This document shows, one piece after another, positions 1 through 64,000 of a stretch of 64,000 bases of DNA. This DNA is from an uncultured Myxococcales bacterium (GTDB lineage Bacteria > Myxococcota_A > Polyangia > Palsa-1104 > JAEUJZ01). The position numbers and the translations under genes are program-made. Numbering within the stretch: the stretch's first letter is position 1; every line of letters begins with the position of its first letter. The stretch lies in NCBI GenBank assembly GCA_964554495.1, contig CAZKOY010000005.1, positions 2,926 to 66,925 on the forward strand, read 5' to 3'. Under the pieces are notes generated by a model. The model was not told the DNA's origin. It saw only the letters and a list, made by a program, of their open reading frames with translations, and did not search any database.

Positions 1-165
1 AACGCGCTGCTTTCCGGGCGCAACTACATCAGCCCGCACGATGTGAAGAGCATCGCCCATGATGTGCTGCGCCACCGCCTGCTCTTGTCGTACGAAGCCG
101 AGGCGGAAAACAAGACGGCCGACGACATCATCACCACGATTCTGGACAACGTCGAAGTCCCCTAA
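1..165 (+). CDS. MoxR-like AAA+ ATPase, C-terminal fragment (5' end outside window)
   Basis: Frame 1 is open from the window edge to TAA at 163-165. It reads NALLSGRNYISPHDVKSIAHDVLRHRLLLSYEAEAENKTADDIITTILDNVEVP, which resembles the C-terminal region of MoxR ATPases. A DUF58 gene, the usual MoxR partner, starts 6 nt downstream. Confidence 0.75.
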   Translation, partial: NALLSGRNYISPHDVKSIAHDVLRHRLLLSYEAEAENKTADDIITTILDNVEVP

Positions 166-171
166 GCCGCC

Positions 172-1170
172 ATGTTGCCGACGGAGATCGTCAAGCAAGT
201 CCGGCGCATCCAGTTTCAGACCGGCCGCCACGTCGCCGACATGCTGGCCGGCCAGTATCTGTCCGTCTTCAAAGGGCAGGGGATGGAATTCGAAGAGGTC
301 CGCCCCTATACCCCCGGCGACGACGTGCGCAGCATCGACTGGAACGTCACGGCGCGCATGGGGGCGCCCTACGTCAAGCGCTACCAGGAAGAGCGCGAGC
401 TGACCGTGCTCTTGGTCGTCGACATCAGCGCCTCGCAGGACTTTGGATCGCAGGGGCGATCCAAGCGCCAAGCCGCGGTAGAGCTATCGGCGCTGCTGGC
501 GTTTTCGGCCATTCACAACGACGACAAAGTGGGCCTGCTGCTGTTCCATGGCGGCGTCGAAGAGTACATCCCGCCGCGCAAAGGACAGAAGCACGCGCTG
601 CGTGTTGTGCGCGAGGTCTTGGCCCGCGGTCTCGACGAGAGCACTTCGCAGCCGACCGCGGCCACGGGCAGGGCGACCTCGTCGACCGCGCGGCTGTCTG
701 CCTGGGTGAAGCGCGGGCTGTCGCGCCTGCGTGCGCAGCGAGAACGCGATCCGCGACGCGCCACGCACATCGCGGGCGCCTTGGAGTTCTGCCGCCGCGT
801 CTTGCCGCGTCGCGCCGTGGTGTTCCTCATTTCGGACTTCTTAGACGAGGGATATCTGCCAGCCTTGCGCAGCGTAAACCGTCGCCACGACGTCGTCGCC
901 GTGCAGATCACCGACGAAAGAGAGCGCACCTTGCCCGCAGCCGGCCTGCTGATGTTGCAGGATGCCGAGACGGGCGAGGCTCGCCTGATCGACACGGGCT
1001 CGCCGCAGGTTCGCCAGATCGCGTCGGTCGTTGCCCAAGGACAAGACGCGGCGCTGCTGAGCAGCCTGCGCAGTGCCGGCATCGACGTGATGCGCGTCGA
1101 TGCGACGCGCTCGGTGGTCGATCCGCTGCTCGCCTTTTTCCGCATGCGCGAGCGGAGGCAGCGACGATGA
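172..1170 (+). CDS. DUF58 domain protein (MoxR-associated, VWA-like fold)
   Basis: 332-aa ORF with the characteristic DUF58 block FKGQGMEFEEVRPYTPGDDVRSIDWNVTARMGAPYVKRYQEERE, followed by VVDISASQ and FLISDF. It has a 4-nt ATGA overlap with the next gene. Confidence 0.9.
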   Translation: MLPTEIVKQVRRIQFQTGRHVADMLAGQYLSVFKGQGMEFEEVRPYTPGDDVRSIDWNVTARMGAPYVKRYQEERELTVLLVVDISASQDFGSQGRSKRQAAVELSALLAFSAIHNDDKVGLLLFHGGVEEYIPPRKGQKHALRVVREVLARGLDESTSQPTAATGRATSSTARLSAWVKRGLSRLRAQRERDPRRATHIAGALEFCRRVLPRRAVVFLISDFLDEGYLPALRSVNRRHDVVAVQITDERERTLPAAGLLMLQDAETGEARLIDTGSPQVRQIASVVAQGQDAALLSSLRSAGIDVMRVDATRSVVDPLLAFFRMRERRQRR

Positions 1171-2237
1171 TGGCCGCCCTGCGGATGTTGTGTTGGCGCC
1201 GCCTGGCGCTTGGGATCGCGCTTCTGTGCCTTGGGGCCTGCCGCAAGCCAGACCCATCGACGCCATCCCAGGCGGACGCCGCCGTCGACGAGATCGTGCA
1301 AGTCAGCGAGTCCGGTCCGGTCAAAGCTACCGTGACGCTGGGTCCAAAAAAGCCGCAGCTTGGCGACTCGCTGACGTTGACGCTTTCGGTCCTCGCTCAG
1401 CCAGGGGTTCAGGTCGAGATGCCGCCGTTTGGCGAGGCTCTTGGTCGCTTTGCCATCGCCAGCTTCACACCGCGCAGCGACGGCCAGCCCGACGGCAGCA
1501 CCCTGCACAGCCAGCGCTATGTCTTGGAAGCGCCGATGAGCGGGCGACAGCGCATTCCATCGCTGCGCATCGAGTTCGTCGACAAGCGAGCGCCGGCAGC
1601 GTCTGCTGATGCCGGGACGGCCAGCACTGTCGACGACGGGCATGAGCTTCTGACCGACGAGATCGCCATCGATATCGCATCGGTCCTGCGCGAGGGGCAA
1701 GACCACGAGCTACGCGGCCTGCGCGACCCCCTTGCTGAAGGCCCCGGCCCGGCGCAGCTTGCGGCCTTCGCCTTGGCTCCTGTCGCGATTCTTGTGGGGC
1801 TTGGTATCGCTTGGCAGCTTCGCCGCATGCGGCGGCGCAGCGCTCTGCAGGTGCGCATCAGCGCATACGATCAGGCGCGCCAGCGCCTCGCCGATCTGGA
1901 AGGTCGCGGCTGGCCCGCGCAGCAGGATGCCGATGCCTGGTACGTCGACCTGTCCGATATCGTCCGTCGCTACATCGAAGATCGCTTCGGCGTGCGCGCT
2001 CCCGAGCTGACCACCGAGGAGTTCCTGCGCGAGGCGCATCAGCAGGTGGGTCTTTCGCCTGCGCAGCGCGAGCTTCTAGAGGCGTTTCTTCGCACCTGCG
2101 ATCGCGTGAAGTTCGCAGGCTATGTGCCGCAGCAAGCCGAGTCGCAGCAGGCCTTCAATGAAGCCTGCCGGTTCGTCGACGACACGCGGCTCAAGAGCGC
2201 AGGCGTACCCTCTGGACCCGCGGGAGGCTCGCCATGA
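1167..2237 (+). CDS. Lipoprotein/membrane protein of the Bat-like operon (BatD-like N-domain, one TM, DUF4381-like C-terminal region)
   Basis: Signal peptide with lipobox LLCLGAC, a mid-protein TM (LAAFALAPVAILVGLGIAWQL), and a C-terminal block WYVDLSDIVRRYIEDRFGVRAPELTTEEFLREA of the kind seen after DUF58 genes. It overlaps both neighbours by 4 nt. Confidence 0.6.
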   Translation: MMAALRMLCWRRLALGIALLCLGACRKPDPSTPSQADAAVDEIVQVSESGPVKATVTLGPKKPQLGDSLTLTLSVLAQPGVQVEMPPFGEALGRFAIASFTPRSDGQPDGSTLHSQRYVLEAPMSGRQRIPSLRIEFVDKRAPAASADAGTASTVDDGHELLTDEIAIDIASVLREGQDHELRGLRDPLAEGPGPAQLAAFALAPVAILVGLGIAWQLRRMRRRSALQVRISAYDQARQRLADLEGRGWPAQQDADAWYVDLSDIVRRYIEDRFGVRAPELTTEEFLREAHQQVGLSPAQRELLEAFLRTCDRVKFAGYVPQQAESQQAFNEACRFVDDTRLKSAGVPSGPAGGSP

Positions 2238-3268
2238 GCTGGCTTTCGGCTATCGAGCTTCGCCAGCCGTGGTTTCTCTTGTGTGCTGTGCTGGCGCTGC
2301 CCGTGTATTTCTGGGCGCTGCGAGGTGGTGGCCGCGTCGTTTTTTCGTCGCTGCGCTTGCTGCCCGCGGCGACGAAGACCTGGCGCACTCGTCTGCGCTT
2401 CGTGCCACCGCTTTTTCTTTCACTGGCCACGGCTGCGCTTGCGCTTGCTCTGGCGGGTCCGCGGGTGGCGGATCGCCAGACGCGCGTGAAGAAGCAGGGC
2501 ATCGCCATCATGCTGGTCATTGACGTCTCGGGCTCGATGCAGGCCCTGGATCTATCGACGCCAGATCGCGAGCGCACGCGCCTGGATGCCGTGCGCGAGG
2601 TCCTGCTCGACTTCGTCCTGGGTGGGCATGGGCTGCCGGGGCGGCCCGACGACTTGCTAGGTATTGTCAGCTTTGCCGCGTATGCCGATACGCGCTGTCC
2701 CCTAACGCTCGACCACGGCAACCTGGCGAAGTCCGCCAAGCAGGTCGAGATCGTCAGCAAGGAAGACGAAGACGGCACCGCCATTGGGGATGGCTTGGGC
2801 TTGGCGCTTGAGCGCCTGCGCGAGTCCAAGGCAGCATCGCGGGTCGCCATCTTGCTCACCGACGGCGTCAACAACCGCGGCGAGACCGCGCCGCTTCAGG
2901 CCGCCGAGCTGGCCGCGACGCTGGGCATCAAGGTCTATACCGTCGGAGCAGGAACGAACGGCATGGCTCCGGTGCGGGTGACCGACGCCTTTGGGCGCCG
3001 CTTCCTTTCGCGCATGCCGGTCGAGATCGACGAAAAGATGCTGCGCGCCATTGCCGAAAAGACCAGCGGCCGCTATTTCCGGGCCACCGATGACAAGACC
3101 CTGTCCCAGGTCTATCGCGAGATCGACGCGCTAGAGCGCAGCGAGTTCATCGAACAGCGCTACCGGCAGTATCACGAGTACTACCCACTGGCTCTGGCTG
3201 TGGGCCTGCTTCTGGCCGCCGCGGCCTGGCTGCTGCAAGCGACCCTGCTTCGGAGGGTGCCCCAGTGA
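2234..3268 (+). CDS. VWA domain membrane protein, BatA-like
   Basis: N-terminal TM helices, a VWA MIDAS block (MLVIDVSGSM ... LLTDGVNN) and a C-terminal TM. It sits in the canonical position after MoxR/DUF58. Confidence 0.9.
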   Translation: MSWLSAIELRQPWFLLCAVLALPVYFWALRGGGRVVFSSLRLLPAATKTWRTRLRFVPPLFLSLATAALALALAGPRVADRQTRVKKQGIAIMLVIDVSGSMQALDLSTPDRERTRLDAVREVLLDFVLGGHGLPGRPDDLLGIVSFAAYADTRCPLTLDHGNLAKSAKQVEIVSKEDEDGTAIGDGLGLALERLRESKAASRVAILLTDGVNNRGETAPLQAAELAATLGIKVYTVGAGTNGMAPVRVTDAFGRRFLSRMPVEIDEKMLRAIAEKTSGRYFRATDDKTLSQVYREIDALERSEFIEQRYRQYHEYYPLALAVGLLLAAAAWLLQATLLRRVPQ

Positions 3269-6200
3269 GCCACGTCACCTTCGTTCATCCGCAGCTTCTG
3301 TGGCTGCTTCTGCCAGCGTCGGCGCTGTGGCTGCTCTTGGTGTGGCTGGATCGTCGCCATGCCGAGGCGCTGACGCGCTTTCTGTCGGCGCTGATGCAGC
3401 ACCGCTTGGCCAGCCGCTTGCCGCCCGGCCGTCGCGCACTGCGCTTGCTTGGAGTCCTTGTGACGCTGGTATCGGGCACGCTGGCCCTGTCGCGCCCGCA
3501 GAGCCCCGGCGAGCTTGAGACCGTCCGCACCACGCAGATCTCGGCCGATGTGATGGTCGTTCTGGATGTCTCGCGCAGCATGCTGGCCGAGGACGCAGCA
3601 CCCAATCGCCTGCAGCGCGCCAAGGCCGAGATCTCCGATCTATTGAGCAAGCTCAAGGGTCATCGCATCGGGCTCGTCGCGTTTGCCGGTCGCGCCCAGG
3701 TGTTGTGCCCGCTGACACCCGATTACGGCTTCTTTCGCATGGTGCTCGACCGCGCTGATCCGCGCAGCATTGGGCGCGGTGGGACTCGCATCGGCGATGG
3801 CCTGCGTCTGGCCAAGTCGGCCTTTGGCGAAGGCGGCAGCGCCCGCCTGGTGCTGCTGATTACCGATGGGGAAGACCATGACTCGTTTCCATTGGAAGCC
3901 GCGCAAGAGCTGAAGAAAGACGGCATCCGCGTGGTGGCGATCGGCTTTGGCGACGAGCGCGGCAGCGAGATCACGCTGACCGATCCCAGCACGGGGGCCC
4001 GCACCTTCTTGGTTGATCGCGGCGGGCAGCTTGTGCGCTCGCGCCTCGATGGAAAGACGCTGCGCGAGATCGCGCTGGCCACGCAGGGCGCGTACATCCC
4101 AGCCGGCGTGGCGGCGCTGGATCTTGAGTCGATCCTGCGCGAGCACATTCAGCCGCTGGTGCGAAGCCAGCCACAGGCCGCGACGCGGACGCAGCCTAAG
4201 GAACATCACCCCTGGCTGCTGGTGGTCTGCTTGCTCGCTCTGGTTGCGTCGGTGCGCCTGGGAATCGGGGCGCGTTGGGCGCTGCGCTGGGATGGTCTGG
4301 CCGATGAGAAACGGCTGGCGCCTGCCACGATCTTGCTTTGGCTGCTGAGCCTGTCTGCTTCGGCACATGCCGGCCCGGCTGCACTCAACGGAGGGGCGCT
4401 GCCTGCGCTGGTCCTGGGTGCCGCCGCGGGGGCCACGGGTGGATCTGCGTCTGCGGACAGCGTGGATGGGGGAACTGCGAACGCTGCGGCTCCAGCGACG
4501 GAAACCGGCTCGCCGCGCCGACGCTACAACCACGCGCGTGAGGCGTGGAAGAGCGGCGACTGGGCCCGTGCTGAGGCTGGCTTCTTGGCGGCCCGCGACC
4601 ATGCCGAAGGCGACGAAGATCTGCGCTTTCGCGCCGCGTTCAATCTGGCCCTGACCCATGCCCAGCAGGCTGCCACCCAGGCGCAAGACAAGCCGCAGGA
4701 TGCGCTGAACGCGCTCTCGCAGAGCGCCGCCTGGTTTCGCGATGCCGTGCGCATTCGTCCCAGCGATGCCGATGCGCGCCACAACCTAGAAGTCGTGCTG
4801 CGCCGCATGCAACAGCTACGCGAGAAGCTCAACCAGGGTCAGAGCTCGCTAGAGGCGCGCTTGGCCCGCATCATCGCCGACGAGCGGACGCTGCGCGATC
4901 GCGTTCGTGGGCTGCTGGTGCGCATCCAACAAGCCGGCACCACCGCCGAGCCACTGAGCTTTCATAGCGAGTTCGAGGACGCCTCGAACTTTCAGCGCAC
5001 GCTCTTGTCCGAGGCGGGCGCGATCGTCGATCTGGCCGGAGACGAGCGCGACAAGCTATCTCAGCGCGCAGAAAAAGATCGCAGCGCTGAAGAGCAAGGG
5101 CGGCTGATTCAGCTACAGAATCTCGAACACTATATGAACCTGTCGCGGGGGACGCTGGCCGATGTGGCGCGGCTTCTGCGTCGTCTGCAGGGCGAGCGAG
5201 CGCACCGTCAGTCCGACGTCGGGGTCGATCAGCTGAAGCGGGCCATGGAACAGCTGCAAGATCCGGTGACCGTGCTCAAGGGCTTGGTGGCGGATCAGAT
5301 GAACGCGCTGGGCCAGACTCGCGCGCTGGACGAGGCTCGCGCACAGGGCACGCAGCTTGCCGTCACTGCGTCGCCTGCGACACCGAAGGCCCAGCCGCCC
5401 GCGCCGTCGCCTGCGTCGCCGAACGGCAAGGAAGCGGCTCAGGTTCCGGCGTGGCTGACCGCGAGCTTCCTCGGCGATCAGCAGCGGGCTTTGCAGCCGC
5501 GCGGCGAAGAGCTCTTGGCTCGCTTGAACGCGGGTGTTGAGCACGAAGCCAAGGCAGCTCAGAGCCCGTCACCAGCGACGCAGCCGGCGCCGGGGCAGCC
5601 ACCTAGCGATCCGCGGCAGGAAGCGCAGCGCAAGCGTGTTCTGCAAGCGGCGCGCGAAGCAATTCCGCTTCTAAAAGAAGGCATCCAAGCGATGGATCAG
5701 GCTGCGACTTCTCTGGGAGCGGATCAGCTGCCATCCGCGACGAAGGCGCAGCTTCAGGCGCTGTCTTCGCTTCTGCGTGCGGTCGAGCGCTTCAGCGGTC
5801 TGCGCGACCTGATCGAGCTGGCCTTTGGCGATCAAAGTCAGCTCGCGCAGCTTCTTTCGGGAAAGGCCAAGGCCGAGCTGGAAAAGTTGCCGCCCGCTGA
5901 GCGCAGCCGCCTGTTTAGCGATTCGGTGGCGCGCAATCGCGATCGCTTGGCTCGCTTGCAGGGGCTGTTTTCCGACGAGCTTCAGGCGCTTGAAGCGCCA
6001 CCTTCGGGCCAGCCGCCGGGCAGCCCGCCAGGCGCCGAAAAAGACGAAGCCGAGAAGCGCGCCGCCGAGAAGCAGCGCTTCGAGCAGGCCGAGCAGAAGC
6101 GCAAGCTGGCAGAAGACTCGCTTTTGCGCTTGGCCGCGCAGATGGGGCAGAAAAATGCCCAACTACTGCCGACGGTCGAGGAAGGCCGCAAGCACCTGGA

Positions 6201-6822
6201 AGATCTGCGGCGGCTGTTCTTTTCGATCGTCGAGCACCTAAAAGATCTGCACCGCAACCAGACCGAGACGCTGGATCACACCGGCTCGGCTCAAGCGCAG
6301 AAAGAAGAGGCCGAGCGCCGTCGCCGTGCTGGGCCGCTTTTCGGCGAGCAAGAGCGACACCGCGATCTGGGTCGGGCCTTGGCCGAAGCCTTGGCCGCGC
6401 AGGCGGACCAGGCCGGAAGTGCAAGCGAGCCGCAAGCCAAGCAGGCCCAGAAGCCGCTCGCAGACGCCGCCGAGGAAGTGCGGAAGGCTCATGCGGCGAT
6501 GGAAAAAGCCGGACGGCTGCTCAAACCCGACGAGACAACGCAGTCCGAGGCGCATTCTCAGTCACTGCCGCTCGATCTAGAGCCCGCGATGGAACAGCAG
6601 AAGCAGGCGCTTACGCACGTCGAGGCAGCGATTCGCATTTTGGAGCCACCGCAGGAAAACCAGCAGAAGAACCAGCAGAAGAACCAGCAGCAAGAGCAAG
6701 AGCAGCTCTCGCAGGATCAGGCTGCGCGTCGGCTGCAGGCCATTCGCGAGCGCGAGGCCGAGCGTCAGCGAAAGCAGAAGCAGCCAGCCGGTCCCAGCGA
6801 TCCGGTAGAGAAGGACTGGTAA
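3265..6822 (+). CDS. VWA + TPR membrane protein (BatB/BatC-like fusion) with roughly 700-aa coiled-coil/low-complexity extension
   Basis: 1185-aa ORF. It has a VWA block (VMVVLDVSRSM ... LLITDGEDHD), several TM segments and a TPR-like segment (YNHAREAWKSGDWARAEAGFLAARD ... IRPSDADARHNLEVV). A long Q/E/A/R/L-rich region follows, ending in QENQQKNQQKNQQQEQEQ. Confidence 0.85.
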   Translation: MSHVTFVHPQLLWLLLPASALWLLLVWLDRRHAEALTRFLSALMQHRLASRLPPGRRALRLLGVLVTLVSGTLALSRPQSPGELETVRTTQISADVMVVLDVSRSMLAEDAAPNRLQRAKAEISDLLSKLKGHRIGLVAFAGRAQVLCPLTPDYGFFRMVLDRADPRSIGRGGTRIGDGLRLAKSAFGEGGSARLVLLITDGEDHDSFPLEAAQELKKDGIRVVAIGFGDERGSEITLTDPSTGARTFLVDRGGQLVRSRLDGKTLREIALATQGAYIPAGVAALDLESILREHIQPLVRSQPQAATRTQPKEHHPWLLVVCLLALVASVRLGIGARWALRWDGLADEKRLAPATILLWLLSLSASAHAGPAALNGGALPALVLGAAAGATGGSASADSVDGGTANAAAPATETGSPRRRYNHAREAWKSGDWARAEAGFLAARDHAEGDEDLRFRAAFNLALTHAQQAATQAQDKPQDALNALSQSAAWFRDAVRIRPSDADARHNLEVVLRRMQQLREKLNQGQSSLEARLARIIADERTLRDRVRGLLVRIQQAGTTAEPLSFHSEFEDASNFQRTLLSEAGAIVDLAGDERDKLSQRAEKDRSAEEQGRLIQLQNLEHYMNLSRGTLADVARLLRRLQGERAHRQSDVGVDQLKRAMEQLQDPVTVLKGLVADQMNALGQTRALDEARAQGTQLAVTASPATPKAQPPAPSPASPNGKEAAQVPAWLTASFLGDQQRALQPRGEELLARLNAGVEHEAKAAQSPSPATQPAPGQPPSDPRQEAQRKRVLQAAREAIPLLKEGIQAMDQAATSLGADQLPSATKAQLQALSSLLRAVERFSGLRDLIELAFGDQSQLAQLLSGKAKAELEKLPPAERSRLFSDSVARNRDRLARLQGLFSDELQALEAPPSGQPPGSPPGAEKDEAEKRAAEKQRFEQAEQKRKLAEDSLLRLAAQMGQKNAQLLPTVEEGRKHLEDLRRLFFSIVEHLKDLHRNQTETLDHTGSAQAQKEEAERRRRAGPLFGEQERHRDLGRALAEALAAQADQAGSASEPQAKQAQKPLADAAEEVRKAHAAMEKAGRLLKPDETTQSEAHSQSLPLDLEPAMEQQKQALTHVEAAIRILEPPQENQQKNQQKNQQQEQEQLSQDQAARRLQAIREREAERQRKQKQPAGPSDPVEKDW

Positions 6823-6825
6823 GCC

Positions 6826-9606
6826 ATGCCGACACCCAGAACTCATCGGCTTTGTCGCAGGCCGCGGCGGTGGCTGCTTGTGGCGTTGCTCGTGCTCGCC
6901 GCACTTGGTCCGGCGGCGCAGGCGCGGGCGCAGCAGCTTCAGCTGCAGCTTGAAAGCGAAGAGGTCTATGCCAACCTGCCGTTTGTGCTGCAGGTGGTGG
7001 CGCGGGGCTTCGACGAGAGCCCGACCCCGACGCTGTCGAAGCTGGCCATCCCTGGCTGCCGTGTGACGGCGCTGGGGGTGACGCCGCAGGTGTCGAGCAT
7101 GGTGCAGATCGTAAACGGTCAGCGCAGCGAGCAGCGCAGCGTCACCTTTGCTTTTCGCTTTCGCATCGAGGCCGCCCAGGGCGGGGCGCACACCGTTCCG
7201 GCTCTCACCGCGACGCAAGGGGACCGCAAGGCGTCGTCGCAGCCGGCGCGCTTTGTCGTCAAAGAAGTCGACGAGACGCGCGATATGCAGCTGCGCATGG
7301 TGCTGCCCAATCGCCCGCTGTGGGTCGGCGAGACCGTCGACGGATACCTGGATTGGTACCTGCGGCGAGACGTCGGCAATCGATCGTTTGCGGTGCCCCT
7401 TTTCGATCAGGACGAGTGGCTTGAGATCGAGGCGCCGCCGAGTGGCCCGACGCAGGCCAAGCTGCCGGCTTTTCACGCGGGCAGCCGGGCTTTAGAGCTG
7501 CCGTTTGAGCAGCAAAAAGCCGCGCTCGATGGCGTCGAGTACAGCCGCTTTCGCTTTCACTTCCGCCTGACACCGAGCAAGCCTGGCGTGCTGGTGCCGG
7601 CTGCTGCTCGCGTCGTGGCCGAGCTTCAGACCGGCTATGGCCGTGATCTGTTTGGCTTTCAAGTGCCGCAGTCGCAGCTGTTCTCGTCCGTCGCCAAGCC
7701 AGTCAAGGTCGAGATCCGCGCGCTGCCGCAGAGCGGTCGCCCGGCCAGCTTCAAAAACGCGGTGGGACAAGCGTTTGCCATCGAAGTGCAAGCCGGACGC
7801 ACCGTCGTGCGCGTCGGTGATCCGGTTGAGCTGCGCGTGCTCCTGCGCGGAAACGGACGGCTGGCCGGGCTGATCCTGCCGGATGTCGCAGCCATGGGCC
7901 TGTCGCCGAGCCTGTTTGCGGCCCCTGAGGAACCTCCTTCGGGTGAGCTGCTCGACGACGGCAAGGGAAAGCTGTTCCGTGTCTCAGTTCGGCTGCGCAG
8001 CTTGGAGGCCAAAGAGATCCCCGCTCTGTCGTTTGGCTACTTCGATCCCGAGAGAGGCACGTACCAGACGGTGCAGAGCCAGCCGATCGCGCTTTCGGTG
8101 AAAGGATCCGCCGTTGTATCGGCGGGAGACGTCGTGACGACGCCTCCGGCTGCGACAGCGGGCCCCAGCGCGCAAGCTCCGACAGGGGCGGGGCGTGCTG
8201 CGGCAGTTGATACGGCGCTGCCGACGTCGCTTGTCGGAGCCGACCTGGCGCTGAGTGACGAGCGCTTGACGCTGCTTCCGGCGCCGTCGCTGCGTCGGGT
8301 GGCGCCGCTGTTGGCGCTGATCTACGCAATGGCCGCAGGGCTAGCGGTGGCGTACGTGCTGATCCGAGGAAGAAGCAAGAGCTGGCCAGCGGATGCCGCG
8401 CTTGCCGAAGCGCAGGCTCGTGTCCGTGCCGAGCTGCAAGCCGCAAAGAGCGCTGCGGCCCGCGACAGCGCCCCCCTTCTGTCGGCGTCGCTGCGGGCAC
8501 TGCGCTCGCAGCTTGCACTGCCAGCCAACGAAGGGCAGCGCCTGATCGAGCGCCTTGAGACGGAAGCCTACGCGCCCGGCGCCGCAGACCAGCCCCTGCC
8601 TCTGTCGCTGCGTACCGACATCGAAGCACTGCTGCATGAGTGGAGCCGCGCGCAGCGTCGCCCGGCGCCGACACGTGGCCGCGGGGTGCTCGCGCTTTGG
8701 CTGCCGTTGCTTTTTGCTGCGCCGCCCGTTCTCTCGGCGCGTGGTGTCTCGGTTGCCGACGAAGCCGCAGGCCTGTCGGCGCTGAAACAGGCGCGCTCGG
8801 CGTATCAGGCCGCTCTGTCCGAGTCGGATCGCGACCGTCGCCGCAGCGGCTTTGCGCAGGCCGAAGCGCTGCTGCGCGATCTATCGCTGCGCCATGCCGA
8901 CTGCCCCCAGCTTCTTGCGGACTGGGGAAATGCCGCTTTGCTGGCGCAAGAGCCGGGGCGAGCCGTGCTCGCGTATCGCCGTGCTCTGTCGCTGGATCCG
9001 ACTCTGTCGCGGGCTCGCCGCAACCTGAGCTTTCTGCGCGACCGACTTCCCGACTGGCTACCGCGGCCCAAAGTCAGCGATGCCGTGTCATCGCTGCTGT
9101 TGTTTCAGAACTCGCTGACCATCGCGCATCGCCACGTTCTTTTGTCGGCGCTGGTGCTGTTGATTGCGAGTCTGGTCTGTGTGCCGCCCATGGTGGCGTG
9201 GCGTCGTCGCGCTGGCAGGCGCTTTGGCTCGGCTCGCTTCGCTGCCATGGCGCAGGATGCAGGCGCTTTGCCCGACAGCCCAGAGGCGCCCACCCGCGAT
9301 CGAGCGGGGCTGTGGCCGCGGCTGGCGTTGGTCCCCGCGCTGCTGGGTGTCGGTGTCGGCTTTTCCATCGTCGGTGAGATCGATGCACAGCAGGAAGGCG
9401 TGGTGATCCTTTCGGGCGCCATCCTGCGCTCGGCCGACAGCAGCGGGGCACCGCCGGCCTTTGCGCATCCACTGCCTGCCGGGACCGAGCTGCACATCGA
9501 CGAAGTGCGCGGCCTGTATGCCCGCGTTCGTCTGGCCGACGGGCAGAATGGCTGGATCGTGGGCAGTGCGATCGCCTCGTTGGCTTCGGCTCGCGGCGAT
9601 CTGTGA
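6826..9606 (+). CDS. BatD-like (oxygen-tolerance family) protein fused to TPR and C-terminal SH3-like (BatE-like) region
   Basis: 926-aa ORF with a signal peptide and a repeated Ig-like BatD-type N-terminal region. It also has TM segments, a TPR-like segment (LLADWGNAALLAQEPGRAVLAYRRALSLDPTLSRARRNL) and a C-terminal SH3-like segment (GTELHIDEVRGLYARVRLADGQNGWIV). Confidence 0.8.
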   Translation: MPTPRTHRLCRRPRRWLLVALLVLAALGPAAQARAQQLQLQLESEEVYANLPFVLQVVARGFDESPTPTLSKLAIPGCRVTALGVTPQVSSMVQIVNGQRSEQRSVTFAFRFRIEAAQGGAHTVPALTATQGDRKASSQPARFVVKEVDETRDMQLRMVLPNRPLWVGETVDGYLDWYLRRDVGNRSFAVPLFDQDEWLEIEAPPSGPTQAKLPAFHAGSRALELPFEQQKAALDGVEYSRFRFHFRLTPSKPGVLVPAAARVVAELQTGYGRDLFGFQVPQSQLFSSVAKPVKVEIRALPQSGRPASFKNAVGQAFAIEVQAGRTVVRVGDPVELRVLLRGNGRLAGLILPDVAAMGLSPSLFAAPEEPPSGELLDDGKGKLFRVSVRLRSLEAKEIPALSFGYFDPERGTYQTVQSQPIALSVKGSAVVSAGDVVTTPPAATAGPSAQAPTGAGRAAAVDTALPTSLVGADLALSDERLTLLPAPSLRRVAPLLALIYAMAAGLAVAYVLIRGRSKSWPADAALAEAQARVRAELQAAKSAAARDSAPLLSASLRALRSQLALPANEGQRLIERLETEAYAPGAADQPLPLSLRTDIEALLHEWSRAQRRPAPTRGRGVLALWLPLLFAAPPVLSARGVSVADEAAGLSALKQARSAYQAALSESDRDRRRSGFAQAEALLRDLSLRHADCPQLLADWGNAALLAQEPGRAVLAYRRALSLDPTLSRARRNLSFLRDRLPDWLPRPKVSDAVSSLLLFQNSLTIAHRHVLLSALVLLIASLVCVPPMVAWRRRAGRRFGSARFAAMAQDAGALPDSPEAPTRDRAGLWPRLALVPALLGVGVGFSIVGEIDAQQEGVVILSGAILRSADSSGAPPAFAHPLPAGTELHIDEVRGLYARVRLADGQNGWIVGSAIASLASARGDL

Positions 9607-9618
9607 CAGGCTAGGACC

Positions 9619-10056
9619 ATGCCATCGATGGATCCGCTGTGGATTAACGAACGACTGTCGATTCCCGGCAGCGACCTATCGTGGGAGGCCAGTCGCTCGT
9701 CGGGGCCTGGCGGACAGAACGTCAACAAGGTGGCGAGCAAGGTCGAGCTGCGCTTTAACCTGCCTGGCTCGCGCGCCCTGTCGGACGAAGTAAAGGCGCG
9801 CTTGGCGAGCTTGGCCGCATCGCGGCTCGATGCCAATGGCTGCATCTTGATCGTCAGCCAGCTCTCGCGCGACCAGGGGCGCAACCTTGACGACGCGCTC
9901 GACAAGCTGCGCCAGCTGATCCTGCGTGCGCTGGTGCGGCCAACACCGCGGCGTCCGACGCGTCCGACGCGGGCCTCGAAGGAACGACGGCTGAGCGAAA
10001 AGCGTCGACATGGCGAGCGCAAGCAAGGCCGCCGTACGCACGACCACGAGGGCTAG
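9619..10056 (+). CDS. arfB: Alternative ribosome-rescue factor ArfB (peptidyl-tRNA hydrolase, YaeJ family)
   Basis: 145 aa with a GGQ motif in SSGPGGQNVNKVASKVELRF and a basic C-terminal tail (RPTRPTRASKERRLSEKRRHGERKQGRR). Confidence 0.9.
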   Translation: MPSMDPLWINERLSIPGSDLSWEASRSSGPGGQNVNKVASKVELRFNLPGSRALSDEVKARLASLAASRLDANGCILIVSQLSRDQGRNLDDALDKLRQLILRALVRPTPRRPTRPTRASKERRLSEKRRHGERKQGRRTHDHEG

Positions 10057-10074
10057 CCTGCGCAACGCTCAAAT

Positions 10075-10476
10075 CTAGCTGGCTGACTTCAGCGTCTTTT
10101 CTTCGATGAGCTCAATGCGATAGCCATTGGGATCTTCAACAAAGGCGATAACCGTCGAGCTGTGCTTCATCGGACCGGGCTCGCGAACGACCTTGACCCC
10201 TTTTTCGCGCAGGCGTTCGCAGACGGCATAGATGTCGGTCACGCCAATCGCCAGGTGTCCGAATGCCGTGCCAAGCTCGTACTTGGATGTGCCCCAGTTG
10301 TGCGTGAGCTCCAGCACCGTCTGGTCTTCTTCCTCGCCGTATCCGACGAAGGCCAGCGTGAATTCGCCCGCCGGATAGTCTTTGCGACGCAGAAGCTTCA
10401 TGCCCAGCGCATCGCAGTAAAAGGCCAAGGACTCGTCGAGGTTGTTGACCCGCAGCATCGTGTGAAGTAGTCGCAT
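10075..10476 (-). CDS. gloA: Lactoylglutathione lyase (glyoxalase I)
   Basis: 133 aa reading MRLLHTMLRVNNLDESLAFYCDALGMKLLRRKDYPAGEFTLAFVGYG...LELTHNWG...GHLAIGV...DPNGYRIELIE, a full-length match to the GloA pattern. Confidence 0.93.
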   Translation of the reverse strand: MRLLHTMLRVNNLDESLAFYCDALGMKLLRRKDYPAGEFTLAFVGYGEEEDQTVLELTHNWGTSKYELGTAFGHLAIGVTDIYAVCERLREKGVKVVREPGPMKHSSTVIAFVEDPNGYRIELIEEKTLKSAS

Positions 10477-10657
10477 CGCTCCACTCTATCACTCGCCCGA
10501 CACGCGTCGGCCGCGGCTTTTTCCGGGCGTCTATCGGCCAAGAATCCGCCGGCTGGATTGGACGCTCTAGGCGCAGGTCCGCCACCCAAAGCCCGCTATC
10601 CGTAGATTGAGCAGATGACTCTCGCCCACATCGGGCAGATCGCGATACAATCAAGTC

Positions 10658-10897
10658 GTGGCCGAACTAGACGAAAAGACCGTCGCTCACATCAAGGAAC
10701 TCCGGCAGGTATTGGTCGAGATCGAGCGCTTTTCTTCCCGCGCCCGCGAGCTTCTCGATGAAGTCGAGGGCAAGCGCGACAAGGCGCTGGAAGAGCTAGC
10801 GCGAAGCGTCGTGGCAGAGCTTCGCGCCCGCGCCCGCGCCAAAGAGCTAGGCCTGCCGCCGCCGCCCCGCGTACGACGCAAGCGGCCGACAGGCTAG
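10658..10897 (+). CDS. Small hypothetical coiled-coil protein (GTG start)
   Basis: 79-aa ORF with GC-rich third codon positions, 33 nt upstream of the next same-strand gene. No recognisable family. Confidence 0.35.
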   Translation: MAELDEKTVAHIKELRQVLVEIERFSSRARELLDEVEGKRDKALEELARSVVAELRARARAKELGLPPPPRVRRKRPTG

Positions 10898-10930
10898 CCC
10901 GCGCTGTCCCGGATCGGCGATGATGGGGAC

Positions 10931-11413
10931 ATGAAAGGTCTTTTTCGTCTCGCTGGGATCCTGGGAGGCCTTGCCTTGGCAGCGGCCTGCACGTTGACGG
11001 TCGGCTGCGCGCAGCCCCTGAAGCCGTATCTGTTTAATTCGCCGCATATGGCGCGCGATCCGCTGGAAGCACTGGCCGCGGCATTTTCGCAGAACCAGAT
11101 TCTGGCGATCATCGTCGATCCGCAGGGCAACTTGGTGCAGTCGCGCTGGAACGATACGGGCATGGCCAGCCGACCTCTCGATGGGCGGCAGACAACGATC
11201 GTGCGGCGCTACTCAGCGGTCTATACGCGCGGGCGCAGCGACAACGAAGTGGCCCTGACGCTGGAGGAGCAGCGCTGCGTCGTCGGCGACTTCACCCTGG
11301 CCGAGCTAGAAGTACGTGGGCGCTGCGAGCCCCTTGCGGAAGTTCCTGAGGCACACAAAGCAGATCTGCATCGCCTGGGGCGACGGCTGCAGCAGGCCAT
11401 GTCGATTCCCTAG
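10931..11413 (+). CDS. Hypothetical lipoprotein
   Basis: Signal peptide MKGLFRLAGILGGLALAAAC with a Cys after a hydrophobic core. It lies 9 nt upstream of the methyltransferase-fusion gene. Confidence 0.6.
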   Translation: MKGLFRLAGILGGLALAAACTLTVGCAQPLKPYLFNSPHMARDPLEALAAAFSQNQILAIIVDPQGNLVQSRWNDTGMASRPLDGRQTTIVRRYSAVYTRGRSDNEVALTLEEQRCVVGDFTLAELEVRGRCEPLAEVPEAHKADLHRLGRRLQQAMSIP

Positions 11414-11422
11414 GCACGGGTC

Positions 11423-13999
11423 ATGGACGCGCAAAACCGGGCGCCCAGTTCTGCGGATCCATCGCCCGATCCGACTGACTCAGCGACGAGCTATGCTGGA
11501 CAAGCGCGGGGCGGAACGGAAGCGTACGCTGCGTATTACGCCGGCATGGACAAGTCCATGCAGCAAAAGGTGGCGCTGACCACGGCGTACTTTCCAGTGC
11601 GCGGCACGCTGGCTGACATGGGGTGCGGCTCGGGGGCTGGCTCGTATGACCTGGCCTGCCTGCACGAAGGCCTGCACGTCGTCGGCGTGGATGTCGCGCC
11701 CGAGTCGGTGGCTTATGCCAAGGCGCACTATCGTCGGCCCAACTTGGAATACCGCCTGGGCGATATTGCCGAGCCGATCTTCGACAGCGAGAGCCTGGAC
11801 GGTGTGCTGAATTCCTCGGTGTTCCACCACCTGACCAGCTTCAATGACTTTTCGCTGCAGCCGGTTCGTCGGGCGCTCGACGAGCAGACGCGGGCGCTGC
11901 GTCCGGGGGGCGTGCTGATCATCCGCGACTTTGTCGTGCCGCGCGGTCCAGCCGAGGTGCTGATCGATCTGCCGATGCGCGACGGGGCACCTGCCGAAAA
12001 GAGCAGCGCGTCGGATGTCGTGGGTCTCAGCACTGCCGCGTTGTTCGAACGCTTCGCTGCCGAGTGGCGCAGCAGCCAGAATCCGACGGAGCCGGTGCCG
12101 TACAGGCGGCTTGGATCGGTGCGTCCCGGCTGGCAGCGCTATCGCACTAGCCTGCGCGCCGCCAGCGAGTTCGTGCTGCGCAAGGACTATCGCAGCGACT
12201 GGGCCGCCGAGTGCAAAGAGGAGTACACGTACTTCAGCCAGGCCGAGTTTGAGCGCGAGCTTGCCCAACGCGACCTGCGCATCGCCGTCTCGATCGAGCT
12301 GCGCAACCCATGGATCGTTGAGAACCGCTTTCGTGGCCGCTTCTTTCTACACGACCTCGACGAAAGACCGCTGCCATACCCACCGACGAACTATCTGGTC
12401 GTCGGGGAAAAAGTGCGACGCGGGCAAGGCGTGGGCTTTTCGCTGCAGGTCGAAGCGCAGGAACGCAGCGAGCCCGCGCATAACGGCGTCCTTGCGGCGT
12501 CCAGCGCGCCGCGTTTCTTGCGCCTGTCGCGCAGCCAGCACCGCGAGACCGGCCGCTGCATGGAGCTGATCGAGCGACCGCATCCCGTCGTCGATCTGCT
12601 GCCCTTTTTTCGCCAGCAGGGTCGCTTGTTTGTGCTGGGGCGCCAGGGCTATCCGCGACCTCTCGTACACGCGGCGCGGCGCAGCGGGGTTGCACGCAGC
12701 GGTCTTGAAACAGTGCAGCAGGGCGCGCCTGACTGGCCGTGGTCCAGCCCGAGCCTGGATGGCGCGAGCGTGGCGGGATATCTGACCGAGCCTTTGACCG
12801 CCATGGTGCCAAGCAGCATTGTCTTGGGCGACGAGGGCTCGGGCGATGAGTGCGAGGTTTCAGCGGACGTGCGACAGCGCCTGCATGCTCTGTGGCACGA
12901 GCGCGTGGGGCTGCCTGAGCGCTGGATTGCCAAGGTGCGTCCGGGGCTGCGCTATTTCACCTCGCCGGGAGGCTTGAACGAGCGCGTATCGTCGCTGTTT
13001 GTCGAGCTGCGCTTTTCCCAAAGCGACCTGGGATGCGATGGCCTGCCGCTTCTGCCTGAGCATGCGCCCAACGCCACGAAGTTCGCTGGGGCTGGCTGCG
13101 TGCGACCTCTTCTGGCGACGCAGCTTCTGCGGGCGGCGCAAGTCGGCGGCCTGTTGGATGCGCGGCTTGAGCTGAATGCCTACGAGCTCTTTTCCTGCCT
13201 TTTGCGGTCGGGTTTTTCGACGGAAAACGCCTTTATGTCGGGAACCGCAGAGCCAGACTTGGCACGTACGCTGGGACCGTGGATCGGGGCCGAGATCAGC
13301 CTGCGTATCCAGGCGAAAAGCCCGGCGCTGCAGCAGGCGCTGCTGGGCCCTTCTGTGCAGCGCCCCGACGATATCGACGCGGTGCTGCAGCCCGCGCCGC
13401 AGGCCGTGTTTGCGCCAGTTGCCGCGCAGACTGCTGGCCGCGATGACCCGCCTGCGCCGTTTCTGCGCATCGAGCGCCTGTGCATCGCTGAGCACGCAGC
13501 CGATGGTCAGATGGTGGCGAGCGATGTCCTTGAGTGCGCGCTGCCGAACCCCAGCAGCAGCAACACCGTCTCGGTCTTCCCGGTGCTGCGCGTGGGCGAC
13601 GCAGCGGGTCAGGTCTTCGTCGGGATCGAGCTGCGCGATCTGCCGGCGGTGCAGGCGTTTACCGGGCAGTCGCGCTTTGCCACCAACCCGGCGTGGCGCC
13701 TGCCGCGCAGCATCGTCGACCTGACGCAGGCCGAGGCCTGGCTGGGTCTGCAGCTTCGTCAGCAGTTCGGACTGCGCACACTGCGTAGCTGGCCCTTAGG
13801 TGGTAAGTACTATCCCGCTGTCGGTGCCACCCCCGAGCAGGTTTATCCACTGGTGGCCGAGGTCGATGCCGAGAGCGTGGCGACGAGCTCGCTGTCTTTT
13901 GTGCCGCTGATCGAGCTGTGGCGACGACGGCAGAGCATCGAGGACGGCCACCTGCGCATCGGGCTGTGGCGGCTGTGTCACGCACTGGGTGTGTTGTGA
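11423..13999 (+). CDS. Class I SAM-dependent methyltransferase fused to a roughly 550-aa C-terminal region of unknown function (two internally similar halves)
   Basis: SAM motif I LADMGCGSGAGSYDLA and post-I VVGVDVAPE, then motif-II/III-like LDGVLNSSVFHH and LRPGGVLIIRD. The C-terminal halves share the patterns GYLTEPL...RYFTSPGGLNERVSSLFVEL and NPAWRLPR...GGKYYPAVGATPEQVYPLVAEV. Confidence 0.8.
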   Translation: MDAQNRAPSSADPSPDPTDSATSYAGQARGGTEAYAAYYAGMDKSMQQKVALTTAYFPVRGTLADMGCGSGAGSYDLACLHEGLHVVGVDVAPESVAYAKAHYRRPNLEYRLGDIAEPIFDSESLDGVLNSSVFHHLTSFNDFSLQPVRRALDEQTRALRPGGVLIIRDFVVPRGPAEVLIDLPMRDGAPAEKSSASDVVGLSTAALFERFAAEWRSSQNPTEPVPYRRLGSVRPGWQRYRTSLRAASEFVLRKDYRSDWAAECKEEYTYFSQAEFERELAQRDLRIAVSIELRNPWIVENRFRGRFFLHDLDERPLPYPPTNYLVVGEKVRRGQGVGFSLQVEAQERSEPAHNGVLAASSAPRFLRLSRSQHRETGRCMELIERPHPVVDLLPFFRQQGRLFVLGRQGYPRPLVHAARRSGVARSGLETVQQGAPDWPWSSPSLDGASVAGYLTEPLTAMVPSSIVLGDEGSGDECEVSADVRQRLHALWHERVGLPERWIAKVRPGLRYFTSPGGLNERVSSLFVELRFSQSDLGCDGLPLLPEHAPNATKFAGAGCVRPLLATQLLRAAQVGGLLDARLELNAYELFSCLLRSGFSTENAFMSGTAEPDLARTLGPWIGAEISLRIQAKSPALQQALLGPSVQRPDDIDAVLQPAPQAVFAPVAAQTAGRDDPPAPFLRIERLCIAEHAADGQMVASDVLECALPNPSSSNTVSVFPVLRVGDAAGQVFVGIELRDLPAVQAFTGQSRFATNPAWRLPRSIVDLTQAEAWLGLQLRQQFGLRTLRSWPLGGKYYPAVGATPEQVYPLVAEVDAESVATSSLSFVPLIELWRRRQSIEDGHLRIGLWRLCHALGVL

Positions 14000-14037
14000 C
14001 CGTGGCTCGGCGCGCTGCCCGGTGATGCCGCCGTCGG

Positions 14038-14994
14038 CTACCAGTTGATCGACCAGGTTCCGCCGCTGTTGCGGATCATCGACGTGCCGGCGTTGGCCCA
14101 GCCGGCGCTCGGCCCATTGGTCCACAGCGCCGAGAGTCCGAAGAGCGACACGACGCTCCACATCGTGCCGTTGTAGCGATAGGTGTCGTAGGTGCCGTAC
14201 AGCCAGACGTCGGTGTCCGAGCTCATCCACAGGCGAGAGGCCTGATAGCCGCCCGAGATGCGCGCCCACTTGGTGCCGTCAAAAGTCCAGACGTTGTTGT
14301 CTTTGCGAGTGGCCCAGACCTTGTTTGCTGCGGTGCCGCGGATGTGGATAAAGGGCAGGGTGCTGTTGCTTGGCTGCTCGGTCCAGCTGCTGCCGTCCCA
14401 GCGCAAGAGCATGCCCAGGTCACCGCCGATCCATGCGTCGGTGGTGCTGGCTGCCCAGACCGTCAAAAGATGGTTGATCGAAGGCAGGCTGAACGAGCCC
14501 CAGCCCGAGCCGTCGTACTGGATGATGACGCCGCGGTCTCCGACGGCCCAGATGTTGCTGCCACTGGTACCCCAGATATCGTTGAGCGCCGATGTGTCGG
14601 GGACGGGGGTGGTGGCGCGGCTCCAGGCGCTGCCGTCCCAGTGAATGACGACGCCAGCTTCGCCCACCGCCCAGACGTCTTTGTCGCTGCTGCCCCATAC
14701 GGACAAGAGATCCTTGCCCGTCGGAACCGCGACGCTGCGCCACACCTTGCCGTTCCAGTGCAGCATCAGGCCGTTGGGCCCCACCGCCCAGACATCCTTG
14801 TCACCGCTGCCCCAGATGCGGGTTACCGCGGGCTGGACGAGCATGTAATCCGTTGGCGATACCGTCGGGCGTGACTCGGGCAGTGTGTCGCCTGCCTGCG
14901 GCAGGCTGCGGCTGTCGGGATCCTGTGGCCCACAGCCCAAGGACAGCAACGTCAGGGCTAGCGCCGGAACGGCCAACACGTGAGATGTCTTCAT
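14038..14994 (-). CDS. Secreted beta-propeller-like repeat lipoprotein
   Basis: I chose the ATG at 14994 (MKTSHVLAVPALALTLLSLGC lipobox) rather than the longer ORF to 15351. About seven roughly 40-aa repeats carry the motif D(V/I)WAVG...G.V..W(D/N)G..W. Confidence 0.75.
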   Translation of the reverse strand: MKTSHVLAVPALALTLLSLGCGPQDPDSRSLPQAGDTLPESRPTVSPTDYMLVQPAVTRIWGSGDKDVWAVGPNGLMLHWNGKVWRSVAVPTGKDLLSVWGSSDKDVWAVGEAGVVIHWDGSAWSRATTPVPDTSALNDIWGTSGSNIWAVGDRGVIIQYDGSGWGSFSLPSINHLLTVWAASTTDAWIGGDLGMLLRWDGSSWTEQPSNSTLPFIHIRGTAANKVWATRKDNNVWTFDGTKWARISGGYQASRLWMSSDTDVWLYGTYDTYRYNGTMWSVVSLFGLSALWTNGPSAGWANAGTSMIRNSGGTWSINW

Positions 14995-15336
14995 GGTTGC
15001 CTCACAGAGCAGGGCGCGCGGCCCACACCTTGAGGAGCCAAGCCTGCAGGCCACGCACTTTTCGGGGCCTCGACTGTAAGGACGGCCCGTCGACGCTGTC
15101 AATTTTCGGCCCTGCCCGCTTGAGCCCTGCCAGTGCCGGAACGGAACAGCGGGACCCACAAGCGCCGATGCCACACCGCGGATTTCGCGAAGCGGGGGAT
15201 CTGCGATCTCGTGTGGCGGCGGGCAGTGGTATAACCCGCGGCGATGGAACCGACGGCAGCCCAGGAACAAGACCGACGCGGCAGCCTCCGCGACGGTGAT
15301 AGGACACAGGACGCTTCGACTTCTGAGGGGCAGGCG

Positions 15337-16407
15337 ATGGTGGCCGAGCATGTGCAGGCGCCGCCCGCCGCAGCCCCCGAAGAAGAGCTGCTGCAGCTAA
15401 CGCGAGCGACGCGAGCACGTCTGCGCAAGCTGCAGGAACAGGGCGTGTCGGGCGTACCGAAGTCGCGCGCGACACCTCGGCCTAGCGGGGGGCGCTATGA
15501 CTTTCCTGGGGCATACGGGGCACCACATACAGACCCGAGCAGCGCGTCGGTGGCTGAGCACGTCGGGCCGCCCGCAACCGCAGGCCCTGGGGCTGCGGCG
15601 CTGGCCGCGATCGCTGCGCCGTCGTCGGTGCCCGTGTCGGCAGTGGCTGCCGCATCGGCACCGCGGGCGCCGCAGGTCCCATCGGCGCGAGCCCTGCCAT
15701 CGGCTGCAGCTGGGCGAGGCTTTTCCTTGGTCGAAGCGAGCTATCCCGAGCTGCCGCCAGCCGGCGCGCTGCGCGGGGCAGACGGCCTTTCCGAGCTGCG
15801 TCGACTGCTGGGCGACTGTCAGCGCTGCAAGCTGTGTCACGGTCGCAACAACCTGGTCTTTGCCGACGGCAGTCCCGATGCCTGGCTGGCCTTTGTCGGC
15901 GAAGGACCGGGGGCCGATGAAGACCGCTTGGGGCGGCCCTTTGTCGGAGCGGCTGGGCAGCTTCTGGATCGGATGATCGATGCGATGGCGGGTGAAGCCA
16001 AGCGCCGCGGTTATGCCCAGATCGTGCCGCACCTGTCGCGGCAGGCGGTGTACATCGCCAACGTGGTCAAGTGCCGCCCGCCAGACAACCGCACGCCCCA
16101 GCCGGACGAGATGGCGGCGTGCTCACCGTTTTTGCGTCGTCAGCTCTTGGCGCTGCGGCCGGGGCTGCGAGCCATCGTCGCGCTGGGGCGCACACCGACG
16201 CAGTACTTGCTGCGGACGACGGCGCCGATCAGCGGCCTGCGCGGCCAGTTCGCACAGTGGGAAGGCATTCCCGTGATGCCGACGTATCACCCCGCATACC
16301 TTTTGCGCACGCCGAGCGCCAAGCGGCAGGTGTGGGAAGACCTGCAGCGTGTCATCGATGCGCTAGCCGCGCCGGGCACGCCCGCGGAACACTCGGCTGC
16401 CCCGTAA
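15337..16407 (+). CDS. Uracil-DNA glycosylase, family 4, with long Ala/Pro-rich N-terminal extension
   Basis: The C-terminal domain has [63 protein letters not shown] and [11 protein letters not shown]. The start is uncertain: ATG at 15337 (GAGGGG 9 nt upstream) or the ORF-track start at 15244. Confidence 0.85.
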
Positions 16408-16505
16408 GACAGCCGGCCCGTCGACAGATCGTCGGCAAGCAGACAGCAAGTCAACGCACTATCGGCGCGGCTCTGCATCGCGCATTCGTTCTGTGGAGGA
16501 ACTTC

Positions 16506-17003
16506 ATGGCCACTTCATCGCTCCTTCGTGTACTGGGTTTTTCACTGGCGCTGCTCGTCGCAGGTGCGCCGCATGCGCAAGCCGGGGGGCCAGCGCCTGG
16601 CACCATCGTCATCACCGAGCGCATGCTTAACCCCGCGCTTTCGACGTTTCAGTCGGACTTGAAGAGCGAGGCCCGCGCGACGCTGACCAAGAACTCCGAC
16701 AGCGAGTCGTGGAAGGTCCACTTCGTTGCGCACTTGAAGAAGTCTCCCGGATCGCCCGACGTGAACATCGTCTTTTATGAGCTGGGCCAAGCGGCCAAGG
16801 CCGCCAGCAAGTCCGCCGAGCCGCGTGAGCCCGTGCAGGCCTATCCGATCAAGACCAAGCAGACGGCGACGATCTTGATCTCGGAAGTGAACCTAAAGAC
16901 CGAAGAGGGCTTCAAGCCGGGTGGCAAGTATCAGGTGCTGATCACGCGCCTGATCAACGGCAAAGAAGAGGTCTATGCCCGGACCTCGCTGGAGCTGAAG
17001 TAG
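16506..17003 (+). CDS. Hypothetical secreted protein
   Basis: I chose the ATG at 16506 (MATSSLLRVLGFSLALLVAGAPHAQA signal peptide). The longer ORF from 16071 overlaps the UDG gene out of frame. Confidence 0.65.
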   Translation: MATSSLLRVLGFSLALLVAGAPHAQAGGPAPGTIVITERMLNPALSTFQSDLKSEARATLTKNSDSESWKVHFVAHLKKSPGSPDVNIVFYELGQAAKAASKSAEPREPVQAYPIKTKQTATILISEVNLKTEEGFKPGGKYQVLITRLINGKEEVYARTSLELK

Positions 17004-17011
17004 CCACGCAG

Positions 17012-17677
17012 CTACAGGTTACGTTCTTCTTCGATGACCCAGCGGCCGCCGCGACACCACAGCGCGCTGCTCCAGCCGCCGGGCTTTCCCCAGGACAAGA
17101 CGCAGTAGCCTTCGCCATCTTTGCAAGGGGTACCAGGGCGTGGGCTTGGCTCGCAGCGTCCGTCGCCCAGGTGGCGAATTTGCGGCGGCGATGGCGGCAT
17201 CGGCGCTAGCTGCACAAGGGCGCTTGTGTCGCGGGCCGCAAGCAGGCGGACGCAGTGGCCGAGGATCTGGCTGCTTGTCGGCGGGCTAAGCGCGCTTGGC
17301 ATGCGCTGCGCTTCGTCGTTGCCGCGACGGAACACCAGGTGGGCCAAGACTTCGAAGCGCCCATCGTCGTACTGATCGTGCGAGGTGCCCTGGTACTGCA
17401 CGGAAAGACCGCTTGGACTGGTGCGGCGGCCACCGACGGGAATATCGAGCGTTGGCGCATCCGCGGGAAGTGGGCAGGCGTCTTTATGCTCGGCTGTCGA
17501 CGGCAGCGCCGCATCGGGTAGCGCAGCGCTGGGGACTGAACGTGCGGCACTCGATGGCGCATGCGCAGACGCCGGGCTCGCCGAGCGGGCCGCTGCCGAA
17601 ACGTCGCTGCGCGGCGGCACGACCGCTGGCGATCGGCAGGCCAGCAAGACAAGCAACAGCAGGCCATGGGGTCGCAT
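17012..17677 (-). CDS. Hypothetical lipoprotein
   Basis: Internal ATG at 17677 gives MRPHGLLLLVLLAC (lipobox). The C-terminus is Cys-rich. It is the last gene of the minus-strand cluster. Confidence 0.55.
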   Translation of the reverse strand: MRPHGLLLLVLLACRSPAVVPPRSDVSAAARSASPASAHAPSSAARSVPSAALPDAALPSTAEHKDACPLPADAPTLDIPVGGRRTSPSGLSVQYQGTSHDQYDDGRFEVLAHLVFRRGNDEAQRMPSALSPPTSSQILGHCVRLLAARDTSALVQLAPMPPSPPQIRHLGDGRCEPSPRPGTPCKDGEGYCVLSWGKPGGWSSALWCRGGRWVIEEERNL

Positions 17678-17718
17678 GAAGGCAGCGTAGCAGGCTCGCG
17701 CCAATCCGGTGCCGCGCT

Positions 17719-19020
17719 CTAATAGACCTGCGTCTCGGGCCCGAATGCGACGGGGGGACGCGGGCGGCCGCTCGTGCGCTCGGCTCGCGTGCGGATGGCT
17801 TCCAAGATGACTAGCTGCATGCCGACGTTGACGCCGTATTCCATGAGCGGCTCAAGCTTGTAAAGCTGGCGCATGACCAAGCTCGCGCGGTCGTACTGCA
17901 TCGACGATCGCAGGACGATCTGCGTGCCGCCTTGGCGCATCGGCACGAGGTCCCAGCGCATGCGTGCGCCTTTGAGGTCCCCAGACAGCCCCATCATGTC
18001 CATGGTGCGGCCCTGGACGCGGGCGCCATAGGTTGTGCGAAAAGACAAAAGGGGCAGTGACTGCTCGATATCCACCATGCTGGTCGTGTCTTGCGCGCCG
18101 GCTCCGACGCTCTGCGTAATGCTGGGGATATAGTTCTTCCAGTCTGACGTCTGTTCGACCAATGCCGAAATAAACTGCGAAGGAGCGGGGGTTCGATCAA
18201 TAAGCGATACCTCAGAAAGGCGGCCCCCCTGACTGCGCAATAAGACCACGGTGCCGCGGTCTGCCAAGAAGTCAACCGATGCGGATTGGGATGGCGCGGG
18301 AAGCGCTGCAATCGGTGCGACCTGCTCAGCCCGGCGCTTGACCTGCAGCAAGAGCGTGCTCTGTGCGACCAGTGCCATACCCTGTTCCAGCGTCGGGACT
18401 TTTTCCAGAACCTTGGCGATCATGCCGCCGGACTTCGTCACTTCAGTAAAGCCATACATAACAAGCAGGGTGCCGCCGTATACACTGTAAAATTCAAAGC
18501 GAAAACGGCGTACCGAATAATCAAAGTTGGGATCGATATCGCGAATCTCGACCGGCGCCCCGGCCATTTGCTGATTTGCAGGCAATTGCAAATAACGATT
18601 TGTTCCTTCAACGGAAAATACACCATAGCTTAGCTGATAACTATAATCGAAGCTGCCGTCTGGATTGTTAGATACGATTGACTTCTTAAAGTTCTGGACA
18701 TATTCGCGATACTGGTCGGCTCGCCACAGCACCTCGCGCACGACGCTGGGCGGGGCGGCGACGAACGTGAACAGCGAAAGCTGGCGCAGGTGGCCGTCGG
18801 GCTTTGACTCGATCACCGCGATGTCGGTGCTGCGCAGAAGCGGAGCCAGCGACACAAGCTTTTCCTGGGGCCAGCCCGCAAGTGGGACCATCCGCTTGAC
18901 CTGTGCCCGCGCAGGCGACACCAGCAGGCCCAGGCCGATCAGGCACAGCCACAGCGCCTGGCTGCGGACAAGACTGCGCAAGCAAAAGCGAGGGCAGGGG
19001 CGGGGGATGAGTCGGCTCAC
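17719..19020 (-). CDS. Secreted protein with two tandem SRPBCC/START-like domains (putative lipid-binding)
   Basis: I chose the GTG at 19020 (VSRLIP...LWLCLIGLGLLVSPARAQ signal). The longer ORF to 19491 overlaps the deacetylase gene. Each half shows an SRPBCC-like pattern (APPSVVREVLWRADQYREYVQNF... and APSQFISALVEQTSDWKNYIPSI...). Confidence 0.6.
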   Translation of the reverse strand: MSRLIPRPCPRFCLRSLVRSQALWLCLIGLGLLVSPARAQVKRMVPLAGWPQEKLVSLAPLLRSTDIAVIESKPDGHLRQLSLFTFVAAPPSVVREVLWRADQYREYVQNFKKSIVSNNPDGSFDYSYQLSYGVFSVEGTNRYLQLPANQQMAGAPVEIRDIDPNFDYSVRRFRFEFYSVYGGTLLVMYGFTEVTKSGGMIAKVLEKVPTLEQGMALVAQSTLLLQVKRRAEQVAPIAALPAPSQSASVDFLADRGTVVLLRSQGGRLSEVSLIDRTPAPSQFISALVEQTSDWKNYIPSITQSVGAGAQDTTSMVDIEQSLPLLSFRTTYGARVQGRTMDMMGLSGDLKGARMRWDLVPMRQGGTQIVLRSSMQYDRASLVMRQLYKLEPLMEYGVNVGMQLVILEAIRTRAERTSGRPRPPVAFGPETQVY

Positions 19021-19054
19021 GGGGAATGCCTCCCGACGGGCGCTGGCCCGGCAG

Positions 19055-19762
19055 TTAGTTGGGCGCAAGCTCGCGCATGGTGTGGAAGGTGGCACCGCGC
19101 TGCCGGAAAAAATCGACGGTTGCGGCCAGCGAGTCCAAGGCGGGCTGCCCGGTGCGATAGCGGCAGTCGAGCGGAATCGGCCAGCCGGTCGCGTCGACGA
19201 ATTCCCAGGGGTGAAAGAAAAAGACAGCCGGGCCGCGTAGCTGCGACAAGAGCGCGCTGCGCAGCCTCGCTGGAATACGCAGCCACGAGGGGGCCACTGA
19301 GGCGGGAATGCGGGACAGACCGTGCGCGCGGCTGGGCTCGACGAAGAACGAGCCGGGTTTGTGGCGCCCGATCGACGAGTCCACGCGATAGCCGTGCTGC
19401 GACAAGATGGGCAGAAACGGCTCGGGAAAGTCGAGGTTGGGGGCGCGAAACGACACAACCTCGCCAAAGCTGCGCAGCGTGGCCGAGGCATCGCGGACCT
19501 CGCGCTCGGCCTCGTCGGGCGACATCAGGCTGAAGCGCTTGTGGCTATCGCCGTGACAGCCTAGCTCGTGCCCAGCCTCGACGATGCTTTGCACCACCTG
19601 GGGAAAGCGCCGAGCGACATCGCCGGTCGTAAAGAACGTGCCGCGGATCCCAAGCTGCTTGAGCCGAGCCAGCACCCGCGGTGTGCCCTGCAAGACGCCG
19701 AAAAAGGTGCTCAGGTACGGCGGGCAGTCTTGCTCCATATCGACGGTGATGAGGATCTGCAT
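19055..19762 (-). CDS. Polysaccharide deacetylase (NodB/CE4 family)
   Basis: MQILITVDMEQD, GIRGTFFTTG, AGHELGCHGDSH and SFRAPN are NodB homology motifs. It lies 18 nt downstream of the methyltransferase gene. Confidence 0.88.
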   Translation of the reverse strand: MQILITVDMEQDCPPYLSTFFGVLQGTPRVLARLKQLGIRGTFFTTGDVARRFPQVVQSIVEAGHELGCHGDSHKRFSLMSPDEAEREVRDASATLRSFGEVVSFRAPNLDFPEPFLPILSQHGYRVDSSIGRHKPGSFFVEPSRAHGLSRIPASVAPSWLRIPARLRSALLSQLRGPAVFFFHPWEFVDATGWPIPLDCRYRTGQPALDSLAATVDFFRQRGATFHTMRELAPN

Positions 19763-19780
19763 GGGCGGGTCTCCGGGCTG

Positions 19781-20440
19781 CTAGACGGATCCGCTGTAGC
19801 GCGCGGGTTCATGGCGTTGCGAGGTGTCGGCATCGCTGCGCTCGCCCAAGATGAACGAGCGATCGTGCCAGATGTTGGCGTTTTCGTTGGTGTGGCGACC
19901 CAGGATGCGCAGGCCGCTTGCTTCCATGGCCGCAACGATTTCGTCGACGGTGCGGATGCGATAGGGCGATGCCTCCAGCGGGAACCATGGGGCCCCGGTG
20001 AAGCGGTGCAGCAGCGTCGTGCGCACGGTGCTGTCGACAACCAAGACATAGCGACGGCTCAAGCGGCGCAGGGCGGCGATGAAGGGCTCAGCATCGCGGA
20101 AGTGGTGCATCGCGCCATAGGTGATGGCGACGTCGAAGTTGCCGGTCACGGTCATCGAAAGGACATCGGCCAGCACGATCGGCAAGCCGCGGCGACGGGC
20201 TTTTTCGACGAGGCGCGGGTTGATCTCGAAGCCATGGATGGTGTCAAGCTGCAGAAGGTCGCGCAGCCTGGCGGTTACGTGGCCATCACCACAGCCGACA
20301 TCGACGGCGGTGCGGGCGACGACGCCGTGAGCGGAAAGAAAGCCGCGCAGATCGCGCAGCTCTTTTTCCAGGTCCTGAACATGCACGCTGCCCGTCGTGA
20401 ACGAGTAAAAGTACTGCTCGATATTGGGTAAGCCAAACAT
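19781..20440 (-). CDS. Class I SAM-dependent methyltransferase
   Basis: ATG at 20440 with GGAGAC upstream. SAM motif VDVGCGDGHVTARL, followed by FDVAITYGAMHHF. Confidence 0.85.
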   Translation of the reverse strand: MFGLPNIEQYFYSFTTGSVHVQDLEKELRDLRGFLSAHGVVARTAVDVGCGDGHVTARLRDLLQLDTIHGFEINPRLVEKARRRGLPIVLADVLSMTVTGNFDVAITYGAMHHFRDAEPFIAALRRLSRRYVLVVDSTVRTTLLHRFTGAPWFPLEASPYRIRTVDEIVAAMEASGLRILGRHTNENANIWHDRSFILGERSDADTSQRHEPARYSGSV

Positions 20441-20502
20441 TGCGTGTCTCCTGTGCGGACGTGCCGATCGGTGCAAGGCGTCGGCGACCTGCGCCCGCCA
20501 CT

Positions 20503-21690
20503 CTAGCAAACTGCGACGGTCTTTTCGTTCAGCGGCAGACCAAAGCGATCGAGGAGGGGCTCGGTCTGTTTTCGCTCGCGCGCCACGGCCAAGTCATAGA
20601 CGTTGAGCTGTCGCTCGATGATGTGTTCCCACGCGAAGCGTCCGACGCGCGTCGTGGCCTGCTGCGCCATGCGCTGCCGCAGCACGGGATCGGCAAGCAG
20701 TCGCACGATGAAGTCGGCGAACTCGTCGCGATTGTTCGCCAGATATCCTTCTGAGCCGTGGGCTACGACGTCGGCGACGCCGCCCTTATTCATGGCCACG
20801 ACAGGTAAGCCAGCAGACAGCGCCTCGACGCAGACGATGCTCATGGCTTCGCGCTCGGTGGGCAAGACGAAGAGCGTCGATTCCTCGAAGATCTCGCGGA
20901 TCTTCGGGCGGTCGAGAAAGCCGGGAAGCTCAAGGTGCTGCGTGACGCCAAGCTGGGCAGCTTCTCGCTCGACCTTGCGGCGGGCGGTGCCGTCGCCAAT
21001 CAGCGTGAACACGGGCCGCAGCGGCTCGGGAAGCTGGGCATGCACGCGTGGGATGGCGCGCACGACGTCAAAGGGGCGCTTGCGGTTGGTAAAGCGCATG
21101 ACGCTGACGACGCGCGGGCGGATCGGCGGTCGCGGCTGCGTCTTCCAATCGGCCACGTGGACGCCGTTGTGCAGCACGAAGACATCGTCTCGACCTGTGA
21201 TGCGCGCTAGCTGATCGGCGACGCACTGGCTGACCCCGGAAAGCAGCGTCGGCCAGTGCCCCCAGTCCGAGACGCGGTGCAGGGCTTCAAAGAAGCGCAG
21301 CCAGCCGGCTCCCAGCCACGAACACTCGGTGAATAGGCAGGGAATGCCAAGCTGACGCGCTTGGTAGGTCGCGACGTGGGTCATCGGCAGAAACGCCGCT
21401 TGCACGTGGACGATGTCATAGCGCTCGCGCTCGAACAGCCGACGCAGAGCCGCCGCGGCCGAGGGATCGCGAATGGTCTGTAAGAACGGCAAGCGCGGCA
21501 AGCCTAGGCGATGCAGCGTCACGCCGTCGTCATAGCTGGCCGGCCCCGGTGTGTTGCACACCACATGTACGTCGTGCCCGCGACGGGAAAGCTCGCGGGC
21601 TAGGTCGCGAACGTGAAGCTCAAGGCCGCCGATGCGCGGCAGGTACATCTCACTGACCAGAGCAACTTTGTATTTCTTCCGAGGCTGCAT
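20503..21690 (-). CDS. Glycosyltransferase family 4 (GT-B, retaining)
   Basis: ATG at 21690 (MQPRKKYKVALVSEMYLPRIGGLELHVRDLARELSRRGHDVHVV). The C-terminal block EREAMSIVCVEALSAGLPVVAMNKGGVADVV is the EX7E-type GT4 signature. Confidence 0.9.
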   Translation of the reverse strand: MQPRKKYKVALVSEMYLPRIGGLELHVRDLARELSRRGHDVHVVCNTPGPASYDDGVTLHRLGLPRLPFLQTIRDPSAAAALRRLFERERYDIVHVQAAFLPMTHVATYQARQLGIPCLFTECSWLGAGWLRFFEALHRVSDWGHWPTLLSGVSQCVADQLARITGRDDVFVLHNGVHVADWKTQPRPPIRPRVVSVMRFTNRKRPFDVVRAIPRVHAQLPEPLRPVFTLIGDGTARRKVEREAAQLGVTQHLELPGFLDRPKIREIFEESTLFVLPTEREAMSIVCVEALSAGLPVVAMNKGGVADVVAHGSEGYLANNRDEFADFIVRLLADPVLRQRMAQQATTRVGRFAWEHIIERQLNVYDLAVARERKQTEPLLDRFGLPLNEKTVAVC

Positions 21691-21751
21691 GACGCAGGTC
21701 CGCTCTCGCTTTCTGGGCGTGACGAGTGAGCAAACAAAGGGGAGCGGCCGG

Positions 21752-24355
21752 CTAGCTCTGCACCGGGGCTTCGGCGGGCTGCGTCGCTTGGAAGCGCGCC
21801 TGCAGCTTGGCATAGAGCACGGCCACGGCGGGCAGCAGGGTTGCGGCGGCGAACAAGCAGGTGACTTCGCCGATGTCCGCGGCCAAGCCAAACGAGCGCA
21901 GCGCCCGGTTGCTGGCCAGAAGCAGCGTCGAATAGCCGATAATCGTCGTGGCCGAGCACAGCGCCACCGCGGATCCCGTGTCGGTGATGATGCTGCGGAT
22001 GCTGGCCGGGCCCTCTGTTCGCAGGCGCGACCAGATGTTGGCGGCGTAGTCAGCCCCGACACCCAGCGTGATCGGCATGGTCACGAAGTTCATGAAGTTC
22101 AGCTTCAGGTTGATCAGGCCGAGAATCCCCAAGAGCCAGGTCATGCCGACCGCGACGGTCAGAAGCACGGGCAAGGCGCCCAGCGGGCCGAACATCAGGA
22201 TCACCAAGCTGACCACACCGACCAGCGCGATCAGCGTCAGCTTGGGGGCGTCGCGATGGATGGCATCGACCATGCCCGCAAAGATCGATCCCGCGCTGGC
22301 TGCCACCCAGGTCTTGCCCAGTGCCTGCACGGTCAGCGATTCCGACAAGCGGATCAGGTCATGGCCGTTCCAGCCGGCATAGTTGGTGAAGTCGGCGTCG
22401 ATGCCAATCAAGCGCCCGCGCTGTCCGTCGGATTCAGTAAAGGCTTCCAGCACCAGCTTGGGCAGATCGTCGGCGGTCAGGCGACGCAGGTACTCAGGCG
22501 GGCGGAAGGCTTGCAGATCCTTCCACTCGCTCTCGTCCATCAGCGACTGGTTCTGGTCGAGCTTGTGACGAATGCGCGCGAGGATCGCCAGCTTTTCGTC
22601 TTGCTCCGTCGGCAGGGCCGAATTCAGCGTGCGCACCGTCGCCAGCGTGTGCTTGTCGCCGCGCGCCTTGTCTTGCTTGCGCATGGCTTCAGCGACGATG
22701 TCGGCCTGCTCGGGTGAGTCGACCAGCAAGACGCCATCGTTACCGATGTAGCCGGCGCCGACGTTGCCCATGCCCAGCGAATCGGCGCGGCCCCACAGCT
22801 TCTCAGACTCCGTCGGATCGCTGCGCAGGTTGTTGAAGTTCCACTCCAGCGGGTCGACGGCGTACTTGCGCAGTGGCAGCAGCGCCGCGGCAAACAGCAG
22901 CACCGAGACAAACGCCACAGAAATCGGTCGCCAAGCGAGCAGGCGGCCCAGAAGTCCGAACGGCCAGTGCCACAAGCTGGGCTTGGGTGTGAACACGCCG
23001 GGAATCAGCCGCTCGCCGAGCAACACCAGCGGGGGAGCGAGCACGATCGAGGACAACCACACCAAGATCATGCCGGCGCCACCGAGGACACCGAACTGGC
23101 TGAAGCCGCGGAAGTCGGTGAAGGTCAAGCTGCCATAGGCGATGCTGGCGGCCAGCATGGCGGTCGCGGTGCCGAGCATGGTGGCTGACAGCGCAATGCT
23201 CAGCGCTCGCTCCGTCGAGCGACCCGAGCGCCGCTCTTCGCCATAACGGGCTAAAAGCATAATTGGTGTATTGATGCCATTGCCAATAATGATTGATACT
23301 AGAAAGGCTGTATTGATATTTAGATACTTGATTAGCACCTGCGCCAGCATCAGGGCTAGCAAGACGCCGTACAGCGCAGGCAGCGTAATCACCAGCAGCA
23401 TGCCGATGCGGCGGAAATACAGATAAATCGCCAGCATGACGACGGCGACGCAGACCATGGTGGCCATCGTGATGTTTTCTTGCACCGTCTTTTGTTCACC
23501 CAGCGCGAGCGCGATGTGGCCGGTGTAATGGACCTTCATCTGGGGGTGAAACGACGTCGGGTTCAGGTCGTTGACGATGCCCTGCACCGTCAGAAATGTC
23601 TGCTTGTCGCCCATGGTGGCGAAGCCGTCGCGCTGTCGCCACAGCATCACGCCGACCGAGTCGATGCCGTTTTCGCGGCTGGAAAAATACGTCTCTTTCA
23701 GCTCGGGACTGCCAGCCTGCTCGGGGGGGACCACGACGGGCTGCGGCTGCGGGGTGCTGGACGCCAAGACCACGCGCGAGTCAAGATCGCGGCGCAGCGC
23801 GGTTAGCTCGGCCTCGGCATCGCCTTCCAAGTCGACGAACACCGGCAGCTTGCGACGGGCGAGGATGCGGTCGAGCAGCGACTCGGCCTTTTCTAGCTCG
23901 CTCTTTTCCGCGTACAGCCACTTCCACTTGGCGGCGTAGCGCGGCACTTCGTCGTCGGGACGCCACTGAATCGACGAGAACACGCTGGGAATCAGCGGAT
24001 CGAGCTTGGTCTTTAGCGCCTTGAAGAAGCGGCGGTTGGCGAGCGGGTCGGGGCTGTCGACGATCAAGACCAGGTTGGTGGCGCTCTTCTGACGGCCGGC
24101 GATCTTGCGCAGGGCCGCGACCGAGGGGTGGCTCTCGGGCAGTAGCTCAGCGAGATCGGTGCGTAGCTCAAGTTGCTTGGCGTAGCTTCCGGCCAAGAGC
24201 CCAAGGAGCAGCGCCGCCAGCAGGATGACGCCGCCACGACGCGCTGCGAAGGTGACATAGCGAGAGCACAGCCGCTCCAAGCGACTGCCCGGCGACGCAG
24301 GATGCGATGAGCCAGGCGACGGAGGAGGAGACGCGGGGACGGGAAGCGAGCTCAT
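21752..24355 (-). CDS. MMPL/RND-superfamily transporter (HpnN-like lipid exporter architecture)
   Basis: 867 aa with two blocks of multiple TM helices, each preceded by a large soluble loop. It contains the conserved segment LIKYLNINTAFLVSIIIGNGINTPIMLLARYGEERR. Confidence 0.9.
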   Translation of the reverse strand: MSSLPVPASPPPSPGSSHPASPGSRLERLCSRYVTFAARRGGVILLAALLLGLLAGSYAKQLELRTDLAELLPESHPSVAALRKIAGRQKSATNLVLIVDSPDPLANRRFFKALKTKLDPLIPSVFSSIQWRPDDEVPRYAAKWKWLYAEKSELEKAESLLDRILARRKLPVFVDLEGDAEAELTALRRDLDSRVVLASSTPQPQPVVVPPEQAGSPELKETYFSSRENGIDSVGVMLWRQRDGFATMGDKQTFLTVQGIVNDLNPTSFHPQMKVHYTGHIALALGEQKTVQENITMATMVCVAVVMLAIYLYFRRIGMLLVITLPALYGVLLALMLAQVLIKYLNINTAFLVSIIIGNGINTPIMLLARYGEERRSGRSTERALSIALSATMLGTATAMLAASIAYGSLTFTDFRGFSQFGVLGGAGMILVWLSSIVLAPPLVLLGERLIPGVFTPKPSLWHWPFGLLGRLLAWRPISVAFVSVLLFAAALLPLRKYAVDPLEWNFNNLRSDPTESEKLWGRADSLGMGNVGAGYIGNDGVLLVDSPEQADIVAEAMRKQDKARGDKHTLATVRTLNSALPTEQDEKLAILARIRHKLDQNQSLMDESEWKDLQAFRPPEYLRRLTADDLPKLVLEAFTESDGQRGRLIGIDADFTNYAGWNGHDLIRLSESLTVQALGKTWVAASAGSIFAGMVDAIHRDAPKLTLIALVGVVSLVILMFGPLGALPVLLTVAVGMTWLLGILGLINLKLNFMNFVTMPITLGVGADYAANIWSRLRTEGPASIRSIITDTGSAVALCSATTIIGYSTLLLASNRALRSFGLAADIGEVTCLFAAATLLPAVAVLYAKLQARFQATQPAEAPVQS

Positions 24356-24522
24356 GGTTTTTTATCTAGGTATCTAGGATTAAGGCCCAGAGGGCGGCTA
24401 GGTTGCTACGTATGTGCTACAGGGTGCTGCGTTTTCTGACGACTAGGGCAAGGCGCAAGAAAGAAACAAATAGGACTGACAAAATCGTGTGGCAAGTAAA
24501 GACGTGCGAGCGGCGCGGATCG

Positions 24523-25656
24523 TCATGGCGAGTTTGTGCGGCTGGCAGAGCGCTGCCACAGAGAGCGCCGCGCAGTCGGCTGGCCCCGACTGTCGGTGGG
24601 CAGGCAAAGGTTCCACTGCCGTCGAAGCTCGAACAGGCCGACGAGAGTGACGGGCACGAAGTGGACCATGTGATAAAGGACGGCGATGGCCAGGGCGCGC
24701 GAGGTGTCGATGCCCAGGGCGGAAAAGCCCATGACTAGGCCGGCCTCAATGACGCCAAACTGGCCCGGTGTCGACGGTGCGAGGCTGGCCAAACGCCCGA
24801 TCATCATGAGGACGACGCAGGTGCCAAAGCCAAGCTGGGTGCCGACGGACGCTGCGGCCATGCCGATGCTGAGCGCATTGGCGACCTCGACGAGAAGCGA
24901 GCAGCCAAGGCCCGCCAGCCACAGACCCGGACGCCGCAGAAGCTGCATGGCCTGAGCGGTTCGTCGCAGAAATCCGGCGCTCTCGGCGGCGATGTCTTCT
25001 CCGTCGCGCAGGGCATCGGGGTGCTGGCGCCCCCAGATCCAGGACACGGCCAGAAACGCGATGACGCCACCGGCTCCGATGGCTCCGCCGATGAACATGG
25101 CCTTGTTCAGGGCATAGGGCAGGGGCGTGTACAGCGCCACACCGACGGCCAAAAGACCCAGGCAGAGTCCGTCGATGATGGCGGTGACAAGCTGGCTGGC
25201 GACCAAGCGACCCGTGGTGTAGCCGTGCCCGCGCTGCAAGAGCACGGTGCGCACGACGAAGGCGGCTGGCGACGGCAACAGGTTGTGTGCGGCCGATGTG
25301 GCGAGATAAATCGAAGTCAGCGCGCCGAGTCCGACGCCGGGTCCTTGTACCGGCAGCACCCGCAGAAGCAGCCACAGGCGCAGGCTGCCGGCCAGCATGC
25401 AGACGGCCACGGCTGGCACCGCCGCGGCCAGAAAGCGATGGTCTGCGGTCCACAGCGCGCTCTTGAACAGCGAAAAGTCCACCGAGCGGATGGCGAGCCA
25501 GATCAGCAGGCCTTGCAACAACACGCCAAGCACGGTGCGTATCCAGCCTGGCGCCTTGGGCGAAAACCCCGATAGCAAAGACGCGCGATCTAGCCTCGTC
25601 GGCGGGGACGAAAGGCCAGGGCTAGAAGGCTCGCTATCGGTCGGTGCCTGCAGCAT
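24523..25656 (-). CDS. Flippase-like membrane protein (lysylphosphatidylglycerol-synthase TM-region family, HpnL-like)
   Basis: 377-aa polytopic protein. The pattern LLIWLAIRSVDFSLFKSALWTADHRFLAAAVPAVAVCMLAGSLRLWLLL and the C-terminal GQFGVIEAGLVMGFSALGI are typical of this family. Confidence 0.78.
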   Translation of the reverse strand: MLQAPTDSEPSSPGLSSPPTRLDRASLLSGFSPKAPGWIRTVLGVLLQGLLIWLAIRSVDFSLFKSALWTADHRFLAAAVPAVAVCMLAGSLRLWLLLRVLPVQGPGVGLGALTSIYLATSAAHNLLPSPAAFVVRTVLLQRGHGYTTGRLVASQLVTAIIDGLCLGLLAVGVALYTPLPYALNKAMFIGGAIGAGGVIAFLAVSWIWGRQHPDALRDGEDIAAESAGFLRRTAQAMQLLRRPGLWLAGLGCSLLVEVANALSIGMAAASVGTQLGFGTCVVLMMIGRLASLAPSTPGQFGVIEAGLVMGFSALGIDTSRALAIAVLYHMVHFVPVTLVGLFELRRQWNLCLPTDSRGQPTARRSLWQRSASRTNSP

Positions 25657-25762
25657 GCAAATCGAGCGGCATCATACTTCATCCCCGGTGGGCGGGAAGC
25701 CGAATGTGCCGACGACAAGCCAAGGAAAAGCGCCCATCCTGCCGCCTGCTCCGCACGCGTGC

Positions 25763-26347
25763 CTATGGGCAGGGGATGGCACGAAACTGCGCCGCCGCTT
25801 GCACATCGCGCAGGCCACCAGGCAGCGTGCTGCACGAGAAATCGCCCTCGAACAAGGCGAAGGGATCCGGCCCCTTGACGCGGATGCTGCAGACAAGCTC
25901 AGCGGCGCGGTCAGACGTGACCCAGGTCATGGGGTTCGATGTCTCGAACGTGCGGGCATCCAGGCTAAGCGGCAGCTTTAGGCTGATTTCTCCGACGCTG
26001 ACGGTGTCCTTGTCGATGCGCATGGAGGCATAGGGGGCAGCACCCAGGCCCTGCAGCGAGATAGTGATGCCGGCTGCGCCTCCGGTGGCGGCGACGACGA
26101 TCTTTTGGCCAAAGCGCTGGCACTGCAGTACCTCGGTGACGACGGGCAGCTTCAAGGGCGTGTTGCCCGTGGTGGTGCCGGGGGGTTTCACGGTGTACGT
26201 TAGGTCCATGTACTGAGTGGGCGCTGGGGGCGCTGGGTTGCCACAGCCAGGCGCGGCGGCCATGACCACCAGGGCTCCTACGGCCACAAGACCGCGGCGC
26301 ACTCTGAAACGGCGTAGTCTAGATAGGCGATGGGTCTGCATGTCCAC
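25763..26347 (-). CDS. Hypothetical lipoprotein
   Basis: Signal/lipobox VVMAAAPGCG. No recognised family. Confidence 0.55.
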   Translation of the reverse strand: MDMQTHRLSRLRRFRVRRGLVAVGALVVMAAAPGCGNPAPPAPTQYMDLTYTVKPPGTTTGNTPLKLPVVTEVLQCQRFGQKIVVAATGGAAGITISLQGLGAAPYASMRIDKDTVSVGEISLKLPLSLDARTFETSNPMTWVTSDRAAELVCSIRVKGPDPFALFEGDFSCSTLPGGLRDVQAAAQFRAIPCP

Positions 26348-26479
26348 ACGTTACCCCGACGGACAGCCAGCTGTCATCCGGCGCACCTGACGCGGCAGAA
26401 AATCGGGTGGCAGGTATCGTGCCTGCATCGTCCAGCTTGCCGGCCGCCGCGCGGAACGAGATGATGCGGCTCTGCGGTC

Positions 26480-29400
26480 ATGCCTGACGCACTCAGCAAT
26501 CCTTATCGTGGCCTGCGGCCTTACGGCCTGGCCGATGCCGATCGCTTCCATGGCCGTCGTCGACTGACGCAGCGCGTGATCGAGCGGCTGCAGGGCGGGG
26601 CGAAAAAGCTCTTGCTGACGGGGCCCTGTGGCAGCGGCAAGACCTCGCTGATCATGGCCGGGTTACTCCCGTCGCTAGGCAGCTTGTCGATGCACGGTGT
26701 GGTCATCGCGCATCCGGGGCTTGATCCATTTGAGCAGCTAGCGAGGCAGGGCCTGTCTGGGGCTGCGGAAGACCTGCTGGGCGCGCTGCGCGCAAAAGCC
26801 GGATCGGAAAAAACCCTTCTGTTCATCGACCACGCCGAAGAGCTAGCGGCTGCAGAGCTTGGCTTGGCCCAGCGCAACCTGCTGCAGCAGCTTGCTCAGG
26901 GCTTTGGCGGGGCAGATAGGGGGCCCGAGCCGACGGTGCTGATCGCGGTGCGGACCGACTGCCTGGATGCTCTGTCCGGCGCCGCGCCACAGCTTGTGCC
27001 CTGGCTCGACGCGCCCACTGTGTACGTACCTGCGGGCCTAGAGCTATCCGAGTGGATGGCCATCGTGCGCGAGCCGGCGCGAGCCGCAGGGCGCGACGTC
27101 GAAGCGGCGCTGATCTCGGCCATCGGCAGCGATCTTGCGGCGCTGACCCAAGAAGTCAGCGAGCGCGGGGCTGCCGTCTTGCCCCACCTGTCGTTTGTGC
27201 TGCACGCGCTGTGGCAGCAAGGGCAGGAAGGATCTCTACGCTGCGCAGACTATCAGCAGCTGGGGGGGCTGCGGCATAGCCTGCAGCGCTGGGCAGATGC
27301 CGCCTGGGCGTCTTTGCCAAGTCATAGCGCGGCTCGGCGGGCGCTCTTGCCTCTGCTTTCAATCGTCGGTCGCAGCGAGCGCGGACTGCTTCTTGCGCGA
27401 CCTCTGTCGCTTGCGGCTTGGCGACTGCACGAAGCGACGGCCAGCAGCTCGCTAGAGGCGACGTCGGCGGCGGGCCTGGCCGCACTATTGGACAGTGGAC
27501 TTATCCACATCGACGAGACGCAAGACAGCGTCGAGTTGGTTCATTCCGTGTTGTCAGAGACCTGGCCGCAGCTCGCCCAAATGCACCGGGATGAGCAGCG
27601 GTTTGCGACCTGGCATCGCAGCATGACGACGCTGGTCTTGCCCCGCCCCGACGCTGATGGCATGGCAGCACGGCCGACGTCAGTGGCTTCGTCGCCGGCA
27701 CCTGCAAGCGGGCAAGTCAGCAGCGAGGCGGCTCAGCCGGCGGTGCCTGCATCGACGCTGTCAGGTACCCAGCTTGCCGAAGCAGAGCGCTGGCTGGGCG
27801 AGCGCCCCGGTGAGATCGACGGGGCGGTCCGCCAGCTCATCGAAGACTGCCGGCAGAACCGCAGCAGTCGCCAGCAAGCCCTTCGCTCGCGTCCGCCGGG
27901 AACCTTGGGGCCACTGCCGCGACCGGGGCTGCCCTGGCCGCTGGCGCTGGGCGCCGGGCTTGTGCTGGTGCTCTTGGGCCTAGCGGCGCAGCGCTTTGTT
28001 CACTATCGCGAGCTGCGTGGCCGTGACTTCGATCTGGCCACCGAGCGCGGAGCGCGAGCATCGCTTTTGGTGATGCAGCCCGGCCAAGACGGTACGGCGT
28101 TGGCGTTGGCCATCAAGGCGGTGGCCCCGGCTCTGCGGGCTGGGCGACCGGTACCGCTTCTGGCCAAAGAGGGCCTGATGACCGCGTATTCGTTGGCCCG
28201 GAACAGCCAGCCGCTGCATGGTCACACCGATCGCGTGGACAGCGCGGTGTTTGACCCCAGCGGCAGCCTGGTTTTGACGGCCAGCACCGACCGCACGGCG
28301 CGCATCTGGGACGCGCGGACCGGCCGCCAGCTGCTGACGTTTTCGGGGCATCGCCAGATGCTGACCAGCGCCAGCTTTTCAGCCAATGGACAGACGGTTC
28401 TGACCACCAGCGCCGATGGGACGGCTCGGCTCTGGGAAGTCAGCAGTGGTCGGCTCTTGCACGAGCTAGTCGGCCATGGCGTGGCCGTGGAAAACGGGCA
28501 GTTTTCCCCCAATGGCAGCGCCGTGGTGACGGCGGGGCATGATGGCGCGGCTCGCATCTGGGATGTACAAAGCGGCCGCTTGCTGCACACGCTGGCCGGC
28601 CACCGTGACCGCGTGACGACGGCCACGTTTTCACGCGATGGACGTCGCATCTTGACCGCAAGCTGGGATCGCTCGGCTCGCATCTGGGATGCCGGCAGCG
28701 GGCGCTTGCTGCGCGTCTTGGTTGGGCACAACGCCCGTCTCTATCTGGCCGCGTTTACGGCTGACGGGCAGCGCGTGGCCACGGCGGGCTGGGATCAAAG
28801 CGTGCGTCTGTGGAACGTAGCCGAAGCTCCGACGGCCCCGGATACCGGCCCGCCACCGCTAGGCCCCGACGGCGCGCAGCTTGCCGAAACCATGCAGGTC
28901 GGCGAAAGCCCACCCGCTGTCCTGCCCCATGAAGAGCTGATTCAGGTGCTTGTGTTTTCCCCCGATGGCGCATGGCTAGCAACGGCCGGGGCAAACGGCA
29001 TGCTCAAGCTGTGGGATGCGCGCAGCGGCACTCTCAAGGCCAAGCTCGGCGGGCACTATGGCAGCGTCTATGGCTTGGACTTTGCGTCGGACAGCAAACA
29101 CTTTGTCAGTGCGGGCAGTGACCGCACCGTGCGCCTGTGGAACGTCGGAGTCGAGCGCGCCGTCGCCGTCTTGTATGGCCACAGCAGCCATATCTACACC
29201 GCGGCATTTTCACCCAGCGGCGATCGGGTGGTCACCGCCAGCTATGACCAGACCGCGCGCATCTGGGATGTTCGCGCTGGGCAGCCGGTGGCCATCTTGC
29301 AAGGGCATCGCCGAGGCGTCACCAGCGCCAGCTTTTCGCGACAAGGCACGCGCATTATCACCTCCAGCGAAGATCACACAGCCCGCCTGTGGGCGTGGCC

Positions 29401-30277
29401 CGGCGGAGCACTGATCCGCGAGCTTCGCGACCACACCAACCTCGTCAACATGGCCGCGTTTTCCCCCGATGGATCGTTGGTTGCAACGGCCAGCAGCGAC
29501 TACGACGTGCGTCTATGGGATGGGCAGAGCGGTCAGCCGCTGCGGGTCTTGCACGGGCATGCGGGGCCGGTGTTTGCCGTCGCGTTTTCCCCTGACGGCG
29601 ATCGCTTGGTATCGGCGGGCTTCGATCATGTCTTGCGCTTCTGGGATCCCAAGACCGGTGCCCAGACCGCCGAGGTTCCAGGGCACAGCGGCAACGCCAA
29701 CTGGCTGGCGTTTTCACCGGACGGAAAGCTCATGGTCTCGACCGGCAGCGAAGGCGAGACATGGATTCGAGACGGTCGCACGGGGGCCGCGCTTCGCTCG
29801 CTGCGCGGGCACAGCGGACGCGTCAACCGCGCAGAGTTCTTTGTCCCGACGGGCGCTGCGCCAGGCGAGCTTCGCGTCGTCACCGCTTCGAGCGATCGCA
29901 GCGTGCGCATCTGGGATCCTCAGACCGGCAGCGCCCTGAACGTGCTCGCGGGGTTTGCCGACGATGTCACCTCAGTGGCACCGTCGCCCGATGGCCGGCG
30001 TCTCTTGGTGACCAGTGGTGAGCAGGGCGTTCGGCTGTGGGATGTCGCGGCCGAGATGCCGCTCGCCGTTCTGCCCGGCTTTTTTGAAGAGTCGGTCACT
30101 GCCAGCTATGGCATGCCAGACGGGCGGCACTTCATCATCGCCAGCAGCGACGGGCTTACCAAGGTCTATACCGACGATTACCCTGCCAACTTGGCCGGCA
30201 CACTCAGCAACGCCTGCGAGCTTTTGCGTTACCAGCGCGACTTCGAGCGGGTGCGCGAAGACTGTCTCGGCAACTGA
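26480..30277 (+). CDS. STAND-type P-loop NTPase with central hydrophobic segment and 14 WD40 repeats
   Basis: N-terminal NPYRGLRPYGLADADRFHGRR motif, Walker A GPCGSGKTS (26621-26647) and Walker B-like LLFIDHAEE. A hydrophobic helix WPLALGAGLVLVLLGLAA lies at about 27935-27988. It is followed by 5 + 9 WD40 units (GH...WD). Confidence 0.9.
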   Translation: MPDALSNPYRGLRPYGLADADRFHGRRRLTQRVIERLQGGAKKLLLTGPCGSGKTSLIMAGLLPSLGSLSMHGVVIAHPGLDPFEQLARQGLSGAAEDLLGALRAKAGSEKTLLFIDHAEELAAAELGLAQRNLLQQLAQGFGGADRGPEPTVLIAVRTDCLDALSGAAPQLVPWLDAPTVYVPAGLELSEWMAIVREPARAAGRDVEAALISAIGSDLAALTQEVSERGAAVLPHLSFVLHALWQQGQEGSLRCADYQQLGGLRHSLQRWADAAWASLPSHSAARRALLPLLSIVGRSERGLLLARPLSLAAWRLHEATASSSLEATSAAGLAALLDSGLIHIDETQDSVELVHSVLSETWPQLAQMHRDEQRFATWHRSMTTLVLPRPDADGMAARPTSVASSPAPASGQVSSEAAQPAVPASTLSGTQLAEAERWLGERPGEIDGAVRQLIEDCRQNRSSRQQALRSRPPGTLGPLPRPGLPWPLALGAGLVLVLLGLAAQRFVHYRELRGRDFDLATERGARASLLVMQPGQDGTALALAIKAVAPALRAGRPVPLLAKEGLMTAYSLARNSQPLHGHTDRVDSAVFDPSGSLVLTASTDRTARIWDARTGRQLLTFSGHRQMLTSASFSANGQTVLTTSADGTARLWEVSSGRLLHELVGHGVAVENGQFSPNGSAVVTAGHDGAARIWDVQSGRLLHTLAGHRDRVTTATFSRDGRRILTASWDRSARIWDAGSGRLLRVLVGHNARLYLAAFTADGQRVATAGWDQSVRLWNVAEAPTAPDTGPPPLGPDGAQLAETMQVGESPPAVLPHEELIQVLVFSPDGAWLATAGANGMLKLWDARSGTLKAKLGGHYGSVYGLDFASDSKHFVSAGSDRTVRLWNVGVERAVAVLYGHSSHIYTAAFSPSGDRVVTASYDQTARIWDVRAGQPVAILQGHRRGVTSASFSRQGTRIITSSEDHTARLWAWPGGALIRELRDHTNLVNMAAFSPDGSLVATASSDYDVRLWDGQSGQPLRVLHGHAGPVFAVAFSPDGDRLVSAGFDHVLRFWDPKTGAQTAEVPGHSGNANWLAFSPDGKLMVSTGSEGETWIRDGRTGAALRSLRGHSGRVNRAEFFVPTGAAPGELRVVTASSDRSVRIWDPQTGSALNVLAGFADDVTSVAPSPDGRRLLVTSGEQGVRLWDVAAEMPLAVLPGFFEESVTASYGMPDGRHFIIASSDGLTKVYTDDYPANLAGTLSNACELLRYQRDFERVREDCLGN
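28217..30180 (+). repeat. Degenerate tandem coding repeats (14 WD40 units of about 126 nt, split 5 + 9 by an insert at about 28815-28935)
   Basis: Recurrent peptide pattern GH...V.SA.FSPDG..(V/L).TAS.D.TAR(I/L)WD..(S/T)G read directly from the translation. Confidence 0.85.
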
Positions 30278-30297
30278 CCAGCCGGCGGACCCAGAGC

Positions 30298-31593
30298 ATG
30301 GCGACGACTAGCCCCGTGACCGCGATCCCGCCTGTTCCCTTGACGCGAACCGCGCTCACCAAGCGTCTTTCCCGGTCGCTGTGGTACGTGGCCGCGCTGG
30401 CCGTATCGGTCTATCTGGGCTGCGGAGCCCGCCAGCAGCGCGCGACACCAGCCGGCCCAGCGGCGCCGGCAGCCAGCGCTGGATCGGGCTCGCCAGCCTC
30501 GACAAATGCACATCCTGGGATATGCCCTGATGTTCCGAGGATGATTACGCAGGGTTCCGCATCGGAGCGCCCAGGCTGGGCCACGGGTCTGCAAGCCAGG
30601 CCGTGTCCAGGAGATCGCTGCCTCGGCTACCAAAGCTGCCTCTGCGACGACAAGGGTCGCCTGCTCAGCCGAACCTCGCACCATGACGAGACCATGCTGT
30701 TTGATGAGCATGGGCGTCCGTACGAGTCGCGCTTCCCCGACCGCAGCACGGGGCGCACCGTCCACGTGGTCTATTCCTACGCTGGCGACTGCACCGTCGA
30801 GGCCTTCGATCTCGACAGCGATGGCTTGGTCGAGCGCTTCTGCCGCGTGCGCTCGGTCTGCGGGCCTGGCGTCCCATGCCGCGAGTGCGCCGACGTGCAG
30901 GTCGAGCTTTCGTCGCGGCCTTGCTCAGTTGGAGTCTGTCCCGCCAGCTTTTCACGCTGTGGCTGCGACGAAAAGGGCCGCATCATCGAAGCCGTCCGCG
31001 ATGCCGAACACTCGCGCCAGACCACGCGATACGACAGCGCCGGGCGCGTGATCGAGGAGGCGCACTATCGCGCCGGCCAGCGCCTGCTTTTGCAGCAGAC
31101 CGCGTACGACTCGCGCGGGCGTGTCGTTGAGCAGCGCGTGATCCCACAGGGCCCGCAGACGCGGACGCAGATCGAGTGGCACGACGATGGCTCACGGCGT
31201 GAGGTGGTGTATCTCGATGACAAGCCACAGCGCGAGACCCGCGTCGACCTGTCCCAGCCAGGGCGAGAAACGGTCACGATCAGCGACGCCACGGGGACGC
31301 ACACCCAGACGACACTGCTGCGGCGCGACGGCGGCAGGACGCTGCGAATCCCGCTTTCGCCACCTGCGACTGAAGACTGGCTCGTTTGCCGTGAGCAAAA
31401 AGACTGCCGCGTCGTCATCGATCGCTGTCACTGCGACGCGGCCTGGATCGTAGGTCACCGCTTCGAACTGCGTCTGCGCCAGCACGTTGAACGCACGTGT
31501 CAGCAGCAGCAAGCTCCGATCCCCTGTCCAACGGTGGTCTATCCGGTACCGGTGCCGCGCTGTGTGCAGGGCCTGTGCGCGGCTGGGAACTAA
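30298..31593 (+). CDS. Cys-rich lipoprotein with YD/RHS-type repeats
   Basis: Lipobox SVYLGCG. YD-repeat cores TTRYDSAGRVIEE and QTAYDSRGRVVEQ. A duplicated C.CD(D/E)KGR(L/I) module is present. It lies 20 nt downstream of the STAND-WD40 gene. Confidence 0.65.
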   Translation: MATTSPVTAIPPVPLTRTALTKRLSRSLWYVAALAVSVYLGCGARQQRATPAGPAAPAASAGSGSPASTNAHPGICPDVPRMITQGSASERPGWATGLQARPCPGDRCLGYQSCLCDDKGRLLSRTSHHDETMLFDEHGRPYESRFPDRSTGRTVHVVYSYAGDCTVEAFDLDSDGLVERFCRVRSVCGPGVPCRECADVQVELSSRPCSVGVCPASFSRCGCDEKGRIIEAVRDAEHSRQTTRYDSAGRVIEEAHYRAGQRLLLQQTAYDSRGRVVEQRVIPQGPQTRTQIEWHDDGSRREVVYLDDKPQRETRVDLSQPGRETVTISDATGTHTQTTLLRRDGGRTLRIPLSPPATEDWLVCREQKDCRVVIDRCHCDAAWIVGHRFELRLRQHVERTCQQQQAPIPCPTVVYPVPVPRCVQGLCAAGN

Positions 31594-31620
31594 GACACGG
31601 AACGAAGCAGTGGATCGTCG

Positions 31621-32118
31621 CTAGCCCAGCGCGGCCAGCGCAGCGTCGTAGTTCGGCTCTTGCGCGATCTCTGGCACAAGCTCGCGATACACGACCTGGT
31701 TGTTTTCATCGACCACCACCACGGCGCGGGCGCAAAGACCGGCCAGCGGTCCGCCCGCGATCGTGAGGCCGTAGTCGTTGGCGAAGCTGCCGCGAAATGT
31801 CGAGAGGCTCTCGACGTTCTCGATCCCTTCGGCTGCACAGAAGCGCTTGTGCGCAAACGGCAGGTCGGCCGAGATGTTGAGCACGACGACGCCACCGCGC
31901 CCAGCCGCCTTCTTGTTGAACGTCCGCACCGACGCCGCACAGACCGGAGTATCGACGCTGGGAAAGATGTTCAGGACCTTCTTTTTGTTGCCATACGTGC
32001 TCAGGTTCACGAGCGCCATGTCCGTGCGCACCAGCTGGAAATTTGGTGCGCTGCTGCCGACGGCAGGAAGCTCTCCCGACGTCGGGATGGGGTTGCCCTT
32101 GAGCGTGATTGTCGCCAT
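31621..32118 (-). CDS. tpx: Thiol peroxidase (atypical 2-Cys peroxiredoxin)
   Basis: ATG at 32118 with AGGAGA upstream. The sequence MATITLKGNPIPTSGELPAVGSSAPNFQLV...NIFPSVDTPVCAASVRTFN...DLPFAHKRFCAAEG is a full-length Tpx pattern. Confidence 0.93.
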   Translation of the reverse strand: MATITLKGNPIPTSGELPAVGSSAPNFQLVRTDMALVNLSTYGNKKKVLNIFPSVDTPVCAASVRTFNKKAAGRGGVVVLNISADLPFAHKRFCAAEGIENVESLSTFRGSFANDYGLTIAGGPLAGLCARAVVVVDENNQVVYRELVPEIAQEPNYDAALAALG

Positions 32119-32188
32119 AGAAAGCGTCTCCTTTTTTTGGCCTAGCGAGAGTTTGTTGAGGCGGAAAAGCGCCGCAGTCTTATCACAG

Positions 32189-33775
32189 TCACGGTGCTTG
32201 CTTGTTGGACACGGGCTTGGATGCCGTCGCGTCCGCGGATGATGTCGGCACGGATGAAAATTCCTTGGCCAGCCGCGAGAGTTCCTGTTCATCGGATCGC
32301 GCCAGCGCCGAGTTTGCTGCGGTCAAGCTGGCGGCCACGATGTTGGCGATCTTGCCGCGCAGTGGACTTGATGAGCCGCGGCCCCTTGGGTGGATGCGAT
32401 TCGTCAGCACGATGATGGCGATCTGCTCGTCGGGGACAAGCCACAACGAACCGCCGCTCCAGCCGGTGTGTCCGAAGCCGCTGGAAAACAGATCGCCGCG
32501 TGGTGTTGACCAGCTTGTGCGGATGTCCCAGCCATAGCCGCGCAGCTCTCCGCTTGCGAGCTGGGCCTGATCGTGGCTCATTGCTGCCACGCTTAGCGGG
32601 GACAGAATGCGCTTGCCTTCATGCTGGCCTCCCGCGAGCAGCATCTGGCAGAACACCGCCAGATCCGCGGCGCTGGAAAACAGCCCCGCATGGCCCGCCA
32701 CACCCGACAGCATCGCCACGTTCTGCAGCGACGCTTCGGTGCGCAGCATGCGTCGGGCCCGACGGCGCGGCGACTTGAACAGCTGAAGCCCGGTCCAGAT
32801 CGTCGGAGCAATGCGGTCAGCCCACGTGCGTGGCGGGCGAAAGCGCGTGTCGTGCATGGACAGCGGCTCGAAGAGCTCGCGGGCCACAAACTCATCGAGG
32901 CCCATGCCGCTGACCCGCTCGACGATCTCGCCCAATAGAATGAAGTTGAGGTCGCTATAGAAAAACGCGCTGCCCGGCGCAAACAGCAGCGGCCGACCAA
33001 AAATCGCCGCTACAAGCTGCCTGCGCACCGTCGGGCGATCGAAGTCCATCTGACGATCCGCGCCGAGCGCAGAAAAGAACGAGGTCGATGGATCGTCGAG
33101 ACCCGAGGTATGCGTCAGCAAGTGGCGCAGCGTGATGGCCTCGCGATCGCCGAGCGCGTTCTTGTCAGCGTTCTTGTCAGCGGTGCTGCAGCCGTGGCGG
33201 GCCGACGCGTCCGCTCGCTTGTTGGGCCCGACGCGCTCAGCACGTTCCTGACGCCACTCGGGCAGGTACACCGAGACCCGATCAGAGAGCCGCAGCCGCC
33301 CCTGTTCGACCAGACGCAGGACGGCCGGCGTTGTTGCCACCACCTTGGTCAGCGAGGCTAGGTCGTACAGCGTGTCGAGCGTGGCTCGCTCGCGCTGTGG
33401 CTCTAGCGCTCGCCGTCCGTAGGCCTTGCCAAAGACGATGTGCCCGCGGCGCGTGATCAGCACGACGCCTCCGGGCGTTTCGTGTGCGGAAATGGCCTCG
33501 CGCATGACGTCGTCGATGCGCGTCAAGACCGCGGCATCCATGCCAACACCTGCTGGCTCGGCGTGAGGCAGCCCGGCATGCACCGTCGCGCAGAAGCCAG
33601 GACTGATCAGGATCAGTAGCCCCAGCAGTGCGGCCAGACAGACGTCGCGGATTGGCACGCCTGCGATCGTGCCACGCCAACGGCCCGCAAGGTGCGTCGC
33701 GCGCTGCTTCACGCCGGCTGCCGCGGGAATTGTGGAAATAACTTCCGTGTCGTATGCGCTATGGTCTGGTCGCAC
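32189..33775 (-). CDS. Serine hydrolase (class C beta-lactamase/esterase family)
   Basis: SxxK (ASLTKVV), YSD (FFYSDLNF) and HTG (GFGHTGWSG) motifs. The start is uncertain: the GTG at 33658 would give a cleaner signal peptide. Confidence 0.85.
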   Translation of the reverse strand: MRPDHSAYDTEVISTIPAAAGVKQRATHLAGRWRGTIAGVPIRDVCLAALLGLLILISPGFCATVHAGLPHAEPAGVGMDAAVLTRIDDVMREAISAHETPGGVVLITRRGHIVFGKAYGRRALEPQRERATLDTLYDLASLTKVVATTPAVLRLVEQGRLRLSDRVSVYLPEWRQERAERVGPNKRADASARHGCSTADKNADKNALGDREAITLRHLLTHTSGLDDPSTSFFSALGADRQMDFDRPTVRRQLVAAIFGRPLLFAPGSAFFYSDLNFILLGEIVERVSGMGLDEFVARELFEPLSMHDTRFRPPRTWADRIAPTIWTGLQLFKSPRRRARRMLRTEASLQNVAMLSGVAGHAGLFSSAADLAVFCQMLLAGGQHEGKRILSPLSVAAMSHDQAQLASGELRGYGWDIRTSWSTPRGDLFSSGFGHTGWSGGSLWLVPDEQIAIIVLTNRIHPRGRGSSSPLRGKIANIVAASLTAANSALARSDEQELSRLAKEFSSVPTSSADATASKPVSNKQAP

Positions 33776-33900
33776 TGCGGATCACTGTCAGCAATGGGTC
33801 ATCGAATCCCGCGCGCTGCCTACTCACTCGACGCAGCCACCGACTCTTTTTGGCGTCGCATCCAGCGAGCCAACGAACCCCGCATTGAGCACAGAAAGGA

Positions 33901-35883
33901 ATGAATCGCATGTCGCAATCGACCAGTCTGCCTATCACATCGCCGAGCCGGTGTTCATCGCCGACCCGCGCGGGCCTGCTTTCGATCGCCCTTTTGTGTG
34001 GCGTGTCGTCGGCGCAGGCCACCATCGTCGGTGAGGGGCAGCCTTCGCCACCGGACAAGAAGCCGCCGCAGATTCCGTTGCGTGATTTTTTCCGCAACCC
34101 TGAGATCGCGGGTGTCGCGCTGTCAGACGATGGCAAGTGGATCTCGCATCTCGCGCCGCATGAAAAGCGCCTGAACATCTTTGTGCGTCCGATTGATGCG
34201 CCGCTTTCGGCCGCGACGCGCATCACCAACGAAACCGCGCGAGATCTGGCCGGCTATTTTTGGAAGGGCAACGACACGCTGGTCTATGTGAAGGACTTCG
34301 GCGGTGACGAGAACTTTCACTTGGTCAGCGTTAGCCGCGACGGCAAGACGCTGAAAGATCTGACGCCGTTTCCCAAGGTTCGGGCCGAGATCATCGACGA
34401 CCTGCCCGACGATCCAGACACGGTGCTGGTTGGCTTGAACAAGCGCAAGCCTGAGGTCTTCGATGTCTATCGCGTGCGCGTCAAGACTGGCGAGCTGACC
34501 TTGGTCGCCGAGAATCCAGGCAACATCACGAGCTGGTACGCCGACCACAAGGGACAGGTCCGCTTGGCTGGCACCACCGACGGTGTAAACACCAGCTTGC
34601 TGTTTCGCGCGACCCCGAAAGCGGCGTGGAAAAAAGTCCTGACCACGTCATTCAAAGACCAAGTGGCACCGATGTTCTTCAGCTTCGACAACGCCAAGGT
34701 GTATGCGACGTCGAACCTTGGCCGCGACAAGTCGGCGGTTGTACTGCTTGATCCAGCGACGATGAAGGAAGAAAAAGTCCTGTTCGAGCATCCCGAAGTC
34801 GACATCGACAGCTTGGGATACTGGCGTCAGCGCAAGGTGGTCTCGTGCGCAACGTTTACGACATGGAAGCGTGAACGCAACTGCTTCGATCCCGACACCA
34901 AGACTCTGTTTGGCAAGCTGGAACAGAAGCTGCCAGGGTACGAAATCGACATCAACGCGACGAACAAAGCCGAGGATCTTTTGGTCGTGCGTACGCGCAG
35001 CGACCGCACGCGCGGAAGCTTTTGGCTGTATGACACCAAGGCTGACAAGCTGACCAAGGTCGCTGACTCTGCACCCTGGCTCGACGAGAAGCAGCTCGCC
35101 CAGATGAAGCCGATCAGTTACAAGTCGCGCGATGGCTTGGTGATCAACGGCTATCTGACGCTGCCCAAGGGCGTCGCGCCCAAGGCGCTGCCCGTCGTCG
35201 TCAATCCGCACGGTGGACCGTGGCATCGCGATGAATGGCGCTACAACGCCGAGGTGCAGTTCCTGGCCAATCGTGGCTATGCCGTGATGCAGATGAACTT
35301 CCGCGGCTCGACGGGATATGGCCGCAAGTTCTGGGAATCGTCGTTCAAAGAGTGGGGCGGCAAAATGCAGGACGATGTCAGCGACGGTGTGAAATACCTG
35401 ATCGAGCAGGGCATCGCCGATGCCAAGCGCGTGGCGATCTATGGCGGCAGCTATGGCGGCTATGCGACGCTGGCCGGCCTGGCCTTTTCGCCCGATCTGT
35501 ACGCCTGCGGCATTGACTACGTTGGTGTGTCCAACCTGTTCACGTTCATGAAGACCGTTCCGCCGTACTGGAAGCCGATGCTGGAAATGATGTACGCGAT
35601 GGTTGGTCACCCGGAAAAAGAGAAGGACTTGTTGACTGCGCGATCACCGGTCATGCACGTCGACAAGATGCGAGCACCGCTTTTGATCGCACAGGGTCGA
35701 AATGATCCGCGAGTCAACGTCGATGAGTCCGATCAGATGGTCGCGGCGCTGAAGAAGCGGGGCATCGATGTGCCGTATCTGGTCAAAGACAACGAAGGCC
35801 ACGGCTTCCACAACGAAGAGAACCGCTTCGAGTTCTATGAGGCCATGGAGAAGTTCCTGGCCAAGCACATGAGCAAGAAGTAG
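33901..35883 (+). CDS. S9 family serine peptidase (prolyl oligopeptidase/dipeptidyl aminopeptidase-like)
   Basis: Signal peptide and an N-terminal propeller region. The catalytic domain has HGGPW, GGSYGGYATL (GxSxG), QGRNDPRV and DNEGHGF. Confidence 0.9.
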   Translation: MNRMSQSTSLPITSPSRCSSPTRAGLLSIALLCGVSSAQATIVGEGQPSPPDKKPPQIPLRDFFRNPEIAGVALSDDGKWISHLAPHEKRLNIFVRPIDAPLSAATRITNETARDLAGYFWKGNDTLVYVKDFGGDENFHLVSVSRDGKTLKDLTPFPKVRAEIIDDLPDDPDTVLVGLNKRKPEVFDVYRVRVKTGELTLVAENPGNITSWYADHKGQVRLAGTTDGVNTSLLFRATPKAAWKKVLTTSFKDQVAPMFFSFDNAKVYATSNLGRDKSAVVLLDPATMKEEKVLFEHPEVDIDSLGYWRQRKVVSCATFTTWKRERNCFDPDTKTLFGKLEQKLPGYEIDINATNKAEDLLVVRTRSDRTRGSFWLYDTKADKLTKVADSAPWLDEKQLAQMKPISYKSRDGLVINGYLTLPKGVAPKALPVVVNPHGGPWHRDEWRYNAEVQFLANRGYAVMQMNFRGSTGYGRKFWESSFKEWGGKMQDDVSDGVKYLIEQGIADAKRVAIYGGSYGGYATLAGLAFSPDLYACGIDYVGVSNLFTFMKTVPPYWKPMLEMMYAMVGHPEKEKDLLTARSPVMHVDKMRAPLLIAQGRNDPRVNVDESDQMVAALKKRGIDVPYLVKDNEGHGFHNEENRFEFYEAMEKFLAKHMSKK

Positions 35884-35885
35884 GC

Positions 35886-37076
35886 ATGCTGCGACTGCTT
35901 ACGGCGGGAGAGTCGCACGGCCCCTGCCTGACCGGAATACTCGACGGACTGCCGGCCGGCATCCCGCTTTCGTCCCGCGACATCGACGCGCAGCTTGCCC
36001 GCAGACAGCGCGGTGTCGGCCGCGGCAGTCGCATGAAGATCGAACACGATCACGCCCAGATCACCGGGGGGGTGCTTTCTGGGCAGACGACCGGGGCACC
36101 GCTTGCTTTGCGTATCGACAACCTCGATCACAGCCGCTGGCGCGAGGACATTCCCCCGCTGACGGTGCCGCGGCCTGGGCATGCCGACTTGGTGGGGGCG
36201 ATCAAGTACGGCTATCGCGACCTGCGGCGCTCGCTTGAGCGGGCCTCGGCGCGTGAGACTGCGATGCGCGTTGCTCTGTCAGTGCCGTGCCGCTTGCTGC
36301 TGCAGCACCTGAGCGTCTCCGTCGGTGGGTATGTCGTGCAAATAGGCGATGTGCGCGTGCCAGAGCAGCAGCCTCTCGAATCCAGTACAGCGAACGATGT
36401 ACTGCTAAAGCGGATTCTGTCTGCTGAAACGTCCGCTGTCCGTTGTTTCGAACCTGCGACTGCTGCGCAAATGGAAGCGTGCATCGAGCAGTGCATGCAA
36501 GAGCGAAACACCATCGGCGGCGTCATCGAAGCAGTGGCCGTGGGGCTGCCACCGGGGCTCGGCAGCTTTGTGCAGCCGGATCGCCGACTGTCCTCTCGCT
36601 TAGCCCAGGCCATGCTGTCGATTCCATCGGTGCGCGGCTTTGAGATCGGATCGGGCTTTGCCAGTGCGGCCATGCTGGGCACTCAAGCGCAGGACCCCTA
36701 TTTTCTAGACGGCGAGACCATCGTCGCCACGGGGCAACACAGCGGGGGGCTGGAAGGCGGCGTCACAACCGGGGCGCCGCTGCGACTGCGTGTGGCCTTG
36801 AAGCCCATCGCGACGACGCTTCGCTCGCAGGACTCGGTCGACCTGGCAACGGGGCAAGCCGCCCCGACGCGGTACGAGCGCAGCGACTTCTGCCACGTGC
36901 CGCGCGCAGTTCCCATCGTTGAAGCTCTGCTGTGCATCGTGCTCGCCGATGCGTTGTGCGAAAAGCTGGGTGGCGACGCCCTGGTCGAAATGCAGGCGCG
37001 ATGTGCCAGCCTGCGCGCCGCGCGGCTGTCGCAGCTTCCCATGGACAATCAGCCCTGGCGGTTTGGCTATGAGTAG
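35886..37076 (+). CDS. aroC: Chorismate synthase
   Basis: MLRLLTAGESHGPCLTGILDGLPAGIPL, RPGHADL and SARETA are signature regions. Confidence 0.93.
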   Translation: MLRLLTAGESHGPCLTGILDGLPAGIPLSSRDIDAQLARRQRGVGRGSRMKIEHDHAQITGGVLSGQTTGAPLALRIDNLDHSRWREDIPPLTVPRPGHADLVGAIKYGYRDLRRSLERASARETAMRVALSVPCRLLLQHLSVSVGGYVVQIGDVRVPEQQPLESSTANDVLLKRILSAETSAVRCFEPATAAQMEACIEQCMQERNTIGGVIEAVAVGLPPGLGSFVQPDRRLSSRLAQAMLSIPSVRGFEIGSGFASAAMLGTQAQDPYFLDGETIVATGQHSGGLEGGVTTGAPLRLRVALKPIATTLRSQDSVDLATGQAAPTRYERSDFCHVPRAVPIVEALLCIVLADALCEKLGGDALVEMQARCASLRAARLSQLPMDNQPWRFGYE

Positions 37077-38223
37077 CCGGCCAGAGCCGCACGAGACGCT
37101 GGCCGTCGAGTATCCCGGCGGATCCTATTCGGTTCTGGTGGGCAGCGGTTTCTTGCAGCGACTCGGGGCACTCGTGCGCTCACACGGCGCCGCCATCGCC
37201 GATCGTCTTCTGCTTGTCAGCGACGAAAATGTCGCGCCGCTGTATGCCGATCTGGTTCTGCGCAGCCTGCAGTCTGCGGGCTTCGACGCCAGCCTCTTCG
37301 TCTTGCCGGCGGGCGAAGGCAGCAAGCAGCTATGCCAGCTTGGCGACGTGTACCAGGCCTGCGTGCAGCGTGGTCTCGATCGGCAATCCGCCATCTTGGC
37401 TCTCGGCGGAGGCGTGGTCGGCGATGTCGCGGGCTTTGCCGCTGCGACGTTTCTGCGCGGCCTGCCCCTTGTCCAGATCCCGACGACATTGCTGGCCATG
37501 GTTGATTCCAGCATTGGCGGCAAAGTCGGTGTGGATCTGCCCCAGGGCAAGAACTTGGTCGGTGCCTTCAAACAGCCGCTTTCCGTGTTCGTCGATATGG
37601 CCTGCCTGTCATCGCTGCCACCGCGTCAGCTTCGCGCGGGAGCCGCCGAGATCGTAAAAGCTGCACTGCTGTCCGGGGACGACGATCTAGCGGACGTCGA
37701 ACGGCTCGCGCACAGCGTCGGGGAACACGGCTGGATCAGTGATGAGACCAGCCCGCTGCTCTTGCGCACAGTACGCGCCGCGCTGCTGTGCAAGCGTGAC
37801 ATTGTCGTCGCCGATCCGTTTGAGCATGGCCCGCGCGCCCTGCTGAACTTGGGGCATACGTTTGCGCACGCCATCGAGGTGTGGAGCCGCTATGAGATCC
37901 CGCATGGCGAAGCCGTAGCGTTAGGGATTCTGTGTGCGCTTCGGCTGTCTCATGCGCGCGGGCTGTGCCAGCCATCGCTGGTGACGCGGATCCATGGGCT
38001 GCTGGATCGCCTGCGACTGCCGGTGAAGCTGCCACGTGCCAGTCTGTGCGCGCACGAGATCCTGGCCTGCATGCAGACCGACAAGAAGCGCAAGGGCACG
38101 ACGCTGCGTTTCATCCTGCTGCGCCAGCCCGGCGCCGCATTCATCGAGGACAGCGTTGGCGAGGCTGAGGTTCTAGCCGTCATTCGAGCGCTCGATCCCG
38201 ACCTCAGTTCGGATCACGCATGA
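37069..38223 (+). CDS. aroB: 3-dehydroquinate synthase
   Basis: ATG at 37069 overlaps the aroC stop by 8 nt. It has GGGVVGDVAGFAAATFLRG, PTTLLAMVDSSIGGK and GHTFAHAIE motifs. Confidence 0.9.
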   Translation: MSSRPEPHETLAVEYPGGSYSVLVGSGFLQRLGALVRSHGAAIADRLLLVSDENVAPLYADLVLRSLQSAGFDASLFVLPAGEGSKQLCQLGDVYQACVQRGLDRQSAILALGGGVVGDVAGFAAATFLRGLPLVQIPTTLLAMVDSSIGGKVGVDLPQGKNLVGAFKQPLSVFVDMACLSSLPPRQLRAGAAEIVKAALLSGDDDLADVERLAHSVGEHGWISDETSPLLLRTVRAALLCKRDIVVADPFEHGPRALLNLGHTFAHAIEVWSRYEIPHGEAVALGILCALRLSHARGLCQPSLVTRIHGLLDRLRLPVKLPRASLCAHEILACMQTDKKRKGTTLRFILLRQPGAAFIEDSVGEAEVLAVIRALDPDLSSDHA

Positions 38224-39428
38224 GCACCGGCTTTGACTATTTGGGCCGGCTGCCGCCGTCCAAGTCGCTGTTGATTCGCGCGCTGCTGCTGCAGGCCTAT
38301 CAGCCGCGCATCACGCTTCCCGTGCTTTCAGCCTGTGATGATGTGCAGAAGATGGCCGTGGCCAGCCAGCGCCTGCGCAGCGACGAATCACCGCTGCACA
38401 TCGACTGCGGAGAAGCCGGCCTAGTGCTGCGCTTGTGCCTGGCCTATGCCGCGCGTCGCCCCGGCACAACGATCCTGCATGGCTCGCCGCGCTTGCTGGC
38501 CCGCCCCCATCACGAGCTTGTTTCGGCCCTGCGCCAGCTTGGCGCCACGGTCGCGATGTGTACGACGCAGGATGCGCTGCTTGTGCAGTCTTCTCCGCAG
38601 GGCTTTCGCGATCCCGGCCAGCCCCTTGCCCTGTCATCGAGTACATCCAGTCAGTTCGCCAGCGCGATTATGCTGAACGCATGGTCGCTGCCGTTTGCGC
38701 TGCGACTTCACATCGGCGCTGATCCGGTGTCGCTGGGGTATCTGCAGATGTCGCTGCGCATGGCAGCTAGCTTTGGCCTGCGCGTCGATGACGATGGCTT
38801 GGGAACGCTGACGATTCCGCCACAGCAAACCGTTCGCCCTGGTCAGGCCGAAAGCGAAGCCGATGTCAGCTCGGCGTTTGCCGTGGCCGCCCTGGCTGCC
38901 GTCGCTGGAAAGGCTTGCATCGAGAACTTTCCGGCACAAAGCCAACAGCCAGATGCCGCATTCGTCGAATTCTTGCGCGCCATGGGTGTGCCGCTTGTCC
39001 TGGATGAGCGAGGCCTATCGGTCGCACGGCCTGACGCAGTGCTGCGGCCGTTGCATGCCGATGTCGCAAGCTGTCCTGATCTGGTCCCCGTCCTGTCGGT
39101 GCTGTGCTCCCTGGCCGATGGAGTTTCGCTGCTGCATGGCGCGCCGCACTTGCGCGGCAAAGAATCGGATCGCATCGCCACCAGCGCCGCCCTGGTGCGT
39201 CGGCTCGGGCGAGATGTGGAAGAGCGAGTGGACGGCCTGCAGATCCGGGGACGCCCGATGACAGATCATGATCGGGAACTAGCGCTGCGCTTCGATGCCG
39301 GGCGCGATCATCGCTTGGTGATGGCGGCTGCCGTGGCCAGGCACGCCGGCTTTTCGCTGCACATCGACAGCCTGCACGCCGTCGACAAGAGCTTCCCGGA
39401 ATTCATCGACATCGCCGGCTTGCGCTGA
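38220..39428 (+). CDS. aroA: 3-phosphoshikimate 1-carboxyvinyltransferase (EPSP synthase)
   Basis: ATGA overlap with aroB. It has LPPSKSLLIRALLL, SSQFASAIML and LRGKESDRIA motifs. Confidence 0.88.
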   Translation: MSTGFDYLGRLPPSKSLLIRALLLQAYQPRITLPVLSACDDVQKMAVASQRLRSDESPLHIDCGEAGLVLRLCLAYAARRPGTTILHGSPRLLARPHHELVSALRQLGATVAMCTTQDALLVQSSPQGFRDPGQPLALSSSTSSQFASAIMLNAWSLPFALRLHIGADPVSLGYLQMSLRMAASFGLRVDDDGLGTLTIPPQQTVRPGQAESEADVSSAFAVAALAAVAGKACIENFPAQSQQPDAAFVEFLRAMGVPLVLDERGLSVARPDAVLRPLHADVASCPDLVPVLSVLCSLADGVSLLHGAPHLRGKESDRIATSAALVRRLGRDVEERVDGLQIRGRPMTDHDRELALRFDAGRDHRLVMAAAVARHAGFSLHIDSLHAVDKSFPEFIDIAGLR

Positions 39429-39530
39429 CTCTTTGGCGATTCGCTGCGGGGCTCTCGGCGCATCGCCAGTGCTCGGCATCCTCCTCGCGTTGCGCGCCGC
39501 GCCTGGTCGTCGCTGTGTACGACTTTTCGC

Positions 39531-39558
39531 TTGACCTTGTGGATTCAGAGCCTACAGT
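39531..39558 (+). promoter_or_regulatory. Candidate sigma70-type promoter (TTGACC - 16 nt - TACAGT) upstream of the regulator/menaquinone operon
   Basis: TTGACC at 39531-39536 and TACAGT at 39553-39558, in the 161-nt gap after aroA. Assigned by sequence pattern only. Confidence 0.4.
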
Positions 39559-39559
39559 C

Positions 39560-39579
39560 CTTTCAGAATTTTCTGAAAG
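39560..39579. promoter_or_regulatory. Inverted repeat CTTTCAGAA-TT-TTCTGAAAG, candidate operator
   Basis: 9-bp perfect arms (39560-39568 and 39571-39579). It sits immediately downstream of the putative -10 element and 10 nt upstream of the ATG of the GbsR/MarR-type regulator. Confidence 0.55.
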
Positions 39580-39589
39580 TTGAGAACCT

Positions 39590-40186
39590 ATGGCCCCATC
39601 CTCAACCGCCGCAGCGACGGTACCGCCAGCTTCCGCCAAGCGCGACGATCTGCAGCAAGCAGTGCTGCTTCTGGCCGATGCGATCGGCGATGTCATCGAG
39701 CACTGGGGCTTTCGCAAGGTCCTTGGGCGCTTGTGGACGGTGCTGTATTTGTCTGAGGACCCGTTGCCTGCGACCGAGCTGGCTGATCGCCTGTCGCTTT
39801 CGAGTGGCGGCATCAGCATGGCCTTGAGCGAGCTGCAGGAATGGGGCGTCGTCAAGCGAGTCTGGGTTCCCGGCGAACGGCGCGAGTTCTTCGTCGCTGA
39901 GACAGACTTTTGGAAGATGATCTCGAAAGTCGTAAGCGAGCGCGAACGCTTCTTGGTGACCTCGGTCCGCGAGCGCATCACGCAAGCCAGCGCGCTGCTC
40001 AAGCCGCTCACAAGCAAGGAAGCTAAAGCGGCGCTGCGTCGGGCGCGCATCTTGTTGTCGATTGCCCAGACGGCAGAGTCGGCGATCGCGACCTTTCTGG
40101 CGTCGCGCCGCGCTGACTTTTCCGGCTTCGGCGCTCTGATACAGATCCCGCGTTCTCCGTCGACCGGTGTGGAACGCAAGAGCTAG
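39590..40186 (+). CDS. GbsR/MarR-family winged-helix transcriptional regulator
   Basis: HWGFRKVLGRLWTVLYLSEDPLPATELADRLSLSSGGISMALSELQEWGVVKRVWVPGERREFFVAE is the typical GbsR-type wHTH pattern. Confidence 0.8.
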   Translation: MAPSSTAAATVPPASAKRDDLQQAVLLLADAIGDVIEHWGFRKVLGRLWTVLYLSEDPLPATELADRLSLSSGGISMALSELQEWGVVKRVWVPGERREFFVAETDFWKMISKVVSERERFLVTSVRERITQASALLKPLTSKEAKAALRRARILLSIAQTAESAIATFLASRRADFSGFGALIQIPRSPSTGVERKS

Positions 40187-40363
40187 CAATTCCTTTTGTA
40201 CGCAACCGCACCCGCCGCGATCGCACTTGCATCAGGCGGTGCAGAAAAGAGACGCCTCGTGAATCCTCCGCTTGCACAAGAACACCCGCTGCCGACGGCG
40301 AGCTCGGCGGGCCGTATCGCACCGGGACCGGCCGTCGTGCCGGTTGCCGCATCGGTGTTGAGT

Positions 40364-41383
40364 ATGTTGTCATCCGTCACGGCAGGGCAGGGTATCGACA
40401 CCTTGACGGCCAAGCTCGACGAGCTACGCGCCTGGATTGGCAGCGATCTCGCCGAAGTCGAAGCCCGCCTGATCGCGCTGCTTGAAGACCGCACCCCCGC
40501 GCATCAGAGCGCGCAGCACTTGATTCGCCTGGGGGGCAAGCGGCTGCGCCCGCTGTGCGTGGCATTGGCTGCGCGTGTCGGCGGCGACTTCAACGAACAC
40601 GCGCGCGAGCTTGCCGTGGCCGTCGAGCTAGTCCACAGTGCGACGCTCTTGCATGACGATGTCATCGATCTGGGCGATCGCCGTCGCGGTGCGGCCACCG
40701 CTCGCTGCATCTATGGCAACGCGGCCAGCATCTATGCCGGCGATCTCTTGCTGGTCGACGCGCTGCGACGTATCCAGGCCACGCGCATCAGCGGGCTTCT
40801 GGAAAAGAGCTTGAGCGTGCTCAATGAGATGCTCGAAGCCGAGGCGCTGCAGCTTGCCAACCGTGGCAGCGTGCGCAGTACGGTCAGCGATTATTTCCGC
40901 GTCATCGAAGGCAAGACCGCCAGCTTGTTCCGCTGGGCGCTGTTCGCAGGCGGCAGGGCGGGTGGTGTTCCGATGCCGGGCTGCATCGAGCTTGAGCGCT
41001 ATGGCAACAGCCTGGGCTTGGCTTTTCAGATTGTCGATGACGTACTCGATCTGACCGGCGATCCACAGGTGGTGGGCAAGTCGCTGTTTGCTGACTTGCA
41101 CGAAGGCAAGATGACGTATCCGCTGCTCTTGGCGATCGAGCGGGATGCTGGGCTTGCGCAGCAGATCGAAGCGGCCTGCCAAAGCGGCACCATCGAGCTA
41201 GACGCAGCCCTAGAAGCGCATATCGGTCAGGTGCTGTGGCGATCGGACATCGTGCCCGACTGCCTGAAGTTGGCGCAGCGCTGCGCCGATGAAGCAGTAC
41301 AGGCCCTGTCGCAGCTGCCGTCTTCGCGCGCCAAGACAGCGCTGGAAGACGTCGCCACCACCTTGGTTCGCCGCGCCAAGTAG
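40364..41383 (+). CDS. Long-chain all-trans polyprenyl diphosphate synthase (quinone side-chain synthase)
   Basis: First DDxxD LLHDDVIDLGDRRRG and second FQIVDDVLD. I chose the start at ATG 40364. The ORF is open from 40196, so the start is uncertain. Confidence 0.88.
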   Translation: MLSSVTAGQGIDTLTAKLDELRAWIGSDLAEVEARLIALLEDRTPAHQSAQHLIRLGGKRLRPLCVALAARVGGDFNEHARELAVAVELVHSATLLHDDVIDLGDRRRGAATARCIYGNAASIYAGDLLLVDALRRIQATRISGLLEKSLSVLNEMLEAEALQLANRGSVRSTVSDYFRVIEGKTASLFRWALFAGGRAGGVPMPGCIELERYGNSLGLAFQIVDDVLDLTGDPQVVGKSLFADLHEGKMTYPLLLAIERDAGLAQQIEAACQSGTIELDAALEAHIGQVLWRSDIVPDCLKLAQRCADEAVQALSQLPSSRAKTALEDVATTLVRRAK

Positions 41384-41392
41384 AGGGGAACC

Positions 41393-42379
41393 ATGTTGGT
41401 TGCACTCACTCAAGATGCAGACCCCAAAGCGGTGCAGCAGGCGCTGATGGCGCGTGGCCTGTGGATTGCTGCAACAATGCGCGATCTCGACGGGCGGCAG
41501 GTGACGTATCGCATTGCGCCGTACTCGGGACAGGTCGATCCACAAGAGCTTCGCGGCATCGCGGGCGTGGCTGCGGTGTTACTTCCTGCCCCCGAACACC
41601 CGCGCATGGATCGGCAAGGCCCGCGCGTCGATGTCGGTGGCGTGGCGATCGGCGATGAGCAGCCGGTGTTTATGTGCGGTCCATGCAGCGTCGAGTCGGA
41701 AGCGCAGATTCACGCCATTGCCAAGCGCGTTGCCGCACTGGGAGTGCAGTTCCTGCGCGGGGGCGCGTACAAGCCGCGCAGCTCTCCCTATGCATTCCAA
41801 GGCCATGGCGAGTGCGCGCTGACTTGGCTACGCCGCGCTGCTGATCAGAACGGCCTGCGCGTCGTGACCGAGGTCCTGTCCGAGCACGATGTCGAGCGCG
41901 TCGCTGAGCAGACCGATCTGATGCAGATCGGCTCGCGCAATATGCAGAACTTTGCGCTGCTTAAGCGCGTCGGGCAGACCGGTCGCCCTGTGCTGCTGAA
42001 ACGATCGATGTCAGCGACAGTCGAAGAGTGGCTGCTGGCCGGCGAGTATCTGCTGTTGCACGGTGCATCCGGCGTGGTCCTGTGCGAGCGCGGCATCCGC
42101 AGCTTCGATGAACACACGCGCAACTTGCTCGATCTCGGCGCTGTGGCGCTGCTGTCGCAAGTGCATCGCTTGCCGGTGATCGTCGATCCATCGCATGGCA
42201 CAGGACGTCGAGATCTGATCTTGCCCTTGGGGCGAGCCGCTTTGGCAGCAGGGGCGGCAGGCGTCATGATCGAAACCCACGACGATCCTGGGCGTGCGCT
42301 CAGCGATGGTCCGCAGGCACTGACCGCAGACGAACTGCAGCGTGTGTTGCGGGCGCTGCAAGGGCGAAAGGCCGCTTGA
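41393..42379 (+). CDS. 3-deoxy-7-phosphoheptulonate (DAHP) synthase, class I-beta, with roughly 65-aa N-terminal regulatory-type extension
   Basis: [28 protein letters not shown] and VIVDPSHG motifs. The N-terminal extension precedes the TIM-barrel core. Confidence 0.87.
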
Positions 42380-43143
42380 ACATGACGACGCAGACGGCTC
42401 CGTTGACACAGGCGCCTGCTCGCGAAGGCAGCGGCGCGATGTTTGATGACATCGCCCGAAGGTACGATCTGCTGAATCGCATCATCTCGCTTGGGCTGGA
42501 TCAAAGCTGGCGGCGCAAGACAGTGGCTGCGCTGGGTATTCAGCCGGGGCAGCGCGTCCTTGATCTGGCGACAGGCACCGCTGACTTGGCGCTGCGCGTC
42601 GCAAGGCAGATGGAATCGGTGCGCGTCGTCGGCTTAGATCCATCGGGCAACATGCTGCAGGTGGGACAGCGCAAGGTGGCGGCGGATGCGCTGGCAGAGC
42701 GCGTCGCGCTGGTGCGCGGTGATGCCCAGGCATTGCCCTTTTCCGACGACAGCTTTGACCACGTGTGCATGGCCTTTGGAATTCGCAACGTCCCCGATCG
42801 ACCGTGTGCCCTGCGCGAGATGGCGCGCATTACGCGAGCGGGAGGTCGCATCGCCATCCTTGAGCTAGCCGAGCCGCGTGAGGGAGCGCTGTCGGGTCTT
42901 GCTCGCTTGCACGTACACCACGTCGTGCCGTGGATTGGATCGTTGCTCTCAGGCTCGCGTGAATATCGCTATCTGCAGCGCTCGATCGCGGCGTTTCCAC
43001 CCGCGGCTGAGTTCTGCGCGACTCTGGAAGCCAGCGGCCTGCGCATGCTGCGCTGCGAGCCGCTGACTTTGGGAGTCGCCACTCTGTACGTCGCGACCCC
43101 CAGAAAGCCAGGGGGCGATCCGGCCGTCGCAGAGAGGCCCTAG
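42376..43143 (+). CDS. ubiE: Demethylmenaquinone/ubiquinone C-methyltransferase
   Basis: [38 protein letters not shown] and FGIRNV are canonical UbiE/MenG motifs. It has a 4-nt overlap with the upstream gene. Confidence 0.92.
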
Positions 43144-43146
43144 AAC

Positions 43147-44676
43147 GTGGACACGCTTCTTGCCAGCGCCAAAGAGGCGGCCCGCTGCGTCCCAGGCGAG
43201 ACACTGTTTCACCTGTCCGCGGCTTGTTTCATGCCCGATCCCGACGCCGGGCGGCTATGTTTCAGGCCAACTGAAACCGATGAAACCAATGAAACAATGG
43301 ACCTGGCTGGTGACATCGCCGCCTATGCCAGGCTGTTTCAGGTTCCGGGTCTGTCGCAACCGCTGGTGCTGATGCTGCCGTCGGCGCACGCGTCACAAGA
43401 AGATGTTGAGCTTCGCGTCGGCTACGGCCAAGCGGCTTGCCTGCGGCCCACCGGATCGGACCGCATGGCACAGCTTGCTGCGCAAGGGGACTCACTGCTG
43501 CGCCGCCTCGTCGAGCTACGCACAGCGGATGCTGCGCAGGCTCCACCCGCATGCCTGTATGGCGGGCTGCAGTTTCTTCCCAGCCAGGGCCATTTGCTGC
43601 CGGCCGCGCAATCGGAAGAAGGCCCATGGGCAGGACTGCCTGAAGCGCAGTTTGTGCTGCCGCGCTGGCTTGTGCGTCTGCGTGGGCGCCGCGGCTTCCT
43701 GCAGCTTGTGGCAACAGCGCGCGAGCTCGCCGCACAGACGCAGATCTTGGATGAGCTGCAGGCCATCCAAGGTGCGCTGCAGGCGTCCGAGTTCGTGCGC
43801 ACGATGCCTGCCTTAGCGACCCAAGCTGCGGCGGCCACGCTTCCCGATAGACAGCGATTTCATGATCTGGTGACGCGGGCACTACAGCAGATCGCGCAAG
43901 GCACCATGACCAAGGTCGTCCTGGCGCGCATGCAAGGGGTGCAGCGCAGCGATGGCCGCGCGTTCGACACAGCGGCCGCGCTGTGCGATCTGGGTCGGGC
44001 CTATCCATCGTGTCTGCGTTTTTCCATGCCCATCGGCACAGCCACATTTCTAGGCGCCACGCCTGAGCTTCTGGTCGCGCGCGACGGGCGATCGGTGCGC
44101 TGTGATGCGCTGGCTGGATCGCGACCCAGCCATTTCGCGGGGCAGTCTGCCGAGGCGGTTGCTCATGCGCTGTTGCACGATGAAAAAGAAGCGCGCGAGC
44201 ACGCCTATGTCGTCGATGCGATTCGCGAGCACTTGCAGGCATTCGGAGCCGTCTCTGCAGCGCCAAGCCCCACGCTTCGCGTCCTGCGCAATGTGCTGCA
44301 CTTGTGGACGCCGATTGCGGCAACGCTGACGCGGCCGGTTCATGTGCTATCGCTGCTTGCGGATCTGCATCCGACGCCTGCGGTGTGTGGCGTTCCGCAA
44401 GCGGCTGCGGCCCAGTTCATTGCGCATTGCGAAGCGCTTCCCCGCGGCTACTACGCCGCTCCGATCGGCTGGTTTGATGCATCTGGGGACGGCGCGTTTT
44501 ACGTCGCCATTCGTTCTGGCTTGGTGCGTGACGATCGAGCGTGGCTTTTTGCTGGTGCGGGCATCGTCGCGGGATCTGATCCCGATCGTGAGCTGGGCGA
44601 GACGCAAGCCAAGCTGCGTCCCATGCGCACCGCGCTGGGAATCGCCGACCTTCCGCACGAACGGATCAGCGCATGA
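43147..44676 (+). CDS. menF: Isochorismate synthase
   Basis: The chorismate-binding domain has KVVLAR, LHPTPAVCGVP, RGYYAAPIGW and AGAGIVAGSDPDRELGETQAK. Confidence 0.88.
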   Translation: MDTLLASAKEAARCVPGETLFHLSAACFMPDPDAGRLCFRPTETDETNETMDLAGDIAAYARLFQVPGLSQPLVLMLPSAHASQEDVELRVGYGQAACLRPTGSDRMAQLAAQGDSLLRRLVELRTADAAQAPPACLYGGLQFLPSQGHLLPAAQSEEGPWAGLPEAQFVLPRWLVRLRGRRGFLQLVATARELAAQTQILDELQAIQGALQASEFVRTMPALATQAAAATLPDRQRFHDLVTRALQQIAQGTMTKVVLARMQGVQRSDGRAFDTAAALCDLGRAYPSCLRFSMPIGTATFLGATPELLVARDGRSVRCDALAGSRPSHFAGQSAEAVAHALLHDEKEAREHAYVVDAIREHLQAFGAVSAAPSPTLRVLRNVLHLWTPIAATLTRPVHVLSLLADLHPTPAVCGVPQAAAAQFIAHCEALPRGYYAAPIGWFDASGDGAFYVAIRSGLVRDDRAWLFAGAGIVAGSDPDRELGETQAKLRPMRTALGIADLPHERISA

Positions 44677-47255
44677 GTGACAGTGATCTACACAGCCACT
44701 GGGCTCGCTTGTTCGTCGCGTCGCTGGCAGGCGCGGGGGTGCGCAGCATCGTGCTCAGTCCGGGATCGCGATCGACGCCGCTTGCGCTGGCGGCAGCGCG
44801 TGAGGATCGGCTGCGGCTGCACATCGTGATTGATGAGCGAGCTGCGGCGTTCTTTGCGTTGGGACAAGCGCGCATGACGGGGCGACCGTCGGTCTTGATC
44901 TGCACGTCGGGCAGCGCAGCTGGGCACTATCTGCCGGCGATCATCGAAGCGGCGCAGAGCCACCTGCCGCTGGTCGTGGTCACGGCAGACCGGCCGTGGG
45001 ATGCCTATGACTGTGCGTCCGCACAGACTATCGATCAGCTCAAGATCTTCGGCGACAACGTGCGCCATTTTGCCGAGCTAGGCTTGCCCGATCCGCAGCC
45101 GAGCGCGCTCTCTGCCGTCGTTCGGATCGCCGCGCAAGCAGTTGCGTGCAGTCAGGGTCCACGGCCCGGCCCCGTTCACATCAATGCACGCTTTCGCAAG
45201 CCACTGGAGCCGGTCGCCGTCGCGCAGCGCGAGTCCTTCTGTGACTTGGTGGACGCGCTGCTAGCCAAGGGGCCGCCGCGCGTCTTTATGCCGTCTGCTT
45301 CTCAAACTTCGATCGACGAAGCGGCGCTGCTCAGCCTGGCGGTGCTGTGCGCTGAGCGACCGCGCGGCCTTGTGGTCTGCGGTCCAGCGTGGTCTGGATG
45401 CGATGCGCAGGCGCTGCGTGGGGCGCTGGCCGATCTTGCCCGCGCGACGGGCTTTGTGATCTGGGCCGAAGCCACAAGTGGAGTGCGCTTTGGCAGTCTG
45501 CCTGTCGTGCAGGGCGCATTTGATGCCGTTCTGCGCTCATCCGCGCTGCGCGCAGCGCTGGAGCCACAGCTTGTAATTGAGCTCGGTGGTCCGCCGGTCT
45601 CGTCGACCTATGCTCGCTTTTTGGCGCAGCACCCCGACTGCCAGCGGGTCGTCGTGGCGCAACACGGCTGGAATGATCCCGGCGGCGGCGCAGACCTGAT
45701 GATCTGGGCAGATCCGGCGACGCTGTGTCAGACCCTGTCCCGACACCCACTTTTGGCGGCGCGTTCGCACGGGGCCGCCCGTGCAGCGTATGCGTCGCTG
45801 CTAGCGCGGACCGAGGCGCATTCTTGGTCGATCGTCGAAGACGTGCAGCGCGATGGCGCGCTGTCCGAAGGGGCTGTGGCGACTGCGCTCGTTTCCGCGC
45901 TGCCATCGGGCGCCACACTGATGGTGGGCAATAGCCTGGCCGTGCGCGATCTCGATCTGTTTTGTCCTCCGTCGGAAAAACCGCTGCGTGTGCTGCACCA
46001 GCGCGGCGCGGCCGGCATTGACGGGCTGCTCGCGGGCGCAGCCGGTGCGCGATCGCAGAGCCGCGATCCACTGGCGCTGCTGCTGGGAGACCTGTCCGCG
46101 CAGCATGATCTCGGCGCCTTGGCCACCTTGCAGAACGTCGCAGGGCCGCTGCTGATCGTCGTGATGAACAATGGCGGCGGGCGCATTTTTGAACAGCTTC
46201 CCATCGCGGATTCACAGTCGGTGAATTTGCATTTTGAGCGGCTGTTTATCACGCCACAGCAGATCGATTTTCGTGCTGCGGCCCAAGCGTTTTCCGTGGC
46301 GCATGTCCGCGTCTTCGATCGGGCGCAGCTTGTGGCCGCGCTCGATCGCGGGCTGTCGGATTCGCGACCGCTGCTGATTGAGTGCTGCGTGCCGCCGCAC
46401 GATGGCCGAGCCCGTCGGGCGCAGATCTGGCAACGGCTGGCTACCGAGCGGCTTCCCGACGCATCAGAGCCGTCAGCGATCCCGTCGCAAGCCGCGCTGC
46501 GCAAGGCTATGCCGGCGGCGATTTTTCTGCATGGGTTCCTGGGCAGTCCAGCGCTGTGGCAGGACGTGCGAGCGCAGCTAAACCGCGCGAGCCACGCCGC
46601 ATATCTGCCCGGACACGGCGAGCATCGGCCTGATACAAGCGATGACTTTGACACGGTGGTTGCTCACTTGGCTTGCTCACTTCCCGACGAGGGCTGCGAG
46701 CTCGTGGGCTATTCGATGGGCGCACGCATGGCCTTGGCCTTGGCGCTGCATGCCCCAAGTCGAGTGCAAGCCCTGACGCTGATCGGCGTCGACCCAGGCT
46801 TTTTCCCCGAACAGCACGAAGAACGCGCCAGCCGAGCTGCCTGGGAAGACGATCTGGCGGCGCTGCTTTCGACGCAGGGAATCGCGACATTTGTCGATCG
46901 CTGGGAACAGCTGCCCGTGTTTGCCAGCCAGCGTCAGTTGCCGCCTGCTGTGTTGGCGATGCAGCGTCAGCAGCGCTTGGCGCACGATCCACAAGGCTTG
47001 GCCTGGGCGCTGCGAGCGCTGGGCACAGGGCGCATGCCCAGCCTGTGGTCGCGTCTATCGGCGCTGCGGCTGCCGGTTCGCCTGATCAACGGATCGCTCG
47101 ACGAGAAGTTTGTAAACATCGGCCGCAGACTGCAGGCCTGCCTGCCGAGCTTGACGCACATCATCCTGCCCAACGTCGGACACAACGTGGTGCTGGAAGC
47201 ACCCACGCACGTCATGCATATCTTGAGGACGCCCCATGGCCACATCGAGCACTAA
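44673..47255 (+). CDS. menD: Fusion of SEPHCHC synthase (MenD) and SHCHC synthase (MenH, alpha/beta hydrolase)
   Basis: The N-terminal roughly 590 aa are ThDP enzyme ([22 protein letters not shown]...[11 protein letters not shown]). The C-terminal roughly 250 aa are alpha/beta hydrolase ([27 protein letters not shown]). It is one uninterrupted 860-aa frame. Confidence 0.9.
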
Positions 47256-48129
47256 GCTTCCCCAACACTCCACCTCCGTTGACAGAGCGGCTGAGCACGC
47301 GCCCGCGCCGGCCTTCGTTCCGGTCAGCCACCTGAGCTTCACCGACATCAAGTACGAAAAGACCAACGATGGCATCGCCAAGATCACCATCAACCGACCA
47401 GACGTCCGCAACGCATTCCGACCACTGACGGTGAAGGAGCTATCGAAAGCGTTTGATGACGCTCGTGATGACGCCAACATCGGCGTGGTCATCTTGTGTG
47501 GCGAGGGCCCCGATGCGTTTTGCTCAGGCGGCGATCAGCGCGTACGCGGGCACGGTGGCTACGTCGGTGATGATGGCATTCCGCGGCTGAACGTGCTGGA
47601 CCTGCAGCGGCAAATTCGCACGCTGCCCAAGCCGGTGATCGCGATGGTGGCGGGCTATGCCATTGGGGGCGGACACGTGCTGCACATGCTGTGCGATCTA
47701 ACGATCGCAGCGGACAACGCGCGCTTCGGTCAGACAGGCCCGCGCGTTGGCAGCTTTGATGGGGGTTATGGCGCGTCGTACATGGCGCGCATCGTTGGAC
47801 AAAAGAAAGCCCGCGAGATCTGGTTCCTGTGCCGTCAGTACGACGCCCAGCAGGCGCTGGACATGGGCCTGGTGAACACCGTTGTGCCTCTTGCGCAGCT
47901 TGAAACGGAGACGCTGAAGTGGGCGCGCGAGATGCTGGCCAACAGCCCTACCGCGCTGCGCTTCCTGAAAGCTGCGCTCAACGCCGACTGCGATGGGCAG
48001 GCTGGACTGCAAGAGCTCGCCGGCAGCGCGACGCTGCTTTATTACCTGACGGAAGAAGGACGCGAAGGCAAGCAGGCCTTTCTTGAGAAGCGCAAGCCCA
48101 ACTTCAAGCAGTTCAAGCGCTTTCCATGA
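47236..48129 (+). CDS. menB: 1,4-dihydroxy-2-naphthoyl-CoA synthase
   Basis: Crotonase fold with [40 protein letters not shown] and a C-terminal [17 protein letters not shown]. Confidence 0.93.
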
Positions 48130-49142
48130 CCACTGCACCGCAGGCCACACGCAGCGCTCCGGCAGCGGAGACACCCAGCGGATCCGCGGTCCCAGGGGGC
48201 GATCCGGCCGAGCCGGGTGCGCGTCGCATGCCGGCCCCAGGGTCGCTGCGCGCTTGGCTTCTGGCCACCCGTCCGCAGACCCTGACCGTCGGCGCAGTAC
48301 CCGTGATGGTGGGATGCGCCTTGGCTTGGCATCACCCAGGATTTCGGCCGCTCGCCGCGTGGGCCGCCCTAGTGGGGGCGCTGTGGATCCAGATCGGTAC
48401 GAACCTGGCGAACGATGTCTTCGACTTTGAAAAAGGCGCGGATACGGCCGAGCGGCTGGGGCCACTGCGCGTGACGCAGGCGGGGCTGATCTCGCCGACT
48501 GCTGTGCGCCGCGGTATGTGGCTTTCGTTCGCGCTGGCCACTCTGTGTGGCGTGTACCTGACGTGGGTGGCGGGGCTGCCCATCGTGGTGATTGGCCTTC
48601 TGGCCATCGCATCGGGCATTGCCTATACCGGCGGACCGTATCCGCTGGGATACAACGGGCTGGGCGATATCTTTGTGTTCGTTTTCTTCGGGCTGGTCGC
48701 GGTGTGTGGCACGTGCTTGGTCGCGGCGGATGGCGCCTTGGCGGTATCCCCGCGGGCGATTGCAGCCGCCATTCCCGTCGGAGCGTTGGCGACGGCTGTG
48801 CTAGTGGTGAACAACGTGCGCGATCAGCGCAGCGATGTGCAGGCCGGCAAGCGGACGCTGGTTGTGCGCTTCGGCCGGCGCTTTGGCGTCGCGGAATACT
48901 TCGCGCTAATCGGTCTGAGCTACATCGTACCGGTGCTGTTTGTCTTGGTAGGCTGGGCTGGGCCCATCGGGCTTCTGCCGCTTTTGACCCTGCCTTTGAC
49001 GTGGCCGCTATTGCAGACAATGTCTGCTGCAACAGACGGAAGTACGCTAAATCGAACGCTGGCAAGGACGGCGCAGCTCGTTTTGATGTTTGGCGTGTTG
49101 TGGGCGATCGCGCTGTGGCGCAGCCCGATTTCGGGATCCTGA
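48126..49142 (+). CDS. menA: 1,4-dihydroxy-2-naphthoate polyprenyltransferase
   Basis: UbiA-family polytopic protein with [12 protein letters not shown] and [17 protein letters not shown] motifs. Confidence 0.9.
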
Positions 49143-50323
49143 TGACCTGCGATGCCGCATCCCTGCGTGTGCCACCACCGGCCATTGCTGAGGCTGCGCT
49201 GCATCCGTGGAGTGCAGCCGTGGCCAGACCGCTGGGCAGCCGCGCGCAGCCGTTTCACATGCGTGCGGGCTTGGTGCTGGCGCTACGCGACCCGAGCGGC
49301 CGCATCGGACTTGGTGAGGCCTCGCCGCTGCCTGGAATGTCGCCGGACACCTTGGCAGGCTGCACGCAGGTCCTGAAAGACGTGCCAGCGCTGCTCAACA
49401 GTGCGGATCAGGACGAGGCTGGCTGGCCGATTCTGCCGTCGCTGCACGCCCTGCCCGCAGCCCGCTTCGCGTTTGAAACGGCCTTTGCGGATCTTTGGGC
49501 ACAAAAGCAACGGGACGAGCTCGGTTCATCGCTGACTCTGGCGCAGATCTTGGGGGGATCGGCCGACCCTGCGCCGATAGAGCTCAATGCTGTGGTCGCA
49601 TCGATTGACGAAGCGCAGGCCGCTGTGCAGGCAGGCTTTCGCACGCTGAAGTGGAAGATCGGTGGCCTGGACTTCGCCGCCGATCGCGCGCTGCTGCAGA
49701 CGCTGCGGGCCAGCCTGCCGACGGATGTTGCGCTGCGCGTTGACGCCAATGGCGCGTACTCTGTCACGGCAGCAAACGAACACCTGGCCGCGCTTTCCGA
49801 CCTGCGTCTGGAATACGTCGAGCAGCCGGTGGCCGCTGGCGCGTGGGATACGCAGGCGCTGCACAGCGCGGGCGTGCCACTGGCCGCCGATGAATCGCTG
49901 CTGCTGCCAAACGAGCGAGCACGACTGTGGGCGACCAAGCAGGCGGTGGTTTGGGTGATCAAGCCGGCGCTGCATGGGCTGCGCGGGGCGCGGGATCTGG
50001 CGCTGCAGGCGCAGACGCAGGGTATTGACGTCGTGATCACCCACCTTTTCGACGGGCCTGTGGCGCTGGCCGCTGCGCGCGAGCTTGCCCATTCACTGCA
50101 GTCGCCGCCGCGGGCCTGTGGCTTGGCTTGTCATGCGGCTCTGGCTGCATGGCCTGCGCTTCTGACTGACGCAGTGGTGCCGTCTGTGCCCCATGTGCGC
50201 ACGGATGGGCCCGAGACGCGCGCCGGATCGACGAGGCTGCATAGCCGTGGCGGCGCTGGCTTGGGACGCGTCGATCGACCGGCATTTCTGGCTGCGCTGG
50301 CTGCCGGCAATAGAGCGCCATGA
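49142..50323 (+). CDS. menC: o-succinylbenzoate synthase (enolase superfamily)
   Basis: The ATG at 49142 overlaps the menA TGA by 1 nt. It has LKWKIG, RVDANGA, EYVEQP, AADES and VIKPA catalytic-residue blocks. The longer ORF from 48518 overlaps menA out of frame. Confidence 0.8.
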   Translation: MTCDAASLRVPPPAIAEAALHPWSAAVARPLGSRAQPFHMRAGLVLALRDPSGRIGLGEASPLPGMSPDTLAGCTQVLKDVPALLNSADQDEAGWPILPSLHALPAARFAFETAFADLWAQKQRDELGSSLTLAQILGGSADPAPIELNAVVASIDEAQAAVQAGFRTLKWKIGGLDFAADRALLQTLRASLPTDVALRVDANGAYSVTAANEHLAALSDLRLEYVEQPVAAGAWDTQALHSAGVPLAADESLLLPNERARLWATKQAVVWVIKPALHGLRGARDLALQAQTQGIDVVITHLFDGPVALAAARELAHSLQSPPRACGLACHAALAAWPALLTDAVVPSVPHVRTDGPETRAGSTRLHSRGGAGLGRVDRPAFLAALAAGNRAP

Positions 50324-51879
50324 GCACGCTGTCCGTGCGTGACGCGGCCCGCTCACATGCCGGCGAGCTAGCGGTGCTGGCCCCAGCCGAAGGCGCGACA
50401 CTGCGCTATGGCGATCTGATGTTGCGCGTTGCTGCGATGTGGGCCGCGCTGCGCCGCAGCGGAGCACGCTTGGGGCCTGCTGCGCGCATTGCGATCCGCG
50501 CGCACAATCGGCTCGACACGCTGCTGGTGCTGCTGGCACTCAACGAATCAGCGACGCCGTGTGTGCCGCTGCATCCTCGGCTCACCGACGCAGAAGTCGG
50601 GGTACTGCTGGCCGATGCGCAGCCCGATCGCTGCATCGGCGCAGAAGGGCTAGCCGAGCTCGCACAGCAAGCACCCACGGCGCAGGATCTTGCGGACTTT
50701 GCCGCGCTGCCTCGTCCAGCTGACCAGCGCACGCTGGCCATTCTGTACACGTCGGGTACGAGCGGTATGCCCAAGGGGGCGATGCTTCCTGCCTCGGCGT
50801 TTGTTGCCAGTGCAGCGGCCAGCGCCCAGAACTTAGGCTGGATCGTCGACGATCGCTGGCTGCTCTGCTTACCGCTGTGCCACGTTGGAGGGCTCTCGAT
50901 CGTGACGCGCTGTCTGCTTGCGCGGAAAGCGCTGGTCTTGTTGCCGCGGGCCGAGGTACCGGCGATCTTGACCGCCATCGAGCGCGATCGAGTGACGATG
51001 CTTTCGGTGGTCCCGACGCTGCTGTCCGGACTGCTGCACGACGATCGATGCGGCCTGCTGTCGCGTCTGCGCGTGGTGCTGTCGGGAGGCGCGGCGACCC
51101 CGCAGCCGCTATATGAACAGGCTCTGGCGCAGCGCGTGCCGATTCTGCGCACATATGGTCTGACAGAAGCCTGCTCGCAAGTGACGGTGGGCACGCTGCG
51201 ACGAATCGGCCAGCGGCAAGCGGGCTCGGGCCAGCCGCTGCCGGGGATCGAGGTGATCATCCGACGCGAATGCGACGATGACAGCCCGGATGCAGACACC
51301 GCGCGTGCGGACGCTGCGAGCCCGCAGGAAGGTGCGCTGTCGTTGGGGCAGGCCGGGCGCATCTGGTTGCGTGGACCCACGCTGATGACGGGCTATCTGC
51401 ATCGGCCGGCGCTTGCGGGGCGCTTCTTTGACACGGGCGATATCGGCTATCTTGATGCGGGCTGCGCGCCAAGTACGCGCGAAGATCTTGGCGCACTTCA
51501 TGTGTTGTCGCGGCGCACAGATCTGATCGTGCGTGGTGGCGAAAACGTCTATCCCGCCGAGGTGGAAGCGGCGCTGTTGACGTGCTCGGGCGTGGCTGCG
51601 GCGTTGGTCTTTGGCGTCGACGATCCCGTGTGGGGGGCCAAGGTCGCGGCGGCACTGGTGCCGCAGCCAGATGACCCGCTAGCGCTGGATGATCCCAGTC
51701 GCTTCGTACTGCTTGCCGAGCAGCTTGCGCAGCGCTTGGCGGGATTCAAACGGCCGCGCCTTGTGTGCTTTGTTCGCAACCTGCCCGAGCTTGCAACTGG
51801 CAAACCGGATCGACGGCGCGCCGCGCGTGACTTGGCCGATCAGCTGCGGCCTCTGCCCGGCTCTGGCCAGTCGGCATAG
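50320..51879 (+). CDS. menE: o-succinylbenzoate-CoA ligase
   Basis: ANL core motifs LYTSGTSGMPKGAML, YGLTEA and GDIGYLD, followed by RGGENVYP. It has an ATGA overlap with menC. Confidence 0.88.
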   Translation: MSTLSVRDAARSHAGELAVLAPAEGATLRYGDLMLRVAAMWAALRRSGARLGPAARIAIRAHNRLDTLLVLLALNESATPCVPLHPRLTDAEVGVLLADAQPDRCIGAEGLAELAQQAPTAQDLADFAALPRPADQRTLAILYTSGTSGMPKGAMLPASAFVASAAASAQNLGWIVDDRWLLCLPLCHVGGLSIVTRCLLARKALVLLPRAEVPAILTAIERDRVTMLSVVPTLLSGLLHDDRCGLLSRLRVVLSGGAATPQPLYEQALAQRVPILRTYGLTEACSQVTVGTLRRIGQRQAGSGQPLPGIEVIIRRECDDDSPDADTARADAASPQEGALSLGQAGRIWLRGPTLMTGYLHRPALAGRFFDTGDIGYLDAGCAPSTREDLGALHVLSRRTDLIVRGGENVYPAEVEAALLTCSGVAAALVFGVDDPVWGAKVAAALVPQPDDPLALDDPSRFVLLAEQLAQRLAGFKRPRLVCFVRNLPELATGKPDRRRAARDLADQLRPLPGSGQSA

Positions 51880-51918
51880 CCATTCGCATGGACTGGCTTT
51901 GTGGGCTGGGCCGACTCA

Positions 51919-52554
51919 CTAGATGAACAGAGTGACCTTGCCAGCAGAGGCGCGCTCAATAAACGTGGCAGCGCCGCATACTTTGAGCGTCGGGTAGTCG
52001 ACAAGCTCGTCTTGGCCGATGCCCATCAGCCCCATCGACATCTCGCAGGCGTTGATCACCACGCCCAGGTCGGCGGCAGCAGCCATGAGCTCCTCGACGG
52101 AAGCGACCTTGCGACCCTTCATGATGCTGCGGATCATCTTGGCGCCGGCCCCCCCCATATTCCACTGCGACAACGGCAGCTTGCGGGTGCCGCGCGGCAG
52201 CATCCAGCTGAACATCTTGCCGATCAGGCTTTTGCCCTGGCCGCTTTTCTTGGGATCGCGCAGCGCGGCAAAGCCCCAGAACGTGAAGAACATCTCGACT
52301 TCCATACCCGACGCTGCGGCCGCCGTGGCGATAGTAAACGCGGCGATGGCGTGGTCGAGTGTGCCCGAGAAAACAACCATCGATACACGCTCAACCTGGC
52401 CACTGCCTGGCTGAGCAGTACCGCTCGCTGCGAGGGGCAAGCCGGGGATGGCTGAAGGGGTCGCTTCCACGCGGGCCAGACGCGCTTGCAGCTCGGCGAC
52501 CTGCTTCTGCAGCTCGGCGAGCTGCGCGCTTGGATCGGCGCTGTTGCTGCTCAT
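51919..52554 (-). CDS. DsrE/DsrF-like family protein with N-terminal coiled-coil extension
   Basis: VSMVVFSGTLDHAIAAFTIATAAAASGMEVEMFFTFWG and VINACEMSMGLMG (conserved Cys) fit the DsrE-like fold. The N-terminus has AQLAELQKQVAELQARLARVEA. Confidence 0.8.
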   Translation of the reverse strand: MSSNSADPSAQLAELQKQVAELQARLARVEATPSAIPGLPLAASGTAQPGSGQVERVSMVVFSGTLDHAIAAFTIATAAAASGMEVEMFFTFWGFAALRDPKKSGQGKSLIGKMFSWMLPRGTRKLPLSQWNMGGAGAKMIRSIMKGRKVASVEELMAAAADLGVVINACEMSMGLMGIGQDELVDYPTLKVCGAATFIERASAGKVTLFI

Positions 52555-52556
52555 CG

Positions 52557-52784
52557 CTAGGCCTCCTTGCGAATCTGCGCGCGGTAGTGATCTTCTGCTT
52601 TGTCGACCGACAGCAAGCGATTACCGGTCTTGCTACACCAGGCGCGTATGTCGTTGGGAAAGGCTTCGTCATCGGAAAGAACGACGAGCTCTTGCCCTTT
52701 GCTCAGCGTGCGTGCTTCTTTGGCTAGCGCGACGATGGGCATGGGACAGGACTTGCCGCGGGCATCTAGGGTCTTTTGGCTCAT
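52557..52784 (-). CDS. tusA: TusA/SirA-family sulfurtransferase
   Basis: 75 aa with DARGKSCPMPIV (CPxP motif). Its ATG overlaps the kinase TGA (ATGA). It ends 2 nt before the DsrE-like ATG. Confidence 0.88.
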   Translation of the reverse strand: MSQKTLDARGKSCPMPIVALAKEARTLSKGQELVVLSDDEAFPNDIRAWCSKTGNRLLSVDKAEDHYRAQIRKEA

Positions 52785-55700
52785 AGGCTTTTCTCCCGGC
52801 TTAGGCCTAGCTCGCGGGCCAGGGCTTGTGCCCGCAGGTTCTCGTCGGGCAGCGCGAGATAGCGAAGGCGAACCTTGGCATCTGCAAGGCGCGAGGCTCG
52901 TGTCTCGATCTGCGTCTCGGCTGCGGCAAGCTGCTCGCGAGCCATGTCTCGCTGACCGGCGCGAGCCAAGGCGGAAGCAGCTGCTAGGCGCAGCGGCACG
53001 TCCAGCCAGCCTGCGCCCCCAAGATCATCGAGCGCTTGCAGGGCTTGCGTCGCCGTGGCAGCAGCCGCGTTCGCATCGCCGATCTCGACCAGCGCATCAC
53101 AGCGGGTTGTTTGCAGCGCCAAGCGGTACAGGGGCAGCGCATTGCTGCGATGCTCGGCTTCTTGGCACGTAGCAAGCGCCAAGTCGCTGCGCCCTTGGAG
53201 TCGCTGCACGCGCGCCAGCGCTGCGTGGGCAATGCCTCGCAGCAATGGATCACTCACTTGCTGCAGCAGACGAATGCAGCTCTCGCTCGCTTCCTTTTGT
53301 GCGCTGATTTCACTGCGCAGCGATAGAACGTGCGCAAGATGAGCCTGCGCCAAGCTGGCCAGCGAGCGATCGCGCAGCTGATTCGCCATGGTCAGTGCCC
53401 GTCGCAGCGCTTCTTCTGCATCGCTCAGCTGACCCAGCGCTGCATGCGCTTGGCCGCACAGCACCAGCGCGTTCACCATGCCCTGCTGTGCTTCAGCGCG
53501 CTCAAATGCGCGCAGGCTGCCCTGTGCGTGCTGCAAGGCAACGGCGGGATCGGCCTCTAGCGCATGGCAGAAGCTGCCTTGCGCGTACGCGGTCCAGCCG
53601 TGCAGCAGCAGATCACTTTCGCGGGTTGATTCGGCGATCTGTTCCAAAAAGATCAAGAACGCGAATGCGTGATCGCGGTCGGCCAAGTGCGCGGTGTAGC
53701 AGATCAGAAAAGCCGAGGCCGCGGCATATGCGGTGAGAGCATCGGGGCTAGGCCGGGCGCGCGAGAATCGCTCAATCAGTCGATCCATGCGCTGGGTGCG
53801 GGCTTCACCGGTCTCGTCGCTGCCGTGGGCCGGCAAGACAAACAGCTGCTGCATGGCGCGGCACCACCACAGGCTGCCGATGGGCAGCGACGCGATAGCA
53901 GACTCGCCGCTTGCAAAGGCTTCGCTGACGTCCATGCGCGATGCGTGTGCCACACACAAGATCGCCTGCAGCGTGCCGCGTGTGACTGCATCGCTTGCGC
54001 CTTCGCTTCCCAGCGTACCGAAGCGCAACATGCCATCAATGTCCTGTTGCACATACGCGTGCTGGGCTGCGCGCAGATAGTGCTCTGCTGCACTCTGTGC
54101 GTCGCCACCCAAGTGAAAGTGTTCGGCGATGGTCTGTGCTTCGGTCTCGCCAGCGTCAAGCAAGTAATGCGCGGCGGCCAGGTGACCCGCTCGACGATCG
54201 AAGTCGGTGAGCAGGCTGTACACGGCCTCACGCCACAGCGCATGACGGAAGCCAAGTTCGACATCACGACCAAAGCGACTCTCGCGGTGCTTTTCGATGT
54301 GTTCGAGCGCGACCAGATGATCGAGCCAGCGGTCGAGGCCGTCCGCTTCTGACCCCAGCAGTCGAGCCACACCGCCGCGCCAGAAAGTCTGCCCAAAGAT
54401 GCTGGCGGCGCGCAGCACACGTCGTGCAGAGGGATCGAGCTGCGACAAGCGGGCCTGCAGCATGGCCAGCACGGTGTACGGGCGGTGCGTCCCGGATCGA
54501 CTGGCATCGGCAGAAGGCGAGCTATCGCCGGCACTGCCGGGTGGTTCGTTGGGCTCAGCTGCAGAGCGGATTAGCTCTTCCAAGAACAGCGGATTTCCAT
54601 CGGAAAGACGCACCAGCGTGTCGATCACAACGGGCGCCACGTGCTTGCCCAGCACTTGCTGGATCAGCCGCTCGCAGGCCTTCTTGCTTAGGCCCTTCAA
54701 GACCAGCTCTTGTGAGCCGAAGACCTTGCCGAGGCGTGGGAAGAGCTCATGCACTTCGGGACGCGCGAAGCTGACCAGCAGCAGCGGCTGATCTGCGTGC
54801 TGACGCAGCGTCTGCTCAAGCAGGCCGACGGTTAGCGCGTCACCCCAGTGCAGATCTTCAATCAACAAAACGACGGGCGCGGCGGCGCACTCGGCTCCGA
54901 GGAAGTCCAAGAAGGCGCGCTGGACGCGCTCTTTCATGATCTTGGGATCGCTGCGCGCAGCTTGCAGAAGTTCGCTGCTCTCTGCCGGGAATGGAATACC
55001 GCACAGCTCGCCGATGAACTCGACAACGCGACGGCGATCGGCGCTAGATCCGCCGATGTGACAGCCAATGCGCGCCTGCAAAAGGGCTTGCTGCTCTTCC
55101 GATGACTGATCGCTTTGGATACCGCACAGCCGCCGCAGCGCATGGCTGAGCACGGCGAACGCGGAGCCTTTGCTGATCATTTCGGCGCGGCCGTACAGCA
55201 CTGTGATCTGACTGCCACGCGACGCGATCCGGCGCAGGAACTCGTGCCGCAAGCGCGACTTACCGAAGCCCGCTGGCGCGGTCACCAAGACCAACTTAGC
55301 GCTCGACTCCTCAATGCAGGTGTTCAGCACGATGTCCAACGTGCTGAGCTCTTGCTCGCGGCCGACACAGGCGGTGGCCTTGCCAAGCACTTGCCGGCTG
55401 TCGTCGAGGCTCTGCTGCGTTGAAGTCAGCAAGATGCCGTCGCGCGTCGAAATCAGCTGGTAGTAGCGCTCCAAGAGCCGTGAGCTCAGCTCATCAACCC
55501 AGACACCGCTTTCGCGAACTGGACGAAGCTCGCCCGAGCTGCCACCGGGAATGGTAACGACGGGCTGGAGCGCCGGACGCGACTGCACGCGATCGGACAC
55601 ACCTTCGTGGTCACGCATCAGGCGCGCGGCCCGCTCGACGGCGTTGCCGAGGAGCATATTGTGACGAGCGGCACCCAATCCCGTGGTTAGTACGACTTGC

Positions 55701-56890
55701 GCCTCGGGCCAGTGGCTCTTGATCGTAAGCGCCACCTGCGCCGCACGAGCCACTTGATCAGTGGCGTAGCCGTGTGCTGCCAGCGTCACGACCAAGCTGC
55801 CATCGAGCAGCCACTCGGCGTTGACGCCCAGATCGGTAAGCGCCGCGCGCAGCGTCGGGTGGGGCGCGCGGGGAGGCCCCCCGCTTTCGGACTGGCGCAG
55901 CGTCAGCGTCTGCCCGCCGGGCTGAGCTTCCACGGGTTGCTGCCGCGGTGCAGCGAGAACTACATTCACCAGGATCTGGTCGCTGTCCGCGCGCGATGAC
56001 AGCACAGACAAGGTGGGCTGCTGCAGCGTTGTGCTGGCGGTCTGCAGGGCTAGCTCGGACTCGCGCGTCTGTAGCTCAGCAAGCAGGGCTGTGGCGTCGG
56101 CTGGGCGCTGCACAGGGTCCTTATTCAGCATGCGCAAGAGCAGCGCTTCCAGCGCGGGCGGCGTATCGGGGCGAATGCTCGCCAGCGGCGGCGGCTCGTC
56201 GAACAACACGCGAGCCAGCACCGCGGCGACATGATCGGCGATAAACGGTGGCCGGCCGCTCAGGCACTCGAACAGCACGCAGCCCAGCGAAAAAATGTCG
56301 GTGGCTGGCGTGATCTGTCGCGTGCCGTGGGCCTGCTCAGGCGCCATATACGCAGGCGTTCCAACCAGCATGCCGCTGCGCGTGACCGCGGCCATGGTCA
56401 GTGCGCGTCGGGCAATGCCAAAGTCCAGGATCTTGATCTGGTCGATCTGCCCCCCAACCACAAAGAGATTCGTCGGCTTCAAGTCGCGGTGTACGACGCC
56501 GCGTCGATGGGCGACTGACAAGGCTTCCGCGACGCGGTGGGCGACGCGCAACGTGTCAGAAATCGAAAGCGGGCCGCGCGATAGGACATGCGCTAGGTCT
56601 TCGCCCTCCAGCCACTCCATCGCCAAGTAACACTGACCGTCGGCGGTGGTGCCATGCGCGACATAGGACACGATGCCGGGGTGGCACAGCTCAGCAAGAA
56701 GCTGTGCCTCGCGCGAGAAGCGCTCGGCTTCCTGATGTGAGCCGCCGATCGAGTGCAAGAGCTTCAGCGCAACGCGGTCGCCGCTGAAATGGTCGCGAGC
56801 GCAATAGACTGCGCCCGTACCGCCGCTGCCTGCTTCGCGTTCAAGCTCGAAGCGACCGGCAAACAGCCCACCTTTTGGGCTGTTCAGCAT
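52781..56890 (-). CDS. Ser/Thr protein kinase fused to cyclase-homology-like region, AAA (P-loop) domain and TPR repeats
   Basis: The kinase has GSGGTGAVY, HRDLKPTNLF, DFGIAR and GTPAYMAPE. The P-loop is TAPAGFGKSRL. The long helical C-terminus is TPR-like. 1369 aa. Confidence 0.92.
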   Translation of the reverse strand: MLNSPKGGLFAGRFELEREAGSGGTGAVYCARDHFSGDRVALKLLHSIGGSHQEAERFSREAQLLAELCHPGIVSYVAHGTTADGQCYLAMEWLEGEDLAHVLSRGPLSISDTLRVAHRVAEALSVAHRRGVVHRDLKPTNLFVVGGQIDQIKILDFGIARRALTMAAVTRSGMLVGTPAYMAPEQAHGTRQITPATDIFSLGCVLFECLSGRPPFIADHVAAVLARVLFDEPPPLASIRPDTPPALEALLLRMLNKDPVQRPADATALLAELQTRESELALQTASTTLQQPTLSVLSSRADSDQILVNVVLAAPRQQPVEAQPGGQTLTLRQSESGGPPRAPHPTLRAALTDLGVNAEWLLDGSLVVTLAAHGYATDQVARAAQVALTIKSHWPEAQVVLTTGLGAARHNMLLGNAVERAARLMRDHEGVSDRVQSRPALQPVVTIPGGSSGELRPVRESGVWVDELSSRLLERYYQLISTRDGILLTSTQQSLDDSRQVLGKATACVGREQELSTLDIVLNTCIEESSAKLVLVTAPAGFGKSRLRHEFLRRIASRGSQITVLYGRAEMISKGSAFAVLSHALRRLCGIQSDQSSEEQQALLQARIGCHIGGSSADRRRVVEFIGELCGIPFPAESSELLQAARSDPKIMKERVQRAFLDFLGAECAAAPVVLLIEDLHWGDALTVGLLEQTLRQHADQPLLLVSFARPEVHELFPRLGKVFGSQELVLKGLSKKACERLIQQVLGKHVAPVVIDTLVRLSDGNPLFLEELIRSAAEPNEPPGSAGDSSPSADASRSGTHRPYTVLAMLQARLSQLDPSARRVLRAASIFGQTFWRGGVARLLGSEADGLDRWLDHLVALEHIEKHRESRFGRDVELGFRHALWREAVYSLLTDFDRRAGHLAAAHYLLDAGETEAQTIAEHFHLGGDAQSAAEHYLRAAQHAYVQQDIDGMLRFGTLGSEGASDAVTRGTLQAILCVAHASRMDVSEAFASGESAIASLPIGSLWWCRAMQQLFVLPAHGSDETGEARTQRMDRLIERFSRARPSPDALTAYAAASAFLICYTAHLADRDHAFAFLIFLEQIAESTRESDLLLHGWTAYAQGSFCHALEADPAVALQHAQGSLRAFERAEAQQGMVNALVLCGQAHAALGQLSDAEEALRRALTMANQLRDRSLASLAQAHLAHVLSLRSEISAQKEASESCIRLLQQVSDPLLRGIAHAALARVQRLQGRSDLALATCQEAEHRSNALPLYRLALQTTRCDALVEIGDANAAAATATQALQALDDLGGAGWLDVPLRLAAASALARAGQRDMAREQLAAAETQIETRASRLADAKVRLRYLALPDENLRAQALARELGLSREKSL

Positions 56891-57055
56891 GGATGTCTTC
56901 CTGTCGCCAAAGGATTGCGTTTCATGTTAAGGCAACTGCGCCGCAGGCGGCGAACCTTTTGCTGTCGGGAACACATGTTTCTAAGCGAGGCGGCCGGCGG
57001 ACGATTGAGCCTGCGACAGACCCACGGATACAGCCCTTGCGCAAGGAGACCCACG

Positions 57056-57424
57056 ATGCCCGTGCATATCACGCAGCCGACGCGAATTGAGGCTGCCGGC
57101 AACAAGCCCAAGCTCATTGACGAGTACGTTGGGCGCGTGAACAGCGGCACCAGCGCGCTGAGCATCGCCCACATGCGCAGCCCAGGGGGCTGGGTCGAGC
57201 CTGGCCAGACGCCAGAGTTCGACGAGTACACGGTTGTGTTGCGCGGCTGCTTGCGTGTCGAGTCCGAGCAAGGGGCGCGTGTGATCGAGGTTCGCGCCGG
57301 CCAGGCCGTATGGACGCGCGGGGGCGAGTGGGTGCGCTATTCCACACCGGATGCCGACGGCGCCGAGTACATCGCGGTCTGTCTACCCGCTTTTTCCCCA
57401 AGCACCGTTCACCGCGACTCGTAG
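57056..57424 (+). CDS. Cupin domain protein
   Basis: ATG at 57056 with AAGGAGA upstream. The small beta-barrel pattern is GWVEPGQTPEFDEYTVVLRG...VRAGQAVWTRGGEWVRYSTP. The longer ORF from 56753 overlaps the kinase gene start. Confidence 0.72.
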   Translation: MPVHITQPTRIEAAGNKPKLIDEYVGRVNSGTSALSIAHMRSPGGWVEPGQTPEFDEYTVVLRGCLRVESEQGARVIEVRAGQAVWTRGGEWVRYSTPDADGAEYIAVCLPAFSPSTVHRDS

Positions 57425-57477
57425 TGCCGCGAGTGCGGCACTAGCTGACGCGGAATGGTCTGCTTGGCCTTCACGAA

Positions 57478-58521
57478 ATGGAGACTGTCATGAAACGAGA
57501 GACCTGCTTCTCAACCCTGGCCATGTTCCTTGGTCTGAGCACGGCGATCGGCCTGCTTGGCGCCTGCGCCCCGACGGCAGAGGATGCGCTTTCCGAGCAG
57601 TCCGCGGCGCTGTCGAGCTCTGGCGAGGATGCGGTGGCGCCCTTGGCTGGCTACAGCAACTCGACGTATTTCATCGTCACGCGCGCTGACATGCGTCGCT
57701 GCGCATACCCGTTCTGCGGTGGCTATTTCAGCAAACGCGTGAACCAAGCGACGACCATATGCAGCGATGGGTCAGCTCAACCCGAGTGTCGCATTCTGGA
57801 GTTCGACTACAGCGCGCTCGGTCTGGATACCGCGACGCTCGACACGCTGAAGATGCAGGCACAGAGCGGACGGGCCTTGCTGCATGGGCGCATCGCAAAG
57901 ACTGCGCCGATTGCAGGTCGCACGTTTGACAAGCTGGTCGTCGATGAAGCCTGGGTAGCGCGCAGCAACCCGCCGACGCCGACTCCCACCCCGACGCTGC
58001 CGACCGGCATCTATTCGCGAATTCGCGAGCTGCCCGTGGCCTGTCCAGCTTGTCCGCCGTACCGTCAGGAAACGCTGAACACGTTTGCGGCTGGCAAGCC
58101 GGTTGCGAAGCTCGATTACGACGCGACGCGCTTCGCCGCCACCGTCATCAAAGAGCTCACGTCAGCGCTTCCTGCATCGGACGTCGGTCTGCTGATGGCC
58201 GGCACGTTGAGCGGCGCAGCGTCCGCCGCGCGCTTTGCTGTGTCCGAGGCGTACACGCCGGTCAAGGGCAAGCCAGGCGGCAAGGTCGGCGACGCCTGCG
58301 GATCGCGTGGCCTGCCAACGTGTGCTGCACCGCTGTTCTGCAAGTGGGAACCCATGGCAAGCTGCGGGCGCTTTGACGCACCGGGCGTCTGCACCAAGAA
58401 GCCCGATGCCTGCATCACGCTGTACAAGCCGGTCTGCGGCTGCGATCGCAAGACCTACGGCAACTCCTGCGAGGCCAGCCGCGCTGGGGTTTCCGTCGAC
58501 TACGAAGGCGTCTGCCGATAG
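57478..58521 (+). CDS. Secreted/lipoprotein with C-terminal Cys-rich module plus Kazal-type inhibitor domain
   Basis: Signal LGLSTAIGLLGAC. The C-terminal sequence CITLYKPVCGCDRKTYGNSCEASRAGVSVDYEGVC matches the Kazal spacing (PVCG.D..TY.N.C). The start may be the ATG at 57490. Confidence 0.75.
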   Translation: METVMKRETCFSTLAMFLGLSTAIGLLGACAPTAEDALSEQSAALSSSGEDAVAPLAGYSNSTYFIVTRADMRRCAYPFCGGYFSKRVNQATTICSDGSAQPECRILEFDYSALGLDTATLDTLKMQAQSGRALLHGRIAKTAPIAGRTFDKLVVDEAWVARSNPPTPTPTPTLPTGIYSRIRELPVACPACPPYRQETLNTFAAGKPVAKLDYDATRFAATVIKELTSALPASDVGLLMAGTLSGAASAARFAVSEAYTPVKGKPGGKVGDACGSRGLPTCAAPLFCKWEPMASCGRFDAPGVCTKKPDACITLYKPVCGCDRKTYGNSCEASRAGVSVDYEGVCR

Positions 58522-58614
58522 AGAAAGTGCAGCACGTCCGCCGCCCAGCGCACCGCGATGTGTCGCTGCTCGCGGCGTATCCCTGGCTGACCAGCATCGC
58601 GTAGCATGTGAGGC

Positions 58615-59145
58615 ATGGACGAGCGTCACGAGAACGAGCAGTACTTCTTCGACGGACCGACGCTTGATCACCTCGCTGCGTTTGTTGCCGGCTTCGCGCG
58701 CCCCTGCTGCCTGTGCGCGCCCATGCTGGGTCGCGCGGTGTCGCGTCGCGGTCATTCGGTGCGCATCCTAGACATCGATGAGCGCTTCGCAGACACGCCG
58801 GGATTTCTGCGCTGGGATTTGAACCGGCCAACCTGGCTGGATGAAGCGTTTGATCTCATCGTCTGCGATCCGCCGTTCTTTAACGTCTCGCTTTCGCGCC
58901 TGTTTCGTGCGCTGCGCGTGCTGAGCCAGAACCGCTTTGATCAGCCCTTGCTAGTCAGCTATCCGACGCGACGAGGCAGCAACTTGATGGCGACGTTTCA
59001 TCGCTTTGGCCTGCAGGCCAGCGGCTATTTCCCGCGCTATCTCACGGTGCAGGCGAGCGAGCGCAACACGATCGAGTTCTATAGCAACCTGGGCAGCGTT
59101 CCCCTCGCTGCTCTGCGCGGTGCCGAGGCGGCTTCGTTGCCATAG
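58615..59145 (+). CDS. EEF1AKMT1/Efm5-like (N6-adenineMlase family) methyltransferase homologue
   Basis: QYFFDGPTL, CLCAPMLG, ILDIDERF and DLIVCDPPF (DPPF motif) are collinear with the eukaryotic EEF1AKMT1 pattern as I recall it. Confidence 0.65.
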   Translation: MDERHENEQYFFDGPTLDHLAAFVAGFARPCCLCAPMLGRAVSRRGHSVRILDIDERFADTPGFLRWDLNRPTWLDEAFDLIVCDPPFFNVSLSRLFRALRVLSQNRFDQPLLVSYPTRRGSNLMATFHRFGLQASGYFPRYLTVQASERNTIEFYSNLGSVPLAALRGAEAASLP

Positions 59146-59241
59146 CGTGCTTCGGCGCGGCAACGCGTCGAAGTGGACTCAGGGTGCTTTACGCGGGCGA
59201 GGGGCTGAGCGATAACCCCGCCATGTTCGACACAGAGCGTC

Positions 59242-60222
59242 ATGGCTGAGCCAACCGCAACGCGCATCAGCTTCCGCGTGCCACAAGAACACGATGGCGA
59301 CCGTCTGGATCGCGTGCTCGCAGCGCAGATCGCGGGTCTGTCGCGTTCGCGGGCGCGCGTCCTTTTGGATCTGGGTGGAGTGTTCGTCGACCGCGTGCGC
59401 GTCAAGATGGCGGGGCGACCACTGCGCGCTGGCCAAAAGGTCGATGCCTATATCGGCGGTGTGCTTTCGCGCGCCGCGTCTGGCGTCGGCCACAAAGCGC
59501 GGGCTCGCGAGGATGCGGCGCTGCCGATGCCGCGGCAAGTCTATCTCGACGACGACATGGTTGTGATCGACAAGCCGGCGTCGCTGATCAGCGCCCCCAC
59601 TCCCGAGAGCGATCGCGGAAACGCGCGGGCACTTCTGGCTGCCCAGCTTGGTGAGCCGATCCATGTTGTGCATCGCTTGGATCTTGGGACGAGCGGTCTG
59701 ATGCTGTATGCCCGCAGCGCGTCGGCAAACCGCGCGCTGGCCGAGACATTTCGCACGCACGATCTTGTGCGCGAGTACCTCGCTCTGCTGCTCGGCACCG
59801 TGCCGTGGAGCGAGCACACAGTGAGCCTGCCGATTGAGGGCCGCCCAGCGCGTACTCACTTCGCGCGGATCGAGCAGTGCATCGTCGCCGACGCTGCGCT
59901 ACCCGAGATTCCAGCGGTGACCGTGACGCTGGTGACGTGTCGTTTGGACACCGGACGTACGCACCAGATCCGCCTGCACGCGCGCCACCTGGGCACGCCC
60001 GTCCTTGGGGATCGACTGCATGGCGTGCGGACTCCATCGCTCTTGCCGCCGCCGCCGCGCCTGTGCCTGCACGCGACACGGCTGTCGCTGCGCCATCCCC
60101 GCAGCGGAGCCTTGCTGGACTTTGTTAGCCCGCTGCCTGCGGACATCGCCGACTATCTGGCTGCGCTGCGCGCGAAATCGCCGCGTTCCGGCCACGTCGA
60201 GCTGGAGCATGAGCCCCGCTAG
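59242..60222 (+). CDS. RluA-family 23S rRNA/tRNA pseudouridine synthase with S4 domain
   Basis: The S4-like N-terminus has RLDRVLA. The catalytic motif is HRLDLGTSGLMLYA, followed by TGRTHQIRLH. Confidence 0.92.
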   Translation: MAEPTATRISFRVPQEHDGDRLDRVLAAQIAGLSRSRARVLLDLGGVFVDRVRVKMAGRPLRAGQKVDAYIGGVLSRAASGVGHKARAREDAALPMPRQVYLDDDMVVIDKPASLISAPTPESDRGNARALLAAQLGEPIHVVHRLDLGTSGLMLYARSASANRALAETFRTHDLVREYLALLLGTVPWSEHTVSLPIEGRPARTHFARIEQCIVADAALPEIPAVTVTLVTCRLDTGRTHQIRLHARHLGTPVLGDRLHGVRTPSLLPPPPRLCLHATRLSLRHPRSGALLDFVSPLPADIADYLAALRAKSPRSGHVELEHEPR

Positions 60223-60243
60223 ACAGGCACTTGTTTCCTGCCC

Positions 60244-61794
60244 TCAGCGACGGCGCATGAACTCGTCCGGCGCGACTTGAAACAGCTTTTGAAGGACTTT
60301 GAACTGAACCGACCCGCTCTCTTTTAAGCAGGCCTCAAGCGGGTGCATGTGTGTGCTGAACGCAGCCAAGAATCCCGAAAACACCGACGGGAAATAGCGC
60401 ACGGGGTCAAAGGTGGCAATGGCTTGCTGGATGTCGTGGGCCAGCACCGCGGCTTTCATGTAGTCGCCGCTTGCCAGCAGGCTCTCAAAGCTGCGCAGGC
60501 GCAAGAGCAGGCTCTGCCATTCCTGTGAGCCCTCGACGGCATCGGCATCTTGGCTGCGTGTCGCGCGAAGGTCTGCATTCGATCGCGCCTCGCGCCCAGC
60601 CCGCGGAGACTGCGCCACGTCACTTGTGTGCGGTGGGTTGACACCGCGCGCAGGACGCACCTCTGCGGCCGACCCATCGTCATCGTCGTCGTCATCGTCG
60701 GGATCCAATGCCACAGGGCGCCGCGCAAGAGCAGACGAAGATGGGCCCTCGTCATCGTGCGCAGGCGTCGTACTGCGGTCGTCATCCCAGTCAAAGTCCG
60801 GGTCTTCCTCTGCTGCGCGTTGGGCACGCGCACCGATCCGATCTTCATCGTGCTCGTGCGAATCGAGATCGTTTTCGCGTTCGTCGTCTTCGTCGCCTTC
60901 GTCGCCTTCGTCGCGGCGCCCCAAAGATGCATCCGCCTGTGCGCCATCGTCGCCGTCATCGTCGTCGTTATCGTCGCTGTCGTCGTCGCTGTCAGCCACG
61001 ATGGAAGCAGGTCGCGAGGCCACCACCTTGCCGTCTCCAAAGTCAAAGGACAGGCCATAGCGCTTGGCATCTTCCGCGCGCTGGCGGGCAGCGCGGGCCA
61101 CTTCCTTCTTGCTGGATTTCTTTCCGCTCTTGCCTTTGTCGCCTGTTGCGTCGCTGCCGGCGGGCTGGGTGTCGACTTTCTTGGGACTTGGGGGCGCAGC
61201 AGGCTGCGGCCGTTCGAGTCCGCGCACCCAGGCATCGAGGCTCTGAAAGCGCAGCGCGGCTCGCGACTTGGCAGAGTGCTGCGCGATCAAGGGCTCCAGC
61301 GTCGCTGTAAGATCCAGTGCTTCGTCGATCGCTGGGCGTGTCGCGTTGTCCATCCACTGCTTCCACGTCGCGTCCTGGCTGCGCTCGTGATGTTCGACGT
61401 TGCGCAGCATCGCGGCGAACATCCACTGCAGCGTGTTTTCGACGTGAATCTCGCGCTTTTCGCGCGGGCCCAGCGCGGCCATATTGGGTCCCAAGGTCTG
61501 CGCCAGAATGCGATACAGAAGCGGCAGTCCGGCCAGCCCTTTTTCGACGAAGCAACCGTACAGGTAATAGCCCAACACACGCACGTCCATCAGGCCGTCG
61601 TGCAGCGCCTGCTCGGCTCGTCGGCCGGCTGTCACATAGTCGCCCCGCGTGACCAGATCCAGCATCGCGGTGAAGCGGCTGTCCGTGAGATCCAGATCGC
61701 TGCTGCTTTCACTGCGCGCAGCCAACGGCTGCAGCAGCCAGTCGGGCGACAGCGGTGGAGGAGCACCCGTGTTCTCATTCGTAGCTTGCGCCAT
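60244..61794 (-). CDS. ImpA_N/TssA-like protein with long acidic low-complexity linker
   Basis: The ATG at 61794 overlaps the DUF4280 TGA by 1 nt. N-terminal SPDWLLQPL...DLDLTDSRFTAM...DVRVLGYYLYGCFVEKGLAGLPLLYRIL resembles the ImpA N-terminal domain. The middle region is D/E-rich. The C-terminal helical domain is unassigned. Confidence 0.55.
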   Translation of the reverse strand: MAQATNENTGAPPPLSPDWLLQPLAARSESSSDLDLTDSRFTAMLDLVTRGDYVTAGRRAEQALHDGLMDVRVLGYYLYGCFVEKGLAGLPLLYRILAQTLGPNMAALGPREKREIHVENTLQWMFAAMLRNVEHHERSQDATWKQWMDNATRPAIDEALDLTATLEPLIAQHSAKSRAALRFQSLDAWVRGLERPQPAAPPSPKKVDTQPAGSDATGDKGKSGKKSSKKEVARAARQRAEDAKRYGLSFDFGDGKVVASRPASIVADSDDDSDDNDDDDGDDGAQADASLGRRDEGDEGDEDDERENDLDSHEHDEDRIGARAQRAAEEDPDFDWDDDRSTTPAHDDEGPSSSALARRPVALDPDDDDDDDDGSAAEVRPARGVNPPHTSDVAQSPRAGREARSNADLRATRSQDADAVEGSQEWQSLLLRLRSFESLLASGDYMKAAVLAHDIQQAIATFDPVRYFPSVFSGFLAAFSTHMHPLEACLKESGSVQFKVLQKLFQVAPDEFMRRR

Positions 61795-62177
61795 CAGACC
61801 ATCACCTTGACTTGGCCGGGATAGGTAATCGTGATGCAGCCGCCATAGCTGCATATCGCCGTCGCTGTGTTGTCGACGACGGGCATGTTGCCAATCAACA
61901 CCGTGGGCTTCGTCGGGATCCACGGCGCGGCGGTGGCCGGCACGCACGGCATCGGAGTCAGCACACCCAGCGCGGCTGCCGTGGCTGAGGCCACCGTCGG
62001 ATTGGCCAGCGATGAACACATGCCAAAGGTCGGCAGATTAACCATGGGCTTGCTGTCCATGATGTTGGCGGCCGGCATGTCGACCAGCACGCGATTCGCA
62101 GGCAGGACGATCAGCGAACAAGGGGCGACGCCGAAGCTACACATCGCCATCGCGTTCATCGTCACCAAGACACCCAT
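61794..62177 (-). CDS. DUF4280 (PAAR-like) domain protein
   Basis: 127 aa reading MCSFGVAPC...NLPTFGMCSSLANP...PMPCVPATAAPWIP...VLIGNMPVVDNTATAICSYGGCITITYPGQ, the conserved Cys/Gly pattern of DUF4280. GGGAG lies upstream of the ATG. Confidence 0.85.
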   Translation of the reverse strand: MGVLVTMNAMAMCSFGVAPCSLIVLPANRVLVDMPAANIMDSKPMVNLPTFGMCSSLANPTVASATAAALGVLTPMPCVPATAAPWIPTKPTVLIGNMPVVDNTATAICSYGGCITITYPGQVKVMV

Positions 62178-62207
62178 GTGGAACTCCCGAGGGGCAAAGA
62201 GGTGGCT

Positions 62208-64000
62208 CTATTGTTTGGGGCTGGCAGCAGCATCGGCAGCAGCCACCGGAGCATTGGGCAGGCGCAGCACAGACTCACGCAGTGCCGTCAGAAGCTGCAC
62301 GCTGCGACGCTGCGACCGTTTCTGCAGCGCCCCCGTGACATAGCTACTGCGGCACCACGCCTGATCAACGGGACGCTGAAGAAACGGCATGTCAGGCGGA
62401 CCCAGGCGCCTGGGAAACAGCGGAAAGATCTCGACGTGATCGGGCTGGTATTCGCTGCCCATGGCAAACGTAATCTGCTGCTCGATCTGCGATCGCAGGC
62501 CGGGCTCTTGCGGTGAGCCGCCTAGGAAGATCAACACAACGAAGGACCAGCGCAGCGGCTCAGCGCTTTCGGGAACCGCCAGGCCTGATACGCCCACCAC
62601 GCCGGGCAGCGCCGCAATCGCCTGCGAGACCTCGGCCAGTGGATAGACCTGGCCACTGCGGCGCGGGCTGACAAAGCCGGCCAAAAGGTAGCCATCCCCG
62701 ACGGAAGGACTGGCTTTGGCAAGGATTACAAAGGCATGGTCTTTCTTCATTCCGGCGGGCAGGAATAGCCCACTTTGCCCTGGAGCAGCCTGCGTGCTTC
62801 CAAGGACATCGACGGGCGCAAGCTTCCAGGCACAGCCTGCCGCTGGCCACAGAAACAGCGAGGCATCGCCTTTGTAGTGCGACGAAACCAGCAGCACACC
62901 GCCCTGCGCGGCCTCGTAGACAAGCTGCAGGCGCGGCACCTGCGCAAGCCCGCAGCGCTGGTCCAGATCGCGCCAGGCTGCGACATCTAGCGGATCGAGT
63001 GCGCTGCGAAACCAGCGATGCAAGCGCGAAAGCGGCGCGCACGCTGCGGTGCTGAGCTTGCGCAGCCCATCGCGCAGCCCGCGGCTTACCCCCAGGCAGT
63101 TCACTCCCAGGCGCGGCAGCAGAGACGGGTCTTTGGCCAGGACCGCCGCATCGCAAACGACCCAGGTGGCACCGGCCAGTAGCACCGACAAGATCAGCGC
63201 CGGAGCGTACTGCGCCGGATCGAAATCGGGCAGCGGCGCGCACAAACCATCGCCAGGACGCAGACCGAACACCAGCAAGGCATCGTGCAGCGCTCGCGTG
63301 TACGCCGCCTGCGCGGACAAGGGCACGGGCTGCGATGGTGGGTCACGCAGCGGCGACGGCACCAAGAACGCTGCCGCGGCCGGCGCATACGTGTGGCTGC
63401 GATCGTCGGGCAAGCTGCGCCGCAGCGCTTCTTCTTCTTTCGCTCCGACTAGAAAAGGCGCAGGCGCGGTCGCTGGACACAACGGGCTGTACAGCCGCTC
63501 GGTCAGGATGCAGGCCGGCTTCAGCGCTTGGATGCGGCGTGCCACATACTGCTGTCCGCGCGGTGGAACCAGGCTGACGGTGGCACCGATGCGCAGTGCC
63601 GCGAACAGCCCGACCAGCAGCCAGTCCGACGGCGGCAAGAGAATGCACAGCACATCGCCCGGCTTGTGTCCGCGCTCGCGAAGCTGCGTGGCCAACACGG
63701 ACGCGCGCTCATGAAGCTCGGCGTAGCTCAAGCTGCGCACGATCTGCTGACCGTCGCTGAGCCGCACCAGCCAGCGCAGTGCGATGCGCTCGGTCATGGC
63801 AAAGCGCAGCACCGCGTCGTGATAGAAGTCGAGGCCCGCCGTGCCGCTCTTGGCGTGCGGTGCATAGAGCGCCGCGTGATAGTCGATCAGCGCTTGCTGA
63901 AAGGCTTCTGGGGCAGCCCAGCTATCTTCCAACCACGCGGCACCGGCCCAAGGCTTGGCCTCGCTGATCTCGTGTCGGATGCCATCGATATGGAAGCGGG
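62208..64000 (-). CDS. Adenylate-forming (ANL/acyl-CoA synthetase-like) homologue lacking the canonical phosphate-binding loop; 5' end probably outside window
   Basis: ANL-like N-terminal blocks SLSYAELHERASVLATQLRERGHKPGDVLCILLPPSDWLLVGLFAALRIGATV are present. I found no (T/S)SGTTGxPKG motif. The frame stays open from the TTG at 63932 to the window edge at 64000. Confidence 0.6.
   Translation of the reverse strand, partial: RFHIDGIRHEISEAKPWAGAAWLEDSWAAPEAFQQALIDYHAALYAPHAKSGTAGLDFYHDAVLRFAMTERIALRWLVRLSDGQQIVRSLSYAELHERASVLATQLRERGHKPGDVLCILLPPSDWLLVGLFAALRIGATVSLVPPRGQQYVARRIQALKPACILTERLYSPLCPATAPAPFLVGAKEEEALRRSLPDDRSHTYAPAAAAFLVPSPLRDPPSQPVPLSAQAAYTRALHDALLVFGLRPGDGLCAPLPDFDPAQYAPALILSVLLAGATWVVCDAAVLAKDPSLLPRLGVNCLGVSRGLRDGLRKLSTAACAPLSRLHRWFRSALDPLDVAAWRDLDQRCGLAQVPRLQLVYEAAQGGVLLVSSHYKGDASLFLWPAAGCAWKLAPVDVLGSTQAAPGQSGLFLPAGMKKDHAFVILAKASPSVGDGYLLAGFVSPRRSGQVYPLAEVSQAIAALPGVVGVSGLAVPESAEPLRWSFVVLIFLGGSPQEPGLRSQIEQQITFAMGSEYQPDHVEIFPLFPRRLGPPDMPFLQRPVDQAWCRSSYVTGALQKRSQRRSVQLLTALRESVLRLPNAPVAAADAAASPKQ

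Follow-up and report, generated by a model that had tools for sequence, protein, structure and literature searches.

The question raised by this locus is whether a compact run of genes for sugar-modifying enzymes, membrane transporters, and secreted proteins forms a single pathway and, if so, what it makes and where the product goes. In the window, that is, the whole 64-kb stretch of DNA analysed here, the ORF list reproduced exactly the seven consecutive minus-strand genes of the original prediction. They encode a flippase-like protein (24523–25656, 377 aa), an MMPL/RND transporter (21752–24355, 867 aa), a GT4 glycosyltransferase (20503–21690, 395 aa), a methyltransferase (19781–20440, 219 aa), a NodB-family deacetylase (19055–19762, 235 aa), a tandem START/SRPBCC (di-START) protein (17719–19020, 433 aa), and a putative lipoprotein (17012–17677, 221 aa). 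When the likeliest start codon was taken for each gene, the last six genes were separated by 61, 62, 18, 34, and 41 nt, exactly as noted before. All seven genes showed pN/pS values of 0.04–0.27 against the sister genome L001, indicating purifying selection. Just 3′ of the last gene, a consensus scan of the minus strand detected a terminator-like hairpin at 16987–16968, GAGGTCCGGGCATAGACCTC followed by a T-rich tail, which is the likely end of the operon. The gene beyond the hairpin (approximately 16506–17003) lies on the plus strand and is therefore convergent with the last cluster gene.

Two further features lie at or within the upstream border. An eighth minus-strand ORF (25763–26347, 194 aa) encodes another putative lipoprotein, with a lipobox-like AAPGC and a hydrophobic segment at residues 19–37. 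Its homologue was found in the same-species MAG L001 only (pN/pS = 0.12), and it probably lies outside the core of the system. The AT-rich leader that had been described between the flippase-like and MMPL genes (24356–24522, minus strand, intergenic) was confirmed at exactly 167 nt, and it is relatively AT-rich because its GC content is 50.9% against 64.8% for the window. The leader gave no Rfam match, no consensus sigma-70 promoter or terminator in the consensus scan, and no RNA-structure signal (z = +1.41). Its conservation with locus L042, whose MMPL protein is 86% identical, was restricted to the approximately 60 nt adjoining the MMPL ATG. It is probably an internal promoter or a 5′ UTR.

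These gene families were found together again in dozens of diverged loci, all from uncultured Myxococcales/Polyangia MAGs in which mis-binning is possible, and this recurrence is more than chance. The MMPL, flippase-like, GT4, NodB, and di-START genes lie near one another in no fewer than 16 distinct loci, with shuffled order and orientation. When 24 non-redundant loci were anchored on the di-START gene, partners within 10 kb included the flippase-like gene in 18, NodB in 17, MMPL in 15, and GT4 in 13. Anchoring on MMPL added six loci missed by the START-anchored scans; here START was present in 16 of 27 loci, the flippase-like gene in 18, and GT4 and NodB in 17 each. Conservation of the block in related genomes, on which the original prediction depended, was thus observed for a core of five genes, which stay together in relatives whose di-START proteins are 40–55% identical, albeit with shuffled order and strand; MMPL orthologues of 57–65% identity adjoin di-START genes. 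In three loci (L002, L003, and L026), GT4, NodB, and the flippase were swapped for distant paralogues with the same Pfam assignments. Shuffled order and paralogue replacement point to selection for a functional set rather than to inherited gene order. As a control, a di-START subfamily of approximately 20% identity was found to lack all of these partners and to occupy a fixed neighbourhood of housekeeping genes. Some START loci (L014, L019) lack any partners. We put at about one in two the probability that the cluster is a two-part system, in which an amino-glycolipid is synthesised by a module of the S-D-F type, as in the Hex and Gpg systems discussed below, and is then exported to the outer membrane.

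The GT4 protein matched the Pfam families Glycos_transf_1 (7e-31) and Glyco_transf_4 (2e-24), together with a PIGA domain at 24.6 bits, under the cut-off of 27; PIGA-domain matches of its orthologues ranged from sub-threshold to threshold. The best NCBIfam match was BshA (106 bits, cut-off 274), followed by the PEP-CTERM/XrtA glycosyltransferase (84 bits, cut-off 409). When searched against structures, the orthologue profile aligned with BshA over its full length (E 8e-37), and then with PimB′, MshA, and PimA. The sequence contains an E-x7-E motif, no signal peptide, and one weak internal hydrophobic window (residues 282–300). The protein is assigned as a cytoplasmic, retaining GT-B enzyme and probably uses UDP-GlcNAc. 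We propose GlcNAc as the sugar solely because BshA, MshA, and PimB′ are the nearest relatives, and a lipid as the acceptor solely because the neighbouring flippase-like, RND, and START proteins handle membranes or lipids. Kinship with GlcNAc- and Man-transferases is in keeping with the adjacent de-N-acetylase gene. The acceptors of BshA and MshA, the closest relatives of the GT4, are soluble, which counts against a lipid acceptor.

The adjacent NodB protein matched Polysacc_deac_1 (E 5.4e-18), and its best NCBIfam match was the XrtA polysaccharide deacetylase (75 bits, cut-off 276). Residues D8, E10, and D12 (TxDxExD), H70 and H74 (HGDxH), R106-A107-P108, and H184 (FHPWEF) were invariant among 10 orthologues, and the CE4 metal and catalytic residues are, as read from the sequence, intact. 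Neither a signal peptide nor a TM segment was predicted, and the protein is assigned as a putative cytoplasmic de-N-acetylase of the NodB/CE4 family.

These enzymes alone might make a soluble GlcN conjugate, such as a thiol resembling bacillithiol or N-methyl-bacillithiol or a compatible solute, with the membrane genes as unrelated neighbours. A pathway of BshA, a deacetylase, and an N-methyltransferase exists in Chlorobi, and BshA is the top match of the GT4 in both families and structures, but its score is well under the cut-off, and no Pfam-annotated locus contained a BshC-like cysteine ligase or an LmbE-type BshB. Moreover, the presence of GT4 and NodB varies together with that of the membrane and secreted partners across the shuffled loci, which disfavours the idea of unrelated neighbours, and we regard a soluble product as extremely improbable. 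A secreted or surface polysaccharide of the PNAG, Pel, or XrtA type, built by the GT4, partly deacetylated by NodB, and exported with the involvement of the membrane proteins, is also very unlikely. Although the XrtA-related matches of both enzymes and the additional stp2 and stp3 matches of a distant GT4 paralogue in L002 favour it, the XrtA-related scores are far under their cut-offs, and both enzymes stay under that of every curated exopolysaccharide or peptidoglycan equivalog in NCBIfam, a check on which the original prediction holds. The Pfam-annotated loci typically contain one cytoplasmic glycosyltransferase each and lack a polymerase, processive synthase, initiating phosphoglycosyltransferase, Wzx/Wzy, OPX/PCP pair, or exosortase, and RND and START proteins handle lipids rather than polysaccharides.

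The two polytopic proteins are in agreement with a lipid product. The flippase-like protein matched PF03706 (LPG_synthase_TM/UPF0104; E 1.2e-41, covering 2–302 of 302), with sub-cutoff NCBIfam matches to TIGR00374 (flippase-like domain) and, weakly, to MprF. At least six hydrophobic helices were predicted, and no PDB sequence match was found. It is the predicted counterpart of the MprF flippase domain without the synthase domain. The MMPL protein matched PF03176 (E 2.2e-24) and, in NCBIfam, HpnN (TIGR03480) best at 161 bits (cut-off 752), HAE3 at 152 bits (cut-off 352), and BstA at 119 bits (cut-off 1400), the last near-full-length but weak. Its closest solved structure is Burkholderia HpnN (5khn, E 1.3e-18). 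The protein is an RND transporter of the MMPL/HAE3 type, for which 12 TM helices and two large loops facing the periplasm are predicted, and is a predicted lipid extractor or exporter.

The matches to HpnN and BstA raise the alternative that the same biosynthesis and export logic acts on a polycyclic triterpenoid, either as a non-homologous analogue of HpnI (glycosyltransferase), HpnK (deacetylase), HpnJ (radical SAM), HpnL, and HpnN, or to make a steryl glucosaminide. Sterols are classical ligands of START domains and are made by some myxobacteria, the cholesterol glucosyltransferase of H. pylori is a GT4 enzyme, and HpnL and the flippase-like protein share the LPG_synthase_TM superfamily. 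In addition, a radical-SAM gene adjoins GT4 in six START-anchored and ten MMPL-anchored loci. All Hpn and Bst equivalog scores, however, are far under cut-off, and HpnL (TIGR03476) was absent from the matches of the flippase-like protein at E ≤ 0.01. The radical-SAM protein had no HpnJ among the best 25 of its 53 family matches and a weak HpnH match (45 bits, cut-off 225), and no squalene or oxidosqualene cyclase gene was found in the window or the Pfam-annotated neighbourhoods. A hopanoid or sterol acceptor is thus quite unlikely.

The flippase-like protein could also serve a carrier-lipid route, in which GT4 would load GlcNAc on polyprenyl phosphate, NodB would deacetylate it, the flippase-like protein would flip it, and a periplasmic GT-C enzyme would transfer GlcN onto an outer-membrane lipid or protein, with the MMPL and START proteins handling the acceptor or the product. 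The ArnC/ArnD/ArnEF/ArnT and Bordetella LgmA-D systems work along these lines, with ArnD being a de-N-acylase of the NodB family. GT-C-like genes, with weak matches to GT87 and PMT_2, occur in approximately 10 of the 24 START-anchored loci and in many MMPL-anchored ones, but their Pfam scores are under or near the cut-offs (GT87, 22 vs 25 bits; PMT_2, 25.9 vs 26.1), and such a gene is absent throughout the 64-kb window, where the cluster is otherwise complete. The known polyprenyl-phosphate sugar synthases are inverting GT2 rather than retaining GT4 enzymes. We consider this route unlikely.

For the export of an amino-glycolipid, the reading that we prefer, the di-START protein would be the candidate carrier. 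Profile searches gave no match to it in either Pfam or NCBIfam, and the earlier tandem SRPBCC call was borne out by structure prediction (AF2 and Foldseek) instead of profile HMMs. The confident AF2 model (pLDDT 87.4, pTM 0.85) contains two units of a β-sheet and a long helix, at residues ~60–235 and ~250–417, after a cleavable-looking signal peptide at residues ~16–38 (ARA|Q). The two halves align with each other (E 2e-4), single START proteins matched the model with TMt of ~0.8, some homologues carry PF03364, and most family members have signal peptides. In Foldseek, StfQ and BexL, both di-domain ARO/CYC proteins, ranked top (E 6.5e-13). These best structural matches are polyketide cyclases, with a global TM of only 0.26–0.37, which is low because the domain arrangement differs. 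The protein is predicted to be a periplasmic lipid carrier.

The methyltransferase and the lipoprotein, which had been counted as parts of the cluster, did not prove to be core. The methyltransferase is a class-I SAM-dependent enzyme (Pfam Methyltransf_25/11/12/23/31) without a predicted signal peptide or TM segment. NodS matches were weak in Pfam (21.8 bits, under the cut-off of 24) and NCBIfam (E 0.0099), and amino-sugar N,N-dimethyltransferases of the TylM1 type ranked top when its profile was searched against the PDB (E 1.6e-7). The Foldseek ranking, which cannot separate methyltransferase subfamilies, was flat, with NodS giving the best TMt (0.72). The family comprises 15 clusters at 90% identity confined to the clade of the window; it occurs in 2 of the 24 START-anchored loci, with in-cluster presence only in L001 and L020/L021, and a radical-SAM gene takes its place elsewhere. 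We assign it as a putative clade-specific tailoring enzyme. The lipoprotein begins with MRPHGLLLLVLLAC and has a lipobox-like LLAC at residues 12–15 but no Pfam or NCBIfam match. Its homologue was found only in L001 (81% identity by tblastn and 89% by global alignment; pN/pS 0.27), jackhmmer detected none in any other locus, and unrelated genes lie downstream of START in the others. Since it is species-specific, its membership in the system is doubtful.

The original prediction was correct in each of its family calls (LPG_synthase_TM, MMPL, GT4, Methyltransf_25/11, Polysacc_deac_1, and the di-START fold), and the predicted topology fits the order of steps it proposed, with cytoplasmic GT4, methyltransferase, and NodB, polytopic flippase-like and RND proteins, and a signal peptide on START. 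No cluster protein reached a curated NCBIfam equivalog cut-off, and no function was transferred by orthology; nor did we find a pointer to a particular lipid pathway within the 64-kb window. In the first part of the proposed system, on the cytoplasmic side of the inner membrane, GT4 would glycosylate a membrane lipid with a HexNAc (most likely GlcNAc, with UDP-GlcNAc as the donor), and the NodB-family enzyme would strip the N-acetyl group to leave a free amine. In the clade of the window, the methyltransferase may tailor the head group, possibly by N-methylation of the newly freed amine, the step that NodS performs after NodB, and the LPG_synthase_TM protein would bring the modified lipid to the periplasmic leaflet. 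In the second part, we infer outward transport: driven by the proton gradient, the HpnN-like RND protein would pull the lipid out of the inner membrane's outer leaflet and pass it to the secreted di-START protein, which would carry it through the periplasm to the outer membrane.

The first part has close counterparts. In P. aeruginosa, GpgSDF combines a GT4, a deacetylase, and a UPF0104 flippase to make GlcN-PG, whose transport to the outer membrane was left unknown by its authors (PMC12713373). Both operons encode a cytoplasmic GT4, a cytoplasmic de-N-acetylase, and a predicted UPF0104/LPG_synthase_TM flippase, and would lead from a GlcNAc-lipid to a flipped GlcN-lipid. The GT4 of the window, however, is not a GpgS orthologue (GlcN_PG_synth, NF053787; 47 bits vs the cut-off of 480), GpgD is a COG3233-type deacetylase rather than Polysacc_deac_1, and the Gpg system has no RND, START, or methyltransferase partner. 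C. difficile makes aminohexosyl-hexosyl-diradylglycerol with HexSDF, whose components are a glycosyltransferase acting on lipid, a polysaccharide deacetylase of the NodB type, and an MprF-like flippase domain that stands alone; when the deacetylase is lost, the N-acetylated lipid accumulates (PMC10128005). The same three functions are predicted here, although HexS is annotated as MGDG-synthase/MurG-like instead of GT4, and HexSDF is under a two-component system, none of which is linked to our cluster. C. difficile is monoderm, and the Hex lipid thus needs no outer-membrane export. Even in the Hex (PMC10128005) and Gpg (PMC12713373) systems, the role of the flippase is unproven.

Other systems share single steps. 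PIG-A/PIG-L (GPI), MshA/MshB, and BshA/BshB likewise follow a retaining GT4 GlcNAc transferase with a de-N-acetylase, but of the LmbE/PIG-L rather than the NodB type, and no equivalog cut-off for them was reached. In Nod factor synthesis, a NodB-family deacetylase bares the GlcN amine and a small class-I methyltransferase N-methylates it, a likeness seen in the NodS matches above; the substrate here is presumably a lipid-linked monosaccharide and not a chitooligosaccharide. The head-group chemistry of the hpn glycosyltransferase and deacetylase, with or without the radical-SAM enzyme, also runs parallel, although with GT2 in place of GT4 and YdjC in place of NodB. BstB and BstC are not known to adopt a START fold.

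An HpnN-like RND protein with a periplasmic lipid shuttle has precedents in BstABC and in the proposed HpnN/HpnM/HpnT arrangement. BstABC, for sterol transport in Methylococcus, encodes an RND protein together with periplasmic and outer-membrane-associated lipid-binding proteins (eLife 2024, PMC10942540), as here, but has no glycosylation module. HpnN, the nearest solved and curated relative of our MMPL protein, has HpnM and HpnT as proposed periplasmic shuttles and the lipoprotein HpnS (bioRxiv 10.1101/2025.07.29.667474). The concept of an inner-membrane RND protein with a secreted soluble lipid carrier is shared, whereas our candidate carrier is di-START and not MlaC-like or a lipocalin, and no hopanoid genes lie nearby.

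The claim that the biosynthetic combination was undescribed is outdated, since HexSDF (2023) and GpgSDF (2025) are versions of the same logic that have been characterised by experiment. We found no description in the literature of an S-D-F unit paired with a lipid pump and with a secreted lipid-binding protein of two domains, and what appears to be undescribed is the physical and evolutionary coupling of such a module to an HpnN-like RND protein and a secreted di-START shuttle. In these Myxococcales, a known trio of glycosyltransferase, de-N-acetylase, and MprF-like flippase would thus be joined to a lipid pump and a di-START shuttle.

We read the seven minus-strand genes at 17012–25656 of the window as a two-part system for amino-glycolipid biosynthesis and export, with a probability of roughly 0.5. 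Both the open reading frame (ORF) map and a start-codon survey gave the gene layout that had been claimed in the original prediction. In order of transcription, the genes encode a flippase-like protein with an LPG_synthase_TM domain (24523–25656, 377 aa), an MMPL-family RND transporter (21752–24355, 867 aa), a GT4 glycosyltransferase (20503–21690, 395 aa), a methyltransferase (19781–20440, 219 aa), a NodB deacetylase (19055–19762, 235 aa), a tandem START/SRPBCC protein, hereafter the di-START protein (17719–19020, 433 aa), and a putative lipoprotein (17012–17677, 221 aa). The survey reproduced the gaps of 61, 62, 18, 34, and 41 nt predicted between the last six genes, and a terminator-like hairpin was found 3′ of the last one. 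Against L001, the corresponding locus of the sister genome MAG-82 (81–99% amino-acid identity by tblastn), pN/pS of the cluster genes other than MMPL, six in all, ranged from 0.04 to 0.27, indicating that these are real coding genes, the lipoprotein gene included.

The AT-rich leader of 167 nt that had been predicted between the flippase-like and MMPL genes was also present, with a GC content of 50.9% vs 64.8% for the window. About 60 nt of it, just 5′ of the MMPL ATG (24356–24415, minus strand), were conserved with positions 9940–10000 of L042, a locus from another genome whose MMPL is 86% identical to that of the window, and the remaining leader had diverged. No Shine-Dalgarno-like motif was found ahead of the MMPL start (…GATAAAAAACC ATG). 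The conserved segment could be an internal promoter or a 5′ UTR element. We rejected the leader as a riboswitch or attenuator, as it showed no Rfam match, no excess of structure (z = +1.41), and no consensus promoter or terminator.

Around the cluster, 106 nt separate the flippase-like gene from an eighth minus-strand ORF on its upstream side (25763–26347, 194 aa). Its product has a hydrophobic N-terminal segment and a lipobox-like AAPGC; the ORF is under purifying selection (pN/pS 0.12 vs L001) and had no homologue in the other loci. Divergent from the cluster is a gene for a 1,265-aa protein that combines an nSTAND1 NTPase with about two WD40 propellers (26480–30277, plus strand), which is not conserved beside the cluster in other loci. 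On the other side, a 437-aa ORF (14038–15351, minus strand) probably encodes a lipoprotein of about 318 aa starting at MKTSHVLAVPALALTLLSLGC; it had no Pfam match and 91% identity in L001, and its repeated "VWAVG"-type motifs suggest a beta-propeller. Farther away, the plus strand carries a DUF58/VWA/BatA/BatD-type "aerotolerance" operon (172–9606) with large VWA proteins of 1,185 and 926 aa, and a contiguous shikimate and menaquinone supercluster (35886–51879). The latter comprises genes for chorismate synthase, DHQ synthase, EPSP synthase, polyprenyl synthase, DAHP synthase, UbiE/MenG, MenF, MenB, MenA, MenC, and MenE, together with an 860-aa MenD–MenH-like fusion of a TPP enzyme and an alpha/beta hydrolase (44673–47255).

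No protein of the cluster reached the cut-off of any curated NCBIfam equivalog, and none has a characterised enzyme as its orthologue. The GT4 protein matched Glycos_transf_1 (7e-31) and Glyco_transf_4 (2e-24) in Pfam. It scored 47 bits against the GlcNAc-PG synthase equivalog GpgS (NF053787; E 1.5e-12, C-terminal half only), where the cut-off is 480, and 106.2 bits against BshA (TIGR03999), where it is 273.7. BshA was nevertheless its best structural-sequence relative, with a full-length match of the orthologue profile (E 8e-37), and the other nearest solved relatives were the GlcNAc-transferase MshA and the phosphatidylinositol mannosyltransferases PimA and PimB′. The NodB protein matched Polysacc_deac_1 (5.4e-18); its nearest solved structures were assorted CE4 esterases, and its metal and catalytic residues (D/E, H-x3-H, RAP, and distal His motifs) were invariant across 10 orthologues. 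Only the methyltransferase gene stands between the NodB and GT4 genes. Judging from the nearest relatives of GT4 and the adjacent de-N-acetylase, the transferred sugar is probably GlcNAc.

The methyltransferase carries generic class-I methyltransferase domains (about 1e-10 in Pfam) and fell below the NodS cut-offs (PF05401, 21.8 bits vs 24; NF041650, 15.6 vs 300). Because its profile placed amino-sugar N,N-dimethyltransferases on top among PDB matches, and in view of the weak NodS matches, methylation might occur at the amine that NodB would expose; the Foldseek ranking was flat over C-, O-, and N-methyltransferases and does not discriminate among them. None of the GT4, methyltransferase, and NodB proteins has a signal peptide, and no transmembrane segment was seen save one weak hydrophobic window in GT4 (residues 282–300). 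That these three enzymes make a soluble thiol is most improbable, since neither BshC nor BshB was found in the Pfam-annotated loci, and GT4 and NodB vary across loci together with their membrane partners. A polysaccharide served by GT4 and NodB is also very unlikely: the Pfam-annotated loci showed neither a polymerase nor an initiating transferase, nor genes for export, and the window has no EPS or exosortase genes. NodB itself scored 75.2 bits against the XrtA/PEP-CTERM EPS deacetylase model (TIGR03006), with a cut-off of 276.2.

The membrane proteins are further elements of the proposed amino-glycolipid system. The flippase-like protein covered the whole of PF03706 (LPG_synthase_TM, E 1.2e-41) and is a stand-alone MprF-type domain (LPG_synthase_TM/UPF0104), without a second or an aminoacyl-PG synthase domain; topology prediction gave at least six hydrophobic helices. 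In NCBIfam, only TIGR00374 and MprF were matched at E ≤ 0.01 and HpnL (TIGR03476) was not, and a PDB sequence search returned no match. The RND protein belongs to the MMPL Pfam family (2.2e-24; 86.5 bits vs a cut-off of 20.5) and has a predicted pattern of 12 transmembrane segments with two loops. Its closest solved structure was Burkholderia HpnN, although its scores remained below the cut-offs for HpnN (TIGR03480, 161.5 bits vs 751.85; NF052374, 104.7 vs 1100) and BstA (NF045600, 119.4 vs 1400). A triterpenoid acceptor of the Hpn or Bst kind would leave the mechanism unchanged and alter the lipid; we consider it quite unlikely, given that the Hpn and Bst scores are all far under their cut-offs, that no cyclase genes lie nearby, and that the window contains no hopanoid or sterol genes.

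The di-START protein had no match in Pfam or NCBIfam, and PF03364 was detected in only 5 of 40 homologues, one of which also matched PF10604. An AlphaFold2 model built from a 30-sequence alignment (pLDDT 87.4, pTM 0.85) showed an N-terminal helix followed by two units, each a long C-terminal helix with an antiparallel beta-sheet around it (helix-grip fold). Foldseek related this model with a probability of 1.00 to the di-domain proteins StfQ and BexL (E 6.5e-13) and to single START proteins, with TMt of up to 0.8 for single START-like proteins. The predicted fold thus places the protein in the SRPBCC/START superfamily, as originally proposed. Its two halves align to one another (E 2e-4), a sign of an ancient duplication within the protein. 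The N-terminus resembles a Sec signal peptide (…LLVSPARA|QV), and such N-termini are usual across the wider family. We found 40 relatives at E ≤ 1e-3 in a clustered collection, and a profile search against 1.84 billion representatives yielded 423 clusters, including 73 with E ≤ 1e-30. The family is unannotated; one member bears the source name "RatA", an SRPBCC annotation.

For the product of the last gene, we take MRPHGLLLLVLLAC to fit a loose PROSITE-type lipobox rule; the hydropathy scan stayed below threshold. As a conserved outer-membrane acceptor like HpnS or BstC, and hence a core part of the system, this putative lipoprotein was rejected, its homologue being found in the same species only. 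In other loci, the genes downstream of the START gene are unrelated to it.

We examined the association of these genes in other genomes with two independent sets of jackhmmer scans. Within 10 kb of the START gene in 24 loci, flippase-like (18/24), NodB (17/24), MMPL (15/24), and GT4 (13/24) genes were found. Anchoring on RND in 27 loci gave similar counts within the same distance, namely 18 with a flippase-like gene, 17 each with NodB and GT4, and 16 with START, and added six complete clusters to those found by the START-anchored scans. RND-anchored loci without partners were short contigs or second RND paralogues of the same MAGs. The same gene set also appeared in precomputed Pfam neighbourhoods of metagenome contigs. 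Both genome scans recovered only uncultured Myxococcales/Polyangia MAGs, and the search for a cultured host likewise ended in MAGs at all 19 + 13 + 27 genome loci.

Among these loci, gene order and strand vary widely, and in three of them (L002, L003, and L026) the GT4, NodB, and flippase-like proteins are distant paralogues of the same Pfam families (about 27–30% identity). As a control, we used 13 loci (L028–L040) from Polyangiales and Sandaracinaceae MAGs that encode another secreted di-START subfamily, with about 20% identity. Their neighbourhood is rigid and of a housekeeping type (transaldolase, NAD kinase, ABC-2 permease, MurA-like, FGE-sulfatase, and a TPR-PEGA protein), and no MMPL, GT4, NodB, or flippase-like gene was found nearby in any of the 13, so the linkage is specific to the subfamily of the window. 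Taken together, the shuffled order and strand, the replacement by paralogues, and the control subfamily indicate that the five-gene association is specific and selected, beyond inherited synteny.

Other genes of these loci are more variable. The methyltransferase is confined to the window's clade (L001, L020, and L021) and its family comprises 15 clusters; we rejected it as a core part because the family is small and clade-restricted, with distant homologues elsewhere and a radical-SAM gene in its place in other clades. Two such homologues (44–48% identity; L069 1996–3236 and L070 1015–2487) are paired with VTT/DedA-domain membrane proteins, a family implicated in lipid flipping. The radical-SAM protein (348–354 aa, no NCBIfam equivalog) adjoins GT4 in the clades without the methyltransferase (L005 5489–6535, L022 5485–6534, L024 4120–5184, and others), which suggests that it tailors the same head group in another way. 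Subsets of loci further contain Acetyltransf_6 (Fem-like), GT87- and PMT_2-like GT-C, Metallophos lipoprotein, and PhoD genes. In the 64-kb window, no accessory gene other than the methyltransferase was found, with GT-C, Metallophos, radical-SAM, and GNAT all absent.

For the loci bearing GT-C genes, an Arn/Lgm-like route is attractive, in which the sugar would be built on a carrier lipid and then transferred by a periplasmic GT-C enzyme. We regard this route as unlikely overall, as the window lacks a GT-C gene and a retaining GT4 would be an unusual polyprenyl-phosphate sugar synthase. In about 10 loci, we also observed a conserved pair 1–8 kb from the cluster (L002 12221–15190, L020 12128–15115, L024 17469–20402, and others), consisting of a Metallophos lipoprotein of about 495 aa and a one-TM protein of about 490 aa of unassigned family with a faint kinase-like match. 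The two proteins may act in the periplasm as enzymes that remodel the head group, or their genes may just be neighbours by synteny.

In the proposed amino-glycolipid system, the first steps would take place on the cytoplasmic side of the inner membrane: GT4 would attach a HexNAc to a membrane lipid, NodB would free its amine, and the methyltransferase would tailor the head group. The LPG_synthase_TM protein would then translocate the modified lipid, the HpnN-like RND would extract it, and the secreted, soluble di-START protein would take it to the outer membrane. Our data show the gene layout, the families and folds, the motifs, the predicted topology, and the co-localisation, and from these we infer the sugar, the lipid acceptor, the direction of transport, the carrier role, and the methylation site. 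None of the component families is new, each half has precedents in the literature, and the organisms have not been cultured. The same S-D-F logic of glycosyltransferase, de-N-acetylase, and MprF-like flippase has been demonstrated by experiment for HexSDF of C. difficile (PMC10128005), where HexD is a NodB-type deacetylase, and for GpgSDF in P. aeruginosa (PMC12713373), where GpgS is a GT4 enzyme. In both systems, loss of the deacetylase leads to accumulation of the N-acetylated lipid and the function of the flippase is so far a prediction (PMC10128005; PMC12713373), and the authors of the GpgSDF study stated that how GlcN-PG reaches the outer membrane is unknown (PMC12713373). For the export half, precedents that combine an RND protein with a soluble carrier are BstABC for sterols (PMC10942540) and the proposed HpnN/HpnM/HpnT/HpnS route for hopanoids (bioRxiv 10.1101/2025.07.29.667474). 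The original prediction had considered the whole combination undescribed; this no longer holds for the biosynthetic trio but apparently stands for the coupling of such a module to an RND exporter and a secreted di-START protein, as our literature search on RND–SRPBCC and UPF0104–MMPL clusters found no description of such an arrangement.

A more far-reaching joint reading, which we offer tentatively and consider fairly unlikely as a whole, is that this lineage of uncultured Polyangia has a pathway dedicated to the biogenesis of an outer-membrane lipid. A cationic glucosaminyl lipid, N-methylated in the window's clade, would be made on the inner membrane and flipped, and the RND pump and the di-START protein, as a new kind of periplasmic shuttle, would deliver it to the outer membrane. 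Relatives with GT-C, phosphoesterases, and Fem-like acyltransferases would elaborate it in the periplasm to a PIM- or GPI-like glycolipid, which could function as a main lipid of the surface in cells with little or no LPS. Sorangium cellulosum So ce56, a myxobacterium of the Polyangia, reportedly lacks lipopolysaccharide, going by the title of Keck et al. 2011.

The cluster physically joins an amino-glycolipid S-D-F module with an HpnN-like RND and a secreted di-START carrier, which together are a candidate answer to how diderm bacteria transport lipids other than LPS and phospholipids to the outer membrane. If the reading is true, START would be a third fold among the periplasmic shuttles proposed for RND lipid exporters, next to the MlaC-like or lipocalin folds for hopanoids and the PBP-like fold for sterols. 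A defined set of 5–6 genes would then be available for heterologous expression to identify the lipid. Membrane-charge remodelling by amino-glycolipids would extend to Myxococcota, with relevance to cationic antimicrobial resistance, and the cluster would provide Polyangia with a candidate route for delivering an amino-glycolipid to the outer membrane.
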